Shown: positions 1-64,000 of the stretch, one piece after another | Numbering within the stretch: the first letter of the stretch is position 1 | Layout: each line of letters opens with the position of its first letter | NCBI GenBank assembly: GCA_963813815.1 | Contig: CAWFAD010000016.1 | Span: 480,001-544,000 of the forward strand | Direction of reading: 5' to 3' | Source: an uncultured bacterium | Lineage (GTDB): Bacteria > Krumholzibacteriota > Krumholzibacteriia > Krumholzibacteriales > Krumholzibacteriaceae | DNA: 64,000 nucleotides | Notes under the pieces: generated by a model | The model's database searches: none | What the model was told of the DNA's origin: nothing | Seen by the model: only the letters and a program-made list of their open reading frames with translations | Program-made: the position numbers and the translations under genes

Positions 1-1978
1 GCGGATCGTTGAGGGCGGGACGCATCTCGGTGCGGAATCCGCGGCCGACGAGGCCGAGCGCGGAGATGGGGAGCACGCGCGCGCACGTACGGATGCACCG
101 CGAGCAGAGAATGCACTTGTTCGGATCGTAGACGATGTACGGATGCCGGTCGTCGACCTTGTGCTTGCGGACGAGCCCCTTGAAGCGGGACAGGTCGATG
201 CCGTGTTCCTCCGCGTAGATGCGGAGGAGGCAGGTGTCGAAGCGCAGACAGCCGCACGAGAGACAGCGGTCGCATTCGTGGACGTTGTCCTCGAACTCGA
301 AGCCCGTTGCGACTTCGGCGAAGCTGCCGCGGCGCGACTCGACGTCGATCTGGTGGATCTCGTGGCGGGGGCTTTCCTTGATATCGCCGAGCTCGGCCTT
401 GCCGGGCTTGCTCCAGAGCTCCTTTTTTACGATGAACGGGCGCGCCGCGGGGGCGTTCCCTGCGAGGAACGCGTCGACGGCCCGGGCGGCCCGCTGGCCG
501 TCCGCGATCGCGTCGATGACGACCGTCGGACCGTCGTCGGCGGCGTCGCCGCCGGCGAAGACGCCCTTTACGTTCGTCGAAAGCGTCTCGGGGTCGATGA
601 CGAAGGTGTTCCATTTCGTGAGGGCCACCGCGCCTCCGCGAGCCGCCGTGAGGCCCGCGAGCTCGGTCGCCTGTCCGATCGCCGACACGGCCATATGGCA
701 GGGAAGGTCGAACTCGGAGCCTTCGAGCGGGATCGGCCGCCTCCTTCCCGAGCTGTCGGGCTCGCCGAGCTTCATCCGCTGGCAGCGCAGCGCCTTGAGC
801 TTTCCCGACTCGTTCTTGACGATGCCGACGGGAGCGGCGAGCTCCATGATCTCGATCCCCTCGTGGAGGCAGTCCTCGATCTCCATCCTGTCGGCGGGCA
901 TCTCGTCCTTCGTTCTGCGGTAGAGAATGATGACCTTGTCCGCGCCGAGGCGCCACGAGGTGCGGGCCACGTCCATCGCGGTGTTGCCGCCGCCCACGAC
1001 GACGACGGTTCCCGAGAGGGGGGTCGGGCGGTCGGTCTGCTCGGGGAGAAACTCCGCGCCCTGAACGACGCCCTGCGTGTCGAACTCTCCTTCGACGCGC
1101 ATCGGATTGCCCGCCCACGCGCCCGGTCCGAGAAAGACCGCGTCGTGCGTTTTCATGAGCTCGTCGAGCGAGACGTTCTTCCCGACGCGGGTGTTGTATT
1201 TGATCTCGCCGCCGGCCCGGCAGATGTACTCCACCTCGCGGTCGAGCGCGTCGTCGGGAAGGCGATAGACGGGGATTCCGTAACGGAGCATGCCTCCCGA
1301 ACGCGGCATCGCCTCGTACATGAGGGGCTTGTGCCCCCGCCGCCCGAGGAACCACGCCGCGGTGAGCCCCGCCGGCCCGGCGCCGACGATCGCGACTCGT
1401 TTTCCCGTCGGCGGATCGCAGACGGGAGAGCCGTCGTACACGCCGGGCTGATCGGTCACGAAGCGTTTGATCGCGTTGATGCCGACCGCGGAGTCGACGT
1501 CGACGCGGCGGCAGACGACCTCGCATTTGCGGACGCACACGCGGCCGCAGATCGCCGGCAGCGGGTTCGTCTCGCGGATGAGATCGACGGCGCGGCGGTA
1601 GAGCCCCATCGCCGAGAGCGCTATGTACCCCTGCGCGTCGACGTGCGCGGGGCAACCCTCCATGCACGGCGAGACGCAATCGGCGTAATGATTCGATATG
1701 AGGAGCTCGAGGGCGGTGCGCCGCGAGCGCATGATGCGGTCGTTGCGCGTCGTCACCTCGATGCCCGGCGCGACCCGCGTCGCGCACGCCGGCACGAGGT
1801 TCGGGCGGCCCTTGATCTCGACCACGCAGAGGAAGCACGAGGCGTAGGGCTCGAGCTCGCTCGAATGGCAGAGCGTCGGGATGGCGTCGATCTCGCGCTC
1901 GCGAACGACCTCGAGGATCGTCTTGCCCGCCGCCGCCTCGACGTCCCGGCCGTTGATCTTCAGCTTCACGGTATCCAT
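1..1978 (-). CDS. NuoG/HydA-type Fe-S N-terminus fused to a GltD/NfnB-like FAD/NADPH oxidoreductase (NfnA/BfuA-like subunit); 3' end runs off the window
   Basis: Not in the ORF track; translated by hand from ATG at 1978. Begins MDTVKLKINGRDVEAAAGKTILE..IPTLCH..SCFLCVVE..LVPAC (2Fe-2S), then CVSPCMEGCPAHVD, VAIVGAGPAGL (FAD), VVGGGNTAMD..YRRT (NADPH), RCLSCGC and DPNKCILCSRCIRTC (4Fe-4S). Confidence 0.9.
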   Translation of the reverse strand, partial: MDTVKLKINGRDVEAAAGKTILEVVREREIDAIPTLCHSSELEPYASCFLCVVEIKGRPNLVPACATRVAPGIEVTTRNDRIMRSRRTALELLISNHYADCVSPCMEGCPAHVDAQGYIALSAMGLYRRAVDLIRETNPLPAICGRVCVRKCEVVCRRVDVDSAVGINAIKRFVTDQPGVYDGSPVCDPPTGKRVAIVGAGPAGLTAAWFLGRRGHKPLMYEAMPRSGGMLRYGIPVYRLPDDALDREVEYICRAGGEIKYNTRVGKNVSLDELMKTHDAVFLGPGAWAGNPMRVEGEFDTQGVVQGAEFLPEQTDRPTPLSGTVVVVGGGNTAMDVARTSWRLGADKVIILYRRTKDEMPADRMEIEDCLHEGIEIMELAAPVGIVKNESGKLKALRCQRMKLGEPDSSGRRRPIPLEGSEFDLPCHMAVSAIGQATELAGLTAARGGAVALTKWNTFVIDPETLSTNVKGVFAGGDAADDGPTVVIDAIADGQRAARAVDAFLAGNAPAARPFIVKKELWSKPGKAELGDIKESPRHEIHQIDVESRRGSFAEVATGFEFEDNVHECDRCLSCGCLRFDTCLLRIYAEEHGIDLSRFKGLVRKHKVDDRHPYIVYDPNKCILCSRCIRTCARVLPISALGLVGRGFRTEMRPALNDP

Positions 1979-1989
1979 CCGCTGTTCCC

Positions 1990-3768
1990 TCACTTTTTAT
2001 AGATAGCGCCGAAGCTGCAGCTCGTGATGCATTTGCCGCACTTGGCGCACACCGACGTGTCGATGACGTGCACCTTTTTCCGCTCGCCCGAGATCGCGTT
2101 CACGGGACAATGCTTCGCGCAGACCGTGCACCCCGTGCACGTTTCGGGATCGATGGCGAAATCGACGAGCGCGAGACAGCTGGCCGCCGGGCATCGTTTG
2201 TGCGCGATGTGGGCCTCGTACTCGTCCGCGAAGTACTTGATCGTCGTGAGCACCGGGTTCGGCGCGGTTTGGCCGAGGCCGCAGAGGCTCGACTCCTTGA
2301 TCCGGGCGCCGAGCTCGAGGAGTTTCGGCACGTCCTCCGGCCGCCCCTCGCCCTGCGTGATCCGCGTGAGGATCTCGAGCATGCGCAGCGTGCCGATGCG
2401 GCAGAAGGTGCACTTTCCGCACGATTCGTTCTGCGTGAAGTCGAGGAAGAATCGCGCCATCTCGACCATGCACGTCTGGTCGTCCATGACGACGAGGCCG
2501 CCCGAGCCCATGATGGCGCCCGTGGCCGGGATCGACTCGAAATCGACGGAGGTCGCGCCGAGCGACGCCGGTATGCAGCCGCCCGAGGGGCCGCCCATCT
2601 GCACTGCCTTGAACGTCCGGTCCTCCTTGATGCCGCCGCCGATCTTGAAGACGAGGTCGTTGATCGGGATCCCCATCGGCACCTCGGCGAGACCGCCGTT
2701 CTTGACCTTCCCCGCGAGCGCGAACACCTTGGTGCCGCGGCTCTTTTCCGTTCCGTATCGCGCGTAGGCGGCGGCGCCGTTCACGATGATCCAGGGGACG
2801 TTCGCGTAGGTCTCGACGTTGTTGTTGTTCGTCGGCTTGGCCCAGAGCCCCTTCTCGGCGGGGAACGGCGGGCGTATGCGCGGCATCCCGCGCTTGCCCT
2901 CGATCGACTGGAAGAGCGCCGTTTCCTCGCCGCAAACGAAGGCACCGGCCCCCTGCTTGATCTTGACGTCGAAGTCGAAGCCCGATCCGAGAATGTTCTT
3001 TCCGAGGTAGCCCTTCGCGCGCGCCGCCTCGAGCGCGATCGTGAGGCGCTTGATCGCCATCGGGTACTCGGCGCGGCAGTAGATGTAGCCGGCGCAGGCG
3101 CCGATCGCCCGGCCGCAGACGAGCATTCCCTCGATGACGGAGTGCGGGTCGCCCTCGAGCACGGAACGGTCCATGAAGGCGCCCGGATCCCCCTCGTCGG
3201 CGTTGCAGACGACGTACTTGACGTCGCTCTTCTGGGAAGCGGCGAACGACCACTTGAGCCCCGTCGGGAACCCCGCGCCGCCGCGTCCGCGGAGCCCCGA
3301 GTCCTTGATCTCCTTGATGATGGCGTCGGGCTGCATCTCGAAGAGCGCCTTCCGGAGCGCCCGGTAGCCTCCGGCGGACTCGTATTCGTCGATCGACTCG
3401 GGATCGATGAGGCCGCAGTTGCGGAGCACGATCCGCACCTGCCCGCGCTGCGCGGGGGCCTCGGATCCCCCGATCTCCGCGTTCGGGCTCATGCGGAGCG
3501 CCACGTGCTCTTCGATGACGCGCCCGCCCTTGATATGCTCGGCGAATATCTCGTCCACGAGCTCCGGGGTGACCGCGCCGTACACGACGCGGCTGCCGTT
3601 CTCCCGGATCTCGACGAGCGGCTCGCGGTAGCACATGCCGATGCAGCCGGAGCTCTTGAGCTCGAAAGCGCCCGGGTTCGCGGAGAGCAGCTCGCCGAGC
3701 CTGTCGTAGGTCTTCTGCGATCCGGCCGACAGGCCGCAGGTGCTCATTCCCACTATGACTTGTTTCAT
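1990..3768 (-). CDS. NuoF/HydB-like NAD(H)-binding flavoprotein subunit (BfuB-type)
   Basis: N-terminal thioredoxin-like 2Fe-2S domain, GRGGAGFPTG, CNADEGDPGAFMDRS, GEETAL, ESCGKCTFCRIG and a C-terminal 2x[4Fe-4S] domain. Confidence 0.95.
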   Translation of the reverse strand: MKQVIVGMSTCGLSAGSQKTYDRLGELLSANPGAFELKSSGCIGMCYREPLVEIRENGSRVVYGAVTPELVDEIFAEHIKGGRVIEEHVALRMSPNAEIGGSEAPAQRGQVRIVLRNCGLIDPESIDEYESAGGYRALRKALFEMQPDAIIKEIKDSGLRGRGGAGFPTGLKWSFAASQKSDVKYVVCNADEGDPGAFMDRSVLEGDPHSVIEGMLVCGRAIGACAGYIYCRAEYPMAIKRLTIALEAARAKGYLGKNILGSGFDFDVKIKQGAGAFVCGEETALFQSIEGKRGMPRIRPPFPAEKGLWAKPTNNNNVETYANVPWIIVNGAAAYARYGTEKSRGTKVFALAGKVKNGGLAEVPMGIPINDLVFKIGGGIKEDRTFKAVQMGGPSGGCIPASLGATSVDFESIPATGAIMGSGGLVVMDDQTCMVEMARFFLDFTQNESCGKCTFCRIGTLRMLEILTRITQGEGRPEDVPKLLELGARIKESSLCGLGQTAPNPVLTTIKYFADEYEAHIAHKRCPAASCLALVDFAIDPETCTGCTVCAKHCPVNAISGERKKVHVIDTSVCAKCGKCITSCSFGAIYKK

Positions 3769-3817
3769 CGATCGTCTCCGGAGTATGGGTGATGGATCTT
3801 TCCCCGCCGCGCGGGTT

Positions 3818-4333
3818 CTAGGCCTGGGCGCACGAGGCGTCCTTGCGGCGCGCCGTCTCCTCGCGTCTGCGGTAGTCGCGCAGCAGCTTGCGGGTCGACT
3901 GCGGCGTGAGCTTGCCGTGCGTGTCGTCGTTGATCATCATCACCGGAGCGAGCGAGCAGCAGCCGAGACAGGCGACGGTCTGGAGGGTGAAGAGGCCGTC
4001 CTCCGTCGTGCCGTTCACCTCGATGCCGAGCTCGTCCTCGATCGTGTCGATGATCGTTCGCGAGTTCTGCACGTGGCACGCCGTTCCGTCGCACGCCTTG
4101 ATGACGTATTTTCCCATCGGCTGGAGGCGGAACTGGCTGTAAAAGGTTATGACGCCGTACACCTCGGACTCCGGCACGCCGGTCACCTCCGAGATGTAGC
4201 TGATGGCGCGCCGCGGAATGTAGCCGAAGTGATCCTGCGCCGATTGCAGGAGCGGGATCAGCTCTCCGGGAGCTCCGTCGTAGCGCCACAGGCGATAGTT
4301 GAAATCCTCGTTTCGCGATGCCGTAGCGACCAC
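3818..4333 (-). CDS. NuoE/HydC-like 2Fe-2S subunit
   Basis: LIPLLQ..Q..FGY, VITFYSQF, CDGTACH and ACLGCCSLAP motifs. Confidence 0.93.
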   Translation of the reverse strand: MVATASRNEDFNYRLWRYDGAPGELIPLLQSAQDHFGYIPRRAISYISEVTGVPESEVYGVITFYSQFRLQPMGKYVIKACDGTACHVQNSRTIIDTIEDELGIEVNGTTEDGLFTLQTVACLGCCSLAPVMMINDDTHGKLTPQSTRKLLRDYRRREETARRKDASCAQA

Positions 4334-4382
4334 CCCCTGGTTTCGATCTGCGTTCTATCGTTCGAGGCGATTCGGGATGGAA

Positions 4383-5369
4383 TCAATCTTCGACGAGCTT
4401 GATCACGGTCGCTTCGCGCACGCGCAGCACGCCGTCGATCTGAGCGAGCTTTTCGACGATGCGCGGCATCTTGCCGACGGCGCCCTGCCCCGTCACCATG
4501 CCGACGAGCTTCGTGCCGTTCTCGATGACGTCGCAGAAGACGACCTCGTCGATGAAAAAGACGGTCGTGAAGATCTGCTGGATCGCGTTCTTGTCGATGT
4601 CGACGATGATGTAGCTCGTGGTTCCGGGCTGCTTGCTCGGCGAGGCGATCCCGTGGGCCTTGACCGCCTGCGAGTAGAGGCGGATGAACTCGTTTACGTC
4701 GCGGTCGAGCTTCGGGCGCTCGACGGCCGAGGACGAGGCGATCTGGACGCCGTCCATGGCGGCGATCCGATCCTTGAGCCTCGCGATCTCATCCGCCGAG
4801 CTGGCCTGGGCGAGGATGATGATGTCGAAATCGCCGCGGACCGCTTCGCACCGCTGCACGCCGGGGAGCTGGAAGAGCTGCTTGAAGATGTCCATGCTGC
4901 GCATCGGATCGGTGATGCGGACGGTGATGTACGTGCTCACCGATTCGCGCATCTCGGGCTCGGCCGCTGCGACCGCCTTCGGCGCCTTGGTCGAACCGGG
5001 GGAGAGCTCCTCGAGCGCCTTCACGAGGTCAAGGATCTCGAACGGCTTGTCGAGGTATCCGGTGTTGAGCTCGGAGAGAGCCGTGAGCTTGAGGGCCTCG
5101 TCGCCGAATCCGGTGATGACGAGCACGGGAAGATCGGGGTACTGCATCTTGATGACCTTGAGAATCTTGAGGCCGTCGATGTCGGGCATGAAAATGTCGG
5201 TCACGAGATAGTCGTAAGAGCCGCCCTTCGCGCGGGCGTCTTCGAGCTCGTGGATCGCGGAGATGCCGTCGGGGCAAGCCACCGCGCTGAAACCTTCCTG
5301 AGTGAGTCCGATCGTGAGATTCCGCCGGATTTCGGCCTCGTCGTCGATGATGAGTACGCGCCCTTTCAA
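4383..5369 (-). CDS. Response regulator: REC domain plus two Lrp/AsnC ligand-binding (RAM/ACT-like) domains
   Basis: REC motifs LIIDDE, TDIFMPD, VITG, LDKPF; C-terminal 'LPGVQRCEAVRGDFDIII' and 'LAQIDGV' resemble AsnC-type folds; no HTH seen. Confidence 0.8.
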   Translation of the reverse strand: MKGRVLIIDDEAEIRRNLTIGLTQEGFSAVACPDGISAIHELEDARAKGGSYDYLVTDIFMPDIDGLKILKVIKMQYPDLPVLVITGFGDEALKLTALSELNTGYLDKPFEILDLVKALEELSPGSTKAPKAVAAAEPEMRESVSTYITVRITDPMRSMDIFKQLFQLPGVQRCEAVRGDFDIIILAQASSADEIARLKDRIAAMDGVQIASSSAVERPKLDRDVNEFIRLYSQAVKAHGIASPSKQPGTTSYIIVDIDKNAIQQIFTTVFFIDEVVFCDVIENGTKLVGMVTGQGAVGKMPRIVEKLAQIDGVLRVREATVIKLVED

Positions 5370-5458
5370 CGGAGTCCTCCTGTTGGATTTTGAGAGGTTA
5401 CCTGATGGAAAACGCCTCTCCGGGGAGGCCGTTACAACCGATAGATGTTATGCGATTT

Positions 5459-5487
5459 AGGATAGTCGGTAAACCGTATTTTGTCAA
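5459..5487 (-). promoter_or_regulatory. sigma70-type promoter of the regulator/redox operon
   Basis: Minus strand reads TTGACA-17 nt-TATCCT, about 90 nt upstream of the 5369 start. Confidence 0.65.
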
Positions 5488-5559
5488 ATTATTTCGCCCA
5501 TTCTCATCTCGCCGGAGCCGCTCCCAATCGGCGATAAACTGAGCCTCATTCACGGGCGC

Positions 5560-5575
5560 TGGTTCGGGATTTGCA
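5560..5575 (+). promoter_or_regulatory. Possible sigma54 -24/-12 promoter
   Basis: TGGTTCGGGATTTGCA (GG-N10-GC) about 100 nt upstream of the nucleotide-sugar dehydrogenase. Confidence 0.4.
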
Positions 5576-5679
5576 TCCGGCTCTTTTTCGATGGACATGA
5601 GGCCGCGGAGGCCTTACCTTATCTCTTTGTTTCATCGAGGGTTCGCCGATTTCGGGAGAGCCGAAGGAGGATCCGCCGG

Positions 5680-6945
5680 ATGGGCAGCACGAAGATAGCG
5701 ATCATCGGACTCGGATACGTGGGGCTTCCGCTCGCGGTCGAGTTCGGCAAGCAGTACGACACCGTGGGGTTCGACGTCAACGCGCGAAGGGTCGCGGAAC
5801 TGAAACGCGGCGAGGATCGAACGCTCGAAACGAGCTCCGGCGACGTCAAGGCTGCGAAGCGCCTCCTCGTGACGACCGAGATCGAGGATATCCGCCCCTG
5901 CAACGTTTACATCGTCACCGTGCCGACCCCCATCGACGATCACAAACGCCCCGATCTCACCCCCGTCGAGCGCGCCACGGAAACGGTCGGAAAGGTGCTC
6001 AAGAAGGGGGACATCGTCGTCTACGAGTCGACCGTCTATCCGGGCTGCACGGAGGAGTTCTGCGTGCCGATTCTCGAGCGGCTCTCGGGGCTCGCTTTCA
6101 ACGGGGATTTTTTCTGCGGGTACTCTCCCGAGCGGATCAATCCCGGCGACAAGCAGCACACCGTGACGAAGATCAAGAAGATCACGAGCGGCTCGACGCC
6201 GGAGGTCGCCCGCAAGGTCGACGAGCTCTACCGCTCGATCATCACCGCCGGCACGCATCCGGCTTCCTCGATCAAGGTCGCCGAGGCCGCGAAGGTGATC
6301 GAAAACTCGCAGCGGGACATCAACATCGCCTTCGTGAACGAGCTCGCGCTCATCTTCGACCGCCTCGGCATCGACACGCTCGAGGTGCTCGAAGCGGCGG
6401 GCTCGAAGTGGAACTTTCTGCCTTTCCGGCCGGGCCTCGTCGGCGGCCACTGCATTGGAGTCGATCCGTATTACCTCACGCACAAGGCGCAGGAGATAGG
6501 GTACCACCCCGAGGTCATCCTCGCCGGGCGGCGCATCAACGACAACATGGGGATCTTCATCGCGGGCAAGATCGTCAAGCTCATGATCCACAAGGGGCAC
6601 CGGGTGCAGGGCGCCCGCGTGCTCATTCTCGGCGTCACCTTCAAGGAAAACTGTCCCGACATCCGCAACTCGCGCGTGGTCGACATCGTGCGCGAGCTCG
6701 CTGATTTCGGATGCAAGGTGGACGTGTACGATCCGTGGGCCGAGAGCGCGGAGGTCGCCGAGGAGTACGGGTTCCCGACCGTCGACCGGAGCGCGGTCTC
6801 CGCGGGAGGCTACGACGCGGTCGTCCTCGCCGTCGCCCACGAGAAGTTCCGCGAGCTCGATATCCTCTCCCTCAAGGGCGAACGGGGAGTCGTCTTCGAC
6901 GTGAAGGCCTTCCTCGACAAAAAAGTGGTGGACGGACGGCTCTGA
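5680..6945 (+). CDS. tviB: UDP-N-acetylhexosamine C6 dehydrogenase (TviB/WbpO/CapL family)
   Basis: IGLGYVGLP, YESTVYPG, YSPERINPG, GGHCIGVDPYYL and TFKENCPDIRNS motifs. Confidence 0.9.
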   Translation: MGSTKIAIIGLGYVGLPLAVEFGKQYDTVGFDVNARRVAELKRGEDRTLETSSGDVKAAKRLLVTTEIEDIRPCNVYIVTVPTPIDDHKRPDLTPVERATETVGKVLKKGDIVVYESTVYPGCTEEFCVPILERLSGLAFNGDFFCGYSPERINPGDKQHTVTKIKKITSGSTPEVARKVDELYRSIITAGTHPASSIKVAEAAKVIENSQRDINIAFVNELALIFDRLGIDTLEVLEAAGSKWNFLPFRPGLVGGHCIGVDPYYLTHKAQEIGYHPEVILAGRRINDNMGIFIAGKIVKLMIHKGHRVQGARVLILGVTFKENCPDIRNSRVVDIVRELADFGCKVDVYDPWAESAEVAEEYGFPTVDRSAVSAGGYDAVVLAVAHEKFRELDILSLKGERGVVFDVKAFLDKKVVDGRL

Positions 6946-7062
6946 GCGCCCTTCTCGAAAAAATCCCAGCGGCGGAGCGATTCCGCGCCTGCGACGCCCC
7001 CTCGCCCGGCCGCGGGACCGCATCCCATTCGGCGACCCTCCGCTAAAACTCGCAGTTAACCC

Positions 7063-7111
7063 TTGACACGGCTGTATATACCGTCTATACAGTGTATAGA
7101 CAATATGTACA
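7063..7111 (+). promoter_or_regulatory. Promoter overlapped by tandem palindromic operator sites
   Basis: TTGACA at 7063; two TGTA-N11-TACA units (7073-7091 and 7093-7111); perfect inverted repeat GTCTATACA-G-TGTATAGAC (7083-7101). Confidence 0.7.
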
Positions 7112-7515
7112 GTTGGAAGGATAAGATCCCGCATATCGCCCTTTCCAAGGCGAATCCGGACCCGATGTACAAGCAGGTCATGGATCAAATAAGGGACGCT
7201 ATTACAACGGGTTTGCTCGTGCCTGAGACGAGGCTACCCTCGATCAGGGAGCTGGCCGGGGAGCTCGGAACGAGCCCCATTACGGTGAGGCGGGCATACG
7301 GCGATCTCGAGTCGGCAGGGTTCATCGTCACTCGCGCGGGGCTCGGGTCGTATGTCGCTGGGCTCGATCGCGAAAGGCTCCGCGAGGCCAAGGCGAGGGA
7401 GATCCGGGACGAGCTCGACCGGATCGTCAGGACGGCGGAGGTCTTCGGCATTCCGCGGGAAGAGATACGGAGCATGATCAACGAGACGAAGGAGGGCATC
7501 GATGATTCAGTTTGA
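7105..7515 (+). CDS. GntR family (YtrA subfamily) transcriptional regulator
   Basis: PMYKQV..QI, LPSIRELA..LG.SP.TV.RAY..LE..G winged HTH with a short helical C-terminus; start codon uncertain. Confidence 0.88.
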   Translation: MYSWKDKIPHIALSKANPDPMYKQVMDQIRDAITTGLLVPETRLPSIRELAGELGTSPITVRRAYGDLESAGFIVTRAGLGSYVAGLDRERLREAKAREIRDELDRIVRTAEVFGIPREEIRSMINETKEGIDDSV

Positions 7516-8161
7516 CGATCGGAAAGAGCGCGAGCAGCGCGCGTCGCTCTGCGGCGCTGACGGACTCATCGACACGGGGATCGGCGTGGGGCTCGTTCTG
7601 CTCGGCTTCGCCACGATGCTCGGTCTCGGGGGGATCGCCGGCGTCTATCTCGCCATGCTCTTTCCCATCGTGAACGCCTCGAAGCGGATCGTCACGATGC
7701 CTCGGATGCACCACCTCGATTTCCATCCCGACCCGGAGACCGGGCGCCGGATCGGCCGCGTCAAGGCGGTGGCGTCGGTTTCGATGGGGATACTCATCGC
7801 GCTCGGCGTGCTCGCCCTTTTCACGACCCGGATGATTCCGATTCCGATCTCGAAGTGGCTTCGCGCGAACGCGATCATCGTCTTCGGCCTTCTTCTCGCG
7901 GCGCTCTTCGTGATCCTCGCCTGGGGCCTGGCGACGAAACGCTTTCGCGCCTACGCCGTCGTCACGACGGCGGCGCTCGTATTCGCCCACTGGTTCAGCT
8001 TGAGCCCGGCATGGTTCTTCATCCTGCTCGGCGCGGGAGTCGGCGGATGCGGCGCGGCCGTGCTCTCGCGATTCGTCCGGGACTACCCCCGGATGAACGG
8101 CCGCGATCATTTCGGGAATGCCAAACGCTACCGGTTCGCCTCAGGGAGGATCGAGGACTGA
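7502..8161 (+). CDS. Multi-pass membrane protein, hypothetical
   Basis: About 6-7 hydrophobic segments; overlaps the GntR stop; GGAGG RBS. Confidence 0.7.
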   Translation: MIQFDDRKEREQRASLCGADGLIDTGIGVGLVLLGFATMLGLGGIAGVYLAMLFPIVNASKRIVTMPRMHHLDFHPDPETGRRIGRVKAVASVSMGILIALGVLALFTTRMIPIPISKWLRANAIIVFGLLLAALFVILAWGLATKRFRAYAVVTTAALVFAHWFSLSPAWFFILLGAGVGGCGAAVLSRFVRDYPRMNGRDHFGNAKRYRFASGRIED

Positions 8162-8233
8162 AGCGTTTCGCGCCGTTGCAATCATGCGGGGCTTCGTGTA
8201 TGCTCCGTCCGTCATGAGTCGTGGGGAGACGGC

Positions 8234-8401
8234 ATGAGCATTCGTTCGCGCTTCGAGCTGCTTCGCGAGCTGTGGGCGTTTCTCAGGGAGCGCAAGAAGT
8301 GGTGGCTCATGCCCATCATCGTCCTGCTCGTGCTGCTCGGCGTCCTCATCATTCTCTCGGAGAGCTCCGCCATCGCGCCCTTCATCTACACGATCTTCTA
8401 A
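8234..8401 (+). CDS. Small membrane protein, DUF5989/SxtK-like (55 aa)
   Basis: Not in the ORF track. MSIRSRFELLRELWAFLRERKKWWLMPIIVLLVLLGVLIILSESSAIAPFIYTIF carries the RKKWWL.P...APFIYT.F signature; GGAG RBS. Confidence 0.8.
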   Translation: MSIRSRFELLRELWAFLRERKKWWLMPIIVLLVLLGVLIILSESSAIAPFIYTIF

Positions 8402-8407
8402 CCGGGG

Positions 8408-9937
8408 TCAGGGTTCGAGTCCCGGTCCGATCCGCGACAGCCCCCGTTTCGCCCCTTCGCTGCGATCGTCCTGCGCCAGCGCCTCGAGGTACGCCGCTCC
8501 GGCGCGCAGCGTGTCGCCGCGCGAGAGATACGCGTCGCCGGCCCGAACGAGGTTCGCGGAGAGCCCCTGCGGCGTGTCGCGTGCGACGGTGAAGTTCGTG
8601 AAGATGACGAGCGCTCCGAGGGCGGCGGCGAGGAGCGCGAGCTCGGCGAGGGAGCGCCGCCTCGCGAGCGAGGCGAGACCCGTGACCGCGGCCGCCGCGA
8701 AGGGTATGAGAAAGGGGATCGCCGGAAGACGGTATCGAGCGGTGACGTAAAACGCGACGGCGGTCGCGAGATAGGCGAGCGCGCCGCCGTAGAGGAGCCA
8801 CAGGCCGCGGGCGCGGTCGCGCGAGAGAAACATGCCGAGGAGCGCGAGCGGTGCGACGATTCCGAAGGTCAGAAGCGGCAGCCGCAGAACTCCCGGGAAA
8901 CGCCGGTGAAAGTAAAAGCTCTCGACGTTCGCCCGCTCGTGGCGGTTCCAGAAGAAGAGAAACTTCTGCCACGCGAGCGCCGACCACTTCGCGGGGTGAT
9001 CCCGTCCCCAGCGAAGTCCCGCGGCAAACCAGAAACGCGACACGCCGGACTCGCCGAGCGCGCGCCCCGAATCGTCGCGGGCGATCTCCGTCATGAGCCT
9101 CCATTGCTCCTCCGGCGAGCGGCCGAGCGATTTCCCGCGATAGGACGGCGGCGCGTAGTAGCCGTTCGCGCCGGCGTTGTTGCCGATGTAGAAATTGATG
9201 CCGCCCCCCGTCGTGAGGGGGATGAATTCCCCCGCGCGGAGATAGTTGCGGATGACCAGGGGGGCGAGGGCGAGCGAAACTCCCATGACGATCGGGAGCG
9301 CGCCGCGGGCCAGTCGCGGTCGTCCCGCCCCGCCGAGGCGGACGTGGAGCAGGACGAAGGGGAGAAGCAGCAGCGTCGGCGGGTTCGCCGCGATCGCGGC
9401 GCCGAGGACGATCCCGCCGGCGAGCATCGCCGCCGGCCCCGGCCGCCGGGGGAGGACGAAGGCGGCGACGGCGAGCGTGTTCAGAAAAACGATGAGCGTC
9501 GCCGGCAGGATGAGCCCCTCGAAGAAGATGAGCGGCGCGTAGAGCGCGGCGATAGCGCCCGCGACGAGCGCCGCGGCGGTGGACGAGAAGAGGCGCCGCG
9601 TCACGAGCGCGATGAGAACGACCGAAGCCGTTCCGAGCGCCGCCTGTAGCGCTCTCGCGGCCGCGGGGACGGGGCCGAAGATCCGATAGAGGGCGGAAAG
9701 GAGCCACGGGTAAACGGGGGACTGCATGAGGGTCGTCGGCCCCGCGTCGCCGCCGAAGGCGAGAGCCCGGGCCCAGGCGTCGTACGTCGCCGAGTCGAGC
9801 TGGAGGGAGGAGGCGAGAGGATTGAGCCGCTCCGTGAAAAAGAGATGGAGAAGACGGATCGCGAGGGCGGACGCCGCGACGATGCCGGCGGCGAAGAGCC
9901 ACCTCGCGTTTCGATCGATGCGAGCGCGCCGGGTCAT
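8408..9937 (-). CDS. ArnT/PMT (GT-C fold) glycosyltransferase with C-terminal TPR
   Basis: LDSATYDAWA, P.YP, GGINFYIGNN..ANG and RYRLP motifs; many TM helices; terminal TPR-like helix pair. Confidence 0.8.
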   Translation of the reverse strand: MTRRARIDRNARWLFAAGIVAASALAIRLLHLFFTERLNPLASSLQLDSATYDAWARALAFGGDAGPTTLMQSPVYPWLLSALYRIFGPVPAAARALQAALGTASVVLIALVTRRLFSSTAAALVAGAIAALYAPLIFFEGLILPATLIVFLNTLAVAAFVLPRRPGPAAMLAGGIVLGAAIAANPPTLLLLPFVLLHVRLGGAGRPRLARGALPIVMGVSLALAPLVIRNYLRAGEFIPLTTGGGINFYIGNNAGANGYYAPPSYRGKSLGRSPEEQWRLMTEIARDDSGRALGESGVSRFWFAAGLRWGRDHPAKWSALAWQKFLFFWNRHERANVESFYFHRRFPGVLRLPLLTFGIVAPLALLGMFLSRDRARGLWLLYGGALAYLATAVAFYVTARYRLPAIPFLIPFAAAAVTGLASLARRRSLAELALLAAALGALVIFTNFTVARDTPQGLSANLVRAGDAYLSRGDTLRAGAAYLEALAQDDRSEGAKRGLSRIGPGLEP

Positions 9938-9989
9938 GCGCCCCGAGTGTAGAACGTCCCGGCGCGGCGCGTCAATCCGAAGCCGCGGC

Positions 9990-10736
9990 TCATTCCTCCG
10001 CCGGTTCGCCGATCGTAAAGTCGTAGTTGACCGTGAGGGAGCCGCAGACAAAGTCTTCGTACTGGGAATCGAGCGGCACCTGCCCGATGACGGCCGGCGT
10101 AACGGTGAACCGGCCGGCGGTGAAATCGATGCCCGCGACGAACCCGAGCACGGTCAATGAAGACTCGTATTCGTACTGGCCGAAATTGTAACCGGCGCAG
10201 AGTCCCACCGACGCGCCGAGCCAATCGTTGACGGAGAGGGACGTCGAAGCCCCCGCCTCGAGATAGGCGCCCTTCGCCAGAACGTCGTCGTAGTACAGGG
10301 TCAGATAGGGCTCCATCTCCATGTCGGCCGAAAGCCCGAGGAAGAACTCCTCGGAATCGTTATCCGGCTCGTCGACCGTGTGCAGGATGTACGTTATGAG
10401 TCCGAGGTTGAAGAAGATGGATTCCGACCACGGCAGGCAATTCTCGTAGGTCAGGGTGAGATCGGTCTCGCAGAGCCCGCGTTTCGTTCTCTCCTCGGCG
10501 GTGACGTCGTCCACCTCGACGTATTCCTGGTGGCTGAACCAGGCGTCGAAAGTGAAACCGCCTATGGAAACGCCGCCCCCCGGCTGTATCGCGTACGTAT
10601 CCGAGAGGAGCTGGCCGCGCCAGAGGTACTTGCCGACCACGGCGCCGTAAACGTTTCCCGTGACCTCGGCATGGAGCGCCGGCGTCGAGAACGCGAGCAG
10701 GAGCAGAGCGACGATAATGATACTGATATTTTTCAT
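9990..10736 (-). CDS. Putative outer-membrane beta-barrel (TIGR02001/TorF-like)
   Basis: Signal peptide, KYLWRGQ..S...AIQP, ETDLTLTY and alternating beta-strand pattern; GGAGG RBS before MKNISII. Confidence 0.7.
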   Translation of the reverse strand: MKNISIIIVALLLLAFSTPALHAEVTGNVYGAVVGKYLWRGQLLSDTYAIQPGGGVSIGGFTFDAWFSHQEYVEVDDVTAEERTKRGLCETDLTLTYENCLPWSESIFFNLGLITYILHTVDEPDNDSEEFFLGLSADMEMEPYLTLYYDDVLAKGAYLEAGASTSLSVNDWLGASVGLCAGYNFGQYEYESSLTVLGFVAGIDFTAGRFTVTPAVIGQVPLDSQYEDFVCGSLTVNYDFTIGEPAEE

Positions 10737-10904
10737 TCGATTTCCCTCCAGGTACGATTCGGGTACGCAATCGCAAGAAATGAGCCAGAGTTCCTCCCCG
10801 GGCCCGCCGGTGAAAAGAGTTTCTTGACAAAATTCCGGAGTTCTTCTGAAATGAGCGCCGAATGCCGGTGACCGGGCCCTCTGGACTCCAAAAGGGAAGG
10901 GAAA

Positions 10905-11720
10905 ATGGCCAAGATATTTCATAGCCTCGAAAGCAAGCTGACCCTGAGCTTTCTCTCCCTCATCGTCGTGATATCGGCGCTCACGTTCATTATCACATAC
11001 AACGAAACGAAAAAAGCCCTCAAGGCGATGATACAGAGCCAGATCACCTCCGTGGCGGCGGTCACCGCGACTCAGATCGACGGAGACGCCTTCGCCGGGA
11101 TAGACGCGGGCGAGGAGGAGAGCCCGGATTTCCTGCGTATCAGGGACATGCTGTACGAGGTGGAAAAGGCGGATCCGGATATCAGGTATGCGTACACCTA
11201 CCGGAAGCACGACGACAATCGGGTCGAGTTCGTCGTCGACGGCGAGTACGGAATCTCGGACGACGCGGCGGCGGCCGGCGAGGTCTACGACGAAACGACG
11301 CCCGCCATGATGGATGGGCTCCACAAGCCCGCCGCCGATCCTGATTTCTCGACCGACAAATGGGGCACCTTTCTCTCGGGCTTCGCGCCGATCTTGAACT
11401 CGAAGAAGGAATGCGTGGGCGCGGTCGGCATCGACATGCTGAGCACCAAGGTCCTCAAGAAGCAGCGGTACATCAGCAACACGGTTTTCGCGGTGTTCGG
11501 CATCGCGATCCTGACCGCGGGAATTCTGATAGCGGCTTTTTCCTTGACCATCATACGGGACATAAAGAGGCTCAACGTCGCGGCCGAACAGATCAGCAAG
11601 GGCAAGCTCGACGTTCGCATCGACGTCGTGAGAAAAGACGAAATCGGCGAGCTCGCCAATTCCTTTTCCCGCATGGTGTCGGCGATCAAGATCTTGGTGG
11701 CGGACCAGGACGGAAAATAA
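10905..11720 (+). CDS. Membrane sensor: TM-Cache-like-TM-HAMP, no output domain
   Basis: Two TM helices, TDKWGTFLSGFAPI Cache-type motif, and HAMP (IKRLN.AA.QIS.G.LD..RKDEIGELA.SF.RM) ending a few residues before the stop. Confidence 0.85.
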   Translation: MAKIFHSLESKLTLSFLSLIVVISALTFIITYNETKKALKAMIQSQITSVAAVTATQIDGDAFAGIDAGEEESPDFLRIRDMLYEVEKADPDIRYAYTYRKHDDNRVEFVVDGEYGISDDAAAAGEVYDETTPAMMDGLHKPAADPDFSTDKWGTFLSGFAPILNSKKECVGAVGIDMLSTKVLKKQRYISNTVFAVFGIAILTAGILIAAFSLTIIRDIKRLNVAAEQISKGKLDVRIDVVRKDEIGELANSFSRMVSAIKILVADQDGK

Positions 11721-11730
11721 GGGGATCGCG

Positions 11731-12006
11731 ATGAACGCTCTGTCCGAAAGAATCTTGGAGATAGCGACGGATTATCTCGGCGTCGGGGCCAAGAGATTTC
11801 TCGACCGGCAGGCCGCGCACCTGAAATTCTCGAGTTTTGAAATGCTGGACGAGGAGCACTTGGAGAAATTCGTCTGGTGGGTGGACGTCTCCGCGAAGCT
11901 CCTGCTCGATCGGCAACGGGCCGCCGAGTTTGCGCGGAAAATGGCCGACGTGAGCAGCCGCGCGAAGGCTCCCCTTTCCTCGAACGGCGAACACATTTCG
12001 AAATAA
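11731..12006 (+). CDS. Small helical protein, putative partner of the HAMP sensor
   Basis: Starts 10 nt downstream of the HAMP gene with AGGGG RBS; YLG..AKRFLDRQ motif. Confidence 0.7.
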   Translation: MNALSERILEIATDYLGVGAKRFLDRQAAHLKFSSFEMLDEEHLEKFVWWVDVSAKLLLDRQRAAEFARKMADVSSRAKAPLSSNGEHISK

Positions 12007-12034
12007 TGTCGGGTGTGCCGGGAGGGGAGCGGTT

Positions 12035-13414
12035 TCAGCGCTTTTCCCCGGGTCCCCGCGTCTCGATCGTGAAGAGATCCGCCTGCCGGGCGTCGAGCAA
12101 TCGCTTCCCCGCGCCCTCGACGCCGGTCGTCCGTATGAGGCTGTCGACGAGCGCGGGCACGCCGGGGAGAACGCGCACGACGGCGACGCTTCCGCTCTTC
12201 GCGGTGAATACTCCCCATGCCGGGCCGTCCGTCCCGAACACCTCGATGTTGCGTTTCCCGAGCGTGCACCCCGTGCCGAGCTGCACGCCGTCGATGAGGC
12301 AGGAGCGCGGCGGCTCGAGGAACGAGTGTATCTCGGCCGAGACGTCGAAGTGCCCCGCGCATCCCGCCGCTTCGAGGGCGGCGCGTCCCATCCGGTATCC
12401 CAGCACGACATATGGGCCGAGGTGGCCGTGAAAGCTCGCGAGAAGCTTCGCAACGGGGATGTCGCCCGGCGCGGTTTCGTCCTGCGGGCGGGGTGGATGC
12501 TCCCACGCTCCGGCGAGAACCTCGGCCGCGGCGCGGAGGTCGTCGAAGTGCGCGACGCGGACGTTTCCCCGCGCGGCCGGCTCGAGCGAGATGGCGTCGC
12601 CCGCGAGCTCGAGGAGAAACGTCTCCTCGCCGGCCGGGGCGATCGACGGCCTTAGCATGCGAGCCGCCGCCATCTCGTCGCAGAGAAAGGCGTGCGGCCC
12701 CCCGCCGTGCGAGGAGAGCGTGTTTCTCGCGAAGCGCGCCGCCGGGGTTTCGCGGCGAAGGGCGCGGAGAACGGGATCCGCGGGCGCGCCTTCGGCGGGA
12801 AGGCCGACGAGCACGATCTCCCGCGCGCTCTCGAAAACCGTCTTTGCTCCGGCACGATCGGCGGTCAGGTTCCATGACGACACCTCTCCGCTTTTCACTC
12901 TCGCCGGAAGGAACACCGTCGAAATTCCGCTCGCCGCCTCCTCGTGCTCGCGAAAGAGCGCGGCGACGCTCCCGAGCGGGCCGAGGGCGAGATAGTCGAC
13001 GTCTCCCCCTCGCTCGAGGAGCGCCGCGAGGCTGTCGAGAGGAAGGATGCGCGGCGCGCGATCGGCGCTCCCTCTCATGGCGAATCCGCCGAGAGAGTTC
13101 GCCGTCTCGCGCCAGGGGGGCGCCTCTCCGAGCCGGGCGCCCTCGAAGACGGGAATGCCCCCGGCCCCCGCGGCCTCGAGCAGACCGAGGAGATTTTCGA
13201 TGCCGCGCTCGCTCGAGGCGGAGCCTTCCGTCACGACGACGGCCTCGATGTCGAGCGCGTCGCCGGCGAGCAACGCAAAGAGGGCCCGCGCGTCGTCGAT
13301 TCCCATGTCGGTGTCGATGACGACTCGCGCCGCTCCGTGCGCTTCCGCGGCGGCCGGAAGGAAATGAATCGCGAGCACGAGAGAAACTATCGTTGCGGCG
13401 CATGCGGAACGCAT
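12035..13414 (-). CDS. Exported nucleoside hydrolase (IU-NH) domain fused to an FmdE-like domain
   Basis: Signal peptide; IDTDMGIDDA (DxDxxxDD) and LALGPL; C-terminal FHGHLGPY..G and SCLIDGVQ..TGCTLGK.N. Confidence 0.8.
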   Translation of the reverse strand: MRSACAATIVSLVLAIHFLPAAAEAHGAARVVIDTDMGIDDARALFALLAGDALDIEAVVVTEGSASSERGIENLLGLLEAAGAGGIPVFEGARLGEAPPWRETANSLGGFAMRGSADRAPRILPLDSLAALLERGGDVDYLALGPLGSVAALFREHEEAASGISTVFLPARVKSGEVSSWNLTADRAGAKTVFESAREIVLVGLPAEGAPADPVLRALRRETPAARFARNTLSSHGGGPHAFLCDEMAAARMLRPSIAPAGEETFLLELAGDAISLEPAARGNVRVAHFDDLRAAAEVLAGAWEHPPRPQDETAPGDIPVAKLLASFHGHLGPYVVLGYRMGRAALEAAGCAGHFDVSAEIHSFLEPPRSCLIDGVQLGTGCTLGKRNIEVFGTDGPAWGVFTAKSGSVAVVRVLPGVPALVDSLIRTTGVEGAGKRLLDARQADLFTIETRGPGEKR

Positions 13415-13717
13415 CAATGCCTCCCCTTCGCAGGTCGAGAGCGGCAATCGGACCGTGGCCGTCCCGCGGGGCGAATCGGAGCGCCCGCCGCGGGCGGGGG
13501 CCCACTATAGCGCCGCATTCGCCGGGTGGCCAGCGCAAAATCGGACTGGGACGGCCGCGGGCGGATGCGCCGTCCGCGGCCGGGGCCGGGCCCGCGACCC
13601 GCTCGCCGCTTGACTTCCGCGGCGCGCGTCCCTACCATCGATTCCGCGTCGAGGCGTTCGGCGATTCGCCGCGCGGTTTTCAAAAGGGTTGCGGCCTGTC
13701 AATACGGGGGTGCCGGG

Positions 13718-14629
13718 ATGTCCGTCATCGAAAAAGTGATCTTCACGACCGATTTTTCCGAGACAGCCAATCACGCGCTTCCCTACGCGATCAAGATGGC
13801 GAAGATCTTCGACGCCGAGCTCATCATGCTGCACGCCGTCACGCTCTACGAGCACGATCCGAACGACCCCGGCCATCGTTTTCCGTCGCTCGGCGACTAC
13901 TGCGAGGAGCTCAGGAAATCCGCCGACCGGAACCTGCAGGTTTGCTTCGAGCGAGCCGGGGACGCGGGCGTGCGCATCCGGAAAACGGTCGTGCAGGGGG
14001 TGACGCCGCACGCGGGGATCATCGATTTCACGAAGGAGCAGGGAACGCGAGCCATGATCGTCATGTCGACCCATGGACGGAGCGGACTCTCCCACGTGCT
14101 CCTCGGAAGCGTCGCCGAGAACGTCATCCGGTACGCCCCGTGCCCGGTTCTCGTGGTCAAGGAGCCCGAGCACGAGTTCATCGATCCCAAAACGGGGGAG
14201 GTGCGCGTCCGAAGGTTGCTCTTTCCGGTCGATTTCTCGAAGGATTCGCTGAAGCCCCTCGATCTCGTGCGGTTCATCGCCGGGGTGCATCAGGCCGAGG
14301 TGGTTCTCTTTCACGCGATCGACGTCGACATTCCCCCGATCTACTACACGGCCGGCATCGAGTCGGCGCTGCAACTCGATCCCGAGCTCCACGGGCGGAT
14401 GGAGCAAAAGATGCGGGATCTCGTCGGCGACGGCCTCGCGGGGCTCCGCGTCCGCTACGAGGTCGCCGATGGCCGCGCGGTGAAGCTCATCAAGGATTTC
14501 GCCGTGCGCGAACAGATCGATCTCATCGTGATGGCCTCGTCGGGGTCGCACCGGATCGGCGATCTGCTCTTCGGGAGCACCGCCGCGCGCGTCATTCAGA
14601 AGGCGGTGTGTCCGGTGCTCGTCGTGTAA
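13718..14629 (+). CDS. Tandem universal stress protein
   Basis: Two USP domains (TDFSE/VDFSK; MSTHGRSG..LLGSVAE; LFGSTA..V...AVCPVLVV). Confidence 0.92.
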   Translation: MSVIEKVIFTTDFSETANHALPYAIKMAKIFDAELIMLHAVTLYEHDPNDPGHRFPSLGDYCEELRKSADRNLQVCFERAGDAGVRIRKTVVQGVTPHAGIIDFTKEQGTRAMIVMSTHGRSGLSHVLLGSVAENVIRYAPCPVLVVKEPEHEFIDPKTGEVRVRRLLFPVDFSKDSLKPLDLVRFIAGVHQAEVVLFHAIDVDIPPIYYTAGIESALQLDPELHGRMEQKMRDLVGDGLAGLRVRYEVADGRAVKLIKDFAVREQIDLIVMASSGSHRIGDLLFGSTAARVIQKAVCPVLVV

Positions 14630-15356
14630 GGACGGCCCCCTCTCGTTCCCGCGGATATATTTTCCGGAACGCGGCGTACGCGGCTCCCGCGAGCGCCGCG
14701 CCGAGGGCCGCTCCGGCGAGCACGTCGGAGGGCCAGTGGACGCCGATGTAAATCCGCGAGTAACCGACCACCGCCGCGATGAGGACGAGCGGCACGAGAA
14801 GCCGCCGGTAGGCGAGGCCGAGGAAGAGCATCGACGCCGTGATGTTCGCCGCGTGGCTCGAGGGGAACGAGAAGCTCGACTTGTAGCTTCGCGCGACCTC
14901 GGCGGGCGTCGTCATCCACCCCTCCGGTCCGTACCAGAGGTGAACGCCGCCGAGCACCTCGCAGGGACGCATCCGCTCGACGAGCGGTTTTACGACGCTG
15001 CTCGCGATCTGATCCGAAGCGGCGATGAGCGGAATGAGCAGGAGCGCCGTCCGACGCCCCTTTGCCCCGCCGAAGAGCGCGAGCGCCCCCCACGCGATCA
15101 GGATCGCCACGCGCCATCGGTCGAGATCGGTCACGAGCGGCATCGCGGCGTCGAAGACGGGGTTCGCGGCGCGGCCGTTGAGCAACCGGAAGGCGCGTAC
15201 GTCGAGCGAGCCCTCGCCGGGGGTGGGACGCGCGGCGGCCGAATCGGCGACGGCCGCGATTGGCGCGCCCGATGGATCCGGGGCGGCGGGAGCGGCGCTC
15301 GCCGCCGCGAGGAGAACCGCGGCGAGCGCCGCGGCGCATATGCGTGCGAGTCCCAT
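14592..15356 (-). CDS. PAP2-family phosphatase
   Basis: K..VER.RP, SFPSSHA and SRIYIGVHWPSDV motifs. Confidence 0.9.
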   Translation of the reverse strand: MGLARICAAALAAVLLAAASAAPAAPDPSGAPIAAVADSAAARPTPGEGSLDVRAFRLLNGRAANPVFDAAMPLVTDLDRWRVAILIAWGALALFGGAKGRRTALLLIPLIAASDQIASSVVKPLVERMRPCEVLGGVHLWYGPEGWMTTPAEVARSYKSSFSFPSSHAANITASMLFLGLAYRRLLVPLVLIAAVVGYSRIYIGVHWPSDVLAGAALGAALAGAAYAAFRKIYPREREGAVLTRRAPDTPPSE

Positions 15357-15430
15357 GACGATTTCATTGTAGCAGCGCTCGGTCCGTCCGGACAAGGCGA
15401 ATGCGCGAAGCCCGGTTCGGGGCATTCCGT

Positions 15431-15494
15431 ATTGAGTTGCTTTCTCAATTTCAAATGAATGCGGATTGACAAGAATTACGCTCTCTGGTAAAAT
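15431..15494 (+). promoter_or_regulatory. sigma70 promoter with upstream inverted repeat
   Basis: TTGACA(15466)-17 nt-TAAAAT(15489) with extended TG; ATTGAG-N7-CTCAAT at 15431-15449. Confidence 0.7.
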
Positions 15495-15610
15495 TATGCG
15501 CTGTAAGGGGAAGGGGAACTCGGGTGCAAGAGGGTTCGCGCCCCTTGCGCCCGGCAGCAGTTGCTCTCGTCCAACTCTCTCTGTCTCTCTCTCTCTGAGG
15601 AGGTGCATCA

Positions 15611-16597
15611 GTGGGCAAAGCATCTATTTCCATTCTGGTTTCCATGCTGCTGGCCGCAGCGCTCTTCTCCGGTTGCTCGGAGAATCCCGGTAGTGTAGCC
15701 GACACCGGTTCCACGGCCGAGGAAACGATACTCACTGCAAAACCCTCGATTTACGTCAACTGCCTCTCGATGCCGGTGGTGTTCGCGGAAGGACACGGGC
15801 TCACCGGCGAGGACGCAGCGCACTTGACGGGGCTCCGGGGCACTCCCGGCGTCGAGTACTTCGTCGCACCGTATGACGCGACTCTCATCGACGGCTATCC
15901 TGTGTACCGGAACCCATCGATCAACGAATGGTGTGCCGACTGGGCCGACGGCACGACCTGGGGCGAAGTGGGTGTCAGGCTCGACTGGGCGGACAACATG
16001 ACCCGCCAGACCTGGACCTCCAAGTCGAAGGTTCGCGTCGAGGTCGTTCTGTTCGCCGACAACATCGATCCGGTGGCGCATCCGCTGACCGGCTACAACA
16101 TGTACTCGCTCGGGGGCCTGAAGCTCGAAGAGGTGTTCGTGACGAACACCACGAAATATCAGGCCACGACCGCCACGGTGTACTCGAACGTGGCTCGCTT
16201 GAAGATCGAGAAGCTGGACGCGCAGGGTGGCACGCCGACGCTGGTCATCTATGACAGCCCGTGCTACGAGGCGTATTTCGTCGACGGTCCGGTGGATGCC
16301 TATTCGGCCGAGATCAACATGGGCGGCAAGTGCATCTACGGTTTCAACTGGAATGTCGGCGATGTGCCCCTCACCGACAGGAGCGGTTGGTACCGGCTCA
16401 CGTTCAGCTTCGACCCCGAGGCGAACTATACGGACTACGACGGCGTCGTTCAGTCCTATCTGCGCAACACGAAGATCGCGAACCTCGATCCGGCGGACCT
16501 GCTGGGCTACAACGACCCCGAAGTCGTGATCTATGAGCCCACGCTCACGGTCGACGGATACGCGAGCGTTCTCGATATCTTCATAAAGGCGCGGTAA
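15611..16597 (+). CDS. Lipoprotein, hypothetical
   Basis: GAGGAGG RBS; lipobox LFSGC; beta-rich body. Confidence 0.8.
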   Translation: MGKASISILVSMLLAAALFSGCSENPGSVADTGSTAEETILTAKPSIYVNCLSMPVVFAEGHGLTGEDAAHLTGLRGTPGVEYFVAPYDATLIDGYPVYRNPSINEWCADWADGTTWGEVGVRLDWADNMTRQTWTSKSKVRVEVVLFADNIDPVAHPLTGYNMYSLGGLKLEEVFVTNTTKYQATTATVYSNVARLKIEKLDAQGGTPTLVIYDSPCYEAYFVDGPVDAYSAEINMGGKCIYGFNWNVGDVPLTDRSGWYRLTFSFDPEANYTDYDGVVQSYLRNTKIANLDPADLLGYNDPEVVIYEPTLTVDGYASVLDIFIKAR

Positions 16598-16670
16598 GGC
16601 GGCGACCGGCTAGGAGATGAGCCAGGGTACCCCACCCCTACTCCCCTCCCTGGCGCATCGAATAGTTCAG

Positions 16671-16705
16671 AAAACGGCGACCCCCTTCGGGGTCGCCGTT
16701 TTTTT
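16671..16705. terminator. Bidirectional intrinsic terminator
   Basis: AAAACGGCGACCCC-CTTC-GGGGTCGCCGTTTTTTT between convergent genes. Confidence 0.85.
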
Positions 16706-16738
16706 GTCCCGCCGGGATCCCGCCGGAGCGACGGGGGC

Positions 16739-17437
16739 TCATTGAACGAGAGCCCCGTTCCATTCGACGAGCCGCCCCGAGATCCAGAATCCGCCGATGA
16801 TGCTCACGAGGGACGCTCCCCGCGGACGGAACGGAAGCTCGACGAGCCGGAGCGGCTCCGCGGGCTCGAGGTGTATCCGCTCGAGAAAGTCGCTGTTGCT
16901 CTGGAGCGGCTCCGCGAGGGTCGCGAAAAAGATGAAGTCCATGAGGGCCGCCGCCTCCTCGGCCCGGAGCGCGCAGAGCACCGGCCGTCCGGCGCCGTCG
17001 GAGCGCTCGATCGAGAAGGCCGGCTGCGCCCGCGTGAGGAGACGCCCGACCTTGAGATAAGCGTAGGTGTTGAGCGATTTGAAGGCCGGAATGAATATCC
17101 GGAGCATTCCGACGCTCTCGAGCCTTTCCATGACGTTCCTGATCTCGGTCGGCGAGGGCAAACGCTCCGCGCCCGCGGTCTCGTCGATGCGGCGTTTGAG
17201 CGCCGGTCCGTCGACCTCCGCGATCCAAAACGGGAGCCAAACGCGGCCGTCTCCCGCGGCCGGGCCGTCTTCGGGAGCGATCGCGCGGTGCACGGTCACC
17301 GGCTCGAGCGCTTCGGCGCCGAGCACCCAATAGCGAAGGCACGACGGACACTGGAACGTCACGAGCTGCCCCATGACGGGAAGCTCGTTCCCGCAATGAC
17401 CGCACCTCAAAGGCCTGATGCTGAGATCTTCCGGCAT
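16739..17437 (-). CDS. Zinc-ribbon protein, hypothetical
   Basis: CGHC..CPSC at the N-terminus, WLPFW motif; last gene of the SPFH operon. Confidence 0.75.
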   Translation of the reverse strand: MPEDLSIRPLRCGHCGNELPVMGQLVTFQCPSCLRYWVLGAEALEPVTVHRAIAPEDGPAAGDGRVWLPFWIAEVDGPALKRRIDETAGAERLPSPTEIRNVMERLESVGMLRIFIPAFKSLNTYAYLKVGRLLTRAQPAFSIERSDGAGRPVLCALRAEEAAALMDFIFFATLAEPLQSNSDFLERIHLEPAEPLRLVELPFRPRGASLVSIIGGFWISGRLVEWNGALVQ

Positions 17438-17438
17438 G

Positions 17439-18491
17439 TCAATCCTCACCTCCGAGGAACATGTTCGCGCGATGGGCCATCCATTCATGCGGCGGTAGGA
17501 ATCCACGCTCCTGAAACGCGTCGATGGCGTACAGGGCGACGAGCGGAGCCGCGACGAGCGGGGGCCACAGGGCGGCGAGAGCGGCGAGCGCCGCCGGTCC
17601 GAAGAAGAGGCGCTTCGCGTTCACGCGCCGCCGCGGGGGAACCTCGCCCCGCACGACGAGGCCGTTTCCGGCGTCGACCGTGACGGTATAGATGCGCTCC
17701 GCGTGGCGGTAGCGCAGGAGATACACGGGGTAGTAGTAGAGCGAGAGGCTGCTGTCGAAGAGCTGAAAGCGGCTCGCGCGCACCGTCGTCCCCGCTGCCG
17801 TCGCGAAGTGCGCGAGAAAGCTCAGGGCGTCGCGCCGCGCGGAGCGCTCGCTCCGCGTGGGGAGGGCGACCGTGTGCTCGCGGCGCCGCCCGGCGTCGAG
17901 CACGTCCCACTCGAGAAAATCGGTTCGGAACGAGATTCCCTGAAGCCCGAGGCTGGGGAGCACGCACGCCGGCGCGCTCCAGTCGATCCGTTTGAAGAGA
18001 AGCCGCGAGTAGGGAGTTCGTTCCTCGCGCATCGTCGTGCGCGTCTCGGTCGAGCGCGGATCGGCAGAGGCGATCTCGACCCGCACGAGCTTCGTGCGCT
18101 CGCCCGAGAGCCAGCCCATGACCCGGCCGCGAAGTCGCCAGAAAGGCACGTGCACGAGCCGCTGATCGACGATCGCGGTCTCGCGGGCGGAGATTCGGCC
18201 GCTCGATTCATCCGCGATCCACCGGATCGCCGCGAGCCGGGCCTTGCCCGGCGTGGTCGACGGTTTGAGAATGAAGCTCCGTAGACCGCGCGGCGCGGCG
18301 ATGAGGAGCGCCGACGAGCAGTAGCCGCAGCGGATGCTCCGTTCCCCTTCGTTGATGCGGAGCGCTCCGCCGCATGAGGGGCAGGTCGCCCCGAAGGCGA
18401 GCCCGCGATCGGCCGCTCTTCGGCCCCGCGAGGGGATCTCGCGCTCCGCTGACGCGCGTTCATCCATGGCGCTCGAATGCACGGCCGTCAT
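17439..18491 (-). CDS. Zinc-ribbon membrane protein, hypothetical
   Basis: CPSCGG..CGYC, HVPFW, YYPVY..Y..VDA.NG and C-terminal TM; ATGA-coupled to the upstream gene. Confidence 0.78.
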   Translation of the reverse strand: MTAVHSSAMDERASAEREIPSRGRRAADRGLAFGATCPSCGGALRINEGERSIRCGYCSSALLIAAPRGLRSFILKPSTTPGKARLAAIRWIADESSGRISARETAIVDQRLVHVPFWRLRGRVMGWLSGERTKLVRVEIASADPRSTETRTTMREERTPYSRLLFKRIDWSAPACVLPSLGLQGISFRTDFLEWDVLDAGRRREHTVALPTRSERSARRDALSFLAHFATAAGTTVRASRFQLFDSSLSLYYYPVYLLRYRHAERIYTVTVDAGNGLVVRGEVPPRRRVNAKRLFFGPAALAALAALWPPLVAAPLVALYAIDAFQERGFLPPHEWMAHRANMFLGGED

Positions 18492-19180
18492 CCCTTCGCC
18501 CGCTCCCGGAGCGTAAAGACGAGATACCCGGCCGACGCGGCCGCGGCCACAGCGGCGAGTCGGCCGAAAAAACCAGGCGTGACCTTCGCGAGCGTGAAAT
18601 ACACGGCGAAGAGAGCGGCGATCGAAAGTCCCAGTCCGAGGCTCGGCCTGCGCCTGCGCTCGGGGGGCAGATCCTCCGCGACGACCTGCCAGCTCTCGCC
18701 GACGACCGCCGCCCGGCCCCGCCAGCCGCCGGCCTCGTACTCGAGGGAATACACGGGAAGGTAAACGATCCGCGGCGCTCTCGGATCGACGCTGTCGGCG
18801 TCGACCACCGGTTCCGGCTGCTCGCTCTCGCTCAGGAACCCGTAGCTCCCGGCGGGAGGGTACGGCGCCTGATCGGCCGCCGTCCACGCGCCGGCCGCCG
18901 GAACGAGGGAGATCCCGCCGTCGTCATCCTCCGCCATGGAAAAGGGAATGAACGAGAAATCCGTCGCCAGGCGCGTCGCGCGCCGGCGCTCTTTCCGGGC
19001 GAGGTGCGATCGCAGCGATGCCTCGGCCGCCGCGTCGTCGCGCGCGTGCGAAAGGATGAGACGCTCGACTTCCCTGGGTTTGTCGAGGGCGAGGGATGCT
19101 CCGCAGAAGGAGCAAATGAGCATCGTTTGCCCCGGCTCGAACCGGTTCTCCCCGCCGCAGAGGCTGCATTGAACGAACAT
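18488..19180 (-). CDS. Zinc-ribbon membrane protein, hypothetical
   Basis: CSLCGG..CSFCG, IPF, YLPVY motifs and two C-terminal TM helices. Confidence 0.75.
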   Translation of the reverse strand: MFVQCSLCGGENRFEPGQTMLICSFCGASLALDKPREVERLILSHARDDAAAEASLRSHLARKERRRATRLATDFSFIPFSMAEDDDGGISLVPAAGAWTAADQAPYPPAGSYGFLSESEQPEPVVDADSVDPRAPRIVYLPVYSLEYEAGGWRGRAAVVGESWQVVAEDLPPERRRRPSLGLGLSIAALFAVYFTLAKVTPGFFGRLAAVAAAASAGYLVFTLRERAKG

Positions 19181-19222
19181 GGGAACCCGCCTGTGTTCCG
19201 CCGCCGCCGCGGCGCCCGCGCG

Positions 19223-20281
19223 CTACGCCTTGCCGCCTTCGAGGTTCTTGCCGCAGCCCATGCAGAACTTCGCGCCCGCCGGAACCTCGGTCTTGCAGCC
19301 GGGGCATTGGATCGAGCGCGCGACCGGCGCGCCGCAGGAGGCGCAGAAGCGCGCATCGGCCGCTATCTCCGCGCGGCATTTCGGGCAGAGGACCGCGTCT
19401 TTGACGGCGGACGCTCCGCCCTTCATTCCTTGGGCGATCATGCCTGGGATCATGAACCCGAGGCCGGCGCCCAGGCCGATTCCCATCCCGCCGGCCGCAG
19501 CGCCGCCCGCGCCGCCGTCTCCGCCGGAAGTCGCGGCGTCGCCCATGGCCTTCGCCGCCTTGAACTTGAAGAAGCTGTCGAGATCGCCCACCGCGGCGAG
19601 GCCGCTCCGCTCGTCGATCATCTTCTGCACTTCGGGGGGCGGGGTGATGGCGCTGAGGTAGAAGTCGGCGAGCTCCATGCCGTATTTGCGAAAGTCGCCG
19701 ACGAGGCGCTCCTTGATCTCGACCGCGAGCTCGTCGTACTGGCGCGGCAGATCGAAGATGGTGTCGAGCTTCTCGCCGAAGAGGTCGTTGATCCGGGCGA
19801 CGATCACGTCACGGAGATAGTCGCCGATCATCCCGCTCGTGTAGAAGCCCTGCGTGCCGACGACCGCGTTGATGAAGAGCGCGGGCTCGGCGATCTTGAA
19901 GGTGTAGACGCCGAAGGCTCGGAGCCGCACGAGGCCGAGCTTCGAGTCGGTGAAGGCCACCGGATCCTTCGTGCCCCATTTCTGGTTGATGAAGCTCTTC
20001 ATGTTGACGAAGAAGACCTCGGCGCGGAACGGGCTCTTGAATCCCCATGGGAGCGAGATGATCTTCGTGAGGATCGGCAGGTTCTTCGAGGTGAGGGTAT
20101 GTCGTCCGGGTCCGAAGATGTCGAGCCCCTTGCCGTCCTTGAAAAAGACCGCCATCTGGTTGTCCCGGACGATGAGCTGCGCGCCGATCTTGATCTCGGC
20201 GGACCCTTCCGGTGGAATGCGGTGAACGATCTCGTCGCCTCCGAGATCGAACCATTCCAGGATTTCCATGAACTGAGACAT
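19223..20281 (-). CDS. SPFH/band-7 (YdjI-like) protein with C-terminal double zinc ribbon
   Basis: [20 protein letters not shown]...NLP, KWGT, LRAFG, Gly-rich linker, CPKC/FCASCG/CPGC/FCMGCG. Confidence 0.9.
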
Positions 20282-20356
20282 ACCGGCCTCCCCTTCGCAT
20301 AGATAGAGTTTGTTCGTTGCGGGCGTCGTGCCCGGCCGCCCGATTGAGGACGAATG

Positions 20357-20372
20357 AGCAAAGGTAATGCCA
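20357..20372 (-). promoter_or_regulatory. sigma54 -24/-12 promoter of the SPFH operon
   Basis: Minus strand TGGCATTACCTTTGCT, near-consensus GG-N10-GC, about 75 nt upstream of the start. Confidence 0.75.
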
Positions 20373-20534
20373 AATCGGCGGTTAGCGCCATTTTGGAGGT
20401 CCGGCTGGCGCCGGCGGCCGGCCGGCCGCCGATATCCCATTTTCAAAAAAGGAGATATGACCTATACTGCAACCCGGGGTGGAGCGGTCCGGGGGAGGGT
20501 CGAGCGTGGAGTCCTGGCACGAAAGGAGTCGGTC

Positions 20535-20918
20535 GTGGCTCTCTTTGCTGCTTTCGGCATCGGTATCATCTTTCTTTTCATCTTCATGGTGATCCTCGGC
20601 GGGCTCTTTATGTGGCTCGCCGCCAAGATCTCCCGCATCGAGGACTCGAGCTTCGGCCGGGCGCTCGTCGCGGCGATCGGGGCGAGCTTCGTCGCGGTTC
20701 TCGCCGCGTTTCTCTTCAACCTGCTGCCCGTCTTCGGCAACATGTTCGGCTTCATCGTCGGGCTCATCCTGTCGATTCTCGTCATCAAGGCCGCCTTCCG
20801 CACCTCCTTCGGGAAGGCGCTCCTCGTCTGGGTTTTCAATCTCGTCGCGACGCTCATCGCCCTGGGGCTCGCGGCCGTTCTCACGGCGAGCTCGTTTCTC
20901 ATCGGACGCTCCATCTAG
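20535..20918 (+). CDS. Small multi-pass membrane protein
   Basis: AAGGAG RBS and GTG start; about 4 hydrophobic helices. Confidence 0.7.
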   Translation: MALFAAFGIGIIFLFIFMVILGGLFMWLAAKISRIEDSSFGRALVAAIGASFVAVLAAFLFNLLPVFGNMFGFIVGLILSILVIKAAFRTSFGKALLVWVFNLVATLIALGLAAVLTASSFLIGRSI

Positions 20919-20974
20919 CTCCGCGGCGGCTGCGCGCGAGTCGCCGCGGCGAGACGGGAGGCGGAATCGTCGCC

Positions 20975-22177
20975 ATGAAAGAACGCGGTGTTCCGATCGT
21001 GATGTATCACGGCGTCGGCCCCGATCGGGAGGGGTGGCCGTGGAACTACCTGTTCACGCCCTCTGACGTTTTCGAGCGCCAGATGCGGGCCCTCCGGGAT
21101 GAGGGATGGACGACGGTCACCCTCGCCGAGCTTCACGCGCACATGGCCTCGGGCGCGCCGCTTCCGCCGAAGCCGGTCGTGCTCACCTTCGACGACGGCT
21201 ACGCGGACAACTGGGTCTACGCGTACCCGCTGCTCAAGAAATACGGTCATCGGGCGGCGATCTGGATGAGCACCGATTTCGTCGATCCGCGCGGCGTGCC
21301 GCGTCCCACGATCGAGGACGTCTGGGCAGGGCGCCTTCGCGAAGCGGAGATCGATCCGCGCGGCTATCTCTCGTGGGCCGAGATGCGCCGCATGGCGGAG
21401 AGCGGCCACGTCGAGATACAGAGCCACGCGATGACGCACACGTGGTATCCGGTCGCGGAGGATATCGTCGACTTCCACCGTCCGGCGGGGGTGGACGATT
21501 ACGAGCCGCCGCTCTGGCTCGGCTGGAACATGTTCCCGGGACGGAAGCACGAGAGCATGCACCTGAAGCTCTCCGATCTCGTGCCGCTCGGCACGCCGGT
21601 CTACCGGCACGAGAAATCCCTCGCGGCGCGCCGCTATTTCGAGGACGAACGTCTGACGGAGAGGCTTCGCGCCCACGTCGCCTCCTCGGGCGACACGGCG
21701 TTTTTCGAGGAGCCCGGGTGGCGCGAGGAGCTCATGGAGATCGTGCGCGAGCACGGAGTGGGCGGCGGCCGGCTCGAGACGGAGAGGGAGTACGCCTTCC
21801 GCGTTCGCCGGGAGCTCGTCGAGTCGCGCAGGATGATCGAGGAGGCGCTCGGCGCGAAGGTGGAGTTCTTTTGCTGGCCGGGAGGCGGCCGGAGACCCGA
21901 AACGCTCCGCATGGCCGAGGAGGCGGGGTATCTCGCGACGACCACGCACTTCGAGGACCGCTCGCGGCGGAACGTCCGGGGACAGAACCCGCGCGAGCTC
22001 TCCCGCATCGGTTCGGGATCGCCGTGGACGTGGCGGGGAATCGCCATCAAACGCACCGGCCCCGGCTTCTTCATCGCCAACCTCGAGACCTTCGCCGGCG
22101 GCGAAAAATCGATTTGGCGCCTTCGCGCCCATAAACTACAATATCTCCTCCGGCACTTCGTTTCGGGCGCGCGCTGA
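20975..22177 (+). CDS. Polysaccharide deacetylase (CE4/NodB-like)
   Basis: PIVMYH, VVLTFDDGY.DN, IQSHAMTH and FCWPGG motifs. Confidence 0.9.
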   Translation: MKERGVPIVMYHGVGPDREGWPWNYLFTPSDVFERQMRALRDEGWTTVTLAELHAHMASGAPLPPKPVVLTFDDGYADNWVYAYPLLKKYGHRAAIWMSTDFVDPRGVPRPTIEDVWAGRLREAEIDPRGYLSWAEMRRMAESGHVEIQSHAMTHTWYPVAEDIVDFHRPAGVDDYEPPLWLGWNMFPGRKHESMHLKLSDLVPLGTPVYRHEKSLAARRYFEDERLTERLRAHVASSGDTAFFEEPGWREELMEIVREHGVGGGRLETEREYAFRVRRELVESRRMIEEALGAKVEFFCWPGGGRRPETLRMAEEAGYLATTTHFEDRSRRNVRGQNPRELSRIGSGSPWTWRGIAIKRTGPGFFIANLETFAGGEKSIWRLRAHKLQYLLRHFVSGAR

Positions 22178-22195
22178 CGAGCGCGAGGGGGAAGC

Positions 22196-23917
22196 ATGTT
22201 TCCGCCGCTGCCACCGGCGCTCATACGGAACGTCATTTATCCGGTCTACCGGGGGCTCCGGCGCGACCGGCTGCTCTCCGTCCTCGAGGAGCTCGAGCGG
22301 AACCAGTGGCTCTCCGCGCGGGAGATCGAGGACCTCCAGTGGAGCCGGCTCGCCGCGCTCATCCGCGGGATTGCCGCGTACGTGCCGTTCTACGAGGACC
22401 TGCTGAAACAGATCTCGCTCGCGCCCGAGGACCTGCAGAGCCCCGAGGATTTCCGGAGGATCCCGTTCCTCACGAAGGAGATCATCCGGAGCGCCGGGGC
22501 CCGGATGACGTCGAAGGATCCGATTCGGCGCGGCTTCCCGTCGAGCACGGGAGGGTCGACGGGGGAACCGCTCTTCTTTTACGGCGACGTTTCGACGGGC
22601 CCGCTCCGCAGGGCGAACGGGATGCGCGGGTTCCGATGGGCGGGGATCGACATCGGCGACCGGCAGGCGGTGCTCTGGGGCACCCACCTCGGCTCGGGGC
22701 GGCGCGAGCGGGCCGCGCAGGCGGCGCGGAACTATTTCAGCAACACGCTCTACCTGTCGACCTTCGACATGTCCGACGCGTCGATGGAGCGGTACGCGGC
22801 GAGGCTTCGCGCCTTCCGGCCGCAGCTCTTCACCGGATACCCCTCGGCGCTCGCGCTCTTCGCCGCCTTTCTCCGCTCCCGGCGGGCACAGGATATCCGG
22901 CCGCGCGCGGTCATCGCGAGCGGCGAGGAGCTCTACGAAAGCCAGCGCGAGCTCATCGAGGCCGTGTTCGGCTGCCGGGTCTTCGACCGGTACGGGAGCC
23001 GCGAGTTCGCCGGGGTGGCGCACGAATGCGAGGAGCACCGCGGACTCCACGTCATGAGCGATCTCTTTTACGTCGAGGTCGTCACCGAGAGCGGCCGCCC
23101 GGCGAGCGAGGGCGAGATCGGCGAGATCGTCGTCACGGACCTCTTCAACACGTACATGCCCTTCGTCCGCTACCGGACCGGCGACCTCGCCGTGACGACG
23201 GGGCGGACGTGCCCGTGCGGACGCGGGCTGCCGCTCCTCGAGCGGATCGAGGGACGGAGCTTCGACGCCATCGTCACGGCCGACGGCAGGCATATCGGCG
23301 GCTTTTTCTGGACGTGGCTCTCGCGCGCGGTGCCGGGCATCCGGCGCTTCCAGGTCGAGCAGCGCGAGCGGAGCGGCGTCATCTTCCGCTTCGTGCCGGG
23401 CCCCGAGTGGCGCGACGAATACGAGCGCTCGCTCGAGAAGAAAATCAGGGAGAACTGCGGCGACGGGTTCGGCGTTTCCTTCGAGCGCGTCGGAGAGATT
23501 CCCCTCACGCCGTCGGGCAAGTCGAAGTTCATCATTTCGAACGTCGGCGAGCGGCTCGTCGTGAAGTCGAAGATCCATCGCGCGACGATCACGGCCGAGG
23601 AGCCCGACGGACCCGACTGCATCGTGATCGACGAGGAGATCATGGAGCTCGCCAACATCTCCCGGAACGAGAAGGTGCTCATCGTCGATATGACGAACGG
23701 CGAACGCGTCGACGCCTTCGCCGTGCCGGGCGCGCGGGGCGGGGGAGCGGTGACGGTCTGCGGCGCCGCGGCGAAGCTCGTTCACACGGGGGACACCGTC
23801 GGCATCATGGCGTTCACCTGGTCCGAAGGCCCGACGGGGCGGTTCGCCAACATTCTCGTCGACGAGCGGAACCGGTTCGCCCGGTACCTCACCGAGAACG
23901 CCGGAGATACGGTCTAG
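22196..23917 (+). CDS. PaaK/CapK-family adenylate-forming ligase fused to a C-terminal PanD-like domain lacking the cleavage site
   Basis: STGGSTGEP, GYPS, YGSRE, PFVRYRTGD, IEGR and SGK motifs; from about 23549 KSKIHRAT..ID..NGER..GAAA.LV..GD.V.IMAF. Confidence 0.88.
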   Translation: MFPPLPPALIRNVIYPVYRGLRRDRLLSVLEELERNQWLSAREIEDLQWSRLAALIRGIAAYVPFYEDLLKQISLAPEDLQSPEDFRRIPFLTKEIIRSAGARMTSKDPIRRGFPSSTGGSTGEPLFFYGDVSTGPLRRANGMRGFRWAGIDIGDRQAVLWGTHLGSGRRERAAQAARNYFSNTLYLSTFDMSDASMERYAARLRAFRPQLFTGYPSALALFAAFLRSRRAQDIRPRAVIASGEELYESQRELIEAVFGCRVFDRYGSREFAGVAHECEEHRGLHVMSDLFYVEVVTESGRPASEGEIGEIVVTDLFNTYMPFVRYRTGDLAVTTGRTCPCGRGLPLLERIEGRSFDAIVTADGRHIGGFFWTWLSRAVPGIRRFQVEQRERSGVIFRFVPGPEWRDEYERSLEKKIRENCGDGFGVSFERVGEIPLTPSGKSKFIISNVGERLVVKSKIHRATITAEEPDGPDCIVIDEEIMELANISRNEKVLIVDMTNGERVDAFAVPGARGGGAVTVCGAAAKLVHTGDTVGIMAFTWSEGPTGRFANILVDERNRFARYLTENAGDTV

Positions 23918-23979
23918 GGTACTTTCCGGCGGCGCCCGTTTGTACTATATTTCCCCCCGGCGCCGGGGCGTGGAGCGTT

Positions 23980-24339
23980 ATGAAACGGTTGCTGCTCAAA
24001 TCGATGATCCTCAAGGCCACGGTGACGCAGGCCGACGTGCATTACGTCGGCAGCATCACGATCGACCAGGATCTCATCGAGAAGGCGAATCTCTGCGAGC
24101 ACGAGAACGTTCTCGTCGCCGACCGTTCGAACGGCCGCCGTCTCGAGACGTACGTCATCGTCGGGGAGCGGGGGAGCGGCGTCATCGCGATGAACGGCGC
24201 GGCCGCGCATCTCATCAACGAGGGGGACGTCGTCGACATCATGGCGTTCAGCTGGTCGAACGGGGAAGTGCATCCCCTCTTCATCGAGGTGGACCGGGCG
24301 AACCGTTTCGCGGGTTATCACGACGGGGACGTTTCGTGA
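23980..24339 (+). CDS. panD: Aspartate 1-decarboxylase proenzyme (atypical)
   Basis: HYVG-SITID cleavage site, NG.RLETY and NGAAAH; GGAG RBS; lies inside the 22306..24339 ORF. Confidence 0.9.
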   Translation: MKRLLLKSMILKATVTQADVHYVGSITIDQDLIEKANLCEHENVLVADRSNGRRLETYVIVGERGSGVIAMNGAAAHLINEGDVVDIMAFSWSNGEVHPLFIEVDRANRFAGYHDGDVS

Positions 24340-24379
24340 GGCGCCCCGCCGCGCGCCGCGGCCCGGCCGGAAAGGGAAC

Positions 24380-25501
24380 ATGTTCTCCATGAACCTGCGG
24401 TTGTTTCGCCTCATGTCGATCCCGGTCGAGATCAACCTGAGCTGGCTCTTCGTGCTCGCGCTCATGACGTGGACCTTCGCGACCGGCTTCTACGCGGACG
24501 CGCTTCCCGACGGCAGCAGGCTCGAGCTCTGGGGGCTCGGTTTCATCACGGCGATTCTGGTGTTTGTCTCGATCCTGCTCCACGAGTTCAGCCATTCGAT
24601 CGTCGCCTCCCGCAACGGTCTTCCGATACGCAAGATCACGCTCTTTCTCTTCGGCGGCGTCGCCCAGATGGAGCGCGACGTCGATAACCCGACGGTCGAG
24701 CTCAAGATGGCGGCGGCCGGCCCGGCGATGTCGGTCGTGCTGGCGGCTCTGTTCTTCGCGCTCTCGAGGATCTTCTCGCAACACCGTCTCGTGTACGTCC
24801 TCATGAACAATCTCGCCTACGTCAATCTCCTCGTGCTCGGATTCAACATGGTGCCGGGTTTTCCGCTCGACGGCGGCAGGATACTCCGCGCCGCGATCTG
24901 GCGCGCGACGGGAAACGTGCAGAAGGCGACGCGCATCGCGAGCCGGATCGGCGGCGCGTTCGCGATCGTGCTCATCGTCTACGGCGTGATCAATCTCTTC
25001 GGCGGCGTCATTATCGGCGGACTCTGGCTCATCTTCATCGGTTTTTTCCTGCGCCAGGCGGCGCAATCGGGATATCTGCTCGTGACCTTCAAGCAAACGC
25101 TCGGGCACCTGCGGGTCTCCGACGTCATGCGCTCGCCGGTCGTGACGGTGGACGCCTCGGAGAGTCTGCGTCGCCTCGTCGACGACTACGTTCTCCGGTA
25201 CCACTACGCGTCGTTTCCGGTGATCGAGGGAGGACGGCTCGCGGGCATGGTCTCGCTCAAGGACGTCAAGCGGGTCGACATGTCGGCGTGGGGCGAGGCG
25301 AGCGCGGGGGAGATCGCGGATCGCGGGATCGTGCCGTACGCGCTCAGCCCGGAGCAGCCGGCCGAGGCGCTCGTCGGCCTCATGATGAAAAAAGGATACG
25401 GCCGGCTGCCGGTCGTGGACGGCGAGGGCAGGGTGGTCGGGATCGTATCGAGGCGCGACCTGATGGAAACGATCAAGATGATGGCGTATCTCGAGGAGTA
25501 G
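24380..25501 (+). CDS. Site-2 protease (M50) with CBS pair
   Basis: HEFSH, AAGP, FNMVPGFPLDGGR and two CBS domains. Confidence 0.93.
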   Translation: MFSMNLRLFRLMSIPVEINLSWLFVLALMTWTFATGFYADALPDGSRLELWGLGFITAILVFVSILLHEFSHSIVASRNGLPIRKITLFLFGGVAQMERDVDNPTVELKMAAAGPAMSVVLAALFFALSRIFSQHRLVYVLMNNLAYVNLLVLGFNMVPGFPLDGGRILRAAIWRATGNVQKATRIASRIGGAFAIVLIVYGVINLFGGVIIGGLWLIFIGFFLRQAAQSGYLLVTFKQTLGHLRVSDVMRSPVVTVDASESLRRLVDDYVLRYHYASFPVIEGGRLAGMVSLKDVKRVDMSAWGEASAGEIADRGIVPYALSPEQPAEALVGLMMKKGYGRLPVVDGEGRVVGIVSRRDLMETIKMMAYLEE

Positions 25502-25502
25502 C

Positions 25503-25703
25503 TCAGGCCTCCTTTTCTTCCTCCATATCCTCGAAGTCCTCGAACTCGTCGGTCTCGGCGGGCTCTTCGATCTCGTCCTCGAGGATCGAGTTGTATGCTC
25601 CGTACTTCTTTACTTTCTTGTCGCTGTCGTCCTGAAGCTTGCGTTTGGGATCCGGTTCCGGACGATGGTTCCGCTTCTTCTTCGGCATGGGCCTGCGCTT
25701 CAA
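25503..25703 (-). CDS. Small charge-segregated protein
   Basis: AAGGAG RBS and upstream TATACT; basic N-half, D/E-rich tail; start is 25703 (TTG) or 25688 (ATG). Confidence 0.55.
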   Translation of the reverse strand: MKRRPMPKKKRNHRPEPDPKRKLQDDSDKKVKKYGAYNSILEDEIEEPAETDEFEDFEDMEEEKEA

Positions 25704-25857
25704 AGTAAGGTCGCTCCTTTCCAGATGAAGCCGTTATGCCTTCGCTACCGATTGAAACCGCCTGCCATAAGTATAGCAAAAACGATTTCCATTTTCACCA
25801 GTCTGCAAAAACCGTGACAATTCGGCGGGGGAGACGGTTCGGGGGAGCTGCGAAGGA

Positions 25858-25883
25858 GGAGGGCCGCTCGGGGGCGGCCCTCC
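25858..25883. terminator. GC-rich hairpin, possible terminator
   Basis: GGAGGGCCGC-N6-GCGGCCCTCC downstream of the 25956 gene; weak U-tract. Confidence 0.4.
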
Positions 25884-25955
25884 AACCTCTTGATTCATAG
25901 TCGATTCCGCGCTTCGCGGAGCGTTCCGGAAAAGGCCGGCCGCGCGGCGCGGCGC

Positions 25956-26714
25956 TCATTGCGCCGGCGGGCGGTTTTCCTCGAATACGGCGTCTTCGAT
26001 CGCTTCGTCGAACGCCACCGTGCTCCAGACGAACTCCTCCGCCTTGCGTCCCTCGGCGTACACCGTGACGTGAAAGGGGACGAGGCGGCCGCCGACGGCG
26101 CGGTAATCCTCGAGGAGATACACCCGGTTCGCCTTGCGCTCGACGCGGCGCGCGGGAACGTAGGTCCGCTCGTTCACGTCCCAGAGGATGGTGTCTCCCT
26201 CATGGACGCACCCGGCGCGCAGGAGCCCGGTCCCCGAAAGAAGCGAATCGCCGGGAACCACGGGGACCGTGAAGAACGTGTCGCAGGAGGCGAGGTAGTA
26301 CGCGACGCCGTCGACGCGATCCAGGAGATTCTTCAAGTTCGCCGCGACGTTCGCGCTTCGCCCGGCGTTGAGGTTGACCACGTACCACGCGTCCCCGCCG
26401 TTGCCGTAGTACATGCGGTAGAACGGGTGATCGTACGCGCTGTTGTCCTGATCGATCTTGACCTTGTCGGGCTTCTTGACGGCGCGCGCGTAATCGGCCT
26501 TGAGGGTTCCCCACCCGGGCGTGTCCCAGGCGATGTGGAGCCCTTTCTCGACGCGGGTCGTCCAGCTCCTGTCCTCGCCGAGCGCTTTCGACGTCCTTTC
26601 GAGCATGGACCTGGCGTCGTCCTCCGCGGCCCCCGGCGCGGAAAAGGCGCCGAGCAGCAGAAGCGAGGCGGCGAGGACGGCGGCGGGCCGCATTCGTTCA
26701 TGGATCGCGTTCAT
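25956..26714 (-). CDS. Exported protein, possibly LolA-like fold
   Basis: Signal peptide; C-terminal LEDYR.VGG..VPF and FDEAIEDAVF resemble lipoprotein-sorting-like proteins. Confidence 0.6.
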   Translation of the reverse strand: MNAIHERMRPAAVLAASLLLLGAFSAPGAAEDDARSMLERTSKALGEDRSWTTRVEKGLHIAWDTPGWGTLKADYARAVKKPDKVKIDQDNSAYDHPFYRMYYGNGGDAWYVVNLNAGRSANVAANLKNLLDRVDGVAYYLASCDTFFTVPVVPGDSLLSGTGLLRAGCVHEGDTILWDVNERTYVPARRVERKANRVYLLEDYRAVGGRLVPFHVTVYAEGRKAEEFVWSTVAFDEAIEDAVFEENRPPAQ

Positions 26715-26732
26715 CGCATCATCCTCCATCCG

Positions 26733-27971
26733 TCAGACCGTGAGCTCGCGGTGCGCCTCGACGAGCTTCGAGCGGATCGCGAGACCGTGCGGGCACGTCC
26801 CGTCGCAGGGCGCGGCGCAGCGGGCGCAGAGGGCGGCGCTGCGATCGGCCGGGAGCTTGCGGTAGAGCGAAATCGCCCGTTTCTCTTCGCCGTAGCTGTG
26901 GAAGTAGAGACGGTAGCGCAAAATCTCCGCGATCGGCACCTCCCGGGGACACACCGCGAGGCAGCTCGAGCATCCCGGACGGCAATAGTCGCGGTCGAGG
27001 AGCATGCCGTATCCCTCGAGCGCCTTTCGCTCCTCGGGGGTGAGCTCCGGCGCGCCCGAGGCCGCGACGTATTCGTCGACCTGCTCGATGCTCCGCATGG
27101 TGAGACAGACGGTGTCGAGATCCTCGTGAGCGAGCATCCATTTGATGACCGCCTGGCGGACGGTGGCGCCGTTCTTGGCGAAGGGTTGGTAGTCTATCTT
27201 TCGCGCCGCCGACAGGCTCTTCATCGCGACGACCGCCACGCCCTTTTTCTTGGCCCTCGCGAGGACGGGCTCGAGCCCCTTCGTCATGAAGTTCATGCCG
27301 GGCATGATCATGTCGATCGAGGTGTTGTCGACGAGCCATGCGAAATCCTCGACCATGCGCGGACCGTGCGAGCTCGCGCCCCAGCCGCGGATCTTTCCCG
27401 CCTGCTTCGCCTTTTCGAGCGCGGCGAGGACGTTCTGGTTCTCGATCTTTTTCGGGTCGGAGAGCTTCGGATCTTCCCCGACCGAATGGACGAGCATGCA
27501 GTCGATGTAATCGGTGTTGAGCCGCGCGAGGCTCTCGTCGATGCCCGTCATGACCTCGTCGGCGGTCGTGGAGGCCGTGACGAGCTCGGGGAGGAGCTTC
27601 GAGGTGACGAAGAGCTTGTCGCGCTTCGCGGGAAAGATCTTCCCGACGACGACCTCCATGTCGTAGTACTGCCGGGCCGTGTCGACGTAGTTGATGCCCC
27701 GTTCCATCGCGTATTCGAGGAGCGAGGGCTCCTGCATCCCGGCGTTTCCGAAGGAAACGTCCGAGACCTTCCAGCCAGTGCGCCCGAGGGCGCGGTACTC
27801 CTTGATCGCCGGCTTCGCCGCCGGCCCCGAAGCGGGATCCGACTGCGGGACGCCCGGAATCCCGGCGCGGAGGTTCTTCGCCGCGGCCAGCCCGAGGCCG
27901 GCCCCGGCGATCGAGGCGATGCTCCGCCCGATGAAGGAGCGTCGCGAGATAGGGCTCTTCGTGTCGCTCAT
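26733..27971 (-). CDS. Aldo/keto reductase with twin-arginine signal and C-terminal Fe-S motif
   Basis: SRRSFIG; YRALGRTG..VS, GINYVDTA..Y, AMK; C-terminal CRPGCSSC...CP and C..C...C...CP. Confidence 0.88.
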   Translation of the reverse strand: MSDTKSPISRRSFIGRSIASIAGAGLGLAAAKNLRAGIPGVPQSDPASGPAAKPAIKEYRALGRTGWKVSDVSFGNAGMQEPSLLEYAMERGINYVDTARQYYDMEVVVGKIFPAKRDKLFVTSKLLPELVTASTTADEVMTGIDESLARLNTDYIDCMLVHSVGEDPKLSDPKKIENQNVLAALEKAKQAGKIRGWGASSHGPRMVEDFAWLVDNTSIDMIMPGMNFMTKGLEPVLARAKKKGVAVVAMKSLSAARKIDYQPFAKNGATVRQAVIKWMLAHEDLDTVCLTMRSIEQVDEYVAASGAPELTPEERKALEGYGMLLDRDYCRPGCSSCLAVCPREVPIAEILRYRLYFHSYGEEKRAISLYRKLPADRSAALCARCAAPCDGTCPHGLAIRSKLVEAHRELTV

Positions 27972-28001
27972 GTGCACCTTCCTTTGGGTTTCGTGCCGCG
28001 C

Positions 28002-30098
28002 CTATTCCGCGTCGAGCTCGAGTCCGTAGCGGTCGCTGATATCGATCGGCGGCATCGGGCCGTCGAGCGGTTTCGCGTCGCGCACGTACCAGTCGAACCA
28101 GTCGAGCTGCCGGTAGAGGACGTCCGCGCGCCCGGGCTGCTTCGCGTTGCCGTGTCCTTCGCCCGGGTATTGGACGAGCCTCACCGCCGGATGATCGTTC
28201 ATCTTGAGAAGGCGGTAGAACTCGATGCTCTGCCCCGGATGGACGCGCGGATCGGCGGAGCCGCCGACGATGAGCACGGCCGTTTCGCTCTGACGCGCCC
28301 AGTAGATGGGGCTCCGCTCGAGGCTCTGCCGCCACATTTCCTCGAGCGGCTTGCCGGAGTGGACGTACAGCTCCTCGTAGGGGATGTCGGTCGTGAGACG
28401 TTTGCTCGTGAGATCGCTGATGCCGACGAACATACAGACCGCACGCACCTTCTTCGTGTAGTAGGACGCGAACCAGGCCGCCGCGTATCCGCCGTAGGAG
28501 CCGCCGGTGAGCCCGACGCGCGCGGGATCGACGACGCCGAGCGAGACGAGGTGATCGATCCCGTCCGCGATGTCGTCGAACTCCTTTCCCGCCGCATCGT
28601 TATACCCCGCGAGCGCGAAATCGAGCCCGTATCCGGTGCTCGCGCGGTAGTTCGGCAGGAGCACGGCGTACCCCGCGCCGGCGAACACCTGCGCGGGGGT
28701 GCCGTAGGAGCTCACCCATCCGTTCGAGTAATGCGACTCGGGTCCGCCGTGGACGATCACGATGAGGGGATAGCGCGTGCCGGTCTCGAAGCCGGCGGGA
28801 TGGATGAGGATTCCCTCGATCTCGAGCCCGTCGCGCGCCTTCCAGCGGATGACCTCCTGCGCGCCGAAATCGCGTTCGGCGAACGCGGCGTTCACGGCGG
28901 TGAGCCGCTTCGGCTGCTTCGCCTTGCCGTCCCAGACGTAGACCTCGCCCGGGCTCCGCGGCGTGGATCCCGTGAAGGCGAACCGCTTGAAATCCTTCGT
29001 GAAGCTCGGCGCGTCGAATATCACGCCCGCGGTCCTCGCGTCGAGGATGACGGAGCGCTTTCCGCCCTTCGCGGCGACGAGGCCGAGCGTCGGGTAGGCG
29101 CCCTCTCCGGCCCGGTACACGACGGTGTTCCCGTCCTTCCAGCCGACCCATTCGACGTGCCCGCGGAAGCCCGGCTCCGTGAGGTTGCTCGTCTTTCCGG
29201 TCTTCGCGTCGACGACGAAGACCTGGCTCTCGGCGTGGTCGCGAAGCTCCTTCGCGGCGTTGTAGACGATCATCGAACCGTCCGGGCTCCACGCGAAGCC
29301 GCCGAGCTTGCCGGGATTCGTCGAGAGCTGTTTCATATCCTTCGTCGCGGCGTCGATGAGCCAGATCTTCTGGAACATGTATTCGTGATCGACGAGGTTC
29401 TTCGGCGAGATGCCCGCCGCTATCGTCGCGCCGTCGGGGCTCCACTCGAAATTCCACACGGAGCACCCCTCGGTGAGGGCCCGCGCCTCGCCCGCTCCGC
29501 CGCCCTCGACGAGGTCGAGCACGTAGAGGTTTCGATTCTTGAGGCTCTCCTCGAAGTAGGTGAAGCCGTAGCCCTTCTCGTCGAGCGCCTTCTCGCGCTT
29601 CGTGTCCGGGTCGGCCGCGACGTACGCGACGCGGCGACCCGCGGGATGCCAGCGGAAGGACGAGACCCCCGACTCGGCCGAGGTCGCCTGCCGCGCCTCG
29701 CCGCCGCCGAGCGGTATGATCCACACCTGCGTTTTCGCCTTCTCGCCCCGTGCCATGAGAAAAGCGATGCTCGATCCGTCGGGGCTCCACTGTGGAGCGC
29801 CCGCGTTGACCTTGCCGGTGACGAAGGGGCGTACCTCGCCCGTCCCGAACGACGCGACGTAGAGCTCGCTGTAGGCGCGCCCCGCCTCCTCCTCCGCCGC
29901 CCGGGGGACGGAGACCGTGTAGGCGATCCATTCGCCCGAAGGGCTCATGGCGGCGGACGCCGGCCGCTTGCCATGGAGGACGTCGTCGGGCGAGACCTTC
30001 GCGCCGGCCGCCTGCGCGGCCGGGCGGGCGAGGAGCAGGAACGTCACGACGAGAGAGAGGACAGGGATGATGCGGCGCTCTGTATTCTGCATGCTCAT
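28002..30098 (-). CDS. S9-family (acylaminoacyl/dipeptidyl) peptidase, exported
   Basis: Signal peptide, PD40/WD-like propeller, VHGGP, GGSYGG, D.RV and EGHG catalytic triad. Confidence 0.92.
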   Translation of the reverse strand: MSMQNTERRIIPVLSLVVTFLLLARPAAQAAGAKVSPDDVLHGKRPASAAMSPSGEWIAYTVSVPRAAEEEAGRAYSELYVASFGTGEVRPFVTGKVNAGAPQWSPDGSSIAFLMARGEKAKTQVWIIPLGGGEARQATSAESGVSSFRWHPAGRRVAYVAADPDTKREKALDEKGYGFTYFEESLKNRNLYVLDLVEGGGAGEARALTEGCSVWNFEWSPDGATIAAGISPKNLVDHEYMFQKIWLIDAATKDMKQLSTNPGKLGGFAWSPDGSMIVYNAAKELRDHAESQVFVVDAKTGKTSNLTEPGFRGHVEWVGWKDGNTVVYRAGEGAYPTLGLVAAKGGKRSVILDARTAGVIFDAPSFTKDFKRFAFTGSTPRSPGEVYVWDGKAKQPKRLTAVNAAFAERDFGAQEVIRWKARDGLEIEGILIHPAGFETGTRYPLIVIVHGGPESHYSNGWVSSYGTPAQVFAGAGYAVLLPNYRASTGYGLDFALAGYNDAAGKEFDDIADGIDHLVSLGVVDPARVGLTGGSYGGYAAAWFASYYTKKVRAVCMFVGISDLTSKRLTTDIPYEELYVHSGKPLEEMWRQSLERSPIYWARQSETAVLIVGGSADPRVHPGQSIEFYRLLKMNDHPAVRLVQYPGEGHGNAKQPGRADVLYRQLDWFDWYVRDAKPLDGPMPPIDISDRYGLELDAE

Positions 30099-30123
30099 TC
30101 CTCCTGCACGCATGGGACCGGGA

Positions 30124-31596
30124 TCATGCCGCCTGGCCCGACGGCAGCTCGAGCCCGTACTTCTGGCGCTTGTCCGCGCCCCTCAGGAGCAGGGCGAGGA
30201 AAATCGATATGACGCCGAGCACGACGAGCATGAGAATCGGGATCGTGTAGTTGTAGGAAGCGATCTCGCCCGCGGCGCGCATTTCCTCGATTCTCGTCGA
30301 GACCTGCTCGAGAGGCAGCCCCTGGCCGATGAGCTGCTCGCGCGCCGCCTGCGCCTCCGCGATCACCTTCGGGTTCACCACGTCGAGCACCTTGCCGATT
30401 CCCCAGTAAAAGACCGAGAGGCCGTAGTTCTGAATCGTGAACATCGTTGCGTAGGCGGTTCCGAGCTTGTTCTCGGAAACGATCTTCGCGACCGACGGCC
30501 ACATGGCGGCCGGCACGAGCGAGAACGCGACGCCGAGCGCGAAGAGCCCGGTGTAACCGAGGATGACGCTGTCGAGGAGCGAGAGCGTGATGTGCGCGTA
30601 GATGAGAAGGATCGAGCCGAGGATCATGATCGAGGCGGCCCTGCCCTTCTTGTCGACGAGACGGCCGAAGATCGGCGTGAAGAACATCGTTCCGAGCGGA
30701 ATGAGGCCGCTGACCTTGGGTCCGTTGTGGAAGAAGGCGGTGACCTTTTCCCAGAAGGTCATCCCCCCGAGGTCCGGCATTTCGAAGGTGAACCCGAACT
30801 TGTTCACGAGGAGATCGGGCGCGTACTGCAGGAAAGGAAAGACGGCGGAGTAAAAGGCGACGCAGAGCAGCGAGATGTATATGAACGAGTGATCGGTGAG
30901 GAGCCTGCCGAGGTCGCTGAACTTGAACTTCTCCTCGTCGCACGGGGTGCCCTCCGCGGTCATCTCCCGGTCGAGCCTGACGTCGAAGATGAGGTAGACG
31001 AGGAAGAGGATCGTGCCGAAGAGGACGAGCGACGCCGCGGTGATCATGGCGACGCTGATGCTGTTCGAGGACCAGTCGAGGCCGAAGGAGATGGCGAGGT
31101 AGCTCCCGAGCCTCGCCACGAGCAGGTTGAGCCCCATGGCGAAGGCGAGCTCGTGCCCCTTGAACCATTTGACGATCGTTCTGCTCACGAGCACGCACGT
31201 CGTCTCGAGCCCCACCCCGAAAAGAATCCGGCCGATGATCATCGAGGTCATCATCGCCTTCGTCGACGAGCCGAAGAAGCCCTTGCTACCGAGGGCGACG
31301 ATGAAGGCGCCGATCGTGGCGATGAGGGCGAGCGCCATGCCGGTTTTCCGGATGCCCCAGCGGTCGAGCGCCATGCCGCCGAGGATGATCATGAGGGCGA
31401 GATTCGCCCACGTGGTCGAGCTCACGAGGAGCCCGTACTGAGAGCTCGTGAGGCCGAGCTGGCTCTCGAAGAGCCCCTTGAGCGGGCTCAGCACGTCCTG
31501 GAACCAGTACGTCCCGAACATGAGGACGCTGATCATGAAGAGAACGCTGAATCGGAGCGCAGCGGAATCCCTAAGCAGCCGTTTCGCCTGTTCCAT
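30124..31596 (-). CDS. MFS transporter, MFSD1-like
   Basis: About 12 TM helices; WFKGHELAFAMGL..ARLGS, LLCVAFYSAVFPF, AMWPSVA and GTAY..IQN.GL. Confidence 0.88.
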   Translation of the reverse strand: MEQAKRLLRDSAALRFSVLFMISVLMFGTYWFQDVLSPLKGLFESQLGLTSSQYGLLVSSTTWANLALMIILGGMALDRWGIRKTGMALALIATIGAFIVALGSKGFFGSSTKAMMTSMIIGRILFGVGLETTCVLVSRTIVKWFKGHELAFAMGLNLLVARLGSYLAISFGLDWSSNSISVAMITAASLVLFGTILFLVYLIFDVRLDREMTAEGTPCDEEKFKFSDLGRLLTDHSFIYISLLCVAFYSAVFPFLQYAPDLLVNKFGFTFEMPDLGGMTFWEKVTAFFHNGPKVSGLIPLGTMFFTPIFGRLVDKKGRAASIMILGSILLIYAHITLSLLDSVILGYTGLFALGVAFSLVPAAMWPSVAKIVSENKLGTAYATMFTIQNYGLSVFYWGIGKVLDVVNPKVIAEAQAAREQLIGQGLPLEQVSTRIEEMRAAGEIASYNYTIPILMLVVLGVISIFLALLLRGADKRQKYGLELPSGQAA

Positions 31597-31814
31597 GTGT
31601 CCTCCCCTTGAACGACATCGGCACACCGGGGCCGCCCGCGGACGGCCCTCGCCCGCGGCGCCGCGGCCGCCGGTGCGGCGTCCGCGCGCGGGCAGCGCCG
31701 ACTATACCAGAGTCGGGCCGTTTTGATAAGCTTTGACTGCCGGGCGCGCCGCGATGTAGAGTGGTGCGCCGGTACGTGATCCCGAGCCGGACCCTTCGAA
31801 AAGGAGCGTCTGCG

Positions 31815-33794
31815 ATGGCCGATGAATCGAGAAAGCTACATCCCGGCGCGTTCCGGGAGCTCGAGCCCGGTGAAACCTACGAGCCGATCGTGCCCGCGTC
31901 CGTTTCGACCTTCGAGGTGACGGCCCGCGCCGTCTCGATCGGGCTCATCATGGCGGTCATCTTCTCGCTCGCCTCGGCGTATCTCGCGCTCAAGGCGGGG
32001 CAGGGGATGGAGCCCGCGATACCGATCGCGATCCTCGCGGTCGGCATGGCGGGGCTCTTCGCGCGGCGGAGCACGATTCTCGAAAACGTGATCATCCAGT
32101 CGATCGGCGCGGCCTCGGGGGCGGTCGTCGCGGGAGCCGTTTTCACGATCCCCGCGCTCTATATGCTCGACGTCGAGGTGTCGTTCTGGCACATTTTCCT
32201 CACGGCCTTCTTCGGGGGCTGTCTCGGCGTCTTTTTCCTCATTCCTCTCCGGCAGTTTCTCATGGTCAAGGAGCACGGGAAGCTTCGCTTCCCCGAAGCG
32301 ATGGCGACGACCGAGATTCTCGTGACGGGGGAGGGCGCGGGTTCGCAGGCGAAGGTGCTCGTCTGGAGCGCGTCGGTGGCCTTTCTCTACGACCTCTTCG
32401 TTCTCAGCTTCGGCTTCTGGCGCGAGATCATCACCTTCCGGGCCGTGCGTTTCGGCGCGTGGCTCGAGGACCGCTTCTCGATGGCGTTCCGCGTCGACGG
32501 GCTCGCCGCGATCGTCGGGCTCGGCTACATCGTCGGGCTCAAGTACGCCTCGATCATCGCCTCGGGCAGCTTCCTTTCGTACCTCGTCTTCATTCCCTTC
32601 GTGAAATACATCGGATCCCACCTCTCCGGCGTCATTCCGCCCGGGACGGTGCCGATCGCCGAGATGGGGGTCGACGACATCTTCCGCAGCTACGTGCGGC
32701 TCATCGGAATCGGCGGGATCGCGGGGGCCGGGATCATGGGGATCATCCGGAGCCTTCCCTCGATCGTTCAGTCGTTCAGCATCGGGATCAAGGGGATCTC
32801 GGCGGCCCGGACGGGCGAGGGGGACGTCGCCCGGACGGACCGGAACATCAGCATGCGGGACGTTCTCCTCGGCATCGTCGCGATCGGCGTATGCCTGTGG
32901 ATATTCTTCGCGACGGGCGTGACCTCATCGGCCGTGGGGCTCGTCGGCGTCGTCATAGCGCTCGTCATTTCGTTTCTCTTCACCCTCGTCGCCGCGCGCG
33001 CGATCGGCCTCATCGGCACGAACCCCGTCTCCGGCATGACGCTCGTCACGCTCATCATCACGAGCGTCATCCTCACGAGAATGGGGCTTTCGGGCACCGA
33101 AGGGATGTTCACCGCGATGATCATCGGCGGCGTCGTCTGCACGGCGCTCGCGGTGGCCGGCGCCTTCGCGACCGATCTCAAGATCGGCTACTGGATCGGC
33201 TCGACCCCGCGCAACCAGCAGGCGTTCAAGTTCGCGGGCGTGCTCGTTTCGGCGGCGGCGTGCGCGCTCGCGATGATGCTCCTCGGGAGCACCTACACCT
33301 TCGGCTCGCTCGAGATGCCGGCGCCGCAGGCCTCGGCGATGCGCGAGATCATCGTCGGGCTCATGGGCGGGGGGGCGGGGGTCCAGTGGATCCTCTTCGC
33401 GTTCGGCGTCATCATCTCCGTGATCCTGGCCCTCGTGAGCGTCCCCGCGCTCGCCTTCGCGCTCGGGATGTACCTCCCGATACAGCTCAACACGGCGGTG
33501 CTCCTCGGCGGGTTCATCGCCTACCTCGTTTCGAAGAGCACGCGCGACGAGAAGGCCGTCAAGGAGCGCGGCGAACGAGGGGTGCTCGTCGCCTCGGGCT
33601 ACATCGCGGGGGGCTCGATCGCGGGCGTCGTCGCGGCGGTCATCGCGGCGACGGGACTGCAGGAGAAGATTCCCGCCGTGTGGCGCGGGGGACTCATGGA
33701 CTCGTGGGGCGAAATCACCGCGATCGTCATGGTCGCGCTCCTCTCGATCTTCATGTACCGGTACTCGACGCGGGCCTCGCACGCGCCGAAATGA
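31815..33794 (+). CDS. OPT-family oligopeptide transporter
   Basis: YL.LKAG, LENVIIQS, L.FPEA.A, NPVSG, DLK.G..IG.TP.NQQ and APQA motifs. Confidence 0.93.
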   Translation: MADESRKLHPGAFRELEPGETYEPIVPASVSTFEVTARAVSIGLIMAVIFSLASAYLALKAGQGMEPAIPIAILAVGMAGLFARRSTILENVIIQSIGAASGAVVAGAVFTIPALYMLDVEVSFWHIFLTAFFGGCLGVFFLIPLRQFLMVKEHGKLRFPEAMATTEILVTGEGAGSQAKVLVWSASVAFLYDLFVLSFGFWREIITFRAVRFGAWLEDRFSMAFRVDGLAAIVGLGYIVGLKYASIIASGSFLSYLVFIPFVKYIGSHLSGVIPPGTVPIAEMGVDDIFRSYVRLIGIGGIAGAGIMGIIRSLPSIVQSFSIGIKGISAARTGEGDVARTDRNISMRDVLLGIVAIGVCLWIFFATGVTSSAVGLVGVVIALVISFLFTLVAARAIGLIGTNPVSGMTLVTLIITSVILTRMGLSGTEGMFTAMIIGGVVCTALAVAGAFATDLKIGYWIGSTPRNQQAFKFAGVLVSAAACALAMMLLGSTYTFGSLEMPAPQASAMREIIVGLMGGGAGVQWILFAFGVIISVILALVSVPALAFALGMYLPIQLNTAVLLGGFIAYLVSKSTRDEKAVKERGERGVLVASGYIAGGSIAGVVAAVIAATGLQEKIPAVWRGGLMDSWGEITAIVMVALLSIFMYRYSTRASHAPK

Positions 33795-33805
33795 CGGGAG
33801 CAGGG

Positions 33806-35491
33806 ATGGCAGCGCCGGCGCCCGACAAGATCATCTACTCGATGCTCCGCGTGAGCAAGTTCTACGGCACGAAGCAGGTGCTGAAGGACATCTCGATATC
33901 GTATTTCTACGGCGCGAAGATCGGGGTCATCGGACTGAACGGCTCCGGCAAGAGCTCGCTGCTCCGCATCTTCGCCGGAGCCGACGCCGAGTTCAACGGC
34001 CAGGCCGTGCTCTCTCCCGGGTACACGGTCGGCATGCTCGAGCAGGAGCCCCGGCTCGACGATTCGAAGACCGTGCGCGAGATCGTCGAGGAGGGCGTGA
34101 AGGAGGTCGTCGACCTCCTCGCCGAGTTCAACCGCATCAACGAGAAATTCGCCGAGCCCCTCTCCGAGGACGAGATGGCGAAGCTCATCGCGCGGCAGGG
34201 CGAGGTGCAGGAAAAGCTCGACCGTCTCGACGCGTGGGATCTCGACTCGCGGCTCGACCTTGCGATGGACGCCCTGCGTTGCCCGCCCGGGGACACTTCC
34301 GTCGGCGTCCTCTCGGGCGGCGAGCGGCGGCGCGTGGCGCTCTGCCGGCTCCTCCTCAAGAAGCCCGACATCCTGCTGCTCGACGAGCCGACGAACCACC
34401 TCGACGCCGAGAGTGTGGCGTGGCTCGAACAGCACCTCCAGCGATACGCAGGCACCGTCATCGCCGTCACGCACGACCGGTACTTTCTCGACAACGTGGC
34501 CGGGTGGATACTCGAGCTCGACCGCGGCGAGGGGATCCCGTGGAAGGGGAACTACTCCTCGTGGCTCGATCAGAAAAAAGGCCGGCTCGCGCAGGAGGAG
34601 AAGACGGAGTCCGATCGCCAAAAGACGCTCGAGCGCGAGCTCGAGTGGATCCGCATGGCGCCCCGGGCCCGCCACGCGAAGTCGAAGGCGCGCATCCAAT
34701 CGTACGAGAGCCTCCTCTCGCAGGAGAGCGAGCGGCGGGCGCGGGAGCTCGAGATATTCATACCGCCGGGGCCGCGCCTCGGAGGAGTCGTGATACGGGC
34801 CGAAAACGTTTTCAAGGCGTACGGCGACAACATTCTCATGGAGAAGATGAGTCTCTCGCTTCCGCCCGGCGGCATCGTCGGCGTCATCGGCCCGAACGGC
34901 GCGGGCAAGACGACGCTCTTCCGCATGATCACCGGCGAGGAGAAGCCCGATTCCGGAACGATCCGTCTCGGCGACACGGTGACCCTCGCCTACGCCGATC
35001 AGGACCGGAGCCTCGATCCCGGAAAATCGGTGTGGGAGACGATCTCCGAGGGGAAGGACACGATCCTCCTCGGCGGCCGGGAGGTCAACTCGCGCGCCTA
35101 CGTCGCGCGGTTCAACTTCTCGGGGACCGACCAGCAGAAGAAGCTCTCGATGCTCTCGGGGGGCGAGCGAAACCGCGTGCACCTCGCCCGGACGCTCAAG
35201 CGCGGCGCGAACGTGATACTGCTCGACGAGCCGACGAACGATCTCGACGTCAACACGATGCGCGCCCTCGAGGACGCCCTCGAGGCGTTCGCGGGCTGCG
35301 CGGTCGTGATCAGCCACGACCGGTGGTTCCTCGATCGCGTCGCGACGCACATCCTCGCCTTCGAGGGGGAAAGCTCGGTCTTCTGGTTCGAGGGGAACTA
35401 CTCGGAGTACGAGGAGGATCGCCGCCGCCGCGTCGGCGCCGCCGCCGACCAGCCCCACCGTATCAGGTACCGACATCTCACGAGGGAATAG
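33806..35491 (+). CDS. ettA: Energy-dependent translational throttle protein EttA (ABC-F)
   Basis: IIYSM..V.K, GAKIGV.GLNGSGKS, two ABC domains and LERELEW.R..P.AR..KSKAR. Confidence 0.95.
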   Translation: MAAPAPDKIIYSMLRVSKFYGTKQVLKDISISYFYGAKIGVIGLNGSGKSSLLRIFAGADAEFNGQAVLSPGYTVGMLEQEPRLDDSKTVREIVEEGVKEVVDLLAEFNRINEKFAEPLSEDEMAKLIARQGEVQEKLDRLDAWDLDSRLDLAMDALRCPPGDTSVGVLSGGERRRVALCRLLLKKPDILLLDEPTNHLDAESVAWLEQHLQRYAGTVIAVTHDRYFLDNVAGWILELDRGEGIPWKGNYSSWLDQKKGRLAQEEKTESDRQKTLERELEWIRMAPRARHAKSKARIQSYESLLSQESERRARELEIFIPPGPRLGGVVIRAENVFKAYGDNILMEKMSLSLPPGGIVGVIGPNGAGKTTLFRMITGEEKPDSGTIRLGDTVTLAYADQDRSLDPGKSVWETISEGKDTILLGGREVNSRAYVARFNFSGTDQQKKLSMLSGGERNRVHLARTLKRGANVILLDEPTNDLDVNTMRALEDALEAFAGCAVVISHDRWFLDRVATHILAFEGESSVFWFEGNYSEYEEDRRRRVGAAADQPHRIRYRHLTRE

Positions 35492-35513
35492 GCGCCGGCG
35501 CCGCGCCCGGCAT

Positions 35514-35547
35514 AAAAAATGAGAGGCAGGGTTTCCCCTGCCTCTCA
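35514..35547 (-). terminator. Intrinsic terminator
   Basis: 12-bp stem TGAGAGGCAGGG/CCCTGCCTCTCA followed by T6 on the minus strand. Confidence 0.85.
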
Positions 35548-35594
35548 CCGCCACTGCTGGCTGGAACCTGCGTCCTTCTCCGATGGTATTCCCG

Positions 35595-35927
35595 CTATTC
35601 GATAGTGGGAACCACCTTGGTGCAATCGAGCTTGATCAAAACAGGAGCGCAGATCTTCTTCGCCACGAAGAGGCCGTCAACTTCCTCGCCGAATACCTTC
35701 ACCGTCTGTCCGACCACGAGCATATCGAAAGTACCCAGCGCCTGATCGATCGATACGACGGTCTCGGCCGTCGTATAAACCGTCACGTCCGCGACGACAA
35801 ACGTCTTCGCGTTATAGTCGATCTGCGTGATTGCGCCATACAGATCGGGGGAATGCTCCGCAAACGTCGCTGCAGACGTGCAGAGGAGAATGGCGCCAAC
35901 CATCAGAGCCGAATATAGTTTGTGCAT
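35595..35927 (-). CDS. Small exported DUF5666-like protein
   Basis: GGAGG RBS, signal peptide, and G.IT.ID...F.V...V...T...L.VG.TVKV.G...F.A.KI pattern. Confidence 0.7.
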   Translation of the reverse strand: MHKLYSALMVGAILLCTSAATFAEHSPDLYGAITQIDYNAKTFVVADVTVYTTAETVVSIDQALGTFDMLVVGQTVKVFGEEVDGLFVAKKICAPVLIKLDCTKVVPTIE

Positions 35928-36090
35928 AATGTACACCTCCCTTCGATGCTGGTTGCGGGACGAACGATACCGCGCGAGATCACGTGCACGATACGCATTC
36001 CGGTCCCCGTGAAAACTCGGGATGCCAAAGAAACAAAGCGCCCCGCGAGAATTTATTGGTACCCTGCACACCCTTGTGGGTAACGGGACG

Positions 36091-36119
36091 ACAATACCGT
36101 AATCGAAAAAAGCTGTCAA
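36091..36119 (-). promoter_or_regulatory. sigma70 promoter
   Basis: Minus strand TTGACA-17 nt-TATTGT. Confidence 0.6.
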
Positions 36120-36251
36120 GCTGATTTTCATATTTATTATTTCTTATGAAACGTTATGCGAGCGCAATCGTGGGCGAATTTCGTTTCGCAACGAGGCGGC
36201 AGAATGCCGCGAGCTCCACGGGCCGGCGCTTCTGATATGTCGGAAATTATC

Positions 36252-36269
36252 CTGTGAAAATTAACACAG
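36252..36269. promoter_or_regulatory. CRP/Rex-like palindrome
   Basis: CTGTGAAAATTAACACAG in an AT-rich divergent intergenic region. Confidence 0.4.
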
Positions 36270-36437
36270 TGTAAAAACGTCAAATACTATTTATGGGATA
36301 AATAAACAGTTACGGTTGCCAATTAATAATTTCTATTTATAAGGCCTCCGGTGGGCGGATCGAGGCATTTCGGTACGTGTTATGCGGTTCTGTGAATATG
36401 CATGGCGGCAACAGGTCGGAAAAAGGCAAGGTGAAAC

Positions 36438-37751
36438 ATGAGCAACAGAACCTTGACATGTCGCCGGGGAGAGAGCGGAAGTGCTCTCATCGTAACGCTG
36501 CTCATCCTCTTCGCGGTTGCGGCGATCGGCATGACCCTCTCATCCGTATCGACCCTGGATTTGAAAATATCGGGGAACGAGCGGACGTCGAAACAGGCGC
36601 TCTTCGTCGCCGAGGCCGGTCTCAACGAGGCGATGCACAGGCTCATGATCCCGAGTCCCACGACCGCGACGGTCGGGGGTTGGACCGGAAACGTGGCCAT
36701 CGCTGATTCCGAGCCCTTGGATCCCAACTGGACGGTGAAGCTCTATCTCTCGAACCCGGGCTCCGTGCCGGCGGGGAGCGGATCCGTGCATACGACCGGA
36801 ACCGTGCAGAACCTCTCGTCCGGAGATGCTCTCGCCTACAGCGTCGGCAGCGGGAGCGAAGGCGTTCTCACCATACAGCACAAATGGATCGATCGCGACG
36901 GGGACGGCGCGAGGGATCAGAATGAGATAGTCCGGTACGATCGCATCCAAGCGCCTCCCGAAAACTTCGTTTCCGGAAGCCCGGTCGAGGTCGTCACGGT
37001 GGCCGGCAGGGCGGGAAGCGGCAGGGAAATGATACTGGCCGAGGTCTGCAAGGAAAGGGCCATCGTGAGAACGCTCGGAGCGCTCTACCTCGACAAGGCG
37101 GTGGAGCTCACCGGAAGCTCGTCTTTCTGCGGGTACGATCACGACTTCGCGATACCGGACGAAACGCCCGTCAGCGATCCAGGCACGGGGGGCGGGGGCG
37201 GGGGCGGGGGAGCCGGATTGGCTCTCTGCGACGACTACCATCTCTCCGCCGGAAGCCTTCCCGGAGTGACGACGACGGGCGACGAAATCCAAGTGAGGGG
37301 CTCGTCGGATGTCGTGGGGTATCCTTCGCCGCTCAACAAGTCTGCTTCCAATCCTTTCTACTCGCTCAGTCAGACGCTCGGGATGGACGACGCCCAGGTG
37401 CAGCGCATCCTGGCGGACGCCGACAACAGGACGATCGTGAATCCGCTGAGGGGCATCACCTATATCAACGGGGACGCCAATATCACGAGCAACCTGACGG
37501 GCGAGGGATTGCTCTACATCACGGGCGATCTTCATGCGGCGGGCGAGTTCATCTACAAGGGGCTCGTCTACGTCGAGGGCGACGTCAGGTTCACCGGATC
37601 GCCCTGGATTCTGGGGAGCATGATCGTGCGCGGCACGACCGATTTCAACTTCTCCTCGGGCAACGCCGCGATACTCTACAGCAGCGAAGCCCTCAAGAGA
37701 GCTCTCGACTCCGCGATGCCCGGCCTCGTGCTTTCGTGGAAGGACATTTAA
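36438..37751 (+). CDS. PilX-N-terminal (minor pilin-like) protein
   Basis: ESG-SALIVTLLIL class III-like signal, ALFVAEAGLNEA, and C-terminal G.L.ITGD/G.VYV.GD repeats ending SWKD. Confidence 0.82.
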   Translation: MSNRTLTCRRGESGSALIVTLLILFAVAAIGMTLSSVSTLDLKISGNERTSKQALFVAEAGLNEAMHRLMIPSPTTATVGGWTGNVAIADSEPLDPNWTVKLYLSNPGSVPAGSGSVHTTGTVQNLSSGDALAYSVGSGSEGVLTIQHKWIDRDGDGARDQNEIVRYDRIQAPPENFVSGSPVEVVTVAGRAGSGREMILAEVCKERAIVRTLGALYLDKAVELTGSSSFCGYDHDFAIPDETPVSDPGTGGGGGGGGAGLALCDDYHLSAGSLPGVTTTGDEIQVRGSSDVVGYPSPLNKSASNPFYSLSQTLGMDDAQVQRILADADNRTIVNPLRGITYINGDANITSNLTGEGLLYITGDLHAAGEFIYKGLVYVEGDVRFTGSPWILGSMIVRGTTDFNFSSGNAAILYSSEALKRALDSAMPGLVLSWKDI

Positions 37752-37801
37752 GCGGGCGGGAGGAGCCGGCGGCTCCACTGGCAGACCCCCCGCGCTAGAT
37801 C

Positions 37802-37843
37802 GAGGGCCGACGATACAGCGTATCGCCGGCCCTCTTCAATTTT
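37802..37843 (+). terminator. Probable intrinsic terminator
   Basis: GAGGGCCGACGATAC-AGC-GTATCGCCGGCCCTC followed by TTCAATTTT. Confidence 0.6.
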
Positions 37844-37870
37844 GGCCGTTTTCCCCCTTGTCAAAAATAA

Positions 37871-37899
37871 TTTACAAGCCGCGCCAATTGGTGTACAAT
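37871..37899 (+). promoter_or_regulatory. sigma70 promoter of the CHAT operon
   Basis: TTTACA-17 nt-TACAAT. Confidence 0.6.
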
Positions 37900-38020
37900 C
37901 ATTCCACCCTCGCACAGGCGAATACCCCGGCGGATGATGGGCGATTCATCCAGGCGTCCGCCGTTCGCCCGATGCGAGAGCGGCTCATAGGGGAATTGCT
38001 GACAATCTCAAGGTGCGACG

Positions 38021-41000
38021 ATGCGGGTCGTTTCGATCAGGGCGACTGCGCGCGCGACAGTCGGCACGCGAGGCTGCTCCTCCGCCCGGCCGGCGGCCAT
38101 GGGTCGCGGGCGGAAGCGCTGCGGGCGGCGCTCTGCGCCCGCCGTCATCCTGCTCGGCTTCGCGGCCCTTCTTTGGCCCGCCGCCGCTTCGAGCGCGGAT
38201 CCGATCGCGGATCTCATCGCGTGCGCCGATTCTCTCGCGCGGGCCGGCGATGAGCGCGGATTCGCCGGGCTCGTGCGCGATCGCGGGATGCTCATCGGCG
38301 CCGCGGTCGGCCGGCTGCTCGACGCGGCCATCGAAGCCGGCGAGGCGGGAGACGGCGATTCGGAGCGGGAAACCGCGGCGCTCGCCGGGAGGCTCGCCGC
38401 GGTCCGTGCGGAGCGAGCCGGCGCCGGGACGCCGCTCGAGCTCGTGCTCGCACAGAATAAATGGACGGGCGAGCAACGGGCCCTTCGCGCGCGGGCGCGG
38501 GCGATCGAGGCGGAAGCGGTCGCGGCTCGTGACGCCGGAGAGCTCGATCTCGCCGCGACGAAATTCCGGGAAGCGTTGGAGCTCTACCGGCTCATCGACG
38601 ACCGCCGTTCGATCGCGGTGGCGTGGGGGAGTCTCGGCGTCGTTCACTGGTCCCGGGGCGATTGGGAGGCCGTTCGCGACTGCTACACGCGCGCCCTCGA
38701 GGCCCGGCGCGGCATCGAAGACCGGATGCTCGAGGGAAAGAGCCTGAACGGGCTCGGTTCCGTCCACTTCCAGATGGGAGATTTCGATACCGCCGTCGCG
38801 TTCTACCGGCGCGCGGCGGCGCTCCGCCGCGAAATCGGAGACGCCGGGGGGCTCGTGCAGACGCTCAATTACCTCGGCGCGACGCTCGATCGGATGGGGC
38901 GTCTCGGCGAAGCGGCCGAAACCCTCGAGGAAGCGCTCGGCGAGATCGGCGCCGCGGACGATCCGCTTCGCCGCGTCGAGTTCCTGAACACGCTCGGGAG
39001 CACCCTTTTCAAAATGGGCCGTCTGAAGGGCGCTGAAAGCGCGGCCCGCGAGGCGGTCGATCTCTGCGAGGCCGTCGGAGAAACGAATTTCGAGGCGAGC
39101 TGCAGGATCAATCTCGCCGATCTTCTCAATGCGACCGGGAGATATCGGGAGGGTATCGCCGAGCTCGATCGGGTGAGCCGTTCGCTCGAGCGGGTGACCG
39201 ACACCACGATCCCCTACTCTCTCTATCGAACCCGCGGGCTCCTCTATCTCGGCATGGGAGAGCTCGAACAGGCCCGAAACGATCTGGTGCGAAGCCTGGA
39301 GCTGGCCGAAGCCTCCGGCGCCGCGGGCTGCCGCATACAGGCGTTCATCAATCTCGCGAGCCTTTTCATGGAATTGCAGGCCGTGGAGGAAGGGCTCGAG
39401 TACGCGCAGCGAGCGTCGGATCTCGCGGCCGAGTCGCAGGATCTTCCCCTGCTGCGCGACGCGCTGCTCGTCACGGCCGCCCTCAACGAGCAGCGGGGGC
39501 GTTACGAGGATGCGCTCGCTCTCTATCGGCGCGCGGCCGATCTGGACGAGGAGCTCGGAAACAGGTGGGACGCGGTCTCGGACAGGATATCGATCTGCAA
39601 CTCGCTCGCGGCGCTCGGAAGGCGCGTGGAAGCCCGAAACGGATTCCGCGACGTCCAACCGGCGGCCGCCGAGCTCGAGACGCGGAGCTTCGACGGGGTC
39701 ATTCATTTCGGCATCGGCCATACCTACGAGACCGTCGATCGGGACAGCGCGGCATGGCACTACGAGCGGGCCCTCGAGTGCCTCGAGAAGGAAAGGGCCT
39801 CCATCGGCGGGAGCGAGCTCCGGAGCGGATTCCTCTCGGGCGACAAACGCCGGTTGTACGAGGAGGTCGGCATCTACTACGCGGCGGAGGCCCGCGCGAG
39901 CGGCGACGCGGCGTGGGCCGACAGGGCGTTTCGGACGATCGAGAGGGGCAAGGCGCGGGGCCTGCTCGATCTGCTCGGGGCGCGCGTCGCGGCCGATTGT
40001 CCGCCCGCGGAGGAAGCTCTCCTCGATTCGATCTATCGGCTCGATCCCGGCGCTCCCGGCTACCGCGAGCGGAAGCTGCTCGCCGAGAACCGGTACGCGG
40101 AGATGAGGGACAGGCGAATGGAAACCTCGCTCGGAGGCCTGCGGCCCGCGGCCGAGGTATCCTCGATTGCCGATGTCAGGGCTCAATTGACGGCGGGGAC
40201 TGTCGTATTTTCATACGCGCTCGGCGATACGGCGTCGCTCCTCTGGGTCATCGATTCGAACGGGTGCGATCTGCACCGGCTTCCGGGCCGTTCCGCTATC
40301 GACCTCGAGGTCATGCGGTTCAGGGATGCGATGGCGAGACCGGGAAAGCGCGACGACGTTCTCGTTTCCGCTTCGCGAAATCTCTACAGAACACTGGTCG
40401 AACCCGGCGCCGCGAGGCTCGAGGGCGCGAAATCGATCGTGTTCGCGCCGGACGGCTCGCTCTTCGAGCTGCCGTTTGAGGCGCTTCTCACCGGCGAGCC
40501 GGCCGAGGGGGCCGGTTGGCGGGGCATGCCGTTTCTCGCCGGGGCCTTCACGACGCTCTATGTCCCGTCGGGCACCATATTTTGCAGCCTGCGCTCCGCC
40601 GTTCGACCGCGGGATTACCGGAAGCAGCTGCTCGCCGTCGGCGATCCCGATCTTTCGGCCTTTCCCCAAGCCCCCGGGGGCGAAACGAGGCTACCCGAGC
40701 TGCCGTACTCGAAGGTCGAGATCGAATCGATCTGCGCCCTTCTCGATCGGGGGCAGGCGGATATGCTCTGCGGGAAAGAGGCGAGCGAAGGCCGGCTGAA
40801 GGCGTATCTGCGGGGGGGCTGCCCGCGCATCGTGCACCTGGCCGCTCACGGGCTCGTCGACCGCGTCGAGTCCGCCGCTTCGTGCGTCGCGCTCTGCCCC
40901 GACACGCTCGAGGGAGAAGACGGCTATCTTCATACGCTCGAAATACTCCAGATGCCGTTCGATGCGGCCCTCGTCGTGGTGAGCGCCTGCGAATCGGCCG

Positions 41001-41275
41001 TCGGGCGGGTGAGCAGGGGAGAAGGCGTCATCGGGCTGAGCCGGGCGTTCATCGGCGCCGGCTCCGGAGGCGTCGTGGCGAGTCTCTGGGCCGTGTCGGA
41101 TCGCTCGACGGCGGAGCTCATGAGAATATTCTATGAACACATGATGACCGAACGGAGGCCCGCGGCGAGCGCTCTCGCCGAGGCGAGGCTCGCGCTGCTG
41201 CGCTCGCCGGATTTTTCCCATCCGTTTCATTGGTCTCCCTTTGTGGCGGTCGGAACGGACAGGATGCCCTGGTAG
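38021..41275 (+). CDS. TPR-CHAT (caspase-like) protease with predicted signal peptide
   Basis: VILLGFAALLWPAAASSA leader, many TPRs, PDGSL.ELPFEAL, VHLAAHG (His), VVSACES (Cys), VVASLWAVSD and HPFHWSPF. Start may be 38099. Confidence 0.92.
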   Translation: MRVVSIRATARATVGTRGCSSARPAAMGRGRKRCGRRSAPAVILLGFAALLWPAAASSADPIADLIACADSLARAGDERGFAGLVRDRGMLIGAAVGRLLDAAIEAGEAGDGDSERETAALAGRLAAVRAERAGAGTPLELVLAQNKWTGEQRALRARARAIEAEAVAARDAGELDLAATKFREALELYRLIDDRRSIAVAWGSLGVVHWSRGDWEAVRDCYTRALEARRGIEDRMLEGKSLNGLGSVHFQMGDFDTAVAFYRRAAALRREIGDAGGLVQTLNYLGATLDRMGRLGEAAETLEEALGEIGAADDPLRRVEFLNTLGSTLFKMGRLKGAESAAREAVDLCEAVGETNFEASCRINLADLLNATGRYREGIAELDRVSRSLERVTDTTIPYSLYRTRGLLYLGMGELEQARNDLVRSLELAEASGAAGCRIQAFINLASLFMELQAVEEGLEYAQRASDLAAESQDLPLLRDALLVTAALNEQRGRYEDALALYRRAADLDEELGNRWDAVSDRISICNSLAALGRRVEARNGFRDVQPAAAELETRSFDGVIHFGIGHTYETVDRDSAAWHYERALECLEKERASIGGSELRSGFLSGDKRRLYEEVGIYYAAEARASGDAAWADRAFRTIERGKARGLLDLLGARVAADCPPAEEALLDSIYRLDPGAPGYRERKLLAENRYAEMRDRRMETSLGGLRPAAEVSSIADVRAQLTAGTVVFSYALGDTASLLWVIDSNGCDLHRLPGRSAIDLEVMRFRDAMARPGKRDDVLVSASRNLYRTLVEPGAARLEGAKSIVFAPDGSLFELPFEALLTGEPAEGAGWRGMPFLAGAFTTLYVPSGTIFCSLRSAVRPRDYRKQLLAVGDPDLSAFPQAPGGETRLPELPYSKVEIESICALLDRGQADMLCGKEASEGRLKAYLRGGCPRIVHLAAHGLVDRVESAASCVALCPDTLEGEDGYLHTLEILQMPFDAALVVVSACESAVGRVSRGEGVIGLSRAFIGAGSGGVVASLWAVSDRSTAELMRIFYEHMMTERRPAASALAEARLALLRSPDFSHPFHWSPFVAVGTDRMPW

Positions 41276-41368
41276 GCGGCGGCGCTCGACTGAGGACGAG
41301 GGGACTTTTCGTCGACATAGATGCTGCAGGTCGGATCCTACGTTGGCTGATTCGAGGAGGTGTCGCCA

Positions 41369-41905
41369 ATGCGAGGAATTTCTATCGGTCTCGCCGTGTG
41401 CCTGCTCGGGGCGGCGTTGCCGCGGCAGAACGCCGTCGCGACGCAGATCGAGCATCGGAGTCCGAGACAACTGGCGGAAGAATCGGCGCTCGTCGTTCGG
41501 GGAACGGTCGCCGGCGTGCGGTCTTTTTGGAACGCGCGCGGAACGAAAATCTTCACCGAAGCGACCGTCGAGGTCGATCAAACCTACCAAGGGCGCGACT
41601 CCCGGTCGATCCGTGTCGTCCAGATAGGAGGCGTCGTCGGCCATGTCCGCATGGCCGTCGCAGGCGCGCTCGCCTGGCGGCGGGGCGAGGAGGTGTTGCT
41701 CTTTCTCGAGCGATATGACGACGCTTCGTTCCAGGTGACCGGCTTCTCGCAGGGGAAGTACGCCATCGAGCGCGACGCGGCGACGGGACGGGCGTTCGTC
41801 CGCGGCGCCGGCGAGCTCGCCGGCGTTCCCGAAGGCCCGGCAGCGCGCCCGCTCGCCACGGTTTCGCTCGAAACCTTCATCGAACGCGCTCTCGGCCGAG
41901 AGTAG
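41369..41905 (+). CDS. Exported protein resembling a free-standing matrixin-associated pro-domain
   Basis: GAGGAGG RBS, signal peptide, and LA.ES.LVV.GTV...S.W...I.T...GG.VG...G....GEEVLLFL pattern. Confidence 0.65.
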   Translation: MRGISIGLAVCLLGAALPRQNAVATQIEHRSPRQLAEESALVVRGTVAGVRSFWNARGTKIFTEATVEVDQTYQGRDSRSIRVVQIGGVVGHVRMAVAGALAWRRGEEVLLFLERYDDASFQVTGFSQGKYAIERDAATGRAFVRGAGELAGVPEGPAARPLATVSLETFIERALGRE

Positions 41906-41920
41906 GAAAGGAGGAAGGCA

Positions 41921-44900
41921 ATGTTTCGCAAAAAAATCATCGCGATCGTAACCGGCGTCTTCCTCGCGCTCCTGCTCTCGATGGGCATCGAGGGGCAGAT
42001 CAGCGGGTTCATGGACGGGGACGGCGATGGGGTTCCCGATTCGACCGATCTCTGCCCGTTCGAGGACGCCTCGTATTTCGACCGGGACGGCGACGGATGT
42101 CCCGATCAGGTTCGCAGCGCCCGGCACGTCGAGTACTGGGACGCGGACGATATGCCCTTCGTCTACGCGATTCACGAAGGGGGAGCGCCGGGCATCGACG
42201 ACGGAAGCGATTTCGCCGCGCTGCAGGCGGGCATGAATGTATGGGCCGCCGTCCCCGGCACCGACTTTTCGCTGCTCTACGGCGGCACGACGGCGCAATC
42301 GGTCGCGGCCGCGCTCGACCGGGTGAACCTCGTCACCTTCGAGGACGACGAGTATTACTTCCCCTCCGCCGTACTGGCGGTCGGAATTTCGACCTCGTTC
42401 ACGGTCGATAGCCTCTACGACGGCACGTTCTATCGCGCCGGTCAGATTCTCGACGCGGATATGATATTCAATCCGTCGAAGACGTTCGTCACGGCGACCG
42501 CGGGCTCGGACGGGGCGGATATCGCGAGCATAGCGGCTCATGAAGCCGGGCATCTCTTCGGCATTTCGCACGCCGCGGTATGGACGTCGACGCTGTTCTT
42601 CGTGCTCGGTCCTGGGGGCGCCTCCGCGGATCTCGAGCGCGAGGACGAGCTGATGTTTCTCCGGTCCTATCCGGATTCCGCCACGCTCGCGACCTCGAGC
42701 CGGCTCGGCGGGACGGTCGCCGACGGCTTGTCGGGCGAGCCGATTCCCGGCGCGATCGTGTTCGCGGTGAGCGCGTCGACGGGAGATACGCTCGGCTGCG
42801 ACTATACCCTTCCGGACGGAAGCTATCTGTTTCTCGGCCTGCCGGACGGCGAATACTACGTGGACATATATCCTCTGGATGCCTCGGCGCCCATCGGGTA
42901 TATGCAGCCGGGCCACGTCAATTGGCTCGTCGCCTCAACCGCCGTGACGAGCTTCAAGCCGGAATCGTGGGACCTCGCCGAATCGTTCGACGACGATCCG
43001 TCCGCGCGGGACGCGGTGGCGGTGAGCGCCGGAGCGATGACGACGGCCGATCTCGTGACCGATATCGACGTGACGCCGCCGGCCGTGGTCGAGATCATCC
43101 CGGAGAGCGGAGCGGTGGGGGTATACGCGAGCGCGGTGGTGCTCGCCCGGTTCTCGGAGCCGATCGATCCGGAAACGATCGCCGGCAACTTTCGACTCGT
43201 GAACACGTCGTCTCTCGCGTCCGTGGGCGGAAGCGCCGGCGTTTTGAACGGAGATTCGCTGATCGCCTTCGCGCCGTCCGCCTCCCTCGCCTTCTCGACG
43301 CGATACGAGCTCACCATCGACGCGGGAATAGCGGATCGATTCGGCAACCCGCTCGGAACGCCGTTTGTCGCCTCCTTCACGACCGAAGCCGAGCCGCCGC
43401 TTCATGTCGCCGGCATCGTTCCCGCGTCGGCCTCCGCCGGGTCGGTTGTTATCTTCACGGGAACGGGGTTCGATCCGGATCCTGACGCCACAACGGTGCA
43501 TTTCGCCGGCGCCGACGCCGTGCCGGTCGACGCCTCGGCGACGGCGCTTGTCGTGTGGGTGCCGCCGGAAGCGGAAACGGGCGAGGTGACGATCGAAAAC
43601 TCGCTCGGCGCGAGCAACGGAATACTCTTCACGGTGCTGCCCTCATCCGAGGTCGCGAGGATCTATCAGGCGGGCGTCGTCGGAACGGACGACCTGCCGA
43701 GATCTCTCGCGGTGACGCCCGATGGAGCGTACGTCTATGTCGCCACTGCCGGTGGGTTGCTCGCGGCGGTCGCCGATCCCGGCAACCCCGATTTTCTCGC
43801 CGTGACGAAGATCGACGTGGCCGGCGGGCTGACCGATCTCGATGTAACGCCCGACGGAAAACGGGTCTACGGCGTTTGCCGGACGCTCGGTCTGATCCAC
43901 GTGTTCGACTCCGATCCGGGCGACGGCGCGCTGTTCAACACTCGTATAGCGACGCTTTCGACGGGCAAGGCGCCCCTCGGCGTGCTCATCGAGCCGACCG
44001 GAACGCGCGCGTTCGTTCCCGTCGAAGGCGGCGCCGTCCAGATCTGGGACGTATCGCGCTCCAGCGCGAGCGTGCACGAGCAAGTCGGCGTCATACCGCC
44101 GGCCGATCCCAACATCCTCGGTAAAATGGCGATCGATCCGGCGGGGGAACGATTGCTCGTTCCGACGACGACGGGCAGACTGCTCGCCTTCGACCTCGCT
44201 TCTCTCGCCCTCGTCGCCGAGGCTGGAATCGGATCCGAGCCCCGCGACGTGGCGATCGATCCGGCCGGGATGCGCGCCTATGTGAGCGACGAGGCCGGCA
44301 ACGTGTCCGTCATCTCCCTCGCCGGCGTCTCGTACGTGCAGGATATTCCGGTCGGCGGCTCGCTGCGCGGCGTCGACATAACGCCCGCGGGACAGTTTCT
44401 GTACGTCGCGAACCGGGAAACGAACGTCCTCGGCATCGTCGATCTCCGCGAAGACAGCCCGTCGTTCAGGCACGTCGTCGCGACGATTCCGCAGGGGATC
44501 AATCCGGTGGACGTCGCGCTCTCGCCGAACGGCCTGTACGCCTATTCGATCGCGGAGGAAGAGCGCATCCTCTCCGTGGCGGCGATCGGCGTGGGGCCCG
44601 CCTTCCGGAGCCTCTCCCGGCGGGCGGGACCGGTCGGGACGAAACTCGTGATCGCCGGCTCCGACTTCGAGGGCCCCTGCGCGATCGATTTCACCGGTTC
44701 GGGCGATACTCCGATCCGGGCCGTTCCCGAGCGTTCGTCGGGGACCGCGCTCGTCGTCGCGGTGCCCGAGGGAGGGCAGAGCGGGCCGGTCAGCGTCGTG
44801 GACGGAGAGGGAAAGCGATCGAACAGCCAGTACTTCGAGGCGCTCGGCCCCACTCCCGAACCGGGCCGGGTGCGCCTCATGTACGGCGCCGGAATCGATC

Positions 44901-47900
44901 CGGCGATCGACGCCGCTGCCGTGATGGCGATCGCTCCTTCGGGGGATCAGGCGATCATCGGAACGGAGAACGGCCAAATCCTCTGTGTCGATCTCGACCC
45001 TTCGAGCTCCACGTACAACCAGACGCTGCACGTTTCGACGATCGGATCGAAGGCCGTCACGGCTCTCGCCGTCGTTCCTGACGGGAGCGTCGCGTACGTG
45101 GCGCTCGAAAACGCCGGGACGGCGGCCGAGTTCTACGTCGTCGACGTGAACCGACATAGCGCCGCCTACGGCTCCGTCGTCGGCGCGGTGGACTTCAGCT
45201 CGTATCCGGCGATCGTGAGCGAGGAAGACAGCGCGGTTTCGGAAGACGAGTCCTGCGTCTACGCGGGCGAAATATCGATCAGCCCGGACGGGGCGATCTG
45301 TCTCATCCAGGACGCCTGCTCGGACCTGATCTATATGGTCGACATCCTTCCCGGTTCTCCGACGCAGAACGCGGTCGTCGATACGATCTGCATGCCGAGA
45401 GTGACCGAGATCGCGTTTCATCCGGGCGGCGAGTACGCGTACGTCACGTCGGCGTTTCTCCTCAGGGCGTATGTTCTCGACATGAATCCGGAGAGCAGCA
45501 CGTTCGGAGCAATCGTGAACAGCATCGAGCTGCCCTCTCCGCACGCGAATTCCTCGCTGATATGCCATCCGCTGGCGCTCGACTTCGCGCCGGACGGGTC
45601 CCGGTGTCTGGTGCTCGGCAAGGATTTCACCGAGAATCAACCGTACATCCACACGCTCGACACCACGGATCCCATGAATCCGGTGCAGATAGGCGTCGAT
45701 CTTTTCGGCGAGCCGTTTCCGATGTCCGGAACGAAGGCGATCCGGATATCGCCTCGCGGCGACCGGTGTGTCGTCGCTCTCAACGATATCGGGCTCATGA
45801 ACCTCGATATCTCGGAGCGCCCCTATGAGGTGCTCGATCATTTCGCCGATGATTTCTACGGGATCGAGGTCGAGACGGGATTCGCCCCGGACGGCGAAAA
45901 CGTCTTCGTCCTGAGCGCGGCCGCCGACTCGCTCATCACCTTCGACTTCGGGGACGCGGCGTCCGTGTCGCTCGCGTCGGGCGACGGCCAGACGGGCGTC
46001 GCCGGGGAAATTCTTCCCGCCGGGCTCAAGGTGCGGGTCATCGACGGAAGCGGCGAGCCGGCGGCCGGCATCGCCGTCACGTTCCTCGTGACGGAGGGTG
46101 GCGGTTCCTTCGTCGGCACGGGAACGCCGCTCGCGATCGCGGCCACCGATCCGGAGGGGATCGCGAACGTCGCCTGGCGACTCGGACCGAACCTCGGCGT
46201 CCAGCGCGTCAGCGCCTTCGGATACGGGCTCGCCGGCTCGCCGGTCGGCTTTTCCGCCGAGGCGGTCGAGAATCCGGCCGAGCTGCCACTCGAGCTCGCC
46301 GATCTCGCGCCCGCGACCGGAGCGGCGGAGGTGAGCGTGACGACGGCGATCAAGGGCACGTTCAGCCGCGCCGTCGATCCGGCGACGGTGGATGCGTCGG
46401 CGTTTTCCCTGCGGAAGGCGGACGACTCCTCGCCGGTCCCCGTTTCATACGGCTTCACGTCGGAGAATCGCGAGGTATCGCTGGCTCCGCTCGTCAATCT
46501 CGAGTTCGGCGCCGAATACGTGATCGAGATCTCCGGCGCGTTGCTGGATGCCGACGGCGGACCGGTGCAGAATCCGCTGGCGTCCAGCTTCACGACCTCG
46601 GCCTCCGTTCCGCCCGCGCTCGACGCCGTCAGTCCCCCCGGCGCCGTCGCGTACACGCCGGTCATACTGTCGGGCGAGGGATTCGACGCGGTGCCGTCGA
46701 ACAACACGGTGCTCTTCAACGACGTTCCTGCCACGCCCGTCGCGGGCGGGTTCGATTACCTCGAGGTGAAGGTGCCGGCCGGGATCGAAAGCGCGCTCGT
46801 CCGCGTGGTCGTCGGACCGGACACCTCGAACGCCGTTGCGTTCGCCGGGCTCGTGCCGGAATTCGAGCCCATCGACGAGGTGATCGCGACGGTGAACACC
46901 GGCTACGCCACGCAGGCGGTGGCCGTGACGTCCGACGGATCGAGGGCCTATGCCATATCGCCCGAATCGGATGTCGCCGTGCCGGTCGACCTCGTCAATC
47001 TCGCATCGCTCGCCCCCATTTCGGTCGGAGACCACCCCGTCTCGATCGCGATGCATCCGAGGAGCACGTTCGCGTTCGTCGCGAACTTCGGCTCCGGGAC
47101 GGTTTCGGAGATCGACGTCGATCCGGCATCGCCGTACTATCACTCGATCCGCGCGAATCTGCCGGTCGAGGCGAATCCGATCGATCTCGCGGTGAGTCCC
47201 GAGGGCGATCGGCTCTACGTCGTCAACGCCGGGTCGGCTTCGATCAGCATCATCGACACCGACGAGGAAAGCGAGACGTATCACGAGGCGCTGGCGACCG
47301 TCGAGACCGAATCCGCCGTGAACTGCGTGGCGGTCGCGCCCGACGGCTCGAGGATCTATATCGGCACCGATTCCGGGTTCATTGTCCTCGATCCGATGAG
47401 CTATGCGGTCCTCGCGAGGATCAGCACCGGCTCCGCGACGAAGACGGTGACGATCGTGCCAGATGGAACGCTCATGTTCCTGCTCACGGACGGCGGCGAG
47501 GTGTTCGTCGTCGACATCGAGCCGGGCAGCGCCACGGAAAACGCCGTCGTGGCCCACATCGGCGTGGGTTCGACGGTCAGCTCGGTGACCATCAAGGCCG
47601 ACGGAACGCTGCTCTACCTGATTCAGGAGGAGTCCGACGTCGTGCTGGTGGTTCTCATCGAGCTCCTCGACGCGGTCGCCGTGCTCGATCCGGGCGAAGA
47701 GCTGCCGCCGAAAACGGTGCGTGTCAGCGTGGTCGATTCGCTGTGGGCCGGCGAGGATCCGACGGCGCTCGCGTTCGATCCGACCGGTTCCGGACTGGCC
47801 TACGTTACGAACGCCGGACCGCGGACGATCACGGTGCTCAACGTCTCGGAGGTGCCGTACATCACCTGTACGGTGGCGGCGCCTCCCGACACCTTCGTCT

Positions 47901-48790
47901 CGGTGCCTCCGGAGGAGACGTACATCTTTTTCGATTTCGGCATCACCAACACCTCGCCGAACTACGATTCGGAGTTCGATTACCAGCTCTCCACGGACGG
48001 CCCCGGCTTTCTCGCCTGGGGAGAATCCGATGGTAGAAACGTTTTGTTCGGAACGACCCCGCTGCTCGCTCCCGGCGAATCGCACGTCGTGACGGGCGCG
48101 GCGCTCGTCATTCCGGATGGCGCCGTCTTCGGGTCCGCGGAGCAAATCGTCGCGTTCTCCGTCTCGGCGCACGAGTATCCCGAGCGGCGGCAATCGGCGC
48201 AGACCGTCTTTTCCCTGGTGCAGCAAGTGGTCGCCGTCCTCGTGACGAAATTCGAGGCGGTCGCCGTCGAGGGCTGCGTCAGGCTCTCGTGGGATATCTC
48301 GGCGGACGGCGACGTCGAGGGATTCAACGTCTACCGCTCGGAGGGAGATGCGAAGGCGCTCGTCAACGAGGGAGGATTGCTGCCCCCGGACGCGAGAACC
48401 TGCGCCGATTTCGAGATCGCGGGGGGAAGGAGCTACGCCTACACGCTCGGGATCGTCACGAGCGACGGGAACGAGATGACGTCCCTCGAGGCCTTCGTTC
48501 AAACGAAGAGGTGTTCGCTCGCCCTGAGGCAGAATTTCCCGAATCCGTTCAATCCCGCGACGAGGATCTCGTTCTCGCTGCCCGAGCGGACGCACGTGAA
48601 AATCCATATCTATAATTCCGGAGGCGAGCTGATCGCGACTCTCGCCGACGGGGTTCTCGAAGAGGGTCTTCGCGAAGTGGAGTGGAACGGGAGGGACGAA
48701 CGGGGGAACGTCGTCGCTTCCGGCGTCTACTTCTGCCGGCTCGTGGCCGGCAAGCAGACCCTGACCCGCAAGATGGTGCTGCTGAGGTAG
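41921..48790 (+). CDS. Giant secreted matrixin-like metalloprotease with Ig/TIG domains, three YVTN-like beta-propellers and C-terminal FlgD-Ig sorting domain
   Basis: Signal peptide; DGDGDGVPD..D.CP Ca-binding repeats; HEAGHLFGISH; FSEPIDP/FSRAVDP (Big_5); IPT/TIG units; PDG..YV repeats; LRQNFPNPFNP..SGVYF.RL. Confidence 0.9.
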   Translation: MFRKKIIAIVTGVFLALLLSMGIEGQISGFMDGDGDGVPDSTDLCPFEDASYFDRDGDGCPDQVRSARHVEYWDADDMPFVYAIHEGGAPGIDDGSDFAALQAGMNVWAAVPGTDFSLLYGGTTAQSVAAALDRVNLVTFEDDEYYFPSAVLAVGISTSFTVDSLYDGTFYRAGQILDADMIFNPSKTFVTATAGSDGADIASIAAHEAGHLFGISHAAVWTSTLFFVLGPGGASADLEREDELMFLRSYPDSATLATSSRLGGTVADGLSGEPIPGAIVFAVSASTGDTLGCDYTLPDGSYLFLGLPDGEYYVDIYPLDASAPIGYMQPGHVNWLVASTAVTSFKPESWDLAESFDDDPSARDAVAVSAGAMTTADLVTDIDVTPPAVVEIIPESGAVGVYASAVVLARFSEPIDPETIAGNFRLVNTSSLASVGGSAGVLNGDSLIAFAPSASLAFSTRYELTIDAGIADRFGNPLGTPFVASFTTEAEPPLHVAGIVPASASAGSVVIFTGTGFDPDPDATTVHFAGADAVPVDASATALVVWVPPEAETGEVTIENSLGASNGILFTVLPSSEVARIYQAGVVGTDDLPRSLAVTPDGAYVYVATAGGLLAAVADPGNPDFLAVTKIDVAGGLTDLDVTPDGKRVYGVCRTLGLIHVFDSDPGDGALFNTRIATLSTGKAPLGVLIEPTGTRAFVPVEGGAVQIWDVSRSSASVHEQVGVIPPADPNILGKMAIDPAGERLLVPTTTGRLLAFDLASLALVAEAGIGSEPRDVAIDPAGMRAYVSDEAGNVSVISLAGVSYVQDIPVGGSLRGVDITPAGQFLYVANRETNVLGIVDLREDSPSFRHVVATIPQGINPVDVALSPNGLYAYSIAEEERILSVAAIGVGPAFRSLSRRAGPVGTKLVIAGSDFEGPCAIDFTGSGDTPIRAVPERSSGTALVVAVPEGGQSGPVSVVDGEGKRSNSQYFEALGPTPEPGRVRLMYGAGIDPAIDAAAVMAIAPSGDQAIIGTENGQILCVDLDPSSSTYNQTLHVSTIGSKAVTALAVVPDGSVAYVALENAGTAAEFYVVDVNRHSAAYGSVVGAVDFSSYPAIVSEEDSAVSEDESCVYAGEISISPDGAICLIQDACSDLIYMVDILPGSPTQNAVVDTICMPRVTEIAFHPGGEYAYVTSAFLLRAYVLDMNPESSTFGAIVNSIELPSPHANSSLICHPLALDFAPDGSRCLVLGKDFTENQPYIHTLDTTDPMNPVQIGVDLFGEPFPMSGTKAIRISPRGDRCVVALNDIGLMNLDISERPYEVLDHFADDFYGIEVETGFAPDGENVFVLSAAADSLITFDFGDAASVSLASGDGQTGVAGEILPAGLKVRVIDGSGEPAAGIAVTFLVTEGGGSFVGTGTPLAIAATDPEGIANVAWRLGPNLGVQRVSAFGYGLAGSPVGFSAEAVENPAELPLELADLAPATGAAEVSVTTAIKGTFSRAVDPATVDASAFSLRKADDSSPVPVSYGFTSENREVSLAPLVNLEFGAEYVIEISGALLDADGGPVQNPLASSFTTSASVPPALDAVSPPGAVAYTPVILSGEGFDAVPSNNTVLFNDVPATPVAGGFDYLEVKVPAGIESALVRVVVGPDTSNAVAFAGLVPEFEPIDEVIATVNTGYATQAVAVTSDGSRAYAISPESDVAVPVDLVNLASLAPISVGDHPVSIAMHPRSTFAFVANFGSGTVSEIDVDPASPYYHSIRANLPVEANPIDLAVSPEGDRLYVVNAGSASISIIDTDEESETYHEALATVETESAVNCVAVAPDGSRIYIGTDSGFIVLDPMSYAVLARISTGSATKTVTIVPDGTLMFLLTDGGEVFVVDIEPGSATENAVVAHIGVGSTVSSVTIKADGTLLYLIQEESDVVLVVLIELLDAVAVLDPGEELPPKTVRVSVVDSLWAGEDPTALAFDPTGSGLAYVTNAGPRTITVLNVSEVPYITCTVAAPPDTFVSVPPEETYIFFDFGITNTSPNYDSEFDYQLSTDGPGFLAWGESDGRNVLFGTTPLLAPGESHVVTGAALVIPDGAVFGSAEQIVAFSVSAHEYPERRQSAQTVFSLVQQVVAVLVTKFEAVAVEGCVRLSWDISADGDVEGFNVYRSEGDAKALVNEGGLLPPDARTCADFEIAGGRSYAYTLGIVTSDGNEMTSLEAFVQTKRCSLALRQNFPNPFNPATRISFSLPERTHVKIHIYNSGGELIATLADGVLEEGLREVEWNGRDERGNVVASGVYFCRLVAGKQTLTRKMVLLR

Positions 48791-48807
48791 CTCGCGCGGA
48801 GGGGGGA

Positions 48808-50445
48808 TCAGCGGCCGTCGATGCGCTCGAGGGCCGCGGCGGCGGCGCCGCGGTCCTCGAGCGAGCCCAGCTTGGCGAGGGCGAGCCAGTGCCGGCGGGC
48901 CTCCGGGATCATCCCGGATCCCTCGTACAGCTCCGCGAGGCAGCGATGGAGCTCGGCGTCATTCGGAAGTATCTCGAGCGCCCGCTCGAGGAACGGCAGC
49001 GCCAGATCTTCCCGGTGAATCATCCGCTCGGCCCGGCCCAAGTGTTTGAGGATATGCCCTCGCGCGCCGGGATCCGAGTTCTTTTCTCGTTCCGCCCGGA
49101 GGAGCCCGAGCTCGAGCACGTTCAGCGCTTCCTCGGGGCGGCCCGCGTCGAGCAGGAGCGCGCCGAGATTGTTGTAACCTTCGACGAGAAGCGAATCCGA
49201 CTCGATTGCGGCGCGGAAATACCTCTCGGCTCCGGCGACGTCTCGCATGGCCCACCGCACGCCGGCGAGATTGAAGAGGGCGATCGTGTAGCGATCGTTG
49301 ACGGAAAGCGCCCGTAGCAGGAGCGAATCCGCTTCCCGCCAGTTGCCCCCGCTGATGGCGAGCGCCGCCAGGTTGTTCCAGGGCACCTCCCAGCGCTGGT
49401 CGGCGATGATCGCGTTGCGGTATTCGACGTTGGCGAGATCGATCTTGCCCAGCTTCTCGAATCCTTGTCCGAGCTCGTTGTGATGTTTCGCGAGCGCGCG
49501 ATCGCCGTCGGCGGCCCTTCGCTCGAAAACGAGGGTGAGCGCCCCGAGCACGATCGCGGCGGAGGCGGCCGGGATGAGAATGCGCATGAGGCTGCGTTTG
49601 AGCCCCGATCCTTCCCCGGACAGGGGCGGCCGTTCCCGCTGCAGGATGGTTTCCAGTTCTCGCTTGAACTCCGCGGCGCCGGCGAACCTTTCGTTCGGAT
49701 TCTTCTTCAAGGCTCGATCGATCGCCGCGTCGAGACCCGCGGGAAAACCGCCGATCGTCTCGCGGTCGATCGGAAGATACGGTTCGTTCGTGATCGAATA
49801 CATGACCGCCATCGGGTGTTCCCCGGGGAACGGGTGGCGGCCCGTCAGCATTTCGTAGAGAACGATGCCGAGAGAAAAGAGGTCGCTTCGAGCGTCGATC
49901 CTGTTGCCTATCGTTTGCTCGGGCGACATGTAGGATATGGTGCCGATGGTGCCCCCCTCGACGGTGATCGTCTCGCTCGTCGTCACCCGCACGATACCGA
50001 AGTCCATCAGCTTCGGGATGCCTTCGTCGGTGACGATGACGTTCTCCGGCTTGAGGTCCCGGTGTATGAGGCCGGCGCCGTGGAGCTTTTCCAGCGCGTC
50101 GAGCAGCTCGACGGCATGCTCGATCGTCCGCCGCCAGGGAACGGGCCCCTCGGAGATCATCTGCCGAACGGTCTTCCCCTTGAGGAGCTCCATGGCGAGG
50201 TAGAGGAGCCCTTTGTCCTCGCCCGCCGCATAGACCGTGACGATATTGCGATGATTGATGCTGGAGCAGGCTCGCGCTTCGCGGAGGAAACGCTCCTTGC
50301 CGCGCGCGCCGAGCTGCGCGGGGTGGATGACTTTGACGGCGAGGGTTCGGTCGAGAGTTTCGTCCCGCGCGAGGAAAACGGTCCCCATGCCACCGCTGCC
50401 GATGGTATCGAGGATTTCGTAGCTTGCGATGCGATCGAGCTCCAT
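48808..50445 (-). CDS. Hanks-type Ser/Thr kinase, single TM, extracytoplasmic TPRs
   Basis: GSGGMG, AVK, HRDLKPEN, DFG, YMSPEQ; TM ILIPAASAAIVLGALTLVF; TPRs after the TM. Confidence 0.95.
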   Translation of the reverse strand: MELDRIASYEILDTIGSGGMGTVFLARDETLDRTLAVKVIHPAQLGARGKERFLREARACSSINHRNIVTVYAAGEDKGLLYLAMELLKGKTVRQMISEGPVPWRRTIEHAVELLDALEKLHGAGLIHRDLKPENVIVTDEGIPKLMDFGIVRVTTSETITVEGGTIGTISYMSPEQTIGNRIDARSDLFSLGIVLYEMLTGRHPFPGEHPMAVMYSITNEPYLPIDRETIGGFPAGLDAAIDRALKKNPNERFAGAAEFKRELETILQRERPPLSGEGSGLKRSLMRILIPAASAAIVLGALTLVFERRAADGDRALAKHHNELGQGFEKLGKIDLANVEYRNAIIADQRWEVPWNNLAALAISGGNWREADSLLLRALSVNDRYTIALFNLAGVRWAMRDVAGAERYFRAAIESDSLLVEGYNNLGALLLDAGRPEEALNVLELGLLRAEREKNSDPGARGHILKHLGRAERMIHREDLALPFLERALEILPNDAELHRCLAELYEGSGMIPEARRHWLALAKLGSLEDRGAAAAALERIDGR

Positions 50446-50470
50446 GAAGCGCTCTCGGCGGCTTTGATCC

Positions 50471-51424
50471 TCACCGCTTTTCGAGCAGGTGCTTGTACTC
50501 GCCGAGCGCTTCGACCGGCCGTCCGCCTTCGGCGTACAGATGGGCGAGGATCGAGTGCAGGGTGGCGTTGTCCGGATCTTTTTCGAGCGCCGTCCTCGTC
50601 TCCGCGATCGCCTCGTTCACGCATCCCGCGTCGAAGAAAAGGCTCGCCCGCACGAAATGCAGGGCGAGCACGCTCGGTATCTCCTCTTTCTCGAGGGATT
50701 TCAGGGCGAGCGCGAGATCTCGCTCCTCCTCGGGCGAAAGGATCTCGAAGAAAGCGGCCTGGCTACGGATGGGCGGAAAGACGAGGGGATCGGCCGTTTC
50801 GACCGCCCACGAATACACCGTTCCGGGGGCGAGCGGCGGCGCTTCCTCGGGATACCGCAGACTCGTGCCGGCCGGCACCTTCTGCTCCCACTGAACCGCC
50901 TCTTCGTTGTACAGCACGACACGGAGCTTCTTGGTCGAATCGGAGCAGCTCCATTGGAAGAGCGGGCGCATCGTTCGTATCCTCGTATCGCAGGGGGCAA
51001 TAGGCCTCAGATCGCGGCATTTCTCGCCCGATCTCAGTCCCACCATTGAGCTCGATCCCTTGTAGTTCTTCAGCTTGATGAACTCCTGCACCGACTCGAA
51101 GCTCCGGGACTCCTTCTCCGGTCGCGCCGACCGGCCCGCCTGCGGCTGCGCTTTCACCTGCATCCGGCTTCTCGAGCCGATGATGATCCATGTTCCGTTT
51201 TCGAAGTGTATCTCGGCCTCGGAGTCCTCTCCCGTCTGCACCTCGTCGCCCTCGTAGAGCGGCAGGCCGAAGGAGCCGGGTTGGGACTGTCCTCCGCTTC
51301 TCGAGACGTCCGCGGCGCCTCTGCACGACAGGAGAATGGCGACCGGCTTCTCGGCGGCAACCGGAGGACTCATGATGAAGGTCGCGGCAAAAATCGCTAA
51401 GCACGCGCCGAAACGAATCCTCAT
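50471..51424 (-). CDS. Exported FecR-like + DUF928-like + TPR protein
   Basis: Signal peptide; LYEGDEVQTG.DS.AEI.F.NGT (FecR-like); P.FQW, YP...PPL.PG..YSW.V, LF..AG...EAI (DUF928-like). Confidence 0.7.
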   Translation of the reverse strand: MRIRFGACLAIFAATFIMSPPVAAEKPVAILLSCRGAADVSRSGGQSQPGSFGLPLYEGDEVQTGEDSEAEIHFENGTWIIIGSRSRMQVKAQPQAGRSARPEKESRSFESVQEFIKLKNYKGSSSMVGLRSGEKCRDLRPIAPCDTRIRTMRPLFQWSCSDSTKKLRVVLYNEEAVQWEQKVPAGTSLRYPEEAPPLAPGTVYSWAVETADPLVFPPIRSQAAFFEILSPEEERDLALALKSLEKEEIPSVLALHFVRASLFFDAGCVNEAIAETRTALEKDPDNATLHSILAHLYAEGGRPVEALGEYKHLLEKR

Positions 51425-51480
51425 GACGCACCTGCCTGGCTATTGTGAATATCGGGGGCTGAGAATCCCTTGATGAGCTC

Positions 51481-51508
51481 ATTATACCGCGATGGGGGGA
51501 GAAAGCAA
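51481..51508 (-). promoter_or_regulatory. sigma70 promoter of the FecR/kinase pair
   Basis: Minus strand TTGCTT-16 nt-TATAAT. Confidence 0.5.
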
Positions 51509-51666
51509 GCATAAAAGCTCGCCGTCCGGACCGGACGGCGAGCCGTCGCCCGGCGCGGGAGCGAGCGCGGTCTCCCGCCGATTCTGGGGGCGAGGCGGGG
51601 CCGGTTGTGATACAATAAAAAACCCTCATTTTCACAGCGACGGAGGGAAAGGAAGGTGGCAGCGAC

Positions 51667-53502
51667 ATGACGGGGAAAACGCGTTTTCGACTCGCGGCCT
51701 CGATGCTGATGCTGGCCGCGTGCGCTTCTCTCGTCGCGGCCTCGGTCCGCGCCGAAAAGAGCGAGGACGAAGAGCTCGCCGAAATCAGGAAGATGATCGC
51801 GGACAGGGGTTATCACTGGACCGCGGGGAAGACGTCGGTTTCGGGGCTCTCCGATGAGGAGAAGATGAAGCTCTGCGGCTACGTTCAGCCTCCCGATTGG
51901 ATGCTCGCCGGCATCCCGGTGTTCTACGCTTCCGACAGCGCCGTGACCGACACGCGCTTCGATTGGCGCGATTACGGCTTCGTGACTCCCGCGAAGAATC
52001 AGAAATCGTGCGGCTCGTGCTGGGCCTTCGCGGCCGTCGGGGAGCTCGAGAGCCATATGCTGATCTACGACGGTCGATACGAGGATCTCTCGGAGCAGCA
52101 GGTGCTCTCGTGCATCACGACGGGCGGCGACTGCGGCGGCGGATGGATGTACGAGGCGTACAACGTTTTCATGGCTCAGGGATCGGTCACCGAGGCGTGC
52201 ATGCCGTACATGGGCGTCGATACGATACCCTGCACGGAGGATCAGTGCACGCATCTCGCCTTCGCGGCGAGCTACGTCACGGTGCCGAACAGCGTGAACG
52301 ACATCAAGCAAGCCGTCCTGAGAGGCCCCGTCTCGACCACGTTTCAGGCGCTCGGAGATTTCTTCTACTACACGGGCGGATGCTATGAGAACGATTCCGG
52401 CATCAGCCGGATCAACCATGCCGTGATCATCGTCGGCTGGGACGACGAGATGTGCGAGGGGCAAGGCGCCTGGATCTGCAAGAACAGCTGGGGCGAGAGC
52501 TGGGGCGAGAACGGATTTTTCAACATCAGATACGGCGATCTCGCGATAGGGTCAAACTCGATGCAGATCATATACAGCCCGAGCCCCGTGCTGGTTCGCC
52601 TCGACGCTCCGAACCGGGGGGAGAGCTGGGTGGCCGGCGGCGAGTATCAGGTGAGCTGGACGATCGGGCGCGGAACGCCCGATTCGATCGGCATCTACCT
52701 CAGCACGGACGGCGGCGCGTCGTACGGCGAGACCGTGGCGTCGGGACTCGAAAATACCGGAACCTTCAGATGGAAGGTCCCCGTCGCGCCGGCGGCGCAG
52801 GCGAAGCTTCTCGTCAGGGCCTACGCGTCCGGCGCCATCGGAGGCATGGATACGAGCGACAGCGTCTTTTCGATCGTGGAAGATCTCGAAGGGCCGGCCG
52901 TGACGGTCACGCACCCGAACGGCGGCGAACAGTACCATCCGGGCGACACCCTCGATATCGAGTGGATGGCGTCGGACAACGCGTCGGTCGAATCGATCGA
53001 CATCTACTGCTCGGCGAACGGCGGGATCGACTATGTCGCCGTGGCGGCGGGCGAGGAAAACGATTCGATATTCAAGTGGGTCGTTCCCTCCTCGTTCGGC
53101 GATTCCTGTCTCGTGAAGGTCGTGGCCCGCGATCCGAGCTCGCTCACGGGCGAGGATGCGAGCGATGCGCCGTTTTACATCGTCGAGGCGAGCACCGGCG
53201 TCGGGGACATCGCCCCTCCGCGCTTCACGAACCGCCTCGAGCAGAACTACCCGAACCCGTTCAACGGAACGACGACGATCGGGTACTCCGTCGCCGGGCG
53301 TTCGCAGGTGCTCGTGCGGATTTACGACACGGCCGGGAAGCTCGTGAAGGTCGTCGAGCGAGCGACGAGGGAGCCGGGAACGTACGTCGCCATATGGAGG
53401 GGCGTGGATGAGGCGGGACGCGGCGTCGCTTCGGGCGTGTACTTCTGCTCCATCACGGCCGGCGATTTTATGGATTCGAGAAAGATCGTCTACTTGAGAT
53501 AG
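51667..53502 (+). CDS. Papain-family (C1A) cysteine protease with FlgD-Ig sorting domain
   Basis: FDWR, NQKSCGSCWAF, NHAV.IVGW, KNSWG..WGENG, two PN.GE domains and LEQNYPNPFN. Confidence 0.93.
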   Translation: MTGKTRFRLAASMLMLAACASLVAASVRAEKSEDEELAEIRKMIADRGYHWTAGKTSVSGLSDEEKMKLCGYVQPPDWMLAGIPVFYASDSAVTDTRFDWRDYGFVTPAKNQKSCGSCWAFAAVGELESHMLIYDGRYEDLSEQQVLSCITTGGDCGGGWMYEAYNVFMAQGSVTEACMPYMGVDTIPCTEDQCTHLAFAASYVTVPNSVNDIKQAVLRGPVSTTFQALGDFFYYTGGCYENDSGISRINHAVIIVGWDDEMCEGQGAWICKNSWGESWGENGFFNIRYGDLAIGSNSMQIIYSPSPVLVRLDAPNRGESWVAGGEYQVSWTIGRGTPDSIGIYLSTDGGASYGETVASGLENTGTFRWKVPVAPAAQAKLLVRAYASGAIGGMDTSDSVFSIVEDLEGPAVTVTHPNGGEQYHPGDTLDIEWMASDNASVESIDIYCSANGGIDYVAVAAGEENDSIFKWVVPSSFGDSCLVKVVARDPSSLTGEDASDAPFYIVEASTGVGDIAPPRFTNRLEQNYPNPFNGTTTIGYSVAGRSQVLVRIYDTAGKLVKVVERATREPGTYVAIWRGVDEAGRGVASGVYFCSITAGDFMDSRKIVYLR

Positions 53503-53561
53503 CGTCGGATTGGTTCGAGACCCCGAAACCGGAAGCTCAAATCGGGAACAGGAGGTGCAAA

Positions 53562-53672
53562 GTGGGAGACAAGGGCAAAAAGGACAAGAACAAGAGTCAG
53601 AAGCAGAAGATCAGCAAGATGGATCTAAAGGTGAAAGGGAAGCTGGCGAGGTTGCCGAGAAGAACGCCTTGA
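53562..53672 (+). CDS. Small Lys-rich peptide (36 aa)
   Basis: AGGAGG RBS then GTG: MGDKGKKDKNKSQKQKISKMDLKVKGKLARLPRRTP. Confidence 0.6.
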   Translation: MGDKGKKDKNKSQKQKISKMDLKVKGKLARLPRRTP

Positions 53673-53691
53673 TGAAAAGCGAGGCGCGCTC

Positions 53692-54744
53692 CTATTCCTG
53701 CGGCCGCACGATGACCTTGATCGATTTTTTCCCCTCGGCGACGAGGCGGAAGCCCTTGGCGGTTTCGGCGAGCGGGAGGCGGTGGGTGATCATGTCGTCG
53801 ACTTCGACGCGCCCAGCGCGCAGCATCTCGATCGCGAGCTCCGTGTCGACGGGCGGCCCCGCGTACGTGGAAACGATCGTCGCTTGATCGCGCCAGATCT
53901 CCCAGCACGGCATCGCGGCCGTCGTCCCCGGCTCGAGCGGGGCGAAGAGCAGCACCGTGCCTCCGCGATCGACGGAGTGGAAGGCCTGCTCGACGACGCC
54001 CGGCGCGCCGGCCGCCGTGACGACGAGATCGAAGAGACGGGAGCCGTTCGACTCGCGGAGGCGCTGCGGGGACGCATCCTTCGCCTCGATGACGGCGTCG
54101 GCGCCGAAGCGCTTCGCCACGTTGAGGCGGAAGCCGTTGACGTCGGTCGCGGCGATGTGTCCCGCGCCGAGGGCGGCGAGCGATTTAACGAAGAGAAGCC
54201 CCGAGATGCCCGCGCCGAGGACGAGGGAGCTCATCCCCGGCTCGAAGCGGGCGACGCGGAGCCCGCGCAGCACGCAGGCGAGCGGCTCGACGAACGTGCC
54301 CTCGTCGAAGGAAAGCTCGTCGGGGAGAATGAACGTGCCGCGGTCGACGTTGATCTGCGGCACGCGGAGATATTCGCAGAATCCGCCCGGGTCGAAGTTG
54401 GTCGAGCGGAGTGTGTCGCAGAGGGAGTGCTTTCCGGCGAGACAGTGTCGGCACGTGTTGCAGGGGACGTGGTGCGCCACGGTGACGCGGTCGCCGGGCT
54501 TGAAGCGCTTCACGCCCCGTCCGGCCTCGGTGATCGTGCCCGCGATCTCGTGCCCGAGAACGAGCGGCGCCTTCGCGAGCCGGTACCACTCCATGACGTC
54601 GCTGCCGCAGATGCCGCTCGACTCGATGCGGACGAGAAGCTCTCCCGGGCCGATTCTCGGCACGGGCATCTCCTCGATACGGACGTCGGCGTTCCGGTAG
54701 TAGACCGCCGCGCGCATCGTTTCGTGTTTCGGGTGCTTCGGCAT
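53692..54744 (-). CDS. Zn-dependent MDR dehydrogenase (iditol/threonine dehydrogenase-like)
   Basis: GICGSD, LGHE.AG, C..C..C.......C, EPLAC and GAG.SG motifs. Confidence 0.92.
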   Translation of the reverse strand: MPKHPKHETMRAAVYYRNADVRIEEMPVPRIGPGELLVRIESSGICGSDVMEWYRLAKAPLVLGHEIAGTITEAGRGVKRFKPGDRVTVAHHVPCNTCRHCLAGKHSLCDTLRSTNFDPGGFCEYLRVPQINVDRGTFILPDELSFDEGTFVEPLACVLRGLRVARFEPGMSSLVLGAGISGLLFVKSLAALGAGHIAATDVNGFRLNVAKRFGADAVIEAKDASPQRLRESNGSRLFDLVVTAAGAPGVVEQAFHSVDRGGTVLLFAPLEPGTTAAMPCWEIWRDQATIVSTYAGPPVDTELAIEMLRAGRVEVDDMITHRLPLAETAKGFRLVAEGKKSIKVIVRPQE

Positions 54745-54770
54745 CTGCGCTCTCCGGCGGGGCGTCCCCG

Positions 54771-55568
54771 CTAGTTTCTCGTCACCATGAGGTCGCCGAA
54801 GAGATCGAGCGCTTTCTTCACCGTGAATTTTTCGTGCACGATCGCTCGCACCGCCTGGATCGCGGCGACGGGGTGCTCGGACTGCCAGATGTTGCGGCCC
54901 ATGTCGACTCCCGCGGCGCCGCGGCTCAGGGCGTCGTGCGTGAGCTGGAACACGTCGCGCATCGTCTCGAGCTTCGGCCCGCCGGCGATGACGACGGGAA
55001 CGGGACAGCCCTCGACGACCTTTTCGAACCCCTCGCAGTAATATGTTTTCACGAAATGCGCGCCGAGCTCCGCCGCGATGCGGCAGCTGAGGGAGAGAAA
55101 ACGCGCGTCGCGCTTGCCGAGCTCCTTGCCGACCGCCGTGACGGCGAGCACCGGGATGCCGAAGGTCTCCCCCTCGTTCACGAGATCGGCGAGGCTGAGG
55201 AGCGTCTGGCGCTCGTAGTCCGTTCCGACGAAGATCGAGAGGGCGACCGCCGAGACGTTCAGCCGGATCGCCTCCTCGAACGTGGTCGTGATTCCTTCGT
55301 CCGCGAGAGAGGGGCCGATGACGCTCGTTCCTCCCGATACGCGGAGCACGATCGGCGTTTGCGCCTTGGGGTCGACCGATGTTCGCAGCACGCCTCTCGT
55401 CGGCATGAGCGCGTCGGCGTACTCGAGGAGCGGCGCGATCGTCGCGCGCGGATTCTCGAGCTTGGAGGTGGGGCCGAGGAAATAGCCGTGATCGACGGCG
55501 AGCATGACCGTGCGTCCGGTCGCGGGCCGAAAGATTCGCGCGAGTCTGTTCTGAAGTCCCCAATCCAT
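54771..55568 (-). CDS. lsrF: LsrF-like thiolase / class I aldolase
   Basis: MDWG.QNRLARIF, MLA.DHGYF.GPT, RIAAELGA..VKTYY, IAGGPK and GVDMGRNI.Q. Confidence 0.9.
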   Translation of the reverse strand: MDWGLQNRLARIFRPATGRTVMLAVDHGYFLGPTSKLENPRATIAPLLEYADALMPTRGVLRTSVDPKAQTPIVLRVSGGTSVIGPSLADEGITTTFEEAIRLNVSAVALSIFVGTDYERQTLLSLADLVNEGETFGIPVLAVTAVGKELGKRDARFLSLSCRIAAELGAHFVKTYYCEGFEKVVEGCPVPVVIAGGPKLETMRDVFQLTHDALSRGAAGVDMGRNIWQSEHPVAAIQAVRAIVHEKFTVKKALDLFGDLMVTRN

Positions 55569-55696
55569 AGGAGCGCTCCCTCCTCGTCATCGACGCCTCG
55601 CCCATGATCCGCCCGGACATCGTCTTCGGGCGGCCCCGGCGGGCCGTGCTCAGCCATTGAGTGAACGTCGAGTGTAGAATCGTTCGGGGCGTTCCG

Positions 55697-56893
55697 TCAA
55701 GCGCGAATTCCCCCGCCGGGGGGCAGCGAGCCCTGCATGCGCTTGTGCAGCGCGATCACGTACACGGCGACGACGAGCGACACGCCGCCGAGCAGGAGGA
55801 AGGGAGTGTGGATTCCCCACGCGTCCGACATGAAACCGGCGGCGAAGGAGAATGCGGCGTTGCCGATGATCTGCACGTTCGCGTTGAGGCTGAAGGCGGC
55901 CGTTCGGTTCTTGGGTTTCGCGACGCTGCCGACGAGCGTGAGCAGCGCCGGGAAGGAGAGGAAGAGCGACCATCCGAAGAGAATCATGAGGACGGCGACG
56001 AGCGCGAGATTCGTGCTGAATCCGATGACGCAGGTCGCGATCGCCGTGAGGATGCAGCTCAGTACGATCGCGCCGAAGCGCCCCGTCCGCTCGACCACCT
56101 TGCCGTACATGAGGGAGGCGACGGTTCCCGCCGCGATCCAGCCGCCGAGCACGATGCCCGTGAGGGACATCGAGGCGCCGAGCTTGTGGTTGAGGAGGCT
56201 CGGGCCGTAGGCGAGGGTGATCCCCCAGGCGACGCCGCTGAGGAGCGCGGGGAGTATGAGATACCGCTGGTCGCGGATCGTCTCGCGCCAGGAGACCGGC
56301 TCCTCCTCGTCGTCGTTTCCGTCGCCGCCGTTCGTGCCGCGCGAGATGACGAGCCCGGCGAGAGCCCCCGCGATGCAGAGGGCGCCCCACGTGTAGAGCG
56401 GAGTCCCCCAGTTGAAGCGCTGCGCGAGGTATCCCGTTCCGAGGAACGCGGCGAGCACCCCCACGTCTCCGAAGGCGCTCTGGATGCCCATCGCGCGGTC
56501 GAAATGCTTGCCGCGGAAGACGTGCGTGACCCAGGCGATGCCGACGGGGTGGTAGATGCTCGATCCGATCCGCACGCCCACGTAGAGGAGGACGAGCGCG
56601 GGATAGTTTTTCGCGAGCGGCGTGAGGAGGAGAAAAAGCCCGACGACAAGATCGTCGAGAACGAGGAGGAGCCGGTAGTGGCGTCCCTTGGCCCAGTGGC
56701 CGACGAAGAAATGAAAGACGATCGACACGATGAGCCCCATGAAGATCATCGAGCCGATGTCGGCGTAACGTCTGATGAGGAGCCCCTGCGTGTAGAGGAT
56801 CGGGAATATCGTCGGGAGCGAGACGACCGAGGCGTCGTTGAAGACGTGAAATATCGAGACGGCGGCGAGTATCCTCTTGTGCTTCGATTCCAT
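55697..56893 (-). CDS. MFS transporter
   Basis: H.FND, SIYHPVG and AMG..S..GD.G motifs; about 12 TM helices. Confidence 0.87.
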   Translation of the reverse strand: MESKHKRILAAVSIFHVFNDASVVSLPTIFPILYTQGLLIRRYADIGSMIFMGLIVSIVFHFFVGHWAKGRHYRLLLVLDDLVVGLFLLLTPLAKNYPALVLLYVGVRIGSSIYHPVGIAWVTHVFRGKHFDRAMGIQSAFGDVGVLAAFLGTGYLAQRFNWGTPLYTWGALCIAGALAGLVISRGTNGGDGNDDEEEPVSWRETIRDQRYLILPALLSGVAWGITLAYGPSLLNHKLGASMSLTGIVLGGWIAAGTVASLMYGKVVERTGRFGAIVLSCILTAIATCVIGFSTNLALVAVLMILFGWSLFLSFPALLTLVGSVAKPKNRTAAFSLNANVQIIGNAAFSFAAGFMSDAWGIHTPFLLLGGVSLVVAVYVIALHKRMQGSLPPGGGIRA

Positions 56894-57037
56894 GATTCCT
56901 CCAATATGACATCCCGCCGCGTTTCGCGCAATCGCGCACTGGACGCTCCGCCCGAAGTGCGGTAGAGTCGGTGCTGCGCCTTTCCTCTCGAGCAACCTCT
57001 CCCGGCGGGGCTCGGCCCGCCCTCGAGGAGGCAGCCG

Positions 57038-58147
57038 ATGTCGCGATACCGTTTCCCCCTGGCGCTCGGCGCGATGGCCGGCCTCGCTCTCGCCGCGTTC
57101 GCCGCCGCTCCGTCTCTCGCGGAGCCGTCCATTCGATCCCAGAAAGACACGATCGGCTACGCCACCGCTCCCGCGCAGGTCGCCGCGCTCGTGCGGCTCG
57201 TCGACTCGCTCGAGGCCGGGCGCTACGCGGCGAACGAGCGGGCCTTTCCCGCGGCCGGCTCGGCGCCGCCCGTCGGCGCCGTGTGTCCGCACGACGACTA
57301 TCTCTACGCGGGGCGCGGCTACGTGCACGCGATGCGTCTCCTCAAAGCCCGGAGAGTCATCCTCTTCGGCGTTTCGCACACGGCGCGCCGCCGGGGCATA
57401 CAGGGGAAGCTCGTCTTCGACGCTTTCGACGCCTGGCGGGTCGGCGGGAGGGACTGCCCCGTGTCGCCGCTCCGGAACGAGATCGTCGCCGCGCTCCCGC
57501 CGGAGCTCGTGCTGGTGAGCGACGAGATCCACGCCGAGGAGCATTCGCTCGAGGGATTCGTCCCGGTGCTCCAGCACTACCTGCCGGACGCGGAGATCGT
57601 GCCGGTTCTCGCGACGCGGCAGACGGAAGAAGGATTCGCCCGGGCCGCCGACGCCCTCGCCGCCGCGATATCGGGCCTCATGAGCGAACGCGGATGGAAG
57701 CTCGGCGAGGACGTCGCGATCCTCGTCTCGGCCGACTGCGTCCACTACGGCGACGAAGAGTGGGGCGGGCGGAACTACGCCCCCTTCGGGACCGGCGCCG
57801 AAGGGTACGAGAAGGGCGTGCGTCAGGATCTCGATGTGATTTCGAGATCCCTCGCGGGGGATATCGACGGCGGCAAGATCGCTCTCTTCCGCGAGATGGT
57901 CGATAGCGGGGATTTCCAGCAGCCGTACCGGATAACGTGGTGCGGCGTCTATTCGATCCCCCTCGGTCTCGGGGTCCTCGATCGGCTCTGCTCCCGCGCC
58001 GGGCGTCCGGCGCTCCGCGGATTCATGCTCGTCTACGGGACGAGCTTCGATCCCCCGCCCCTGCCGCTCGCGGGGACGGGGCTCGGAACGACGGCGATCA
58101 ATAATCTGCGACACTGGGTCGGCTACACGGCGATCGGATACTGGTAA
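57038..58147 (+). CDS. MEMO1/AmrB-family protein with signal peptide
   Basis: PHDDYLYAG, GVSH, EHSLE, SAD.VHYG, TWCG and VGY motifs; AxA-type signal. Confidence 0.82.
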   Translation: MSRYRFPLALGAMAGLALAAFAAAPSLAEPSIRSQKDTIGYATAPAQVAALVRLVDSLEAGRYAANERAFPAAGSAPPVGAVCPHDDYLYAGRGYVHAMRLLKARRVILFGVSHTARRRGIQGKLVFDAFDAWRVGGRDCPVSPLRNEIVAALPPELVLVSDEIHAEEHSLEGFVPVLQHYLPDAEIVPVLATRQTEEGFARAADALAAAISGLMSERGWKLGEDVAILVSADCVHYGDEEWGGRNYAPFGTGAEGYEKGVRQDLDVISRSLAGDIDGGKIALFREMVDSGDFQQPYRITWCGVYSIPLGLGVLDRLCSRAGRPALRGFMLVYGTSFDPPPLPLAGTGLGTTAINNLRHWVGYTAIGYW

Positions 58148-58164
58148 GAAGGAGGCACCGGCAG

Positions 58165-60201
58165 ATGACGCATCGATTGACGGCTCCGCGCGCGTTCGCC
58201 GCGGCCGCCGCGCTCGTGGCGGCGCTCGCCGCATGCGCGTCGGCGCAGACGGACGACGAGATACGCTCGGCGATCGCGGCCGCGGGGGGTTCGAAGGACC
58301 ACCCCGGGGCGGCATTCGTCTCGGTGTTCGAGCGGACGGACGTGACGGTCGAGGAGACGGGGCTCGCCCATTACCGCCGCCACAACCTCACGAAGATGCT
58401 GACCGCGGAGGGCGCCCTCGCGCGATCCGCGCTGCGGTTCGACTACGATCCGGCCTCGAACTTCATCGAGATCGAGAGCGTGAGGATCTTCCGCGCGGGG
58501 GGGGCGATCGAGCTCGTCGATCTCGCCGCGCTCCGGGACCTCTTCCAGCCGGCCTCGATGATCTACTGGGGGGCGCGCATGAAGCTCCTCCAGCTTCCGC
58601 GCCTCGCCCCCGGCGACGCCGTCGAGGTGAAGACGTACAAGAAAGGGTTCGAGATCGCCTACCTCGGCGCCGCGGAGGGAGGCTCGCCGGGCGCAGGCTC
58701 GCCCGGGCCGGGGCAGGCCGGCGTGGCCGCCGCCGGGGACGAGCGCTACATCCCGCCGATGCGGGGGCATTTCTACGACGTCGTCTATTTTCAAGAAACC
58801 TATCCGATCAAGGAGAAGCGGTACGATCTCCACATGCCGAAGGACAAACCGGTCCGGTACCGCGTCTATAACGGCGCGCTCTTCTCGGAGCAGCGCTTCG
58901 ACGAGGCGGGAACCCACTACTCATGGTGGATCGTCGACAGCCCCGCCCACGTCGAGGAGCCGCGGAGCGCCGAGGCCCCCGACGTCGTGCCGAAGCTCGT
59001 GCTGGCGACCCTCTCTTCCTGGGAGGAGAAATCCCGCTGGTTCGCCGCGATCCACGACACGATTTACGCCGACAACGAGCCCATCCGCGGGCTCGTGAAG
59101 GATATCACCAAGGGTCTCAAGACGGACGTCGACAAGGTCGCCGCGCTCCAGCATTGGGCCGCGCAGGAGATCCGCTACTCGGGGATATCGATGGGAAAGG
59201 GCGAGGGATACACGCACCATCCGGGGAAGATGAGCTTCGCCGACCGCTGCGGGGTCTGCAAGGACAAGGCGGGGATGCTCATCACCCTCATGCGGACGGC
59301 CGGATTCGACGCGTGGCCCGCGCTCACGATGGCGGGATCGCGCGTCGAGGAGATACCGGCAGATCAGTTCAATCACTCGGTCGTCGCCTGGCGCCGCGCC
59401 GACGGCGCCTTTACGATGCTCGACCCGACCTGGGTGCCGTACTCGACCGAGCTCTGGAGCTCGGCCGAGCAGGAGCAGCACTACGTGATCGGCACGCCCG
59501 AGGGGGAGGGGCTCATGCAGATTCCCTACAGCCCTCCCGAGAATCACGTTCTCACGGTCGTTTCGCGCGGCTCGGTCGACCGCGACGGCGACCTCACGGG
59601 AACGCTCCGCTTCGCCGCGACCCGTTACATGGATCAGAGGATGCGGCGCTGGCTCGGCACGCACAAGCGCGACGACCTGCGCGCCTACGTCGAGGGGTGG
59701 CTCGCGGCGATCGCGCCGAACGTCGAGGTGACGAAGCTCAGCATCGGCGACCCGCTCGATTTCGAGAGACAATTCGCGCTCGAGGTCGCGTATCGCGTCC
59801 CGCGCTACGCGGTCGCGGACGGCGCCACGATCGATTTCGCCTCCCCCGCGTGGAAGCTCGGATTTTCGCGGCAGTCGCCGCTCCTGCCGGCGGCCTCCGT
59901 CGTCGATCCGGCCGAACGGAAGCTCCCGCTCTTTCTCTGGAACACGCAAACCTTCCGTTGCGACGAGTCGATCGAGATTCCGCCGGGGATGAAGCCGCGC
60001 GAGGTCGCGGGGGGATCTTCGAAAACGGGCGAGTACGCTTCCTACTCGATGGAGCGGTCCGCGTCCGGCGGCAAGCTCGTGAACCGGGGGGACGTCCTCG
60101 TCAGGCGGCGGACGATTCCCGCCGATGCGTATCCCGATTTCCGGTCGGTTCTGAAGGCCGCGGGCGAGTATGCGACGGCCCGTGTCGTTTTCGAGCGATA
60201 G
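58165..60201 (+). CDS. DUF3857 + transglutaminase-like protein (intact triad)
   Basis: Signal peptide, IRYSG, GVCKDKA (Cys), FNH (His) and LDPT (Asp). Confidence 0.88.
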   Translation: MTHRLTAPRAFAAAAALVAALAACASAQTDDEIRSAIAAAGGSKDHPGAAFVSVFERTDVTVEETGLAHYRRHNLTKMLTAEGALARSALRFDYDPASNFIEIESVRIFRAGGAIELVDLAALRDLFQPASMIYWGARMKLLQLPRLAPGDAVEVKTYKKGFEIAYLGAAEGGSPGAGSPGPGQAGVAAAGDERYIPPMRGHFYDVVYFQETYPIKEKRYDLHMPKDKPVRYRVYNGALFSEQRFDEAGTHYSWWIVDSPAHVEEPRSAEAPDVVPKLVLATLSSWEEKSRWFAAIHDTIYADNEPIRGLVKDITKGLKTDVDKVAALQHWAAQEIRYSGISMGKGEGYTHHPGKMSFADRCGVCKDKAGMLITLMRTAGFDAWPALTMAGSRVEEIPADQFNHSVVAWRRADGAFTMLDPTWVPYSTELWSSAEQEQHYVIGTPEGEGLMQIPYSPPENHVLTVVSRGSVDRDGDLTGTLRFAATRYMDQRMRRWLGTHKRDDLRAYVEGWLAAIAPNVEVTKLSIGDPLDFERQFALEVAYRVPRYAVADGATIDFASPAWKLGFSRQSPLLPAASVVDPAERKLPLFLWNTQTFRCDESIEIPPGMKPREVAGGSSKTGEYASYSMERSASGGKLVNRGDVLVRRRTIPADAYPDFRSVLKAAGEYATARVVFER

Positions 60202-60210
60202 GAGGCGACG

Positions 60211-62100
60211 ATGAAACGGTACATTCTCGCGGCGCTGCTGCCGGCGCTCGCTGCCTCGCTCGCGTCGGCGGCGCCGTCGCCGGCGCGCGCGGCGTTTCCG
60301 GACAGCCGGACGGTCGCGGCGAAATATCCGCAGAGCGACGCGGTCGTTCTCTATGATTCCCTCGTTGTATCCATGGAGGAGCCGGGACGCGTCGCGAAGC
60401 GGCGTCACCGCGCCGTCATGCTCCTCTCCGACAACGCGATCAACCGGTACGGCGACCCCCGCATTCTCTACGACGCCGGCCGCGAGGAACTCCGCATTCT
60501 CGCCGCCCGCGCCCACATGCGGGACGGCTCGGCGGTCGATACGAAGCCGAACGGCATCAACCGGACGACGCCGTTCGCGCTCGATCTCGCGCCCGATTAC
60601 GCCGACTGGCAGGAGACGGTGGTGACGCACGTCGGCATCGAGAAGGGGTGCGTCGCGGAGCTCGAGTACGAGATCGCGGGGCCCATGCCCTCTCCCCGGC
60701 CGAGCGGCGTCGAGATCTTCTCATCGGAGGACCCCGTGGAGCTCGCCGTTCTCGTCGTGAGGACTCCCGCGGGAGCGGAGCTCGAGGCGTTCGGCATGAA
60801 CGGCGCGCCCGAGGCCGCGCGTTCCGCCGGCGCGTGGACGTGGACCGTGCGCGACATCCCGGGACGGACGCCCTTCGACGGCGGCGTCTGGGAGGGAAAC
60901 TATTTTCCCGCGGTGTGCTGGAGCATGGAAACGAGCTGGCAGGAGGCGCTCGCGAAGATCGCGGGCGAGCTCGACGCGGCGTCGGCCTCCTTTCCGGCGC
61001 TGGACGAAGCGGTCCGTGACGCCCTGAAGGACCTCGTCACGGACGAGGAGAAAATACTCGCCGTGCAGCGGCTCGCGATCGGCGCCGTGCGCGGCGTGCG
61101 CGTTCCATTCGCTCTCCTCGCCGCCCCGCCCCGCCCCGCCGCGCGCGTCTACGATACGGGATACGCGGGCCCGCTCGATCGCGCCGTGCTGCTCGCCGCG
61201 ATGCTCCGCTCGGCGGGGTACGATCCGGCGCCGGTTCTCGCGTCGGCGGGGCGGATCGATAACTTCGACGTGGCGGCGCCGCAGCTTTTCGGCGAGATCC
61301 TCGTCTCGGTCGCCGGCGAGGGAACGGGGGATATGATCCTCGCCCCCGGCTCCCGCTACGAGCGCGACGCCTCGTACGCTCTGGCCGGAAAGACCCTCGC
61401 GCGTTTGGAAGGCGGAGTATCCGGCGCGGCGGCGAAAGCTCCGCATCTCGTGAAGCCCCCGTCGCACGAGCCCGGCGCGAGCCGGAGCACCCTCGATATC
61501 GAGCTCGTCCCCGGCGAGAACGGAGCTCTTTCCGGAAAGGGGCGGGCCGTTCTCGGCGGAGCGTTTTCACCGTACTATATCGTCCGCGCGGGCGAGAGCC
61601 TCGAAGCGTATGTCGGAGAGCGCGTCAAGAAACTCTTCGGTGGCGCCGAGCTCGCCGCGTGCAACGCGCTCTCGCTCGACCGGGCGGGGGCCGAGGTGGA
61701 GTTCTCCTTCACGGTGAAGCTGCCCGAGAAGGGCAAGGGAGAGCGCGTCTATCTCTCGTTCCCGAAGGCCTTCGACGCGGCGGTCTCGGGCGTCGAGCGC
61801 GTGCGCCCCGGGCGATCCGCCGTGTCCGATGCCATGAGGCTCGAGCCGTGCGTCCTCTCCGTTTCGTGCTCGATCGTGCTTCCCGAAGGATGGAAGCTCG
61901 TCGCCCTGCCGTCCGCGGCTTCGCTTCGAAACGACGTCGGCGCCGCGAGCGTGAAGATCGAGGGAGCGGCGGGCGAGAAGCGGGTCGTGCGCTCCGAGCT
62001 TCTCCTCGAGCGCGACGTCGTCGCGCCCGCTCTCTACCCCGGGCTGCGGGCCCTGCTCGCGGCCGCCGCCGGCGACGGGATGGTGATCGAAAAAGAATAG
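60211..62100 (+). CDS. DUF3857 protein with degenerate transglutaminase core
   Basis: DAVVL N-terminus; YAGPLDRAVLL..ML...G in place of GxC.D.A.LL; no FNH. Confidence 0.75.
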   Translation: MKRYILAALLPALAASLASAAPSPARAAFPDSRTVAAKYPQSDAVVLYDSLVVSMEEPGRVAKRRHRAVMLLSDNAINRYGDPRILYDAGREELRILAARAHMRDGSAVDTKPNGINRTTPFALDLAPDYADWQETVVTHVGIEKGCVAELEYEIAGPMPSPRPSGVEIFSSEDPVELAVLVVRTPAGAELEAFGMNGAPEAARSAGAWTWTVRDIPGRTPFDGGVWEGNYFPAVCWSMETSWQEALAKIAGELDAASASFPALDEAVRDALKDLVTDEEKILAVQRLAIGAVRGVRVPFALLAAPPRPAARVYDTGYAGPLDRAVLLAAMLRSAGYDPAPVLASAGRIDNFDVAAPQLFGEILVSVAGEGTGDMILAPGSRYERDASYALAGKTLARLEGGVSGAAAKAPHLVKPPSHEPGASRSTLDIELVPGENGALSGKGRAVLGGAFSPYYIVRAGESLEAYVGERVKKLFGGAELAACNALSLDRAGAEVEFSFTVKLPEKGKGERVYLSFPKAFDAAVSGVERVRPGRSAVSDAMRLEPCVLSVSCSIVLPEGWKLVALPSAASLRNDVGAASVKIEGAAGEKRVVRSELLLERDVVAPALYPGLRALLAAAAGDGMVIEKE

Positions 62101-62170
62101 CGGGCCGGGTGGCCCGCTATCCCGCCTCGGGGGTCGTGCACCGGGGGGTACGGTGCTCGGGGGTCCGCGA

Positions 62171-62518
62171 TCAGTTCGGGTCGAGTTCGATGGTGTCTCC
62201 GAGGTCGGTGGCGCTTTCGCTGAGGGCGTTCGGCGGAAGCTCGACGGCGCTCACGGCGCCGCTCGAAGAGTCGGCGATGCAATCCGGCGGAAAGTTGCGG
62301 TAGATCGTCACGATGCGCCCGTGCCGGTTGAGGAAGGCGATGTCGACCGCGTTTCCGAGTCCGACCGTATAGATAGCGCGGCACGGCGCGATCCACAGCG
62401 CGCAGTTCTTCGGAATTCCGGCGCGGTTGAGAGAACGAAGCGTCGAGTAGGTGTTCGAGTTGAGCGTCAGGAGACGCTTCGCGATCATCGTCCCTCGCGT
62501 CTTGTTGAGAACTGACAC
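62171..62518 (-). CDS. DUF192-family protein
   Basis: LWIAPC.AIYT.G....DIAFL, AVELP and GD.IE; GGAGG RBS. Confidence 0.78.
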   Translation of the reverse strand: MSVLNKTRGTMIAKRLLTLNSNTYSTLRSLNRAGIPKNCALWIAPCRAIYTVGLGNAVDIAFLNRHGRIVTIYRNFPPDCIADSSSGAVSAVELPPNALSESATDLGDTIELDPN

Positions 62519-62533
62519 GGCCGCACACCTCCC

Positions 62534-63127
62534 CTAGATCGATGTTCCGATCATGAGCACGGCGAGCGTCGAAAGGGCCAGCTTCGCGGTCCACGGGAAC
62601 GGAAACGAAGTGGCGCCGGACGCGCCGGGGTCGACCTCGTCGCACCCCTCCGACAACGCGAGCTCCTCGAATTCCTTCCTGTCCTTGCGCAGAATCTTCA
62701 TCGCCTCGATTTCGACGAGAGCGGACTGCTCGTCGAGGGCGAGAAGGCTGGATCGGCCGCCGCTCGACCCCGTCGTCCGGGGCGCCGGGCGCGGCGAATC
62801 GATTCCGAGCAGCCGCTGCACCATGAGAAACGCGGTCGCCGCGGCGAATACCATGCCGTACTGGTGCGTGCCGAGCGAGGAGCCGAGCGCCACGGAGACG
62901 AGCACGTCGGCTCGCGATATGTGGCCGAGAAACGAGAGCGGCAGCGTGAGCAGGAGCGCGAAGGCCCCGCCCGCGATCGAGAACACGAGCCCGTCGAGAC
63001 CGTCGACCAGACCGAACGCGGCCGGGGCGGCGACCGCCGCCGCGATCGCGATCGCGGACTGGATCCTCGGCTTTCCGAGGGCGTACGTCGCGGTGATTAT
63101 GAAGAGCGCTGTGAGAAGGTTGAGCAC
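62534..63127 (-). CDS. Divergent A24/CpaA prepilin-peptidase-like membrane protein
   Basis: TM pattern, G.IS.ADV (GxGD equivalent) and C-terminal FP.....ALS; AAGGAG RBS. Confidence 0.55.
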   Translation of the reverse strand: MLNLLTALFIITATYALGKPRIQSAIAIAAAVAAPAAFGLVDGLDGLVFSIAGGAFALLLTLPLSFLGHISRADVLVSVALGSSLGTHQYGMVFAAATAFLMVQRLLGIDSPRPAPRTTGSSGGRSSLLALDEQSALVEIEAMKILRKDRKEFEELALSEGCDEVDPGASGATSFPFPWTAKLALSTLAVLMIGTSI

Positions 63128-63167
63128 GGGCCGTACGCTCCTTTTCCGTGTCGATGCCGTATCTCAG

Positions 63168-63197
63168 TCGATGGAATAACAAGATGCATTCCATCGA
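63168..63197 (-). promoter_or_regulatory. Perfect 10-bp inverted repeat overlapping a sigma54-like site
   Basis: TCGATGGAAT-N10-ATTCCATCGA; minus strand TGGAATGCATCTTGTT (GG-N10-GT). Confidence 0.45.
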
Positions 63198-63493
63198 GCG
63201 GCTCGAAGGGGAGATCGCTTGAATGCGGGGCGGGCACGGCCGCGGGAAGGCGCGCAACAGATTGTATTTCAACGTGCTATCGCAGCGGGTGCGGCTGCGA
63301 ATTATCGCCCGGCGCCGCGCGGTATCCCCGCTCGTCCGCGCCGGCTCGGTTGGATTTTGGTGAAAATCCCCAACCTGTCGAAGATCGCCGGGATACCCTG
63401 CGCGCTTTTTCGTCGGCTGGGCGCCGGCGATGCCCGGCGATTCCCCGCGCTTTCCGTTCGTGTCCGGTTGTCGCCGATCGATCCGCGGGAGAG

Positions 63494-64000
63494 CTATGTT
63501 CCGGCGAGCCGCAGGAACGCCTCTTCGACGCGCCGCATATTGTCGCGCCAGAGCCCCCGCTCGCGGATGATGATCCCGTTGCGCTCGCGAGCCGACGAGC
63601 GCAGGGCGCCGTCGCCGAGGGCCGTCAGAACGGCGTCCGCGAGGGTTCCGGGATCGCGCCGCGCGAGAACGATGCCGTTCAGGCCGTTCGATATCCACTC
63701 GCGATTCGCGGGTAGATCCGCCACCACGGGGAAGGCGCCGCAGGCCATCGCTTCGAGCAGGGAGACCGAGGTCGAGTCCGACCGGGAGGTCGAAACGTAG
63801 ACGGCCGCTTTCCGGAGCTCGTCCGCGATGGCCGCGGGCTCGAGGCGTCCTTTGAAGTCGAAGCGGCCGGCGAGGCCGAGAACGGCGGCTTTCTCCTCGA
63901 GACGCCGGCGGTCCGGGCCGTCTCCGCAAACGACGAATCGCGCGTCGCGTTTCTCGAGCACGAGCGGCGCGGCGTCGACGAGGAGCCCGACGTCATAGAC
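63494..64000 (-). CDS. GT4 glycosyltransferase, C-terminal part (5' end off the window)
   Basis: CGDGP, YVSTS.SD...VSLLEAMACG and NG.NG motifs. Confidence 0.88.
   Translation of the reverse strand, partial: VYDVGLLVDAAPLVLEKRDARFVVCGDGPDRRRLEEKAAVLGLAGRFDFKGRLEPAAIADELRKAAVYVSTSRSDSTSVSLLEAMACGAFPVVADLPANREWISNGLNGIVLARRDPGTLADAVLTALGDGALRSSARERNGIIIRERGLWRDNMRRVEEAFLRLAGT

Follow-up and report, generated by a model that had tools for sequence, protein, structure and literature searches.

The locus comprises four co-oriented, closely spaced genes, with gaps of 18 to 62 bases, within a window of 64,000 nucleotides (the whole stretch of DNA analyzed): a small membrane protein, a CE4-family deacetylase, a fusion of a ligase to a PanD-like domain, and a stand-alone PanD (Table 1), an arrangement that matches the initial annotation. 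The membrane protein had been placed at 20535, which would be an internal start; the first start lies at 20367, and the true start may be internal. A relative of this protein adjoins the cluster only in two loci of the same genus (L113 and L117) and lies ∼6 kb away in genome G032, and the protein is probably outside the functional unit. An M50-CBS gene comes after PanD in 18 of 26 related loci and still adjoins it in G032, where the fusion is absent; it is probably a conserved neighbor by synteny only.

Table 1. Features of the cluster, with positions in the window.
Feature	Position	Strand	Basis
Small multi-pass membrane protein	20367..20918	+	183 aa from first start; weak Yip1 match (E 1.7e-5, 25.2 bits, under the 28.6 cut-off)
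CE4-family (PgaB-like) de-N-acetylase, 402 aa	20969..22177	+	Pfam Polysacc_deac_1, E 6.6e-22
Fusion gene, 573 aa	22196..23917	+	PaaK-type ligase models and Asp_decarbox
CapK/PaaK-like adenylate-forming ligase, residues 1-451 of the fusion	22196..23548	+	N-terminal helical region, ANL N-domain, ANL C-subdomain
PanD-like domain, residues 452-573 of the fusion (with stop)	23549..23917	+	Asp_decarbox, E 5.4e-24 (residues 454-560)
Stand-alone PanD, 119 aa	23980..24339	+	TIGR00223, 115.9 bits (cut-off 106)
M50 metalloprotease with two CBS domains	24380..25501	+	Pfam Peptidase_M50 and CBS

The deacetylase has PgaB/BpsB N-deacetylase domains as its nearest solved chains in the PDB, and its motifs TFDDGY, H153-x3-H157 and CWPGG are unchanged across six homologues. 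No N-terminal signal sequence is visible on inspection by eye. The ligase part of the fusion matches PaaK-type models over residues 36-360 (E 1e-47 to 1e-30), with every score under its curated cut-off (103 vs 646 bits for the PaaK equivalog), and its PDB matches are the PaaK entries 4r1l, 2y27 and 2y4o, the last spanning residues 36-447. The CapK_C domain (PF27533) is precomputed on nearly all of the best 120 database relatives listed, which supports assignment to the CapK-like branch, as originally proposed. The conserved motifs SSTGGSTGEP, YGSRE, RYRTGD, EGRS and PSGK, which we take to be of the ANL type, are intact. Structurally, the model of the fusion (mean pLDDT 84.2) contains a confident barrel over residues 453-565. 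The fusion cannot be put down to faulty assembly: 27/29 relatives in the order carry it at full or near-full length, and most of the best 120 database relatives listed are exactly 573 residues long.

Both PanD copies share the fold and sequence family of the pyruvoyl-dependent homotetramer PanD (PF02261, TIGR00223). Judged from their residue patterns, they are degenerate in complementary ways, a point absent from the initial annotation. The stand-alone copy of the window, which aligns without gaps to residues 1-93 of M. tuberculosis PanD (2c45), retains the Gly24-Ser25 cleavage site, Arg54, Thr57, Tyr58 and Asn72, and carries Met for Lys9, Leu for His11 and Asp for Ile86. Related stand-alone copies have M9 and D86 in 23/23, Leu, Met or Val in place of His at position 11 in 23/23, and Y22, G24, S25, R54, T57, Y58 and N72 each in 23/23; Lys9 occurs in 0/113 parsed database relatives (of 120 listed). 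The fused domain, at 76.5 bits against TIGR00223 (cut-off 106), retains Lys9, His11 and Arg54 (each 25/25 among related fusions) and has lost Gly24-Ser25, Tyr22, Tyr58 and Asn72. Position 24 is Asp in 25/25, position 25 is Cys or Ser, and position 58 is Phe in 23/25; among the 110 relatives parsed from the best 120 listed, K9 and H11 are found in 110/110 and Gly-Ser in 0/110. The fused domain is predicted to be without a pyruvoyl group. Canonical PanD has the full residue set in one chain, including in sister families of the same class, which have a single PanD with K9, H11 and I86 in 19/19 sequences read and no fusion among the matches listed. Here the set is split: Lys9 and His11 are confined to the fused copy, and the stand-alone copy alone has the cofactor site and Tyr58.

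Published work describes Lys9, His11, Tyr22, Gly24, Pyr25, Arg54, Thr57 and Tyr58 as strictly conserved in PanD, with Lys9 holding the substrate alpha-carboxylate and both Lys9 and Arg54 coming from the other subunit (PMC3314653); the active site lies between two subunits, Arg54 being contributed by the neighbor (PMC6969166). Since the retained residues are complementary, and Lys9 and Arg54 reach the active site of the neighbor in canonical PanD, the pair looks like an obligate heteromer. The stand-alone PanD would give Thr57, Tyr58 and the self-cleaving Gly24-Ser25, from which the pyruvoyl cofactor arises, and the fused domain would give Lys9, His11 and Arg54. Full aspartate decarboxylase sites would then form only at interfaces between the two, likely in a 2+2 ring atop a ligase dimer. 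Arg54 is also kept in all stand-alone copies (23/23), where it would face a dead site, an observation that sits against a strict 2+2 model. All fusion-bearing genomes fall in one order, and the residue pattern therefore represents one evolutionary event rather than independent replication. A tree neither supports nor contradicts the fused and stand-alone copies as sisters.

Reliance on a degenerate paralogous subunit is known from trypanosomatid AdoMetDC/prozyme and deoxyhypusine synthase (PMC5201418, PMC3663545), the former a pyruvoyl decarboxylase and the latter an interface-site enzyme, and a paralog without the cofactor is predicted to be needed here too. Unlike prozyme, which acts allosterically, the degenerate PanD domain is predicted to contribute catalytic residues of its own. 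The proposed pair further differs from these heteromers in that it is bacterial and has its degenerate copy covalently fused to an unrelated ligase.

The initial annotation had noted the lack of panB and panC in the window, which could be read as a sign that PanD does not serve pantothenate synthesis. Both genes are indeed absent from the window and from the whole 2.53-Mb assembly (90.8% complete), the only one to lack both, but the relatives overturn the argument. panC is present in 119/121 genomes sampled from the phylum, including 29/29 relatives of the order, panB in 30/30 relatives of the order, and the two lie side by side, for example in G076:C89; their absence here is very probably an assembly gap. 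The fused and stand-alone genes are the sole PanD-family genes of these relatives, and the same decarboxylase thus very probably also supplies pantothenate synthesis. This is consistent with a purely housekeeping role, which we consider unlikely, in which the Met9 PanD would be an aspartate decarboxylase homotetramer for pantothenate and the fused domain non-catalytic. The latter would be a scaffold or a PanZ/PanM-like regulator, for example coupling the decarboxylase to ligase-bound CoA or ATP, and the acid used by the ligase would be unrelated to beta-alanine. The score of the stand-alone copy exceeds the curated PanD cut-off, unfused ligase paralogs work without any PanD, and in enterobacteria a partner protein that binds a CoA species is needed for PanD activity and regulates it (PMC3473359, PMC3398536; PanZ also in PMC3975893). 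PanZ, however, has a GNAT fold, is no PanD paralog and supplies no active-site residues. Genome G032 (same family, 94% complete) has panB and panC and retains the GT4 glycosyltransferase gene, an intact Met9-type PanD and the M50-CBS gene, but no fusion at the locus, and its assembly as a whole yielded no CapK-like ligase; either the Met9 PanD can work alone, or the fusion sits in unassembled DNA. Against the housekeeping role, a scaffold would not be expected to hold Lys9, His11 and Arg54 invariant in the counts given above while all cofactor-side residues were lost. Lys9, strictly conserved in PanD (PMC3314653), is replaced by Met in all stand-alone copies, in exact step with the emergence of the fused copy, and the intact motifs of the ligase imply an enzyme, not just a sensor.

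Genomic neighborhood analysis places the fusion next to the stand-alone PanD in 22 of 26 loci, the other four genomes carrying the stand-alone gene elsewhere in the assembly. The pairing with CE4, on which the initial annotation had relied, recurs: CE4 lies directly 5' of the fusion in 14/26 loci, and a homologous CE4, 36-57% identical along the full length, accompanies the unfused ligase paralog as its neighbor in 3/6 polysaccharide loci. It does not extend to families f2 and f3, where CE4 and GT4 each adjoin the fusion in 0/5 loci. A GT4 gene is found upstream in 13/26 loci, the complete order GT4, CE4, fusion in 11, and an adjoining SAM methyltransferase in 6/26. Of six loci with unfused ligase paralogs (35-56% identity), five place them among clear polysaccharide genes, and the fusion of G038:C148 is embedded in a complete polysaccharide locus of the export type, with Wza-like, Wzc-like, initiating-transferase, GT4, pyruvyl-transferase and CE4 genes. 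The surface-glycan link proposed earlier is thus supported by the relatives and not by the window itself, which has no glycosyltransferase near the cluster and no GT4 within its 64 kb. Because much of the neighborhood is syntenic across the order (SPFH, AKR, S9 and OPT genes), adjacency of CE4, GT4 or M50 is weak evidence of shared function.

The best explanation, which we hold tentatively, is that a heteromeric PanD pair feeds beta-alanine to the CapK-like ligase for a glycan amide, the ligase acylating an amine freed by CE4. The deacetylase would de-N-acetylate a HexNAc residue put in place by the GT4 encoded just upstream in relatives. The ligase would adenylate beta-alanine and transfer it to the freed amine, a direction preferred by a narrow margin. 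Beta-alanine would be consumed in place, and the amide would form on the cytoplasmic side, at a sugar of the polysaccharide repeat unit. The resemblance to Dlt invoked by the initial annotation holds as an analogy only: as in D-alanylation of teichoic acids, an adenylating enzyme would put a small amino acid on a cell-envelope polymer, but the cluster has no carrier protein, MBOAT (DltB) or DltD-like gene, the linkage would be through an amide rather than an ester, and the ligase belongs to a different subfamily.

The same heteromer could also serve the opposite chemistry, a rather doubtful alternative. The ligase would adenylate a uronic acid carboxyl on the lipid-linked repeat unit for attack by the beta-alanine amine, giving a uronoyl-beta-alanine amide, counterpart of the glycine amide in a Vibrio polysaccharide, with CE4 tailoring the same glycan independently. 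PanC, the known beta-alanine ligase, takes beta-alanine as the amine, and the protein library contains predicted PanC-PanD fusions, which are a precedent for the preferred reading as well: PanD is joined there to a beta-alanine-consuming ligase, although gene-call merges may account for some. Taurine, of which beta-alanine is the carboxylate analogue, is joined by an amide bond to GalNAcA in the type 1 capsule of S. aureus, whose locus gave CapK its name. A UDP-glucose/GDP-mannose dehydrogenase family gene lies in the window (5680-6945), albeit 15 kb from the cluster. The only genetic precedent found for a related ligase is V. cholerae VpsH, required for a small amino acid on a lipid-linked repeat unit: when vpsH is deleted, GulNAcA of the lipid-linked disaccharide lacks glycine (PMC13463779), and there the activated carboxylate must be that of the sugar. 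This precedent fits uronate amidation at least as well as the transfer to a de-N-acetylated sugar that the initial annotation put first. It is, however, genetic rather than biochemical, and VpsH has a predicted relation to phenylacetate-CoA ligase and only partial similarity to CapK-like proteins (PMC13463779). Uronate amidation also leaves no role for the CE4 that recurs beside the fusion and the unfused paralogs. The present ligase shares ANL-type motifs, the CapK_C domain and a polysaccharide-locus setting with CapK-/PaaK-like ligases of polysaccharide loci, but none of those described has a decarboxylase domain, and VpsH takes glycine from the cell pool.

The gene order GT4, CE4, ligase would mirror the reaction order of beta-alanyl transfer to a freed amine, as in bacillithiol and mycothiol synthesis, where a GT4 (BshA/MshA), a deacetylase (BshB/MshB) and a ligase (BshC/MshC) follow the same three-step logic: HexNAc on, acetyl off, amino acid onto the freed amine. 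The parallel, seen in the gene order of 11 loci, together with the adjoining methyltransferases and a CE4 lacking a visible signal sequence, is consistent with a soluble product. On this reading, which we judge very improbable, the product of GT4, CE4 and ligase would be a beta-alanyl-glucosaminide (a compatible solute or a conjugate resembling bacillithiol or mycothiol), or the ligase would make beta-alanyl-CoA for aspartate fermentation. Among NCBIfam models, BshA ranks second or third for GT4, but at 107-124 bits against a cut-off of 273.7; GT4 is also under the MshA cut-off, and its best match, likewise under cut-off, is the PEP-CTERM/XrtA exopolysaccharide glycosyltransferase model. The deacetylase is of the CE4 and not the LmbE type, the ligase is of another family, the amino acid would be thiol-free, and no beta-alanyl-CoA ammonia-lyase was seen in the cluster. 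The genes around fusion copies and paralogs include those for flippase, export, initiating-transferase and pyruvyl-transferase proteins.

The locus points to a decarboxylase that would be encoded by two genes and coupled directly to a glycan-modifying ligase. If the preferred reading, beta-alanine transfer from the heteromeric PanD pair to a glycan amine, is true, half of a beta-alanine-making enzyme would be fused to a glycan ligase, with the complementary half encoded next door.

The five genes between 20367 and 25501 are closely packed, with intergenic gaps of 18 to 62 bases, and gene calls, profile matches and relatives all support the co-oriented four-gene cluster with a CapK/PaaK-PanD fusion described in the initial annotation. 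A scan of 20200-25900 found no terminator-like site between the cluster genes, using a consensus that does not fit this phylum. The fusion is a genuine gene and is conserved: within the order, 27 of 29 related genomes carry it, and its length is exactly 573 residues in most of the best 120 database relatives; the near ones bear the public names Krumholzibacteria, Krumholzibacteriota or Latescibacterota. The matches listed for the six other families of the class all stop short of the PanD-like part. An AlphaFold2 model built on a 13-sequence alignment (mean pLDDT 84.2, pTM 0.73) has helices at its N-terminus, followed by the N-domain and C-subdomain of an ANL enzyme (the latter at about residues 360-448) and by a confidently modeled beta-barrel (453-565). 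When the whole-fusion alignment was used as a locus query, its KSKIH pattern drew canonical panD, and just one of the 80 loci, L003, proved to be a true relative of the fusion; relatives were therefore taken from the genome search. In 22 of 26 related loci the stand-alone PanD lies immediately 3' of the fusion; in the remaining four genomes it is elsewhere in the assembly, near a contig end in two of them. One relative, G038, has two full-length fusion genes (locus L120 on contig G038:C148, and another on G038:C135) and a single stand-alone PanD, which adjoins the second copy.

Genes of the cluster and other features of the window
Feature	Position	Strand	Evidence or remark
UDP-glucose/GDP-mannose dehydrogenase family gene	5680-6945	+	11-15 kb upstream, with the next feature
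PMT_2-type glycosyltransferase-like membrane protein	8408-10051	-	
ORF, 470 aa	12035-13447	-	inosine-uridine nucleoside hydrolase domain and FmdE domain, an unusual pairing
SPFH/Band-7 protein with C-terminal double zinc ribbon	19223-20446	-	divergent to the cluster; syntenic in most relatives
Small membrane protein	20367-20918	+	first gene of run; weak Yip1 match below cut-off
CE4 deacetylase, 402 aa	20969-22177	+	second gene of run; Pfam/NCBIfam profile matches
PaaK/CapK-like ligase (first ~450 residues) with PanD-like domain (last ~120), 573 aa	22196-23917	+	profile matches
PanD, 119 aa	23980-24339	+	fourth gene of run; passes curated PanD cut-off
M50 protease with CBS domains	24380-25501	+	fifth gene of run; profile matches
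TPR and CHAT-domain protein, 1084 aa	38021-41275	+	
ORF, 181 aa			follows the CHAT-domain gene
ORF, 2289 aa	41921-48790	+	follows the 181-aa ORF

The two PanD-like sequences of the cluster differ in kind. By its curated score (TIGR00223, 115.9 bits, 114.8 in the genome scan, cut-off 106), the stand-alone protein is a member of the PanD family and a predicted aspartate 1-decarboxylase. It aligns gap-free to residues 1-93 of Mycobacterium tuberculosis PanD, so the standard numbering applies. The Gly24-Ser25 self-cleavage site, Arg54, Thr57, Tyr58 and Asn72 are present in the window copy and in all 23 orthologues. Lys9 and His11 are replaced in all of these, and Lys9 occurs in 0 of the 113 sequences parsed from the best 120 database relatives. 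The fused domain passes the Pfam Asp_decarbox model (84.7 bits, threshold 25) and falls short of TIGR00223 (76.5 bits vs 106). It has lost Gly24-Ser25 and Tyr58, and none of the 110 sequences parsed from the best 120 database relatives of the fusion has Gly-Ser; Lys9, His11 and Arg54 are kept, the first two in 110 of those 110.

Residues at PanD positions in 23 stand-alone orthologues and 25 fused domains
Position (canonical residue)	Stand-alone	Fused
9 (Lys)	Met 23/23	Lys 25/25
11 (His)	Leu 20, Met 2, Val 1	His 25/25
22 (Tyr)	kept 23/23	variable
24 (Gly)	kept 23/23	Asp 25/25
25 (Ser)	kept 23/23	Cys 23, Ser 2
54 (Arg)	kept 23/23	Arg 25/25
57 (Thr)	kept 23/23	Thr 20, Ala 5
58 (Tyr)	kept 23/23	Phe 23/25
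72 (Asn)	kept 23/23	variable
86 (Ile)	Asp 23/23	Ile 11, Ser 8, Gly 6

PanD has been studied as a homotetramer with every catalytic residue in one chain. One study lists Lys9, His11, Tyr22, Gly24, Pyr25, Arg54, Thr57 and Tyr58 as strictly conserved and has Lys9 and Arg54 supplied by the other subunit, Lys9 pairing with the substrate alpha-carboxylate (PMC3314653). In a second paper the active site likewise lies at the boundary of two subunits, and Arg54 belongs to the neighbor (PMC6969166); a third shows Thr57 to be required for cofactor formation and cites Tyr58 as the proton donor (PMC3975893). Judged by residue content, the two copies would be complementary half-enzymes, with the residues of the cofactor subunit in the stand-alone protein and those of the neighboring subunit in the fused domain. 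Combined with the published subunit contributions, these residue sets suggest that a complete decarboxylase site would form only at the interface between the two. In the sister families of the class there is one canonical PanD, and Lys9, His11 and Ile86 are present in 19 of 19 of its sequences read, which argues that the division of labor arose together with the fusion. The tree groups the fused domains in one clade (100/99) and the stand-alone copies in a second (99/82), and neither falls within the clade of the sister families' PanD; the tree does not settle the relation between fused and stand-alone copies.

Three observations count against an obligate heteromer. Genome G032, of the same family and 94% complete, carries the GT4 glycosyltransferase, a Met9-type PanD and the M50-CBS protease, but CE4 and fusion are cleanly missing. 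The assembly has panB and panC but no detectable CapK-like ligase. Arg54 is kept in the stand-alone copy, although a strict 2+2 model needs none there. Finally, all carriers share one ancestor, so the residue counts are not independent. The G032 locus (L196, G032:C31, 5577-8340) is a natural test case for whether a Met9 PanD is active alone, and the literature searched, including PMC4537548, yielded no report of a Lys9 mutant (K9A). In its fullest form, the proposal is that both genes are obligatory for a pyruvoyl aspartate decarboxylase whose sites are split between their products, one chain bringing the cofactor and proton donor and the other, on a CapK-like ligase, Lys9, His11 and Arg54; all beta-alanine of the order, including that for CoA, would pass through, and possibly be gated by, an envelope-glycan tailoring enzyme whose product feeds an undescribed beta-alanyl polysaccharide modification. 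We regard this complete scheme as rather unlikely.

Three further proteins are worth noting. P0247 (148 aa) is an apparent chimera of a fused-type N-terminal half (KSKIH, Asp-Gly at 24-25) and a stand-alone-type C-terminal half (Asp86), and could reflect recombination or assembly collapse between the two tandem PanD-like repeats. P0246 is a stand-alone-type PanD with Met9 and Asp86 in which His11 is still present, a possible intermediate judging by these residues. P0245 is fully canonical and, among canonical sequences, the most similar to the fused domain (45% identity).

The split arrangement also bears on pantothenate synthesis. Neither panB nor panC was found in the window's assembly (2.53 Mb, 16 contigs, completeness 90.8%), an absence that could be taken as an argument against a pantothenate role. 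That argument fails on the relatives: of 121 genomes sampled from the whole phylum, 119 have a panC match above cut-off, all 29 relatives from the order among them, and each of 30 such relatives has panB. In relatives panB and panC adjoin each other (e.g., G076:C89:83749-85403) and both are missing from the window's genome alone, so that one unassembled segment explains both absences, which are probably a single assembly gap rather than biology. The initial annotation suggested seeking a canonical panBCD set elsewhere in the genome; in the relatives, which have panB and panC, PanD-family matches are limited to the stand-alone gene and the fused domain. Since no other PanD occurs there, the pair likely supplies beta-alanine for pantothenate as well. 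The same counts led to the rejection of two ideas, that the ligase replaces PanC (panC in 119/121) and that this PanD does not serve pantothenate (panC together with panB).

The ligase half does not qualify as a phenylacetate-CoA ligase by profile score, falling far below the PaaK equivalog cut-offs (TIGR02155, 103.2 bits vs 646.3; NF041878, 113.7 vs 700). It has the features of an ANL/CapK-like enzyme, namely YGxxE, RYRTGD, segments that we take to be the phosphate-binding loop, GR hinge and C-terminal catalytic Lys, and a CapK_C domain (PF27533, precomputed on nearly all database relatives). An alignment of 13 relatives shows these motifs conserved, and they can be matched to PaaK structures; because they are intact, the ligase is very probably an active adenylating enzyme. 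In the region of the PaaK acyl pocket, ligase and PaaK align poorly. The best NCBIfam match, DVU_1553, gave no functional lead, being unmentioned in the D. vulgaris fitness paper (PMC10102598). Fusion to a beta-alanine generator points to beta-alanine as one substrate of the ligase. Predicted fusions of canonical PanD to PanC, PanB, CoaX (type III pantothenate kinase) or an FAD-binding domain (PF00890) occur among metagenome proteins (P0259, P0268, P0315, P0325, P0351 and P0385). They fit PanD joining enzymes of its own pathway, and some may be merged gene calls, given their partial domain coverage.

The deacetylase was assigned by its Pfam domain together with the Asp-Asp and His-x3-His metal/catalytic motifs: Polysacc_deac_1 scores 78.2 bits (threshold 23.1), and TFDDGY, H153 and H157 are invariant in six homologues. 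It does not reach the PgaB equivalog cut-off (101 vs 321.9). The adjacency of CE4 and fusion, on which the initial annotation relied, holds in 14 of 26 loci, and the five loci of families f2 and f3 all lack it; the region is broadly syntenic across the order, which weakens adjacency as evidence. Unfused ligase paralogs (35-56% identity) lie amid clear polysaccharide genes (flippases, GT4/GT2, pyruvyl transferase, UDP-GlcNAc 2-epimerase, MBOAT) in five of six loci examined. The sixth, L192, has only an AsnB-like amidotransferase; a seventh, L189 (G025:C2), was left out of the count because the ORF filter gave almost no genes. In three of the six, a full-length homologue of the window's CE4 (36-57% identity, same motifs) lies directly beside the paralog. 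On this comparative evidence, CE4 and CapK-like ligase form a recurring two-gene module that would predate the PanD fusion.

Within the window, signs of a glycan are limited to the CE4 beside the ligase and a UDP-sugar dehydrogenase 15 kb off. Of 26 related loci, 13 have a GT4 glycosyltransferase gene immediately upstream of CE4 or the fusion, and 6 have an adjacent SAM methyltransferase. The fusion copy on G038:C148 belongs to a complete locus for polysaccharide export, with Wzc-like, Wza-like, initiating-transferase, GT4, pyruvyl-transferase and CE4 genes around it, and the pyruvyl-transferase neighborhood is common to two more loci, L121 and L125. At one same-genus locus, genes for GDP-sugar dehydratase and epimerase lie next to the methyltransferase-CE4-fusion run. 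The best NCBIfam match of the relatives' GT4 is the PEP-CTERM/XrtA exopolysaccharide model TIGR03088 (202-225 bits vs 409), with BshA second or third, all below cut-off; equivalog scores are 107-124 bits vs 273.7 for BshA and 73-96 vs 462.5 for MshA. No BshA/MshA-type GT4 occurs in the window, and the best GT4 of its genome (55% identity, contig C8) has unrelated genes as neighbors and was therefore not taken for the missing partner.

Two directions of chemistry are compatible with these genes. In the first, proposed in the initial annotation, the ligase would adenylate beta-alanine and pass it to the amine that CE4 has exposed. On this reading no gene of the GT4-CE4-ligase-PanD run is without a role, and the logic resembles that of bacillithiol and mycothiol synthesis. 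In the second, the ligase would adenylate a sugar uronate, which the beta-alanine amine then attacks. This follows the precedent of vpsH, which encodes a ligase-like protein partly similar to CapK-like proteins; when it is deleted, the lipid-linked disaccharide of Vibrio polysaccharide is reported to lack the glycine amide (PMC13463779). Transfer of adenylated beta-alanine is narrowly preferred on account of the conserved CE4 partnership.

Several known systems resemble the cluster in part. Unlike Dlt D-alanylation, with which the proposed transfer had been compared, it has no DltC carrier, DltB (MBOAT) or DltD beside the ligase, none appearing in the Pfam results for the cluster and its neighbors. 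TIGR03099 and TIGR03098 are presumably the decarboxylase and AMP-ligase pair of the XrtA/PEP-CTERM exopolysaccharide system; the decarboxylase there is a PLP enzyme whereas here it is pyruvoyl-type, TIGR03098 is absent from the ligase's NCBIfam matches at E <= 0.01, and the likeness is confined to the relatives' GT4. The nearest functional analogies are trypanosome AdoMetDC/prozyme, a pyruvoyl enzyme activated by a dead paralog, the DHS heterotetramer and the enterobacterial PanZ-PanD pair. PanD, CapK-like ligase and CE4 are each of known kinds. What appears new is the splitting of PanD catalytic residues over two genes, with the carboxylate-binding half welded to a glycan ligase. The literature searched contained no description of such a residue split, of a CapK-PanD fusion, of beta-alanyl glycans or of PanD in Krumholzibacteria.

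If true, the split site would be a clean bacterial case of complementary degeneration locking paralogs into a heteromer, and a second kind of pyruvoyl enzyme reliant on a dead paralog after trypanosome AdoMetDC/prozyme. Public records name these genes 'aspartate 1-decarboxylase' or 'phenylacetate-CoA ligase', and neither name fits what they encode, a warning for annotation. To our knowledge, CapK-like ligases are a widespread and almost uncharacterized family of polysaccharide loci. The fusion would hint strongly at their function, with beta-alanine as the likely small substrate and a CE4 deacetylase as the recurrent partner.

Follow-up and report, generated by a model that had tools for sequence, protein, structure and literature searches.

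Aspartate 1-decarboxylase (PanD), a target for drugs against tuberculosis, is a textbook example of a homotetramer. The window, the whole 64,000-nucleotide stretch of DNA analysed here, belongs to an uncultured member of the phylum Krumholzibacteriota and includes two adjacent copies of PanD, one of which is the C-terminal domain of a PaaK-like ligase. This arrangement raises the question of how the two copies could function when each of them lacks a part of the canonical active site. A sequence-only reading of the locus had proposed that the losses are complementary and that the two proteins form a split-site heteromeric decarboxylase. The features of the locus are as follows.

20975..22177, + strand, CE4-type polysaccharide deacetylase gene (PF01522, 78.2 bits; ATG at 20975), directly upstream of the fusion gene
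22196..23917, + strand, fusion ORF of 573 amino acids (PaaK-fold ligase plus PanD-like domain); AMP-binding/PaaK-like models match residues 36-360 and PF02261 residues 454-560
22196..23536, + strand, ligase part of the fusion (residues 1-447), PaaK-fold adenylate-forming, core motifs intact
23549..23917, + strand, PanD-like domain of the fusion (residues 452-573), PF02261 84.7 bits, aligned to 2c45
23918..23979, + strand, intergenic spacer of 62 nt, with GGAG a few bases 5' of the ATG of the stand-alone PanD
23980..24339, + strand, stand-alone PanD of 119 amino acids (PF02261 126.2 bits; TIGR00223 115.9 bits)
24380..25501, + strand, M50 (site-2-protease family) peptidase with two CBS domains (PF02163, PF00571), a conserved downstream neighbour

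Automatic annotation labels the two genes 'aspartate 1-decarboxylase' or 'phenylacetate-CoA ligase', and it is likely that neither name is correct for either protein taken singly. The RNA library X20 included two 151-nt contigs on nucleotides 22889-23178, within the ligase part of the fusion, and nothing mapping to the PanD parts, which is too little for claiming transcription or co-transcription.

Profile searches confirmed the presence of both PanD copies, one of them joined to the PaaK-like ligase. The stand-alone protein exceeded the cut-offs of both PF02261 (126.2 bits, cut-off 25) and the equivalog model TIGR00223 (115.9 bits, cut-off 106), and the fused domain scored 84.7 bits with PF02261 and 76.5 bits with TIGR00223, the latter short of the 106-bit cut-off. 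Residues were numbered and called by HMMER alignment of each copy to the Mycobacterium tuberculosis PanD 2c45. The stand-alone PanD of the window has Y22, G24, S25 (G24-S25 codons at 24049-24054), R54, T57, Y58, and N72, and carries M9 (24004-24006) and L11 (24010-24012) instead of Lys9 and His11, as well as D86 (24235-24237). The fused domain retains K459, H461, and R504 as the equivalents of K9, H11, and R54; G24-S25 is replaced by D474-C475, T57-Y58 by A507-F508, and N72 by C522. These alignments agree with the residue patterns described in the sequence-only reading, to which they add the retention of R54 and the change of I86 to D in the stand-alone PanD.

The significance of the two patterns depends on which subunit contributes each residue to the active site. 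A previous report (PMC3314653) assigns Lys9* and Arg54* to the other subunit and Pyr25, Thr57, and Tyr58 to the cis side, and its list of strictly conserved PanD residues includes Lys9 and His11. The starred residues bear out the earlier statement that Lys9 and Arg54 are supplied by the neighbouring subunit. The adjacent-subunit side is formed by strands 2-14, 41-48, 52-59, and 82-94 (PMC11808261). The stand-alone PanD has seven fixed changes, five of which (positions 9, 11, 43, 48, and 86) fall inside these strands. A literature search that included PMC4537548 found no data on K9A or H11A mutants. Tagged 143-amino acid Escherichia coli PanD chains exist in the PDB, and N-terminal extensions are therefore compatible with PanD tetramers.

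To define the extent of the patterns we used 48 genomes of the order with PF02261, which provided 47 stand-alone rows and 45 readable fused rows, and a comparison set of 30 single, canonical PanDs from sister families, the genomes of which have one canonical PanD or none. The stand-alone PanD has lost Lys9 and His11 in 47/47 relatives, with Met in 46 and Val in one at position 9, and Leu in 36, Met in 10, and Val in one at position 11. The same 47 proteins keep Tyr22, the pyruvoyl-forming Gly24-Ser25 cleavage site, Arg54, Thr57, Tyr58, and Asn72, and Ile86 is replaced by Asp in the window and in all of them. The fused domain shows the opposite pattern, since Lys9, His11, and Arg54 are kept in 45/45 readable relatives and Gly24, Tyr58, and Asn72 are present in 0/45. 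The loss of Thr57 that had also been ascribed to the fused copy was found in the window (A57) but is peculiar to this lineage, as position 57 is T in 39/47 and A in 8/47 relatives. Position 86 of this domain is not conserved (I 18, G 15, S 14). The idea of complementary losses holds insofar as the opposite patterns are fixed; the complementarity is not perfectly symmetrical because Arg54, the residue for the β-carboxylate of the substrate, is kept by both copies (47/47 in the stand-alone PanD).

All 30 sister-family PanDs have the residues KHYGSRTYNI at positions 9, 11, 22, 24, 25, 54, 57, 58, 72, and 86. When the comparison was limited to sites at least 90% conserved in these canonical proteins, the class of positions invariant in the fusion and lost in the stand-alone PanD consisted of K9 and H11 only, and the reciprocal class of Y22, G24, S25, Y58, I60, N72, and L78. 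Among the 150 cluster representatives of PanD that lie closest to the profile of the stand-alone copy, KHYGSRTYNI was complete in 119, the residues K9, H11, Y22, G24, S25, R54, T57, Y58, and N72 were present in 137, and only three were of the stand-alone type, which indicates that the loss of K9 is rare elsewhere. A metagenome scan identified two divergent loci, L167 and L168, in which a fusion is paired with an M9 PanD; the scan contained 78 other PanDs, all of them singles with K9/H11, and 75 of these had KHYGSRTYNI. The genome survey proposed with the sequence-only reading thus came out in its favour: the panD accompanying the fusion is devoid of K9 in 47/47 relatives and in both divergent loci, and a canonical panD was found beside 0 of the 45 readable fusions. 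Apparent long matches to residues 339-559 of the fusion were also obtained outside the phylum (L144 and L148), and L148 was rejected as a relative of the fusion after proving to be an ordinary panC-panD pair.

Both genes are present in 45 of the 48 PF02261-bearing genomes of the order, and in 40 of them they are adjacent and on the same strand. Of the 40 adjacent pairs, 39 have a spacer of 14-345 nt (median 97.5) between the genes, and in the other it measures 1171 nt. The M50-CBS gene adjoins the stand-alone PanD in 38/55 stretches. Canonical PanDs of the sister families have no M50-CBS or PanC gene within 1.5 kb, and thus give no evidence of positional orthology for the stand-alone PanD. A PanD tree from a quick search, which is unrooted, has three clean groups, and the ancestral copy is not readable from it.

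Taken with the subunit assignments, the two sequence patterns suggest that the stand-alone PanD and the fusion form an obligate hetero-oligomeric aspartate 1-decarboxylase with active sites split between unlike subunits. We consider this reading reasonably likely, the two copies probably being functional only as a mixed complex, and the split-site interpretation first given to the locus is partly supported. The stand-alone protein would self-cleave at Gly24-Ser25 to generate the pyruvoyl group, and would provide the cis face, which consists of Pyr25, Thr57, the proton donor Tyr58, Asn72, and Ala74-75. The C-terminal PanD-like domain of the fusion, predicted to be uncleavable, would occupy the neighbouring slot in the PanD ring and provide the trans face, where Lys9*, His11*, and Arg54* would bind both substrate carboxylates. 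An alternating ring, for which we infer a 2:2 stoichiometry, would have two complete interfaces and two that are dead on both sides. The product would be β-alanine, which would feed PanC and pantothenate synthesis, because PanC is found throughout the order (51/51 relatives, and 203/208 genomes of the phylum) and there is no second PanD besides the pair in genomes of the order. The genome that contains the window, an assembly 90.8% complete, had no panC or panB match. The possibility that it has no pantothenate pathway was rejected in view of the panC counts in phylum and order, and the missing panC and panB are best explained by the completeness of the assembly.

Several observations count against the heteromeric reading. 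The trans residue Arg54 is invariant in the stand-alone PanD too, something the simple model does not need, and the fused domain is variable at position 86, where the canonical Ile also belongs to the trans side. The genome G034 (94% complete) carries an M9/L11 stand-alone PanD, yet no fusion was detected anywhere in the assembly, and the two genes are separated in five genomes. A mirror-tree comparison of 23 genomes gave r = 0.59 between stand-alone and fused-domain distances; after removal of the M50 and ligase distances the partial correlation was 0.25, versus 0.25 with the ligase and 0.23 with M50, so that the comparison yielded no specific signal of co-variation. Some of these findings would be accommodated if the stand-alone PanD were a self-sufficient homotetramer with a pocket rebuilt (M9, L/M11, D86) for another substrate or regime, and the dead fused domain an independent ligand-binding or oligomerisation module, so that the proteins would share a pathway and have separate active sites. 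The persistence of Arg54 (47/47), the invariant new Asp86, and the near-invariant Met9 resemble a redesigned rather than a merely disabled face, G034 has the stand-alone copy by itself, and the stand-alone gene stays with the M50-CBS gene when the fusion gene relocates. We nevertheless regard this alternative as rather unlikely. Two unrelated explanations would be required for the two mirror-image patterns, and the retention of K9, H11, and R54 (45/45) in the fused domain after the loss of its cis residues would be left unexplained. The same is true of the confinement of K9 loss to fusion genomes, as judged from the 150 nearest representatives and the metagenome scan (compare G034), and of the persistence of the fused domain in fusions with a decayed ligase. 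The ligase motifs have decayed in 5/42 fusions, and K9, H11, and R54 of the fused domain are kept in those five; this retention, together with a mean column identity of 70% for the fused domain versus 72% for the stand-alone PanD, argues that the domain does more than accompany the ligase. The genomes also have PanC and no further PanD.

A further alternative, to which we give little credence, is that the proteins associate and the dead fused domain activates or regulates a stand-alone zymogen, in the manner of PanZ/PanM or of a prozyme, by promoting cleavage or relieving autoinhibition with no donation of residues. Precedents are described in reports on partner-dependent PanD maturation in some bacteria (PMC3398536, PMC3473359, PMC3975893) and on the activation of pyruvoyl AdoMetDC and of DHS by dead paralogs (PMC5201418, PMC3663545). 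A pure activator, however, has no need of invariant Lys9, His11, and Arg54 (45/45), and its catalytic partner would not be free to lose Lys9 and His11. We consider it extremely improbable that the fused domain is a remnant in decay and that chance or an annotation artefact produced the pattern: no supporting point was found, the reading frame of the fusion is unbroken in every full-length locus examined, the architecture is present in 116 of the best 120 protein clusters, the alignment of the domain from 38 genomes has 23 invariant columns, and the fused domains form one clade (SH-aLRT 99 in the quick-search tree).

The heteromeric reading leads to the question of what the ligase would do with the product. 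The AlphaFold model of the ligase part has a pLDDT of 86.6, and its best Foldseek matches were BT_0428 (4r1l, E 7e-29), PaaK1/2, HCL, ClxA, AjiA1, and NatL2, the top matches spanning E 7e-29 to 1e-20. Both the fold and the core motifs of ANL enzymes are present: the P-loop (SSTGGSTGEP, residues 116-125), YGxxE (YGSRE, 266-270), TGD (YRTGD, 326-330), GR (EGR, 352-354), and the A10 lysine (PSGK, 439-442). These motifs are found in the window and in 37/42 full-length relatives. The NCBIfam models that matched, of the DVU_1553 family and PaaK, all did so below their cut-offs (TIGR02155, the PaaK equivalog, 103.2 bits versus 646.3; NF041878, 113.7 versus 700; NF045666, 162.3 versus 300). A deacetylase homolog immediately precedes either the fusion or the stand-alone PanD in 24/55 stretches, and the order GT4, deacetylase, ATP-dependent ligase is found in 19-24 related loci; in the window no GT4 gene adjoins the deacetylase gene. 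Since the ligase is often accompanied by a GT4 and a CE4 deacetylase, it would most likely decorate a de-N-acetylated amino sugar. In genomes with an intact ligase, β-alanine would be released beside an ATP-dependent amide- or ester-forming enzyme. The fullest version of the proposal, in which an obligate 2:2 pyruvoyl decarboxylase makes β-alanine on a ligase that couples it to a de-N-acetylated amino sugar from the neighbouring GT4/CE4 enzymes, is tentative, and we would sooner doubt than assume it. Product channelling as the role of the fusion is purely conjectural, and it could not by itself account for the pairing, since both PanDs persist where the ligase has decayed, in five fusions.

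Our literature search found no description in print of a split PanD pair with a ligase fusion. If the heteromeric reading is correct, the PanD family would gain its first split-site heteromer, and the pair would offer a natural experiment on the trans role of Lys9 and His11. It would also represent a shared-interface enzyme that drifted to obligate heteromery through complementary degeneration after duplication, a route known from trypanosomatid prozymes and here followed in bacteria and in the PanD family. The fusion to a PaaK-fold ligase and the frequent company of glycosyltransferase and deacetylase genes point to a new use of β-alanine by an uncultured phylum, other than in the synthesis of coenzyme A, which could be a previously undescribed β-alanyl-aminosugar metabolite or a surface-glycan decoration.

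Both copies share the fold family of canonical PanD (PF02261, TIGR00223; 2c45, 1aw8, 1uhe, 6oyy), which is a tetramer with active sites between neighbouring subunits, and the stand-alone copy also shares its Gly24-Ser25 self-cleavage site, Thr57, Tyr58, and Asn72. Every subunit of the canonical homotetramer has both faces, whereas here no polypeptide has the complete set, and canonical PanD is not joined to a ligase as one of the partners is here. PanZ is an unrelated acetyltransferase-fold protein that binds outside the PanD ring and promotes maturation, and is not a PanD paralog in the place of a subunit, unlike what is proposed for the fused domain. In the PanD-PanZ (PanM) system of γ-proteobacteria a second protein is likewise required for functional PanD (PMC3473359, PMC3398536, PMC3975893). 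The trypanosomatid DHS heterotetramer and AdoMetDC-prozyme heterodimer, of which AdoMetDC is pyruvoyl-dependent like PanD, are active only with a dead paralog, and their binding has been shown (PMC3663545, PMC5201418). Those systems are eukaryotic, the partner is unfused, and the AdoMetDC prozyme relieves autoinhibition and donates no residues; in the pair described here each partner is impaired on the face that the other retains, and binding is proposed. Residues 1-447 have the fold and core motifs of the PaaK-family ligases (2y27, 2y4o, 4r1l, 6tm4 NatL2, 6wuq AjiA1, 9s45 ClxA), from which the fusion differs in its score (103 against 646 bits) and in the PanD-like domain that starts about nine residues after the A10 lysine. 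The synthesis of mycothiol (MshA/B/C) and of bacillithiol (BshA/B/C) uses a GT4 enzyme, an N-deacetylase, and an ATP-dependent ligase. The 19-24 related loci have these types of enzyme in the same order. The resemblance is confined to the logic, as the deacetylase of those pathways is of the LmbE type and the one found here is CE4 (PF01522), accompanied by a PaaK-fold ligase and, in the window, by no GT4 beside it.

The window, whose GC content is about 65%, carries two PanD-related genes in tandem, and their products are the only PF02261 matches in the source assembly (2.53 Mb, 16 contigs, 90.8% complete). The block has the following organization:

20975..22177, CE4 polysaccharide deacetylase, upstream of the fusion
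22196..23917, + strand, ligase-PanD fusion of 573 amino acids; residues 36-360 match PaaK-like adenylate-forming ligases and residues 454-560 match PF02261 (84.7 bits)
between 23917 and 23980, + strand, 62-nt spacer between the fusion and the free PanD, whose sequence carries GGAG
23980..24339, + strand, free PanD of 119 amino acids (PF02261, 126 bits; TIGR00223, 115.9 bits, cut-off 106)
24380..25501, M50 peptidase containing CBS domains, 3' of the free PanD

RNA evidence for the locus was negligible. The M50-CBS peptidase gene lies directly 3' of the free PanD in 38 stretches (noted for the window and loci L041, L045, L048, L050 and L084) and keeps this position also when the fusion gene is relocated; a functional tie between the two is possible. 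Upstream of the block, on the minus strand at 18488-20446, are genes for an SPFH/Band-7 protein carrying a double zinc ribbon at its C terminus and for a 230-amino-acid zinc-ribbon-like protein, a conserved pair found in 17 and 10 related stretches respectively. Elsewhere in the window are a 1084-amino-acid TPR and CHAT-domain protein (38021-41272) followed by a 2289-amino-acid protein with Big_5, TIG, beta-propeller and C-terminal FlgD_ig domains (41921-48787).

Both copies were aligned to M. tuberculosis PanD (2c45), with active-site residues numbered as in E. coli PanD. The free copy carries M9 and L11, retains Y22, G24-S25, R54, T57-Y58 and N72, and has D in place of I86. The fused domain retains K9 (K459), H11 (H461) and R54 (R504), while G24-S25 is replaced by D474-C475, T57-Y58 by A507-F508 and N72 by C522. 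The complementary losses proposed by the sequence-only reading, namely of Lys9 and His11 in the free copy and of Gly-Ser, Thr/Tyr and Asn72 in a fused domain that keeps Lys9, His11 and Arg54, are thus confirmed residue by residue; that reading did not include the retention of R54 in the free copy or the D at position 86. Ten sites (9, 11, 22, 24, 25, 54, 57, 58, 72 and 86) were then compared across relatives:

canonical PanD of sister families, KHYGSRTYNI in 30/30 rows
free copies, 47 rows: MLYGSRTYND in 35, MMYGSRTYND in 10, VLYGSRTYND in 1 and MVYGSRTYND in 1
fused domains with all ten sites readable, K9, H11, D24 and R54 in 45/45, and Y22, G24, Y58 or N72 in none

Three additional fused rows are fragments and fall outside the 45. 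When all sites with conservation of 90% or more among the canonical sequences were scanned, only K9 and H11 were kept in 100% of the fusions and lost from the free copy; those kept in 100% of the free copies and lost from the fusion were Y22, G24, S25, Y58, I60, N72 and L78. The loss of Thr57 holds for the window but does not extend to most of its relatives, since 39/47 fused domains still have T and A507 is a minority state. In a close relative (locus L033, G058:C11) the fused domain matched in pieces only (3.6 and 29.9 bits), with X at positions 57-58, which may reflect masked or poor sequence.

PF02261 was searched in 208 genomes of the phylum and matched in 89. In the order of the window's genome (three families) 47/51 relatives have matches, nearly all of them two, and the window's genome is the 48th; the residue pattern is a fixed feature of the whole order, not of this genome alone. 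The sister families f5, f8 and f9 have one high-scoring PanD each in 8/12, 21/23 and 12/13 genomes. No PF02261 PanD was found in the 108 genomes of families f4, f6 and f7, 106 of which have PanC, so that their beta-alanine must come by another route. The fusion is followed by the free PanD on the same strand in 40/48 genomes, with gaps of 14-345 nt (median 97.5) and one of 1171 nt; both genes are present but apart in five (G033, G056, G065, G069 and G072), and the loci of G063 and G075 are truncated where their contigs end. One genome has a second full-length fusion (L060, G043:C148) with a GT4 gene upstream and no adjoining free PanD, the usual adjacent pair being on another contig. A quick, unrooted tree search, which does not give the order of events, separated three PanD groups, each by one split (SH-aLRT 93, 99 and 98); a mirror-tree test was uninformative.

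A profile built from the free-copy alignment yielded 4426 PanD relatives among 1.84 billion cluster representatives. Among the best 150 of these, 119 read KHYGSRTYNI at all ten sites and only 3 were of the free-copy type. In a separate protein search, the fusion architecture was found in 116/120 of the best clusters. Two other PanD-family clusters are P0264 (148 amino acids, KHKDGRTSTD), which is short and resembles the fused dead domain, and P0220 (113 amino acids, 6 members, KQQGCRTYND). Metagenome contigs scanned with P0122, one of the three free-copy-type clusters, gave 82 PanD domains in 80 loci, of which 78 were singles with K9 and H11 and no second PanD nearby (KHYGSRTYNI in 75 of the 78). 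In two loci, L167 and L168, a 575-amino-acid fusion (KH.DCRTFCS) precedes an M9 PanD; the four-gene arrangement (deacetylase, fusion, PanD, M50-CBS) is complete in L167, whose GC content is 44%. The free copy of this branch retains His11, and therefore Lys9 loss is the universal change. A fusion beside a canonical panD was not found among the surveyed loci, and full-length fusions in GTDB species genomes occurred solely in records of Krumholzibacteriota type.

Passages of PMC3314653 list Lys9, His11, Tyr22, Gly24, Pyr25, Arg54, Thr57, Tyr58, Gly73, Ala74, Ala75, Ile86 and Asn112 as strictly conserved, and bear out that Lys9, ion-paired to the alpha-carboxylate, and the specificity residue Arg54 come from the other subunit. 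The adjacent-subunit side comprises strands 2-14, 41-48, 52-59, 82-94 and 104-108 (PMC11808261). According to PMC3975893, maturation requires Thr57, the zymogen has a hydrogen bond from Asn72 to Ser25, and proton donation is assigned to Tyr58. Judged by alignment against this assignment, the free copy retains the entire cis (pyruvoyl) face and its fixed changes (9, 11, 43, 48 and 86) cluster on the trans face, and the fused copy is the reverse. In a PanD-type ring of alternating subunits, the interface of free-copy cis with fused-copy trans would hold every canonical residue, and at the opposite interface neither side would be functional; loss of the cleavage site would also leave the ligase covalently joined to the whole domain. 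PanD tetramers tolerate N-terminal extensions, as in the tagged 143-amino-acid E. coli chains in the PDB. A split-site hetero-oligomer of the free copy and the fused domain is the preferred reading, and more likely than not.

The ligase part scores far under equivalog cut-offs (162 bits for the DVU_1553 family, cut-off 300; 103 bits for PaaK, cut-off 646). It looks catalytically competent from its model (pLDDT 86.6), its best structural matches (BT_0428, PaaK1/2, HCL, ClxA, AjiA1 and NatL2) and the presence of all ANL core motifs; the A10 lysine (K442) lies about 9 residues ahead of the PanD domain. In 5/42 full-length fusions (G030, G035, G047, G051 and G073) the ligase motifs are degenerate: the A10 lysine is lost in four, there are changes in the P-loop or A8 motif, and three are shorter by 65-75 residues at the N terminus. 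An upstream deacetylase is absent from all five. The PanD domain still has K9, H11, D24 and R54 in each of them, and each adjoins a free copy, which argues that this domain has its own function together with the free copy and the ligase would be an add-on.

That the free copy works on its own through a remodelled pocket, the fused domain being a separate ligand-binding module, seems to us improbable. In favour of this reading, R54 and a newly acquired D86 do not vary among free copies, and in one genome (G034, 94% complete) a free M9/L11 copy occurs with no fusion found anywhere in the assembly; against it, the mirror-image patterns would need two independent stories and persistence of the fused domain under ligase decay would be left unexplained. 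We consider it more doubtful still that the fused domain acts as an activator in the manner of PanZ or a prozyme instead of donating residues, as invariant substrate-binding K9, H11 and R54 are not expected of a pure activator. Decay or artefact is excluded by the conservation of the fused domain.

Of the 208 genomes surveyed in the phylum, 203 have PanC, among them 51/51 relatives within the order. Since PanC is present and there is no other PanD, the pair would be the obvious source of beta-alanine for pantothenate. No panC (PF02569) or panB (PF02548) match was found in the window's own 90.8% complete assembly; given the relatives, this is probably a missing contig and not biology. Intact ligases are often preceded by a CE4 deacetylase (24/55 stretches) and a GT4 glycosyltransferase (19 stretches), although the window has the deacetylase and no GT4. 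Among the closest homologs that consist of the ligase only (31-35% identity) is an Acidobacteriota gene amid deacetylases, a GT4 and a Wzy-type gene. By inference, the ligase may attach beta-alanine to, or use it with, a de-N-acetylated amino sugar.

Our literature search found no paper on a heteromeric or ligase-fused PanD. The arrangement would represent a pyruvoyl-dependent PanD that has become a split-site heteromer, for which the closest parallels are the trypanosomatid DHS and AdoMetDC-prozyme systems (PMC3663545 and PMC5201418).

Follow-up and report, generated by a model that had tools for sequence, protein, structure and literature searches.

What would a predicted exported protease of the CHAT family do beside a giant secreted protein and a membrane kinase? 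Five genes within a 64,000-nucleotide stretch of DNA from an uncultured bacterium (the window) raise this question, and the initial annotation had taken them for an extracytoplasmic module of a CHAT protein, a DUF928-like protein and a receptor kinase beside a large secreted protein. All five ORFs were confirmed, with coding-type GC3 values of 0.77–0.83, in two convergent units, as had been proposed, separated by 17 nt. Two of the starts may lie within the called frames: that of the CHAT gene is more likely Met27, at 38099, and that of orf181 is probably at 41369. The promoter match 5' of the CHAT gene (TTTACA-17-TACAAT) agrees with the consensus at 10/12 positions, in a region where four sigma-70-like sites were observed and 1.5 are expected. 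We found no description of the five-gene module in the literature.

Table. Features of the locus, with positions counted from the first nucleotide of the window.
Feature	Position	Strand	Description and basis
Sigma-70-like promoter match, 5' of CHAT gene	37871..37899	+	Consensus match only
TPR-CHAT gene	38021..41275	+	Pfam CHAT and TPR; 1084 aa from first ATG
orf181	41360..41905	+	Putative exported TIMP/NTR-fold protein, from predicted model
Giant	41921..48790	+	2289 aa; predicted T9SS cargo; Pfam and NCBIfam domains
Hanks Ser/Thr kinase	48808..50445	-	Pkinase and TPRs; single-pass by hydropathy
orf317	50471..51424	-	FecR/DUF7354-like beta domain, conserved linker motif, MtxA/DUF928-like Ig, TPR; from family scan; putative exported protein

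In the first protein, the CHAT domain (PF12770) occupies residues 785–1078 (score 211.4 bits, cut-off 24; E 2.5e-62), and TPR families match as well. Both of its characteristic motifs, HLAAHG at 939–944 and Cys990 in SACES, are kept in 6/6 aligned orthologues; by analogy with the CHAT family we take the histidine of the former and the cysteine of SAC to be the catalytic dyad, which is thus intact, as initially described. A sequence comparison of the protein with the PDB gave no match. Export was judged, here and for the other proteins, by hydropathy and by conservation among orthologues of the n/h-region and an AxA-type site only: the window CHAT and four orthologues share a basic and hydrophobic N-terminal stretch with such a site, which by these heuristics agrees with the signal peptide proposed earlier, and hydropathy reveals no other hydrophobic segment in the protein.

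The giant opens with a predicted signal peptide, Asp-rich Ca-type repeats and a metzincin domain, and further contains CarboxypepD_reg, Big_5, TIG, two beta-propellers and a FlgD_ig/T9SS C-terminal sorting domain. Judged by its sequence it is a T9SS cargo; TIGR04183 matches it with 27.9 bits (cut-off 23), and the genome encodes an orthologue of PorU (543.5 bits, cut-off 420). The SprA_N profile found no match in the genome and none in the controls either, and is hence uninformative. The earlier designation of the giant as a matrixin agrees with its zinc motif, HEAGHLFGISH at residue 207, but is borderline in Pfam, where Peptidase_M10 (cut-off 24) scores 23.8 bits when the whole protein is searched and 27.3 with residues 1–326 alone. 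By sequence, the PDB entry that best matches the protease part is karilysin (E 0.005). The zinc-site His-Glu-His-His is present in all aligned orthologues, with Gly replaced by Ala in two. At the Met-turn the aligned orthologues have STM or ATM and the window giant STLFF, so the family retains the Met-turn and the window copy has Leu in place of Met.

Between these two genes lies orf181, which had been labelled a “pro-domain”. It has no Pfam or NCBIfam match, and no Pfam family, TIMP included, is reached even at E ≤ 10. With the AF2 model (pLDDT 81), the best Foldseek matches are TIMP-1/-2 and agrin NtA (E 2e-4 to 1e-3), and the best match in the VIA wide structure search is N-TIMP-3 (Z 10.7, rmsd 2.8, 114/121 residues), the first 11 rows of that list being NTR modules without exception; by language-model features, the named Atlas clusters closest to orf181 carry TIMP or NtA. 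On the strength of two independent structure searches and the language-model features, the modelled protein is a TIMP/NTR fold, an OB-barrel with helices, and this description replaces the earlier label.

The 32 aligned orf181 sequences have no conserved Cys, and Cys1 and the disulphides of TIMPs are absent. What they do share is an invariant Thr at the start of the predicted mature protein (Thr25 in alignment A2, numbered from the 41369 start), within a conserved mature N-terminus Thr-Gln-Ile that aligns with TIMP residue 1 in the structure comparison. By heuristics the signal peptide is of the AxA type, and no lipobox is recognisable. The family is unnamed and very large: a search at E ≤ 0.001 gives 14,079 cluster representatives, and Pfam has no model for it. 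A metzincin motif, HExxHxxGxxH, lies downstream in 14/30 loci of the family, while control loci totalling 641,698 nt contain 13 matches to this motif, every one of them in an orthologue of the giant; in one protein, P0274, an orf181-type domain is fused to Peptidase_M10 (matrixin). From sequence and context, orf181 is a candidate inhibitor or latency factor for the metzincin domain of the giant.

On the other strand, the kinase matches Pkinase over residues 9–254 (162 bits, E 2.1e-47), and its catalytic motifs are intact, as reported earlier: the Gly loop GSGGMGTV16, HRDLKPEN128, DFG148 and SPE174 are present, and Lys38 is invariant in the 20-sequence alignment A3. Its TPRs (357–518) lie C-terminal of a single hydrophobic segment at about 285–310, and the C-terminal TPR domain would, by this heuristic topology, be extracytoplasmic, as had been said. 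For its neighbour orf317, the assignment to FecR and DUF928 holds for the family but stays below threshold for the window protein: alone it reaches 12.9 bits with DUF928 (PF06051; cut-off 26, E 0.092), 14.9 with FecR (PF04773; cut-off 24, E 0.038) and 18.5 with DUF7354 (cut-off 31.4), whereas at E ≤ 1 the 27 family members match DUF928 in 22 cases (best E 5e-8), FecR in 21 and DUF7354 in 22, with TPR matches in 27/27. Foldseek with the AF2 model (pLDDT 78) gives the C-terminal domain of MtxA as best match (4z29, E 3e-8), and the nearest named Atlas cluster is DUF7354 + MtxA_IG-like (score 0.90). The N-terminal domain resembles a LapA-type retention/anchoring module (NF033682, E 1e-4; 5ix9, TMt 0.78 over 65 columns), and a conserved motif, F..V..F.KLK..G.S....LRS at 109–132, lies in a low-confidence linker.

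The genes travel together. Among 60 genomes of the class Krumholzibacteriia (G000 left out; CHAT at E ≤ 1e-75, orf181 at E ≤ 1e-48), a CHAT orthologue occurs in 16, the same 16 that have orf181, with no discordant genome, and orf317 occurs in 13 of these and in one other, counts that overstate the number of independent events, as related genomes are not independent samples. Of 40 near relatives, 7 have all five genes and 30 have none, the other 3 being fragmentary MAGs with part of the set. Of the 16 genomes with CHAT, 11 have it next to orf181 (8 on the same strand, 3 divergent), and in 23/27 loci the gene that comes next after the orf317 orthologue, within 230 nt, is the kinase. The layout of the window, convergent sensor pair included, recurs in a genome of a different family (G059), and the same genes remain grouped in other arrangements (L059, L060, G024, G005, G070), which points to selection on linkage. 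In four families of the class, CHAT, DUF928-like and kinase genes occur together and close to one another, as the initial annotation expected; the tightest link, of CHAT with orf181 and the giant, had been overlooked. The proposed extracytoplasmic module stands in view of the signal-like N-termini of CHAT, the DUF928/FecR family matches and the co-occurrence across families.

We read the five genes as a cell-envelope module of the Krumholzibacteriia in which a protease/inhibitor/effector operon is coupled to a receptor-kinase sensor pair, and give this reading about an even chance. In the first unit (CHAT, orf181, giant), the giant would be secreted by the T9SS as a surface or extracellular protein, with its N-terminal metzincin domain kept latent in the periplasm by orf181, probably through the mature N-terminus of the latter. 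The exported TPR-CHAT protein would be the processing or activating enzyme of the unit, cutting the inhibitor, the giant or the partner of the sensor. In the second unit, which would be the sensor, the TPR ectodomain of the kinase may have orf317 as its co-receptor in the periplasm, and the kinase would use phosphorylation to tell the cytoplasm what state the secreted system is in. A more specific version, in which the exported CHAT removes the TIMP-fold inhibitor and so activates the matrixin-like giant, while the kinase and its MtxA/DUF928-like co-receptor read how far this has gone and feed it back to the cell, is speculative and, in our estimate, improbable. If true, it would be a bacterial extracytoplasmic protease cascade with a parts list as in animal matrix remodelling; bacteria would have, in the orf181 family, a widespread class of TIMP-like metzincin inhibitors, very large and without a name, with a bearing on the periplasmic silencing of secreted metalloproteases in Gram-negative bacteria.

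The two units might instead be independent systems that are often neighbours, a secreted-protease operon on the one side and, on the other, an unrelated receptor kinase with a FecR-like partner and another target. Three of the 16 CHAT-positive genomes (G072, G075, G077) have CHAT, orf181 and the giant with no match to orf317, G064 has orf317 and no CHAT orthologue, and the CHAT gene stands apart from the other module genes in G004, G012 and G036, exceptions which suggest that the two units can work apart; in these last three and in G024 the two units sit on separate contigs or at a long distance from each other, and these genomes encode many further Ser/Thr kinases (7 matches at E ≤ 1e-60 in G000). 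Nevertheless, we think full independence unlikely: both units are present in 13/16 genomes, the giant lies within 10 kb of the orf317-kinase pair in 12/15 loci that offer 6 kb or more of room, CHAT directly adjoins orf317 or the kinase with no orf181 between them in L059, L060, G005 and G070, and the shuffled gene orders retain the same genes together. A different route is suggested by DdvA of Myxococcus xanthus, an anti-sigma factor with a periplasmic TPR-CHAT (PMC11506125, available in part), which likewise has a His-Cys dyad outside the cytoplasm and is proposed to sense or transduce envelope signals by proteolysis. By analogy, the exported CHAT would be a site-1-type protease acting on an anti-sigma factor or on the kinase ectodomain, with the giant a mere member of an ECF sigma regulon, and indeed in G024 the CHAT orthologue has an ECF sigma gene divergent to it, and in G012 and G005 it adjoins a membrane protease of the PrsW family. 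DdvA is anchored in the membrane, has a zinc anti-sigma domain in the cytoplasm and is partnered by an ECF sigma factor. The window CHAT, by contrast, is a predicted soluble exported protein in which Pfam and hydropathy find neither a cytoplasmic anti-sigma domain nor a TM anchor, and its linked genes are those of the TIMP-like protein, the T9SS giant and the kinase. As there is also no sigma factor among the window ORFs scanned, an ECF sigma homologue occurs in only three other loci, weakly, and orf181 is the tightest partner of CHAT, we regard this route as very improbable.

Within the first unit, orf181 could alternatively be a periplasmic chaperone or a trans-acting pro-domain that aids folding of the metzincin or escorts the giant to the T9SS. 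The linkage with metzincins and the P0274 fusion fit this equally well, and the Cys1 and disulphides on which TIMPs rely are missing from orf181; NTR modules, in the part of the literature available to us, can be enhancers too (PCPE). In Listeria, the metzincin Mtz is encoded beside Tim, which has a predicted TIMP-like fold and, in the available part of the report (PMC8235301), is cleaved by Mtz rather than shown to be inhibitory. The pair resembles ours in predicted fold and gene context, as a bacterial metzincin adjoining a TIMP-like protein; Tim, however, is a Gram-positive lipoprotein of phage origin, and its surroundings hold a CI/Cro switch in place of CHAT and a kinase. The invariant mature Thr at TIMP residue 1 fits insertion of the N-terminus into the metzincin active site and argues for inhibition, leaving a purely chaperone-like role doubtful. 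An inhibitory orf181 has a parallel in gene order in the potempins of Tannerella forsythia, whose genes are immediately upstream of the T9SS peptidase genes of the KLIKK-peptidases (PMC9890683, available in part); here, too, a small gene precedes that of a T9SS peptidase, and MMP-like karilysin matches the protease part of the giant. Potempins, though, are outer-membrane lipoproteins of 98–132 residues, in contrast to the AxA-type signal and TIMP/NTR fold predicted for orf181, and the module has a 2289-aa multidomain cargo as well as a CHAT protease and a kinase.

In the logic of the Lap system (LapA/LapG/LapD), a giant surface protein undergoes regulated cysteine proteolysis in the periplasm. 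For the sensor pair, the nearest likeness is in the “BiofilmReg” operons of a FecR-domain protein and a CHASE2 histidine kinase (PMC5192318, available in part), where the gene of an exported FecR-type protein likewise directly precedes that of a membrane receptor kinase. The module differs from both in its receptor, a Hanks kinase with a TPR ectodomain rather than CHASE2 or LapD, and from Lap in its protease (CHAT rather than LapG) and predicted secretion (T9SS rather than type I). Of the earlier statement that DUF928 goes with CHAT and CHASE2, what we could trace in print is one Nostoc cluster of CHASE2, DUF928 and WD40 (PMC5587647, available in part).

To our knowledge, no function has been established for DUF928, for CHAT proteases that are exported or for the ligands of TPR or CHASE2 receptor ectodomains, and the module supplies candidate partners for all three that can be tested in vitro. 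On a Caballeronia plasmid, a CHAT-TPR gene adjoins TpsB and TpsA genes.

The five genes are long open reading frames with coding-type GC3 (0.77–0.83), and they form the two convergent transcription units that the initial annotation had described: CHAT, orf181 and the giant (a 2289-aa matrixin-like secreted protein) in unit 1, orf317 followed by the kinase in unit 2. The genes within the units are spaced by 84, 15 and 25 nt, and the stop codons of the two units lie 17 nt apart. A sigma-70-like promoter match, by consensus only, precedes the CHAT gene. The MAG that carries the window (G000:C16:480001-544000) measures 2.5 Mb and is 91% complete, and relatives of the window proteins bear the labels Candidatus Krumholzibacteria or Latescibacterota.

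Coordinates of the five genes in the window
Gene	Position (nt)	Strand	Basis
CHAT	38021-41275	+	long ORF
orf181	41360-41905	+	long ORF
giant	41921-48790	+	long ORF
kinase	48808-50445	-	long ORF
orf317	50471-51424	-	long ORF

A revision concerns orf181, previously labelled a pro-domain, which on the evidence of its predicted model is TIMP-like instead. No Pfam or NCBIfam model matches it, and its AF2 model (pLDDT 81, pTM 0.71) retrieves TIMP-1/-2 and agrin NtA in Foldseek (E 2e-4 to 1e-3); in a structure search other than Foldseek, N-TIMP-3 is matched with Z 10.7 and rmsd 2.8 over 114 residues, and NTR modules fill the top 11 rows. In the model, residue 25, an invariant threonine after the predicted signal-peptidase site, aligns with TIMP residue 1, and the closest named clusters by language-model features are again TIMP, NtA and NTR. 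Against full TIMP membership stand the lack of conserved cysteines and of a Pfam TIMP match. At E<=0.001 the family profile reaches 14,079 cluster representatives, and at E<=1e-10 it still reaches 5,699. Members are mostly 170–250 aa long and have no Pfam model (P0156–P0302 among the listed matches), and the group is a candidate to be defined as a family in its own right. When 18 of the listed matches were scanned against Pfam, one (P0274, 707 aa) carried a Peptidase_M10 domain (E 1.5e-8) along with two stretches resembling orf181, and the remaining 17 gave no relevant family.

The tie between orf181 and a metzincin extends to other loci. In a class-wide sample, with the flank limited to 1.5 kb per locus, 14 of 30 orf181-family loci have the motif HExxHxxGxxH on the same strand ≈ 650 nt downstream, and in 641,698 nt of other loci it occurs 13 times, always in giant orthologues. 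In three of the motif-less loci, fetched at larger size, the giant ORF starts immediately after orf181 and has a long N-terminal extension (the open frames measure 3573, 3334 and 4406 aa); the motif lies deeper in the protein.

The giant itself has a signal-peptide-like start, Asp-rich repeats and HEAGHLFGISH at residue 207, together with CarboxypepD_reg, Big_5, TIG, two beta-propellers and a T9SS sorting domain in the Pfam/NCBIfam searches. The best PDB sequence match of its protease part is karilysin, a weak one (E 0.005). The zinc ligands are kept among the orthologues, in which the Met-turn reads STM or ATM; only in the window protein is the methionine of this turn replaced by leucine. A PorU orthologue scoring over the cut-off is present in the genome, as are about 30 more ORFs with similar C-terminal domains; a search for SprA_N is uninformative, having found no match in the genome and none in the controls either. 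Copy number varies: at one locus (L110, G088:C8) CHAT and orf181 are followed by two giant genes in tandem, and G083 (L103, G083:C1) has two CHAT and three orf181 copies, with one of its giants carrying a duplicated metzincin module whose first copy has lost the glutamate (HAAGH).

The CHAT protein combines several TPR families with a CHAT domain (Pfam, E 2.5e-62). Its His–Cys dyad is intact, as had been proposed, with HLAAHG and SACES kept in all six orthologues (6/6). The proposed signal peptide also finds heuristic support: in the window protein and four orthologues the N-terminus runs from basic to hydrophobic residues and on to an AxA-type site, followed by a conserved (Q)DP, and we read it as a putative signal peptide. 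Against PDB sequences the full protein matches only TPR proteins, and the CHAT domain alone gives no match. In G012 (L036, G012:C4, 9502–12864 and 17583–18881) the CHAT orthologue is spread over two frames, through a frameshift or an assembly error; close by are a PrsW-family protease and a fragment of a kinase joined to an nSTAND1 NTPase. At another locus (L037, G024:C20) the CHAT orthologue has a divergent ECF sigma factor gene (7700–8242, -) as its neighbour; directly after the CHAT orthologue comes a giant of 2766 aa or more, and orf181 follows the giant.

In unit 2, the kinase has the complete Hanks motif set, in keeping with the intact catalytic motifs claimed for it. Its TPRs (357–518) should face the periplasm, because a single hydrophobic segment (≈ 285–310) precedes them. 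One orthologue (L047, position 11094) is split over two frames (query 1–62 and 63–545), which suggests a frameshift or sequencing error. The assignment of orf317 to FecR/DUF928 finds support across its family and falls short for the window protein alone: there, all Pfam matches are sub-threshold (FecR E 0.038, DUF928 E 0.092, DUF7354 E 0.0018), whereas a scan of 27 family members finds DUF928 in 22 (best 5e-8), FecR in 21, DUF7354 in 22 and TPR in all 27. A DUF928 family search of the genome itself gave no match, with none over the cut-off in the controls. The AF2 model of orf317 (pLDDT 78) consists of a beta domain (29–89), a low-confidence linker (94–130), an Ig-like sandwich (140–228) and TPR helices (231–316); among fold matches the C-terminal domain of MtxA ranks first (4z29, E 3e-8, TMt 0.68), and the closest named Atlas cluster is DUF7354 + MtxA_IG-like (score 0.90). 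The linker region carries a nearly invariant motif, F..V..F.KLK..G.S....LRS (residues 109–132, AF2 pLDDT below 50, LRS invariant), a candidate docking or cleavage site. A scan of genome contigs with a narrow peptide pattern from the orf317 family alignment returned Krumholzibacteriia/Latescibacteria MAGs only, a result with no bearing on other phyla.

Seven of 40 near relatives (G004, G005, G010, G012, G016, G024 and G036) have orthologues of all five genes, three fragmentary MAGs (G001, G008 and G011) have partial sets, and in 30 none of the five was found. Among 60 genomes drawn evenly from the class, CHAT orthologues (E<=1e-75) are found in 16, exactly those with orf181 (E<=1e-48), and orf317 in 13 of these 16 plus G064, although such counts overstate the independent events because related genomes are not independent. 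Genomes with the genes are spread over four families (f1, f6, f8 and f9), and every one of these families has negative members as well.

For linkage, the variety of gene orders argues more strongly than the counts do. CHAT adjoins orf181 in 11 of the 16 genomes (eight on the same strand, three divergent); in the other five it lies within the same cluster (G044, G024), beside orf317 and the kinase (G070), or elsewhere (G012, G036). In 23 of 27 loci on distinct contigs the kinase comes after orf317 at a distance of no more than 230 nt; in two it lies 1.7 or 5.4 kb off, one short contig lacks it, and at one contig end it has no determinable position. Fifteen of the loci have 6 kb of room or more, and in 12 of them a giant is present too; the whole window layout is mirrored in G059, a genome of a different family.

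The five genes probably make up one functional module. Several points count against all five acting as one machine: units 1 and 2 lie apart in several genomes, orf317 is lacking from three genomes that have unit 1, the G012 CHAT is split, and the ECF sigma and PrsW genes are each found at only a few CHAT loci, which also led us to reject either as a regular sixth component. The partly supported reading is a core operon of CHAT, TIMP-like protein and metzincin giant, with which a FecR/MtxA/DUF928-like protein and a TPR receptor kinase usually occur; the link proposed initially between CHAT, a DUF928-like protein, the kinase and the giant is retained, with the pro-domain exchanged for a TIMP-like protein. 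The specific mechanism is more tentative, its steps ranging from rather doubtful to about an even chance: the TIMP-like orf181 would keep the metzincin giant latent, CHAT would do the processing, and the kinase and orf317 as a pair would do the sensing.

The one periplasmic TPR-CHAT protein reported as characterised is the anti-sigma factor DdvA (PMC11506125); the window protein has no such anchor or anti-sigma domain, and no sigma partner turned up in the scanned window ORFs. Small inhibitor genes, the potempins, lie upstream of T9SS peptidase genes (PMC9890683), and a metzincin/TIMP-like pair is reported from Listeria, whose authors say that they met no prior account of such TIMP-like proteins in bacteria (PMC8235301). 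CHASE2 kinases in Burkholderiales are preceded by FecR-domain proteins (PMC5192318), and the only mention of DUF928 that was found places it beside CHASE2 in Nostoc (PMC5587647). In the literature, supplements excluded, we found no description of the gene set, nor CHAT joined with DUF928, FecR, T9SS or Krumholzibacteria. The association of DUF928 with CHAT stated initially for cyanobacteria was not borne out by two plasmid CHAT matches (Anabaena and Nostoc), which lie amid caspase, S8 and other genes with no DUF928 or kinase annotation. On a Caballeronia plasmid, a CHAT–TPR gene neighbours TpsB and TpsA.

Some features border the five genes. A strong hairpin at 51516–51544 (-), with 13 pairs (10 G–C) and then a T-rich run, precedes the orf317 start by ≈ 90 nt on that gene's strand; it may form part of a 5′ leader or terminate transcription arriving from upstream. 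Immediately upstream of the CHAT gene (35595–37751) are a DUF5666 protein (-) and a PilX_N/GspK-like pseudopilin-type protein (+). Divergent from orf317 is a papain-family (Peptidase_C1) protease (51667–53502, +, E 1.8e-53) with Ig domains and a T9SS sorting domain. All three proteins were rejected as module members, the related loci having no match to PilX_N, DUF5666 or the C1 catalytic domain. Because this catalytic domain was not found there, the C1 protease is a local neighbour, a second T9SS protease cargo, and its cross-matches at related loci involve only the C-terminal Ig and sorting domains.
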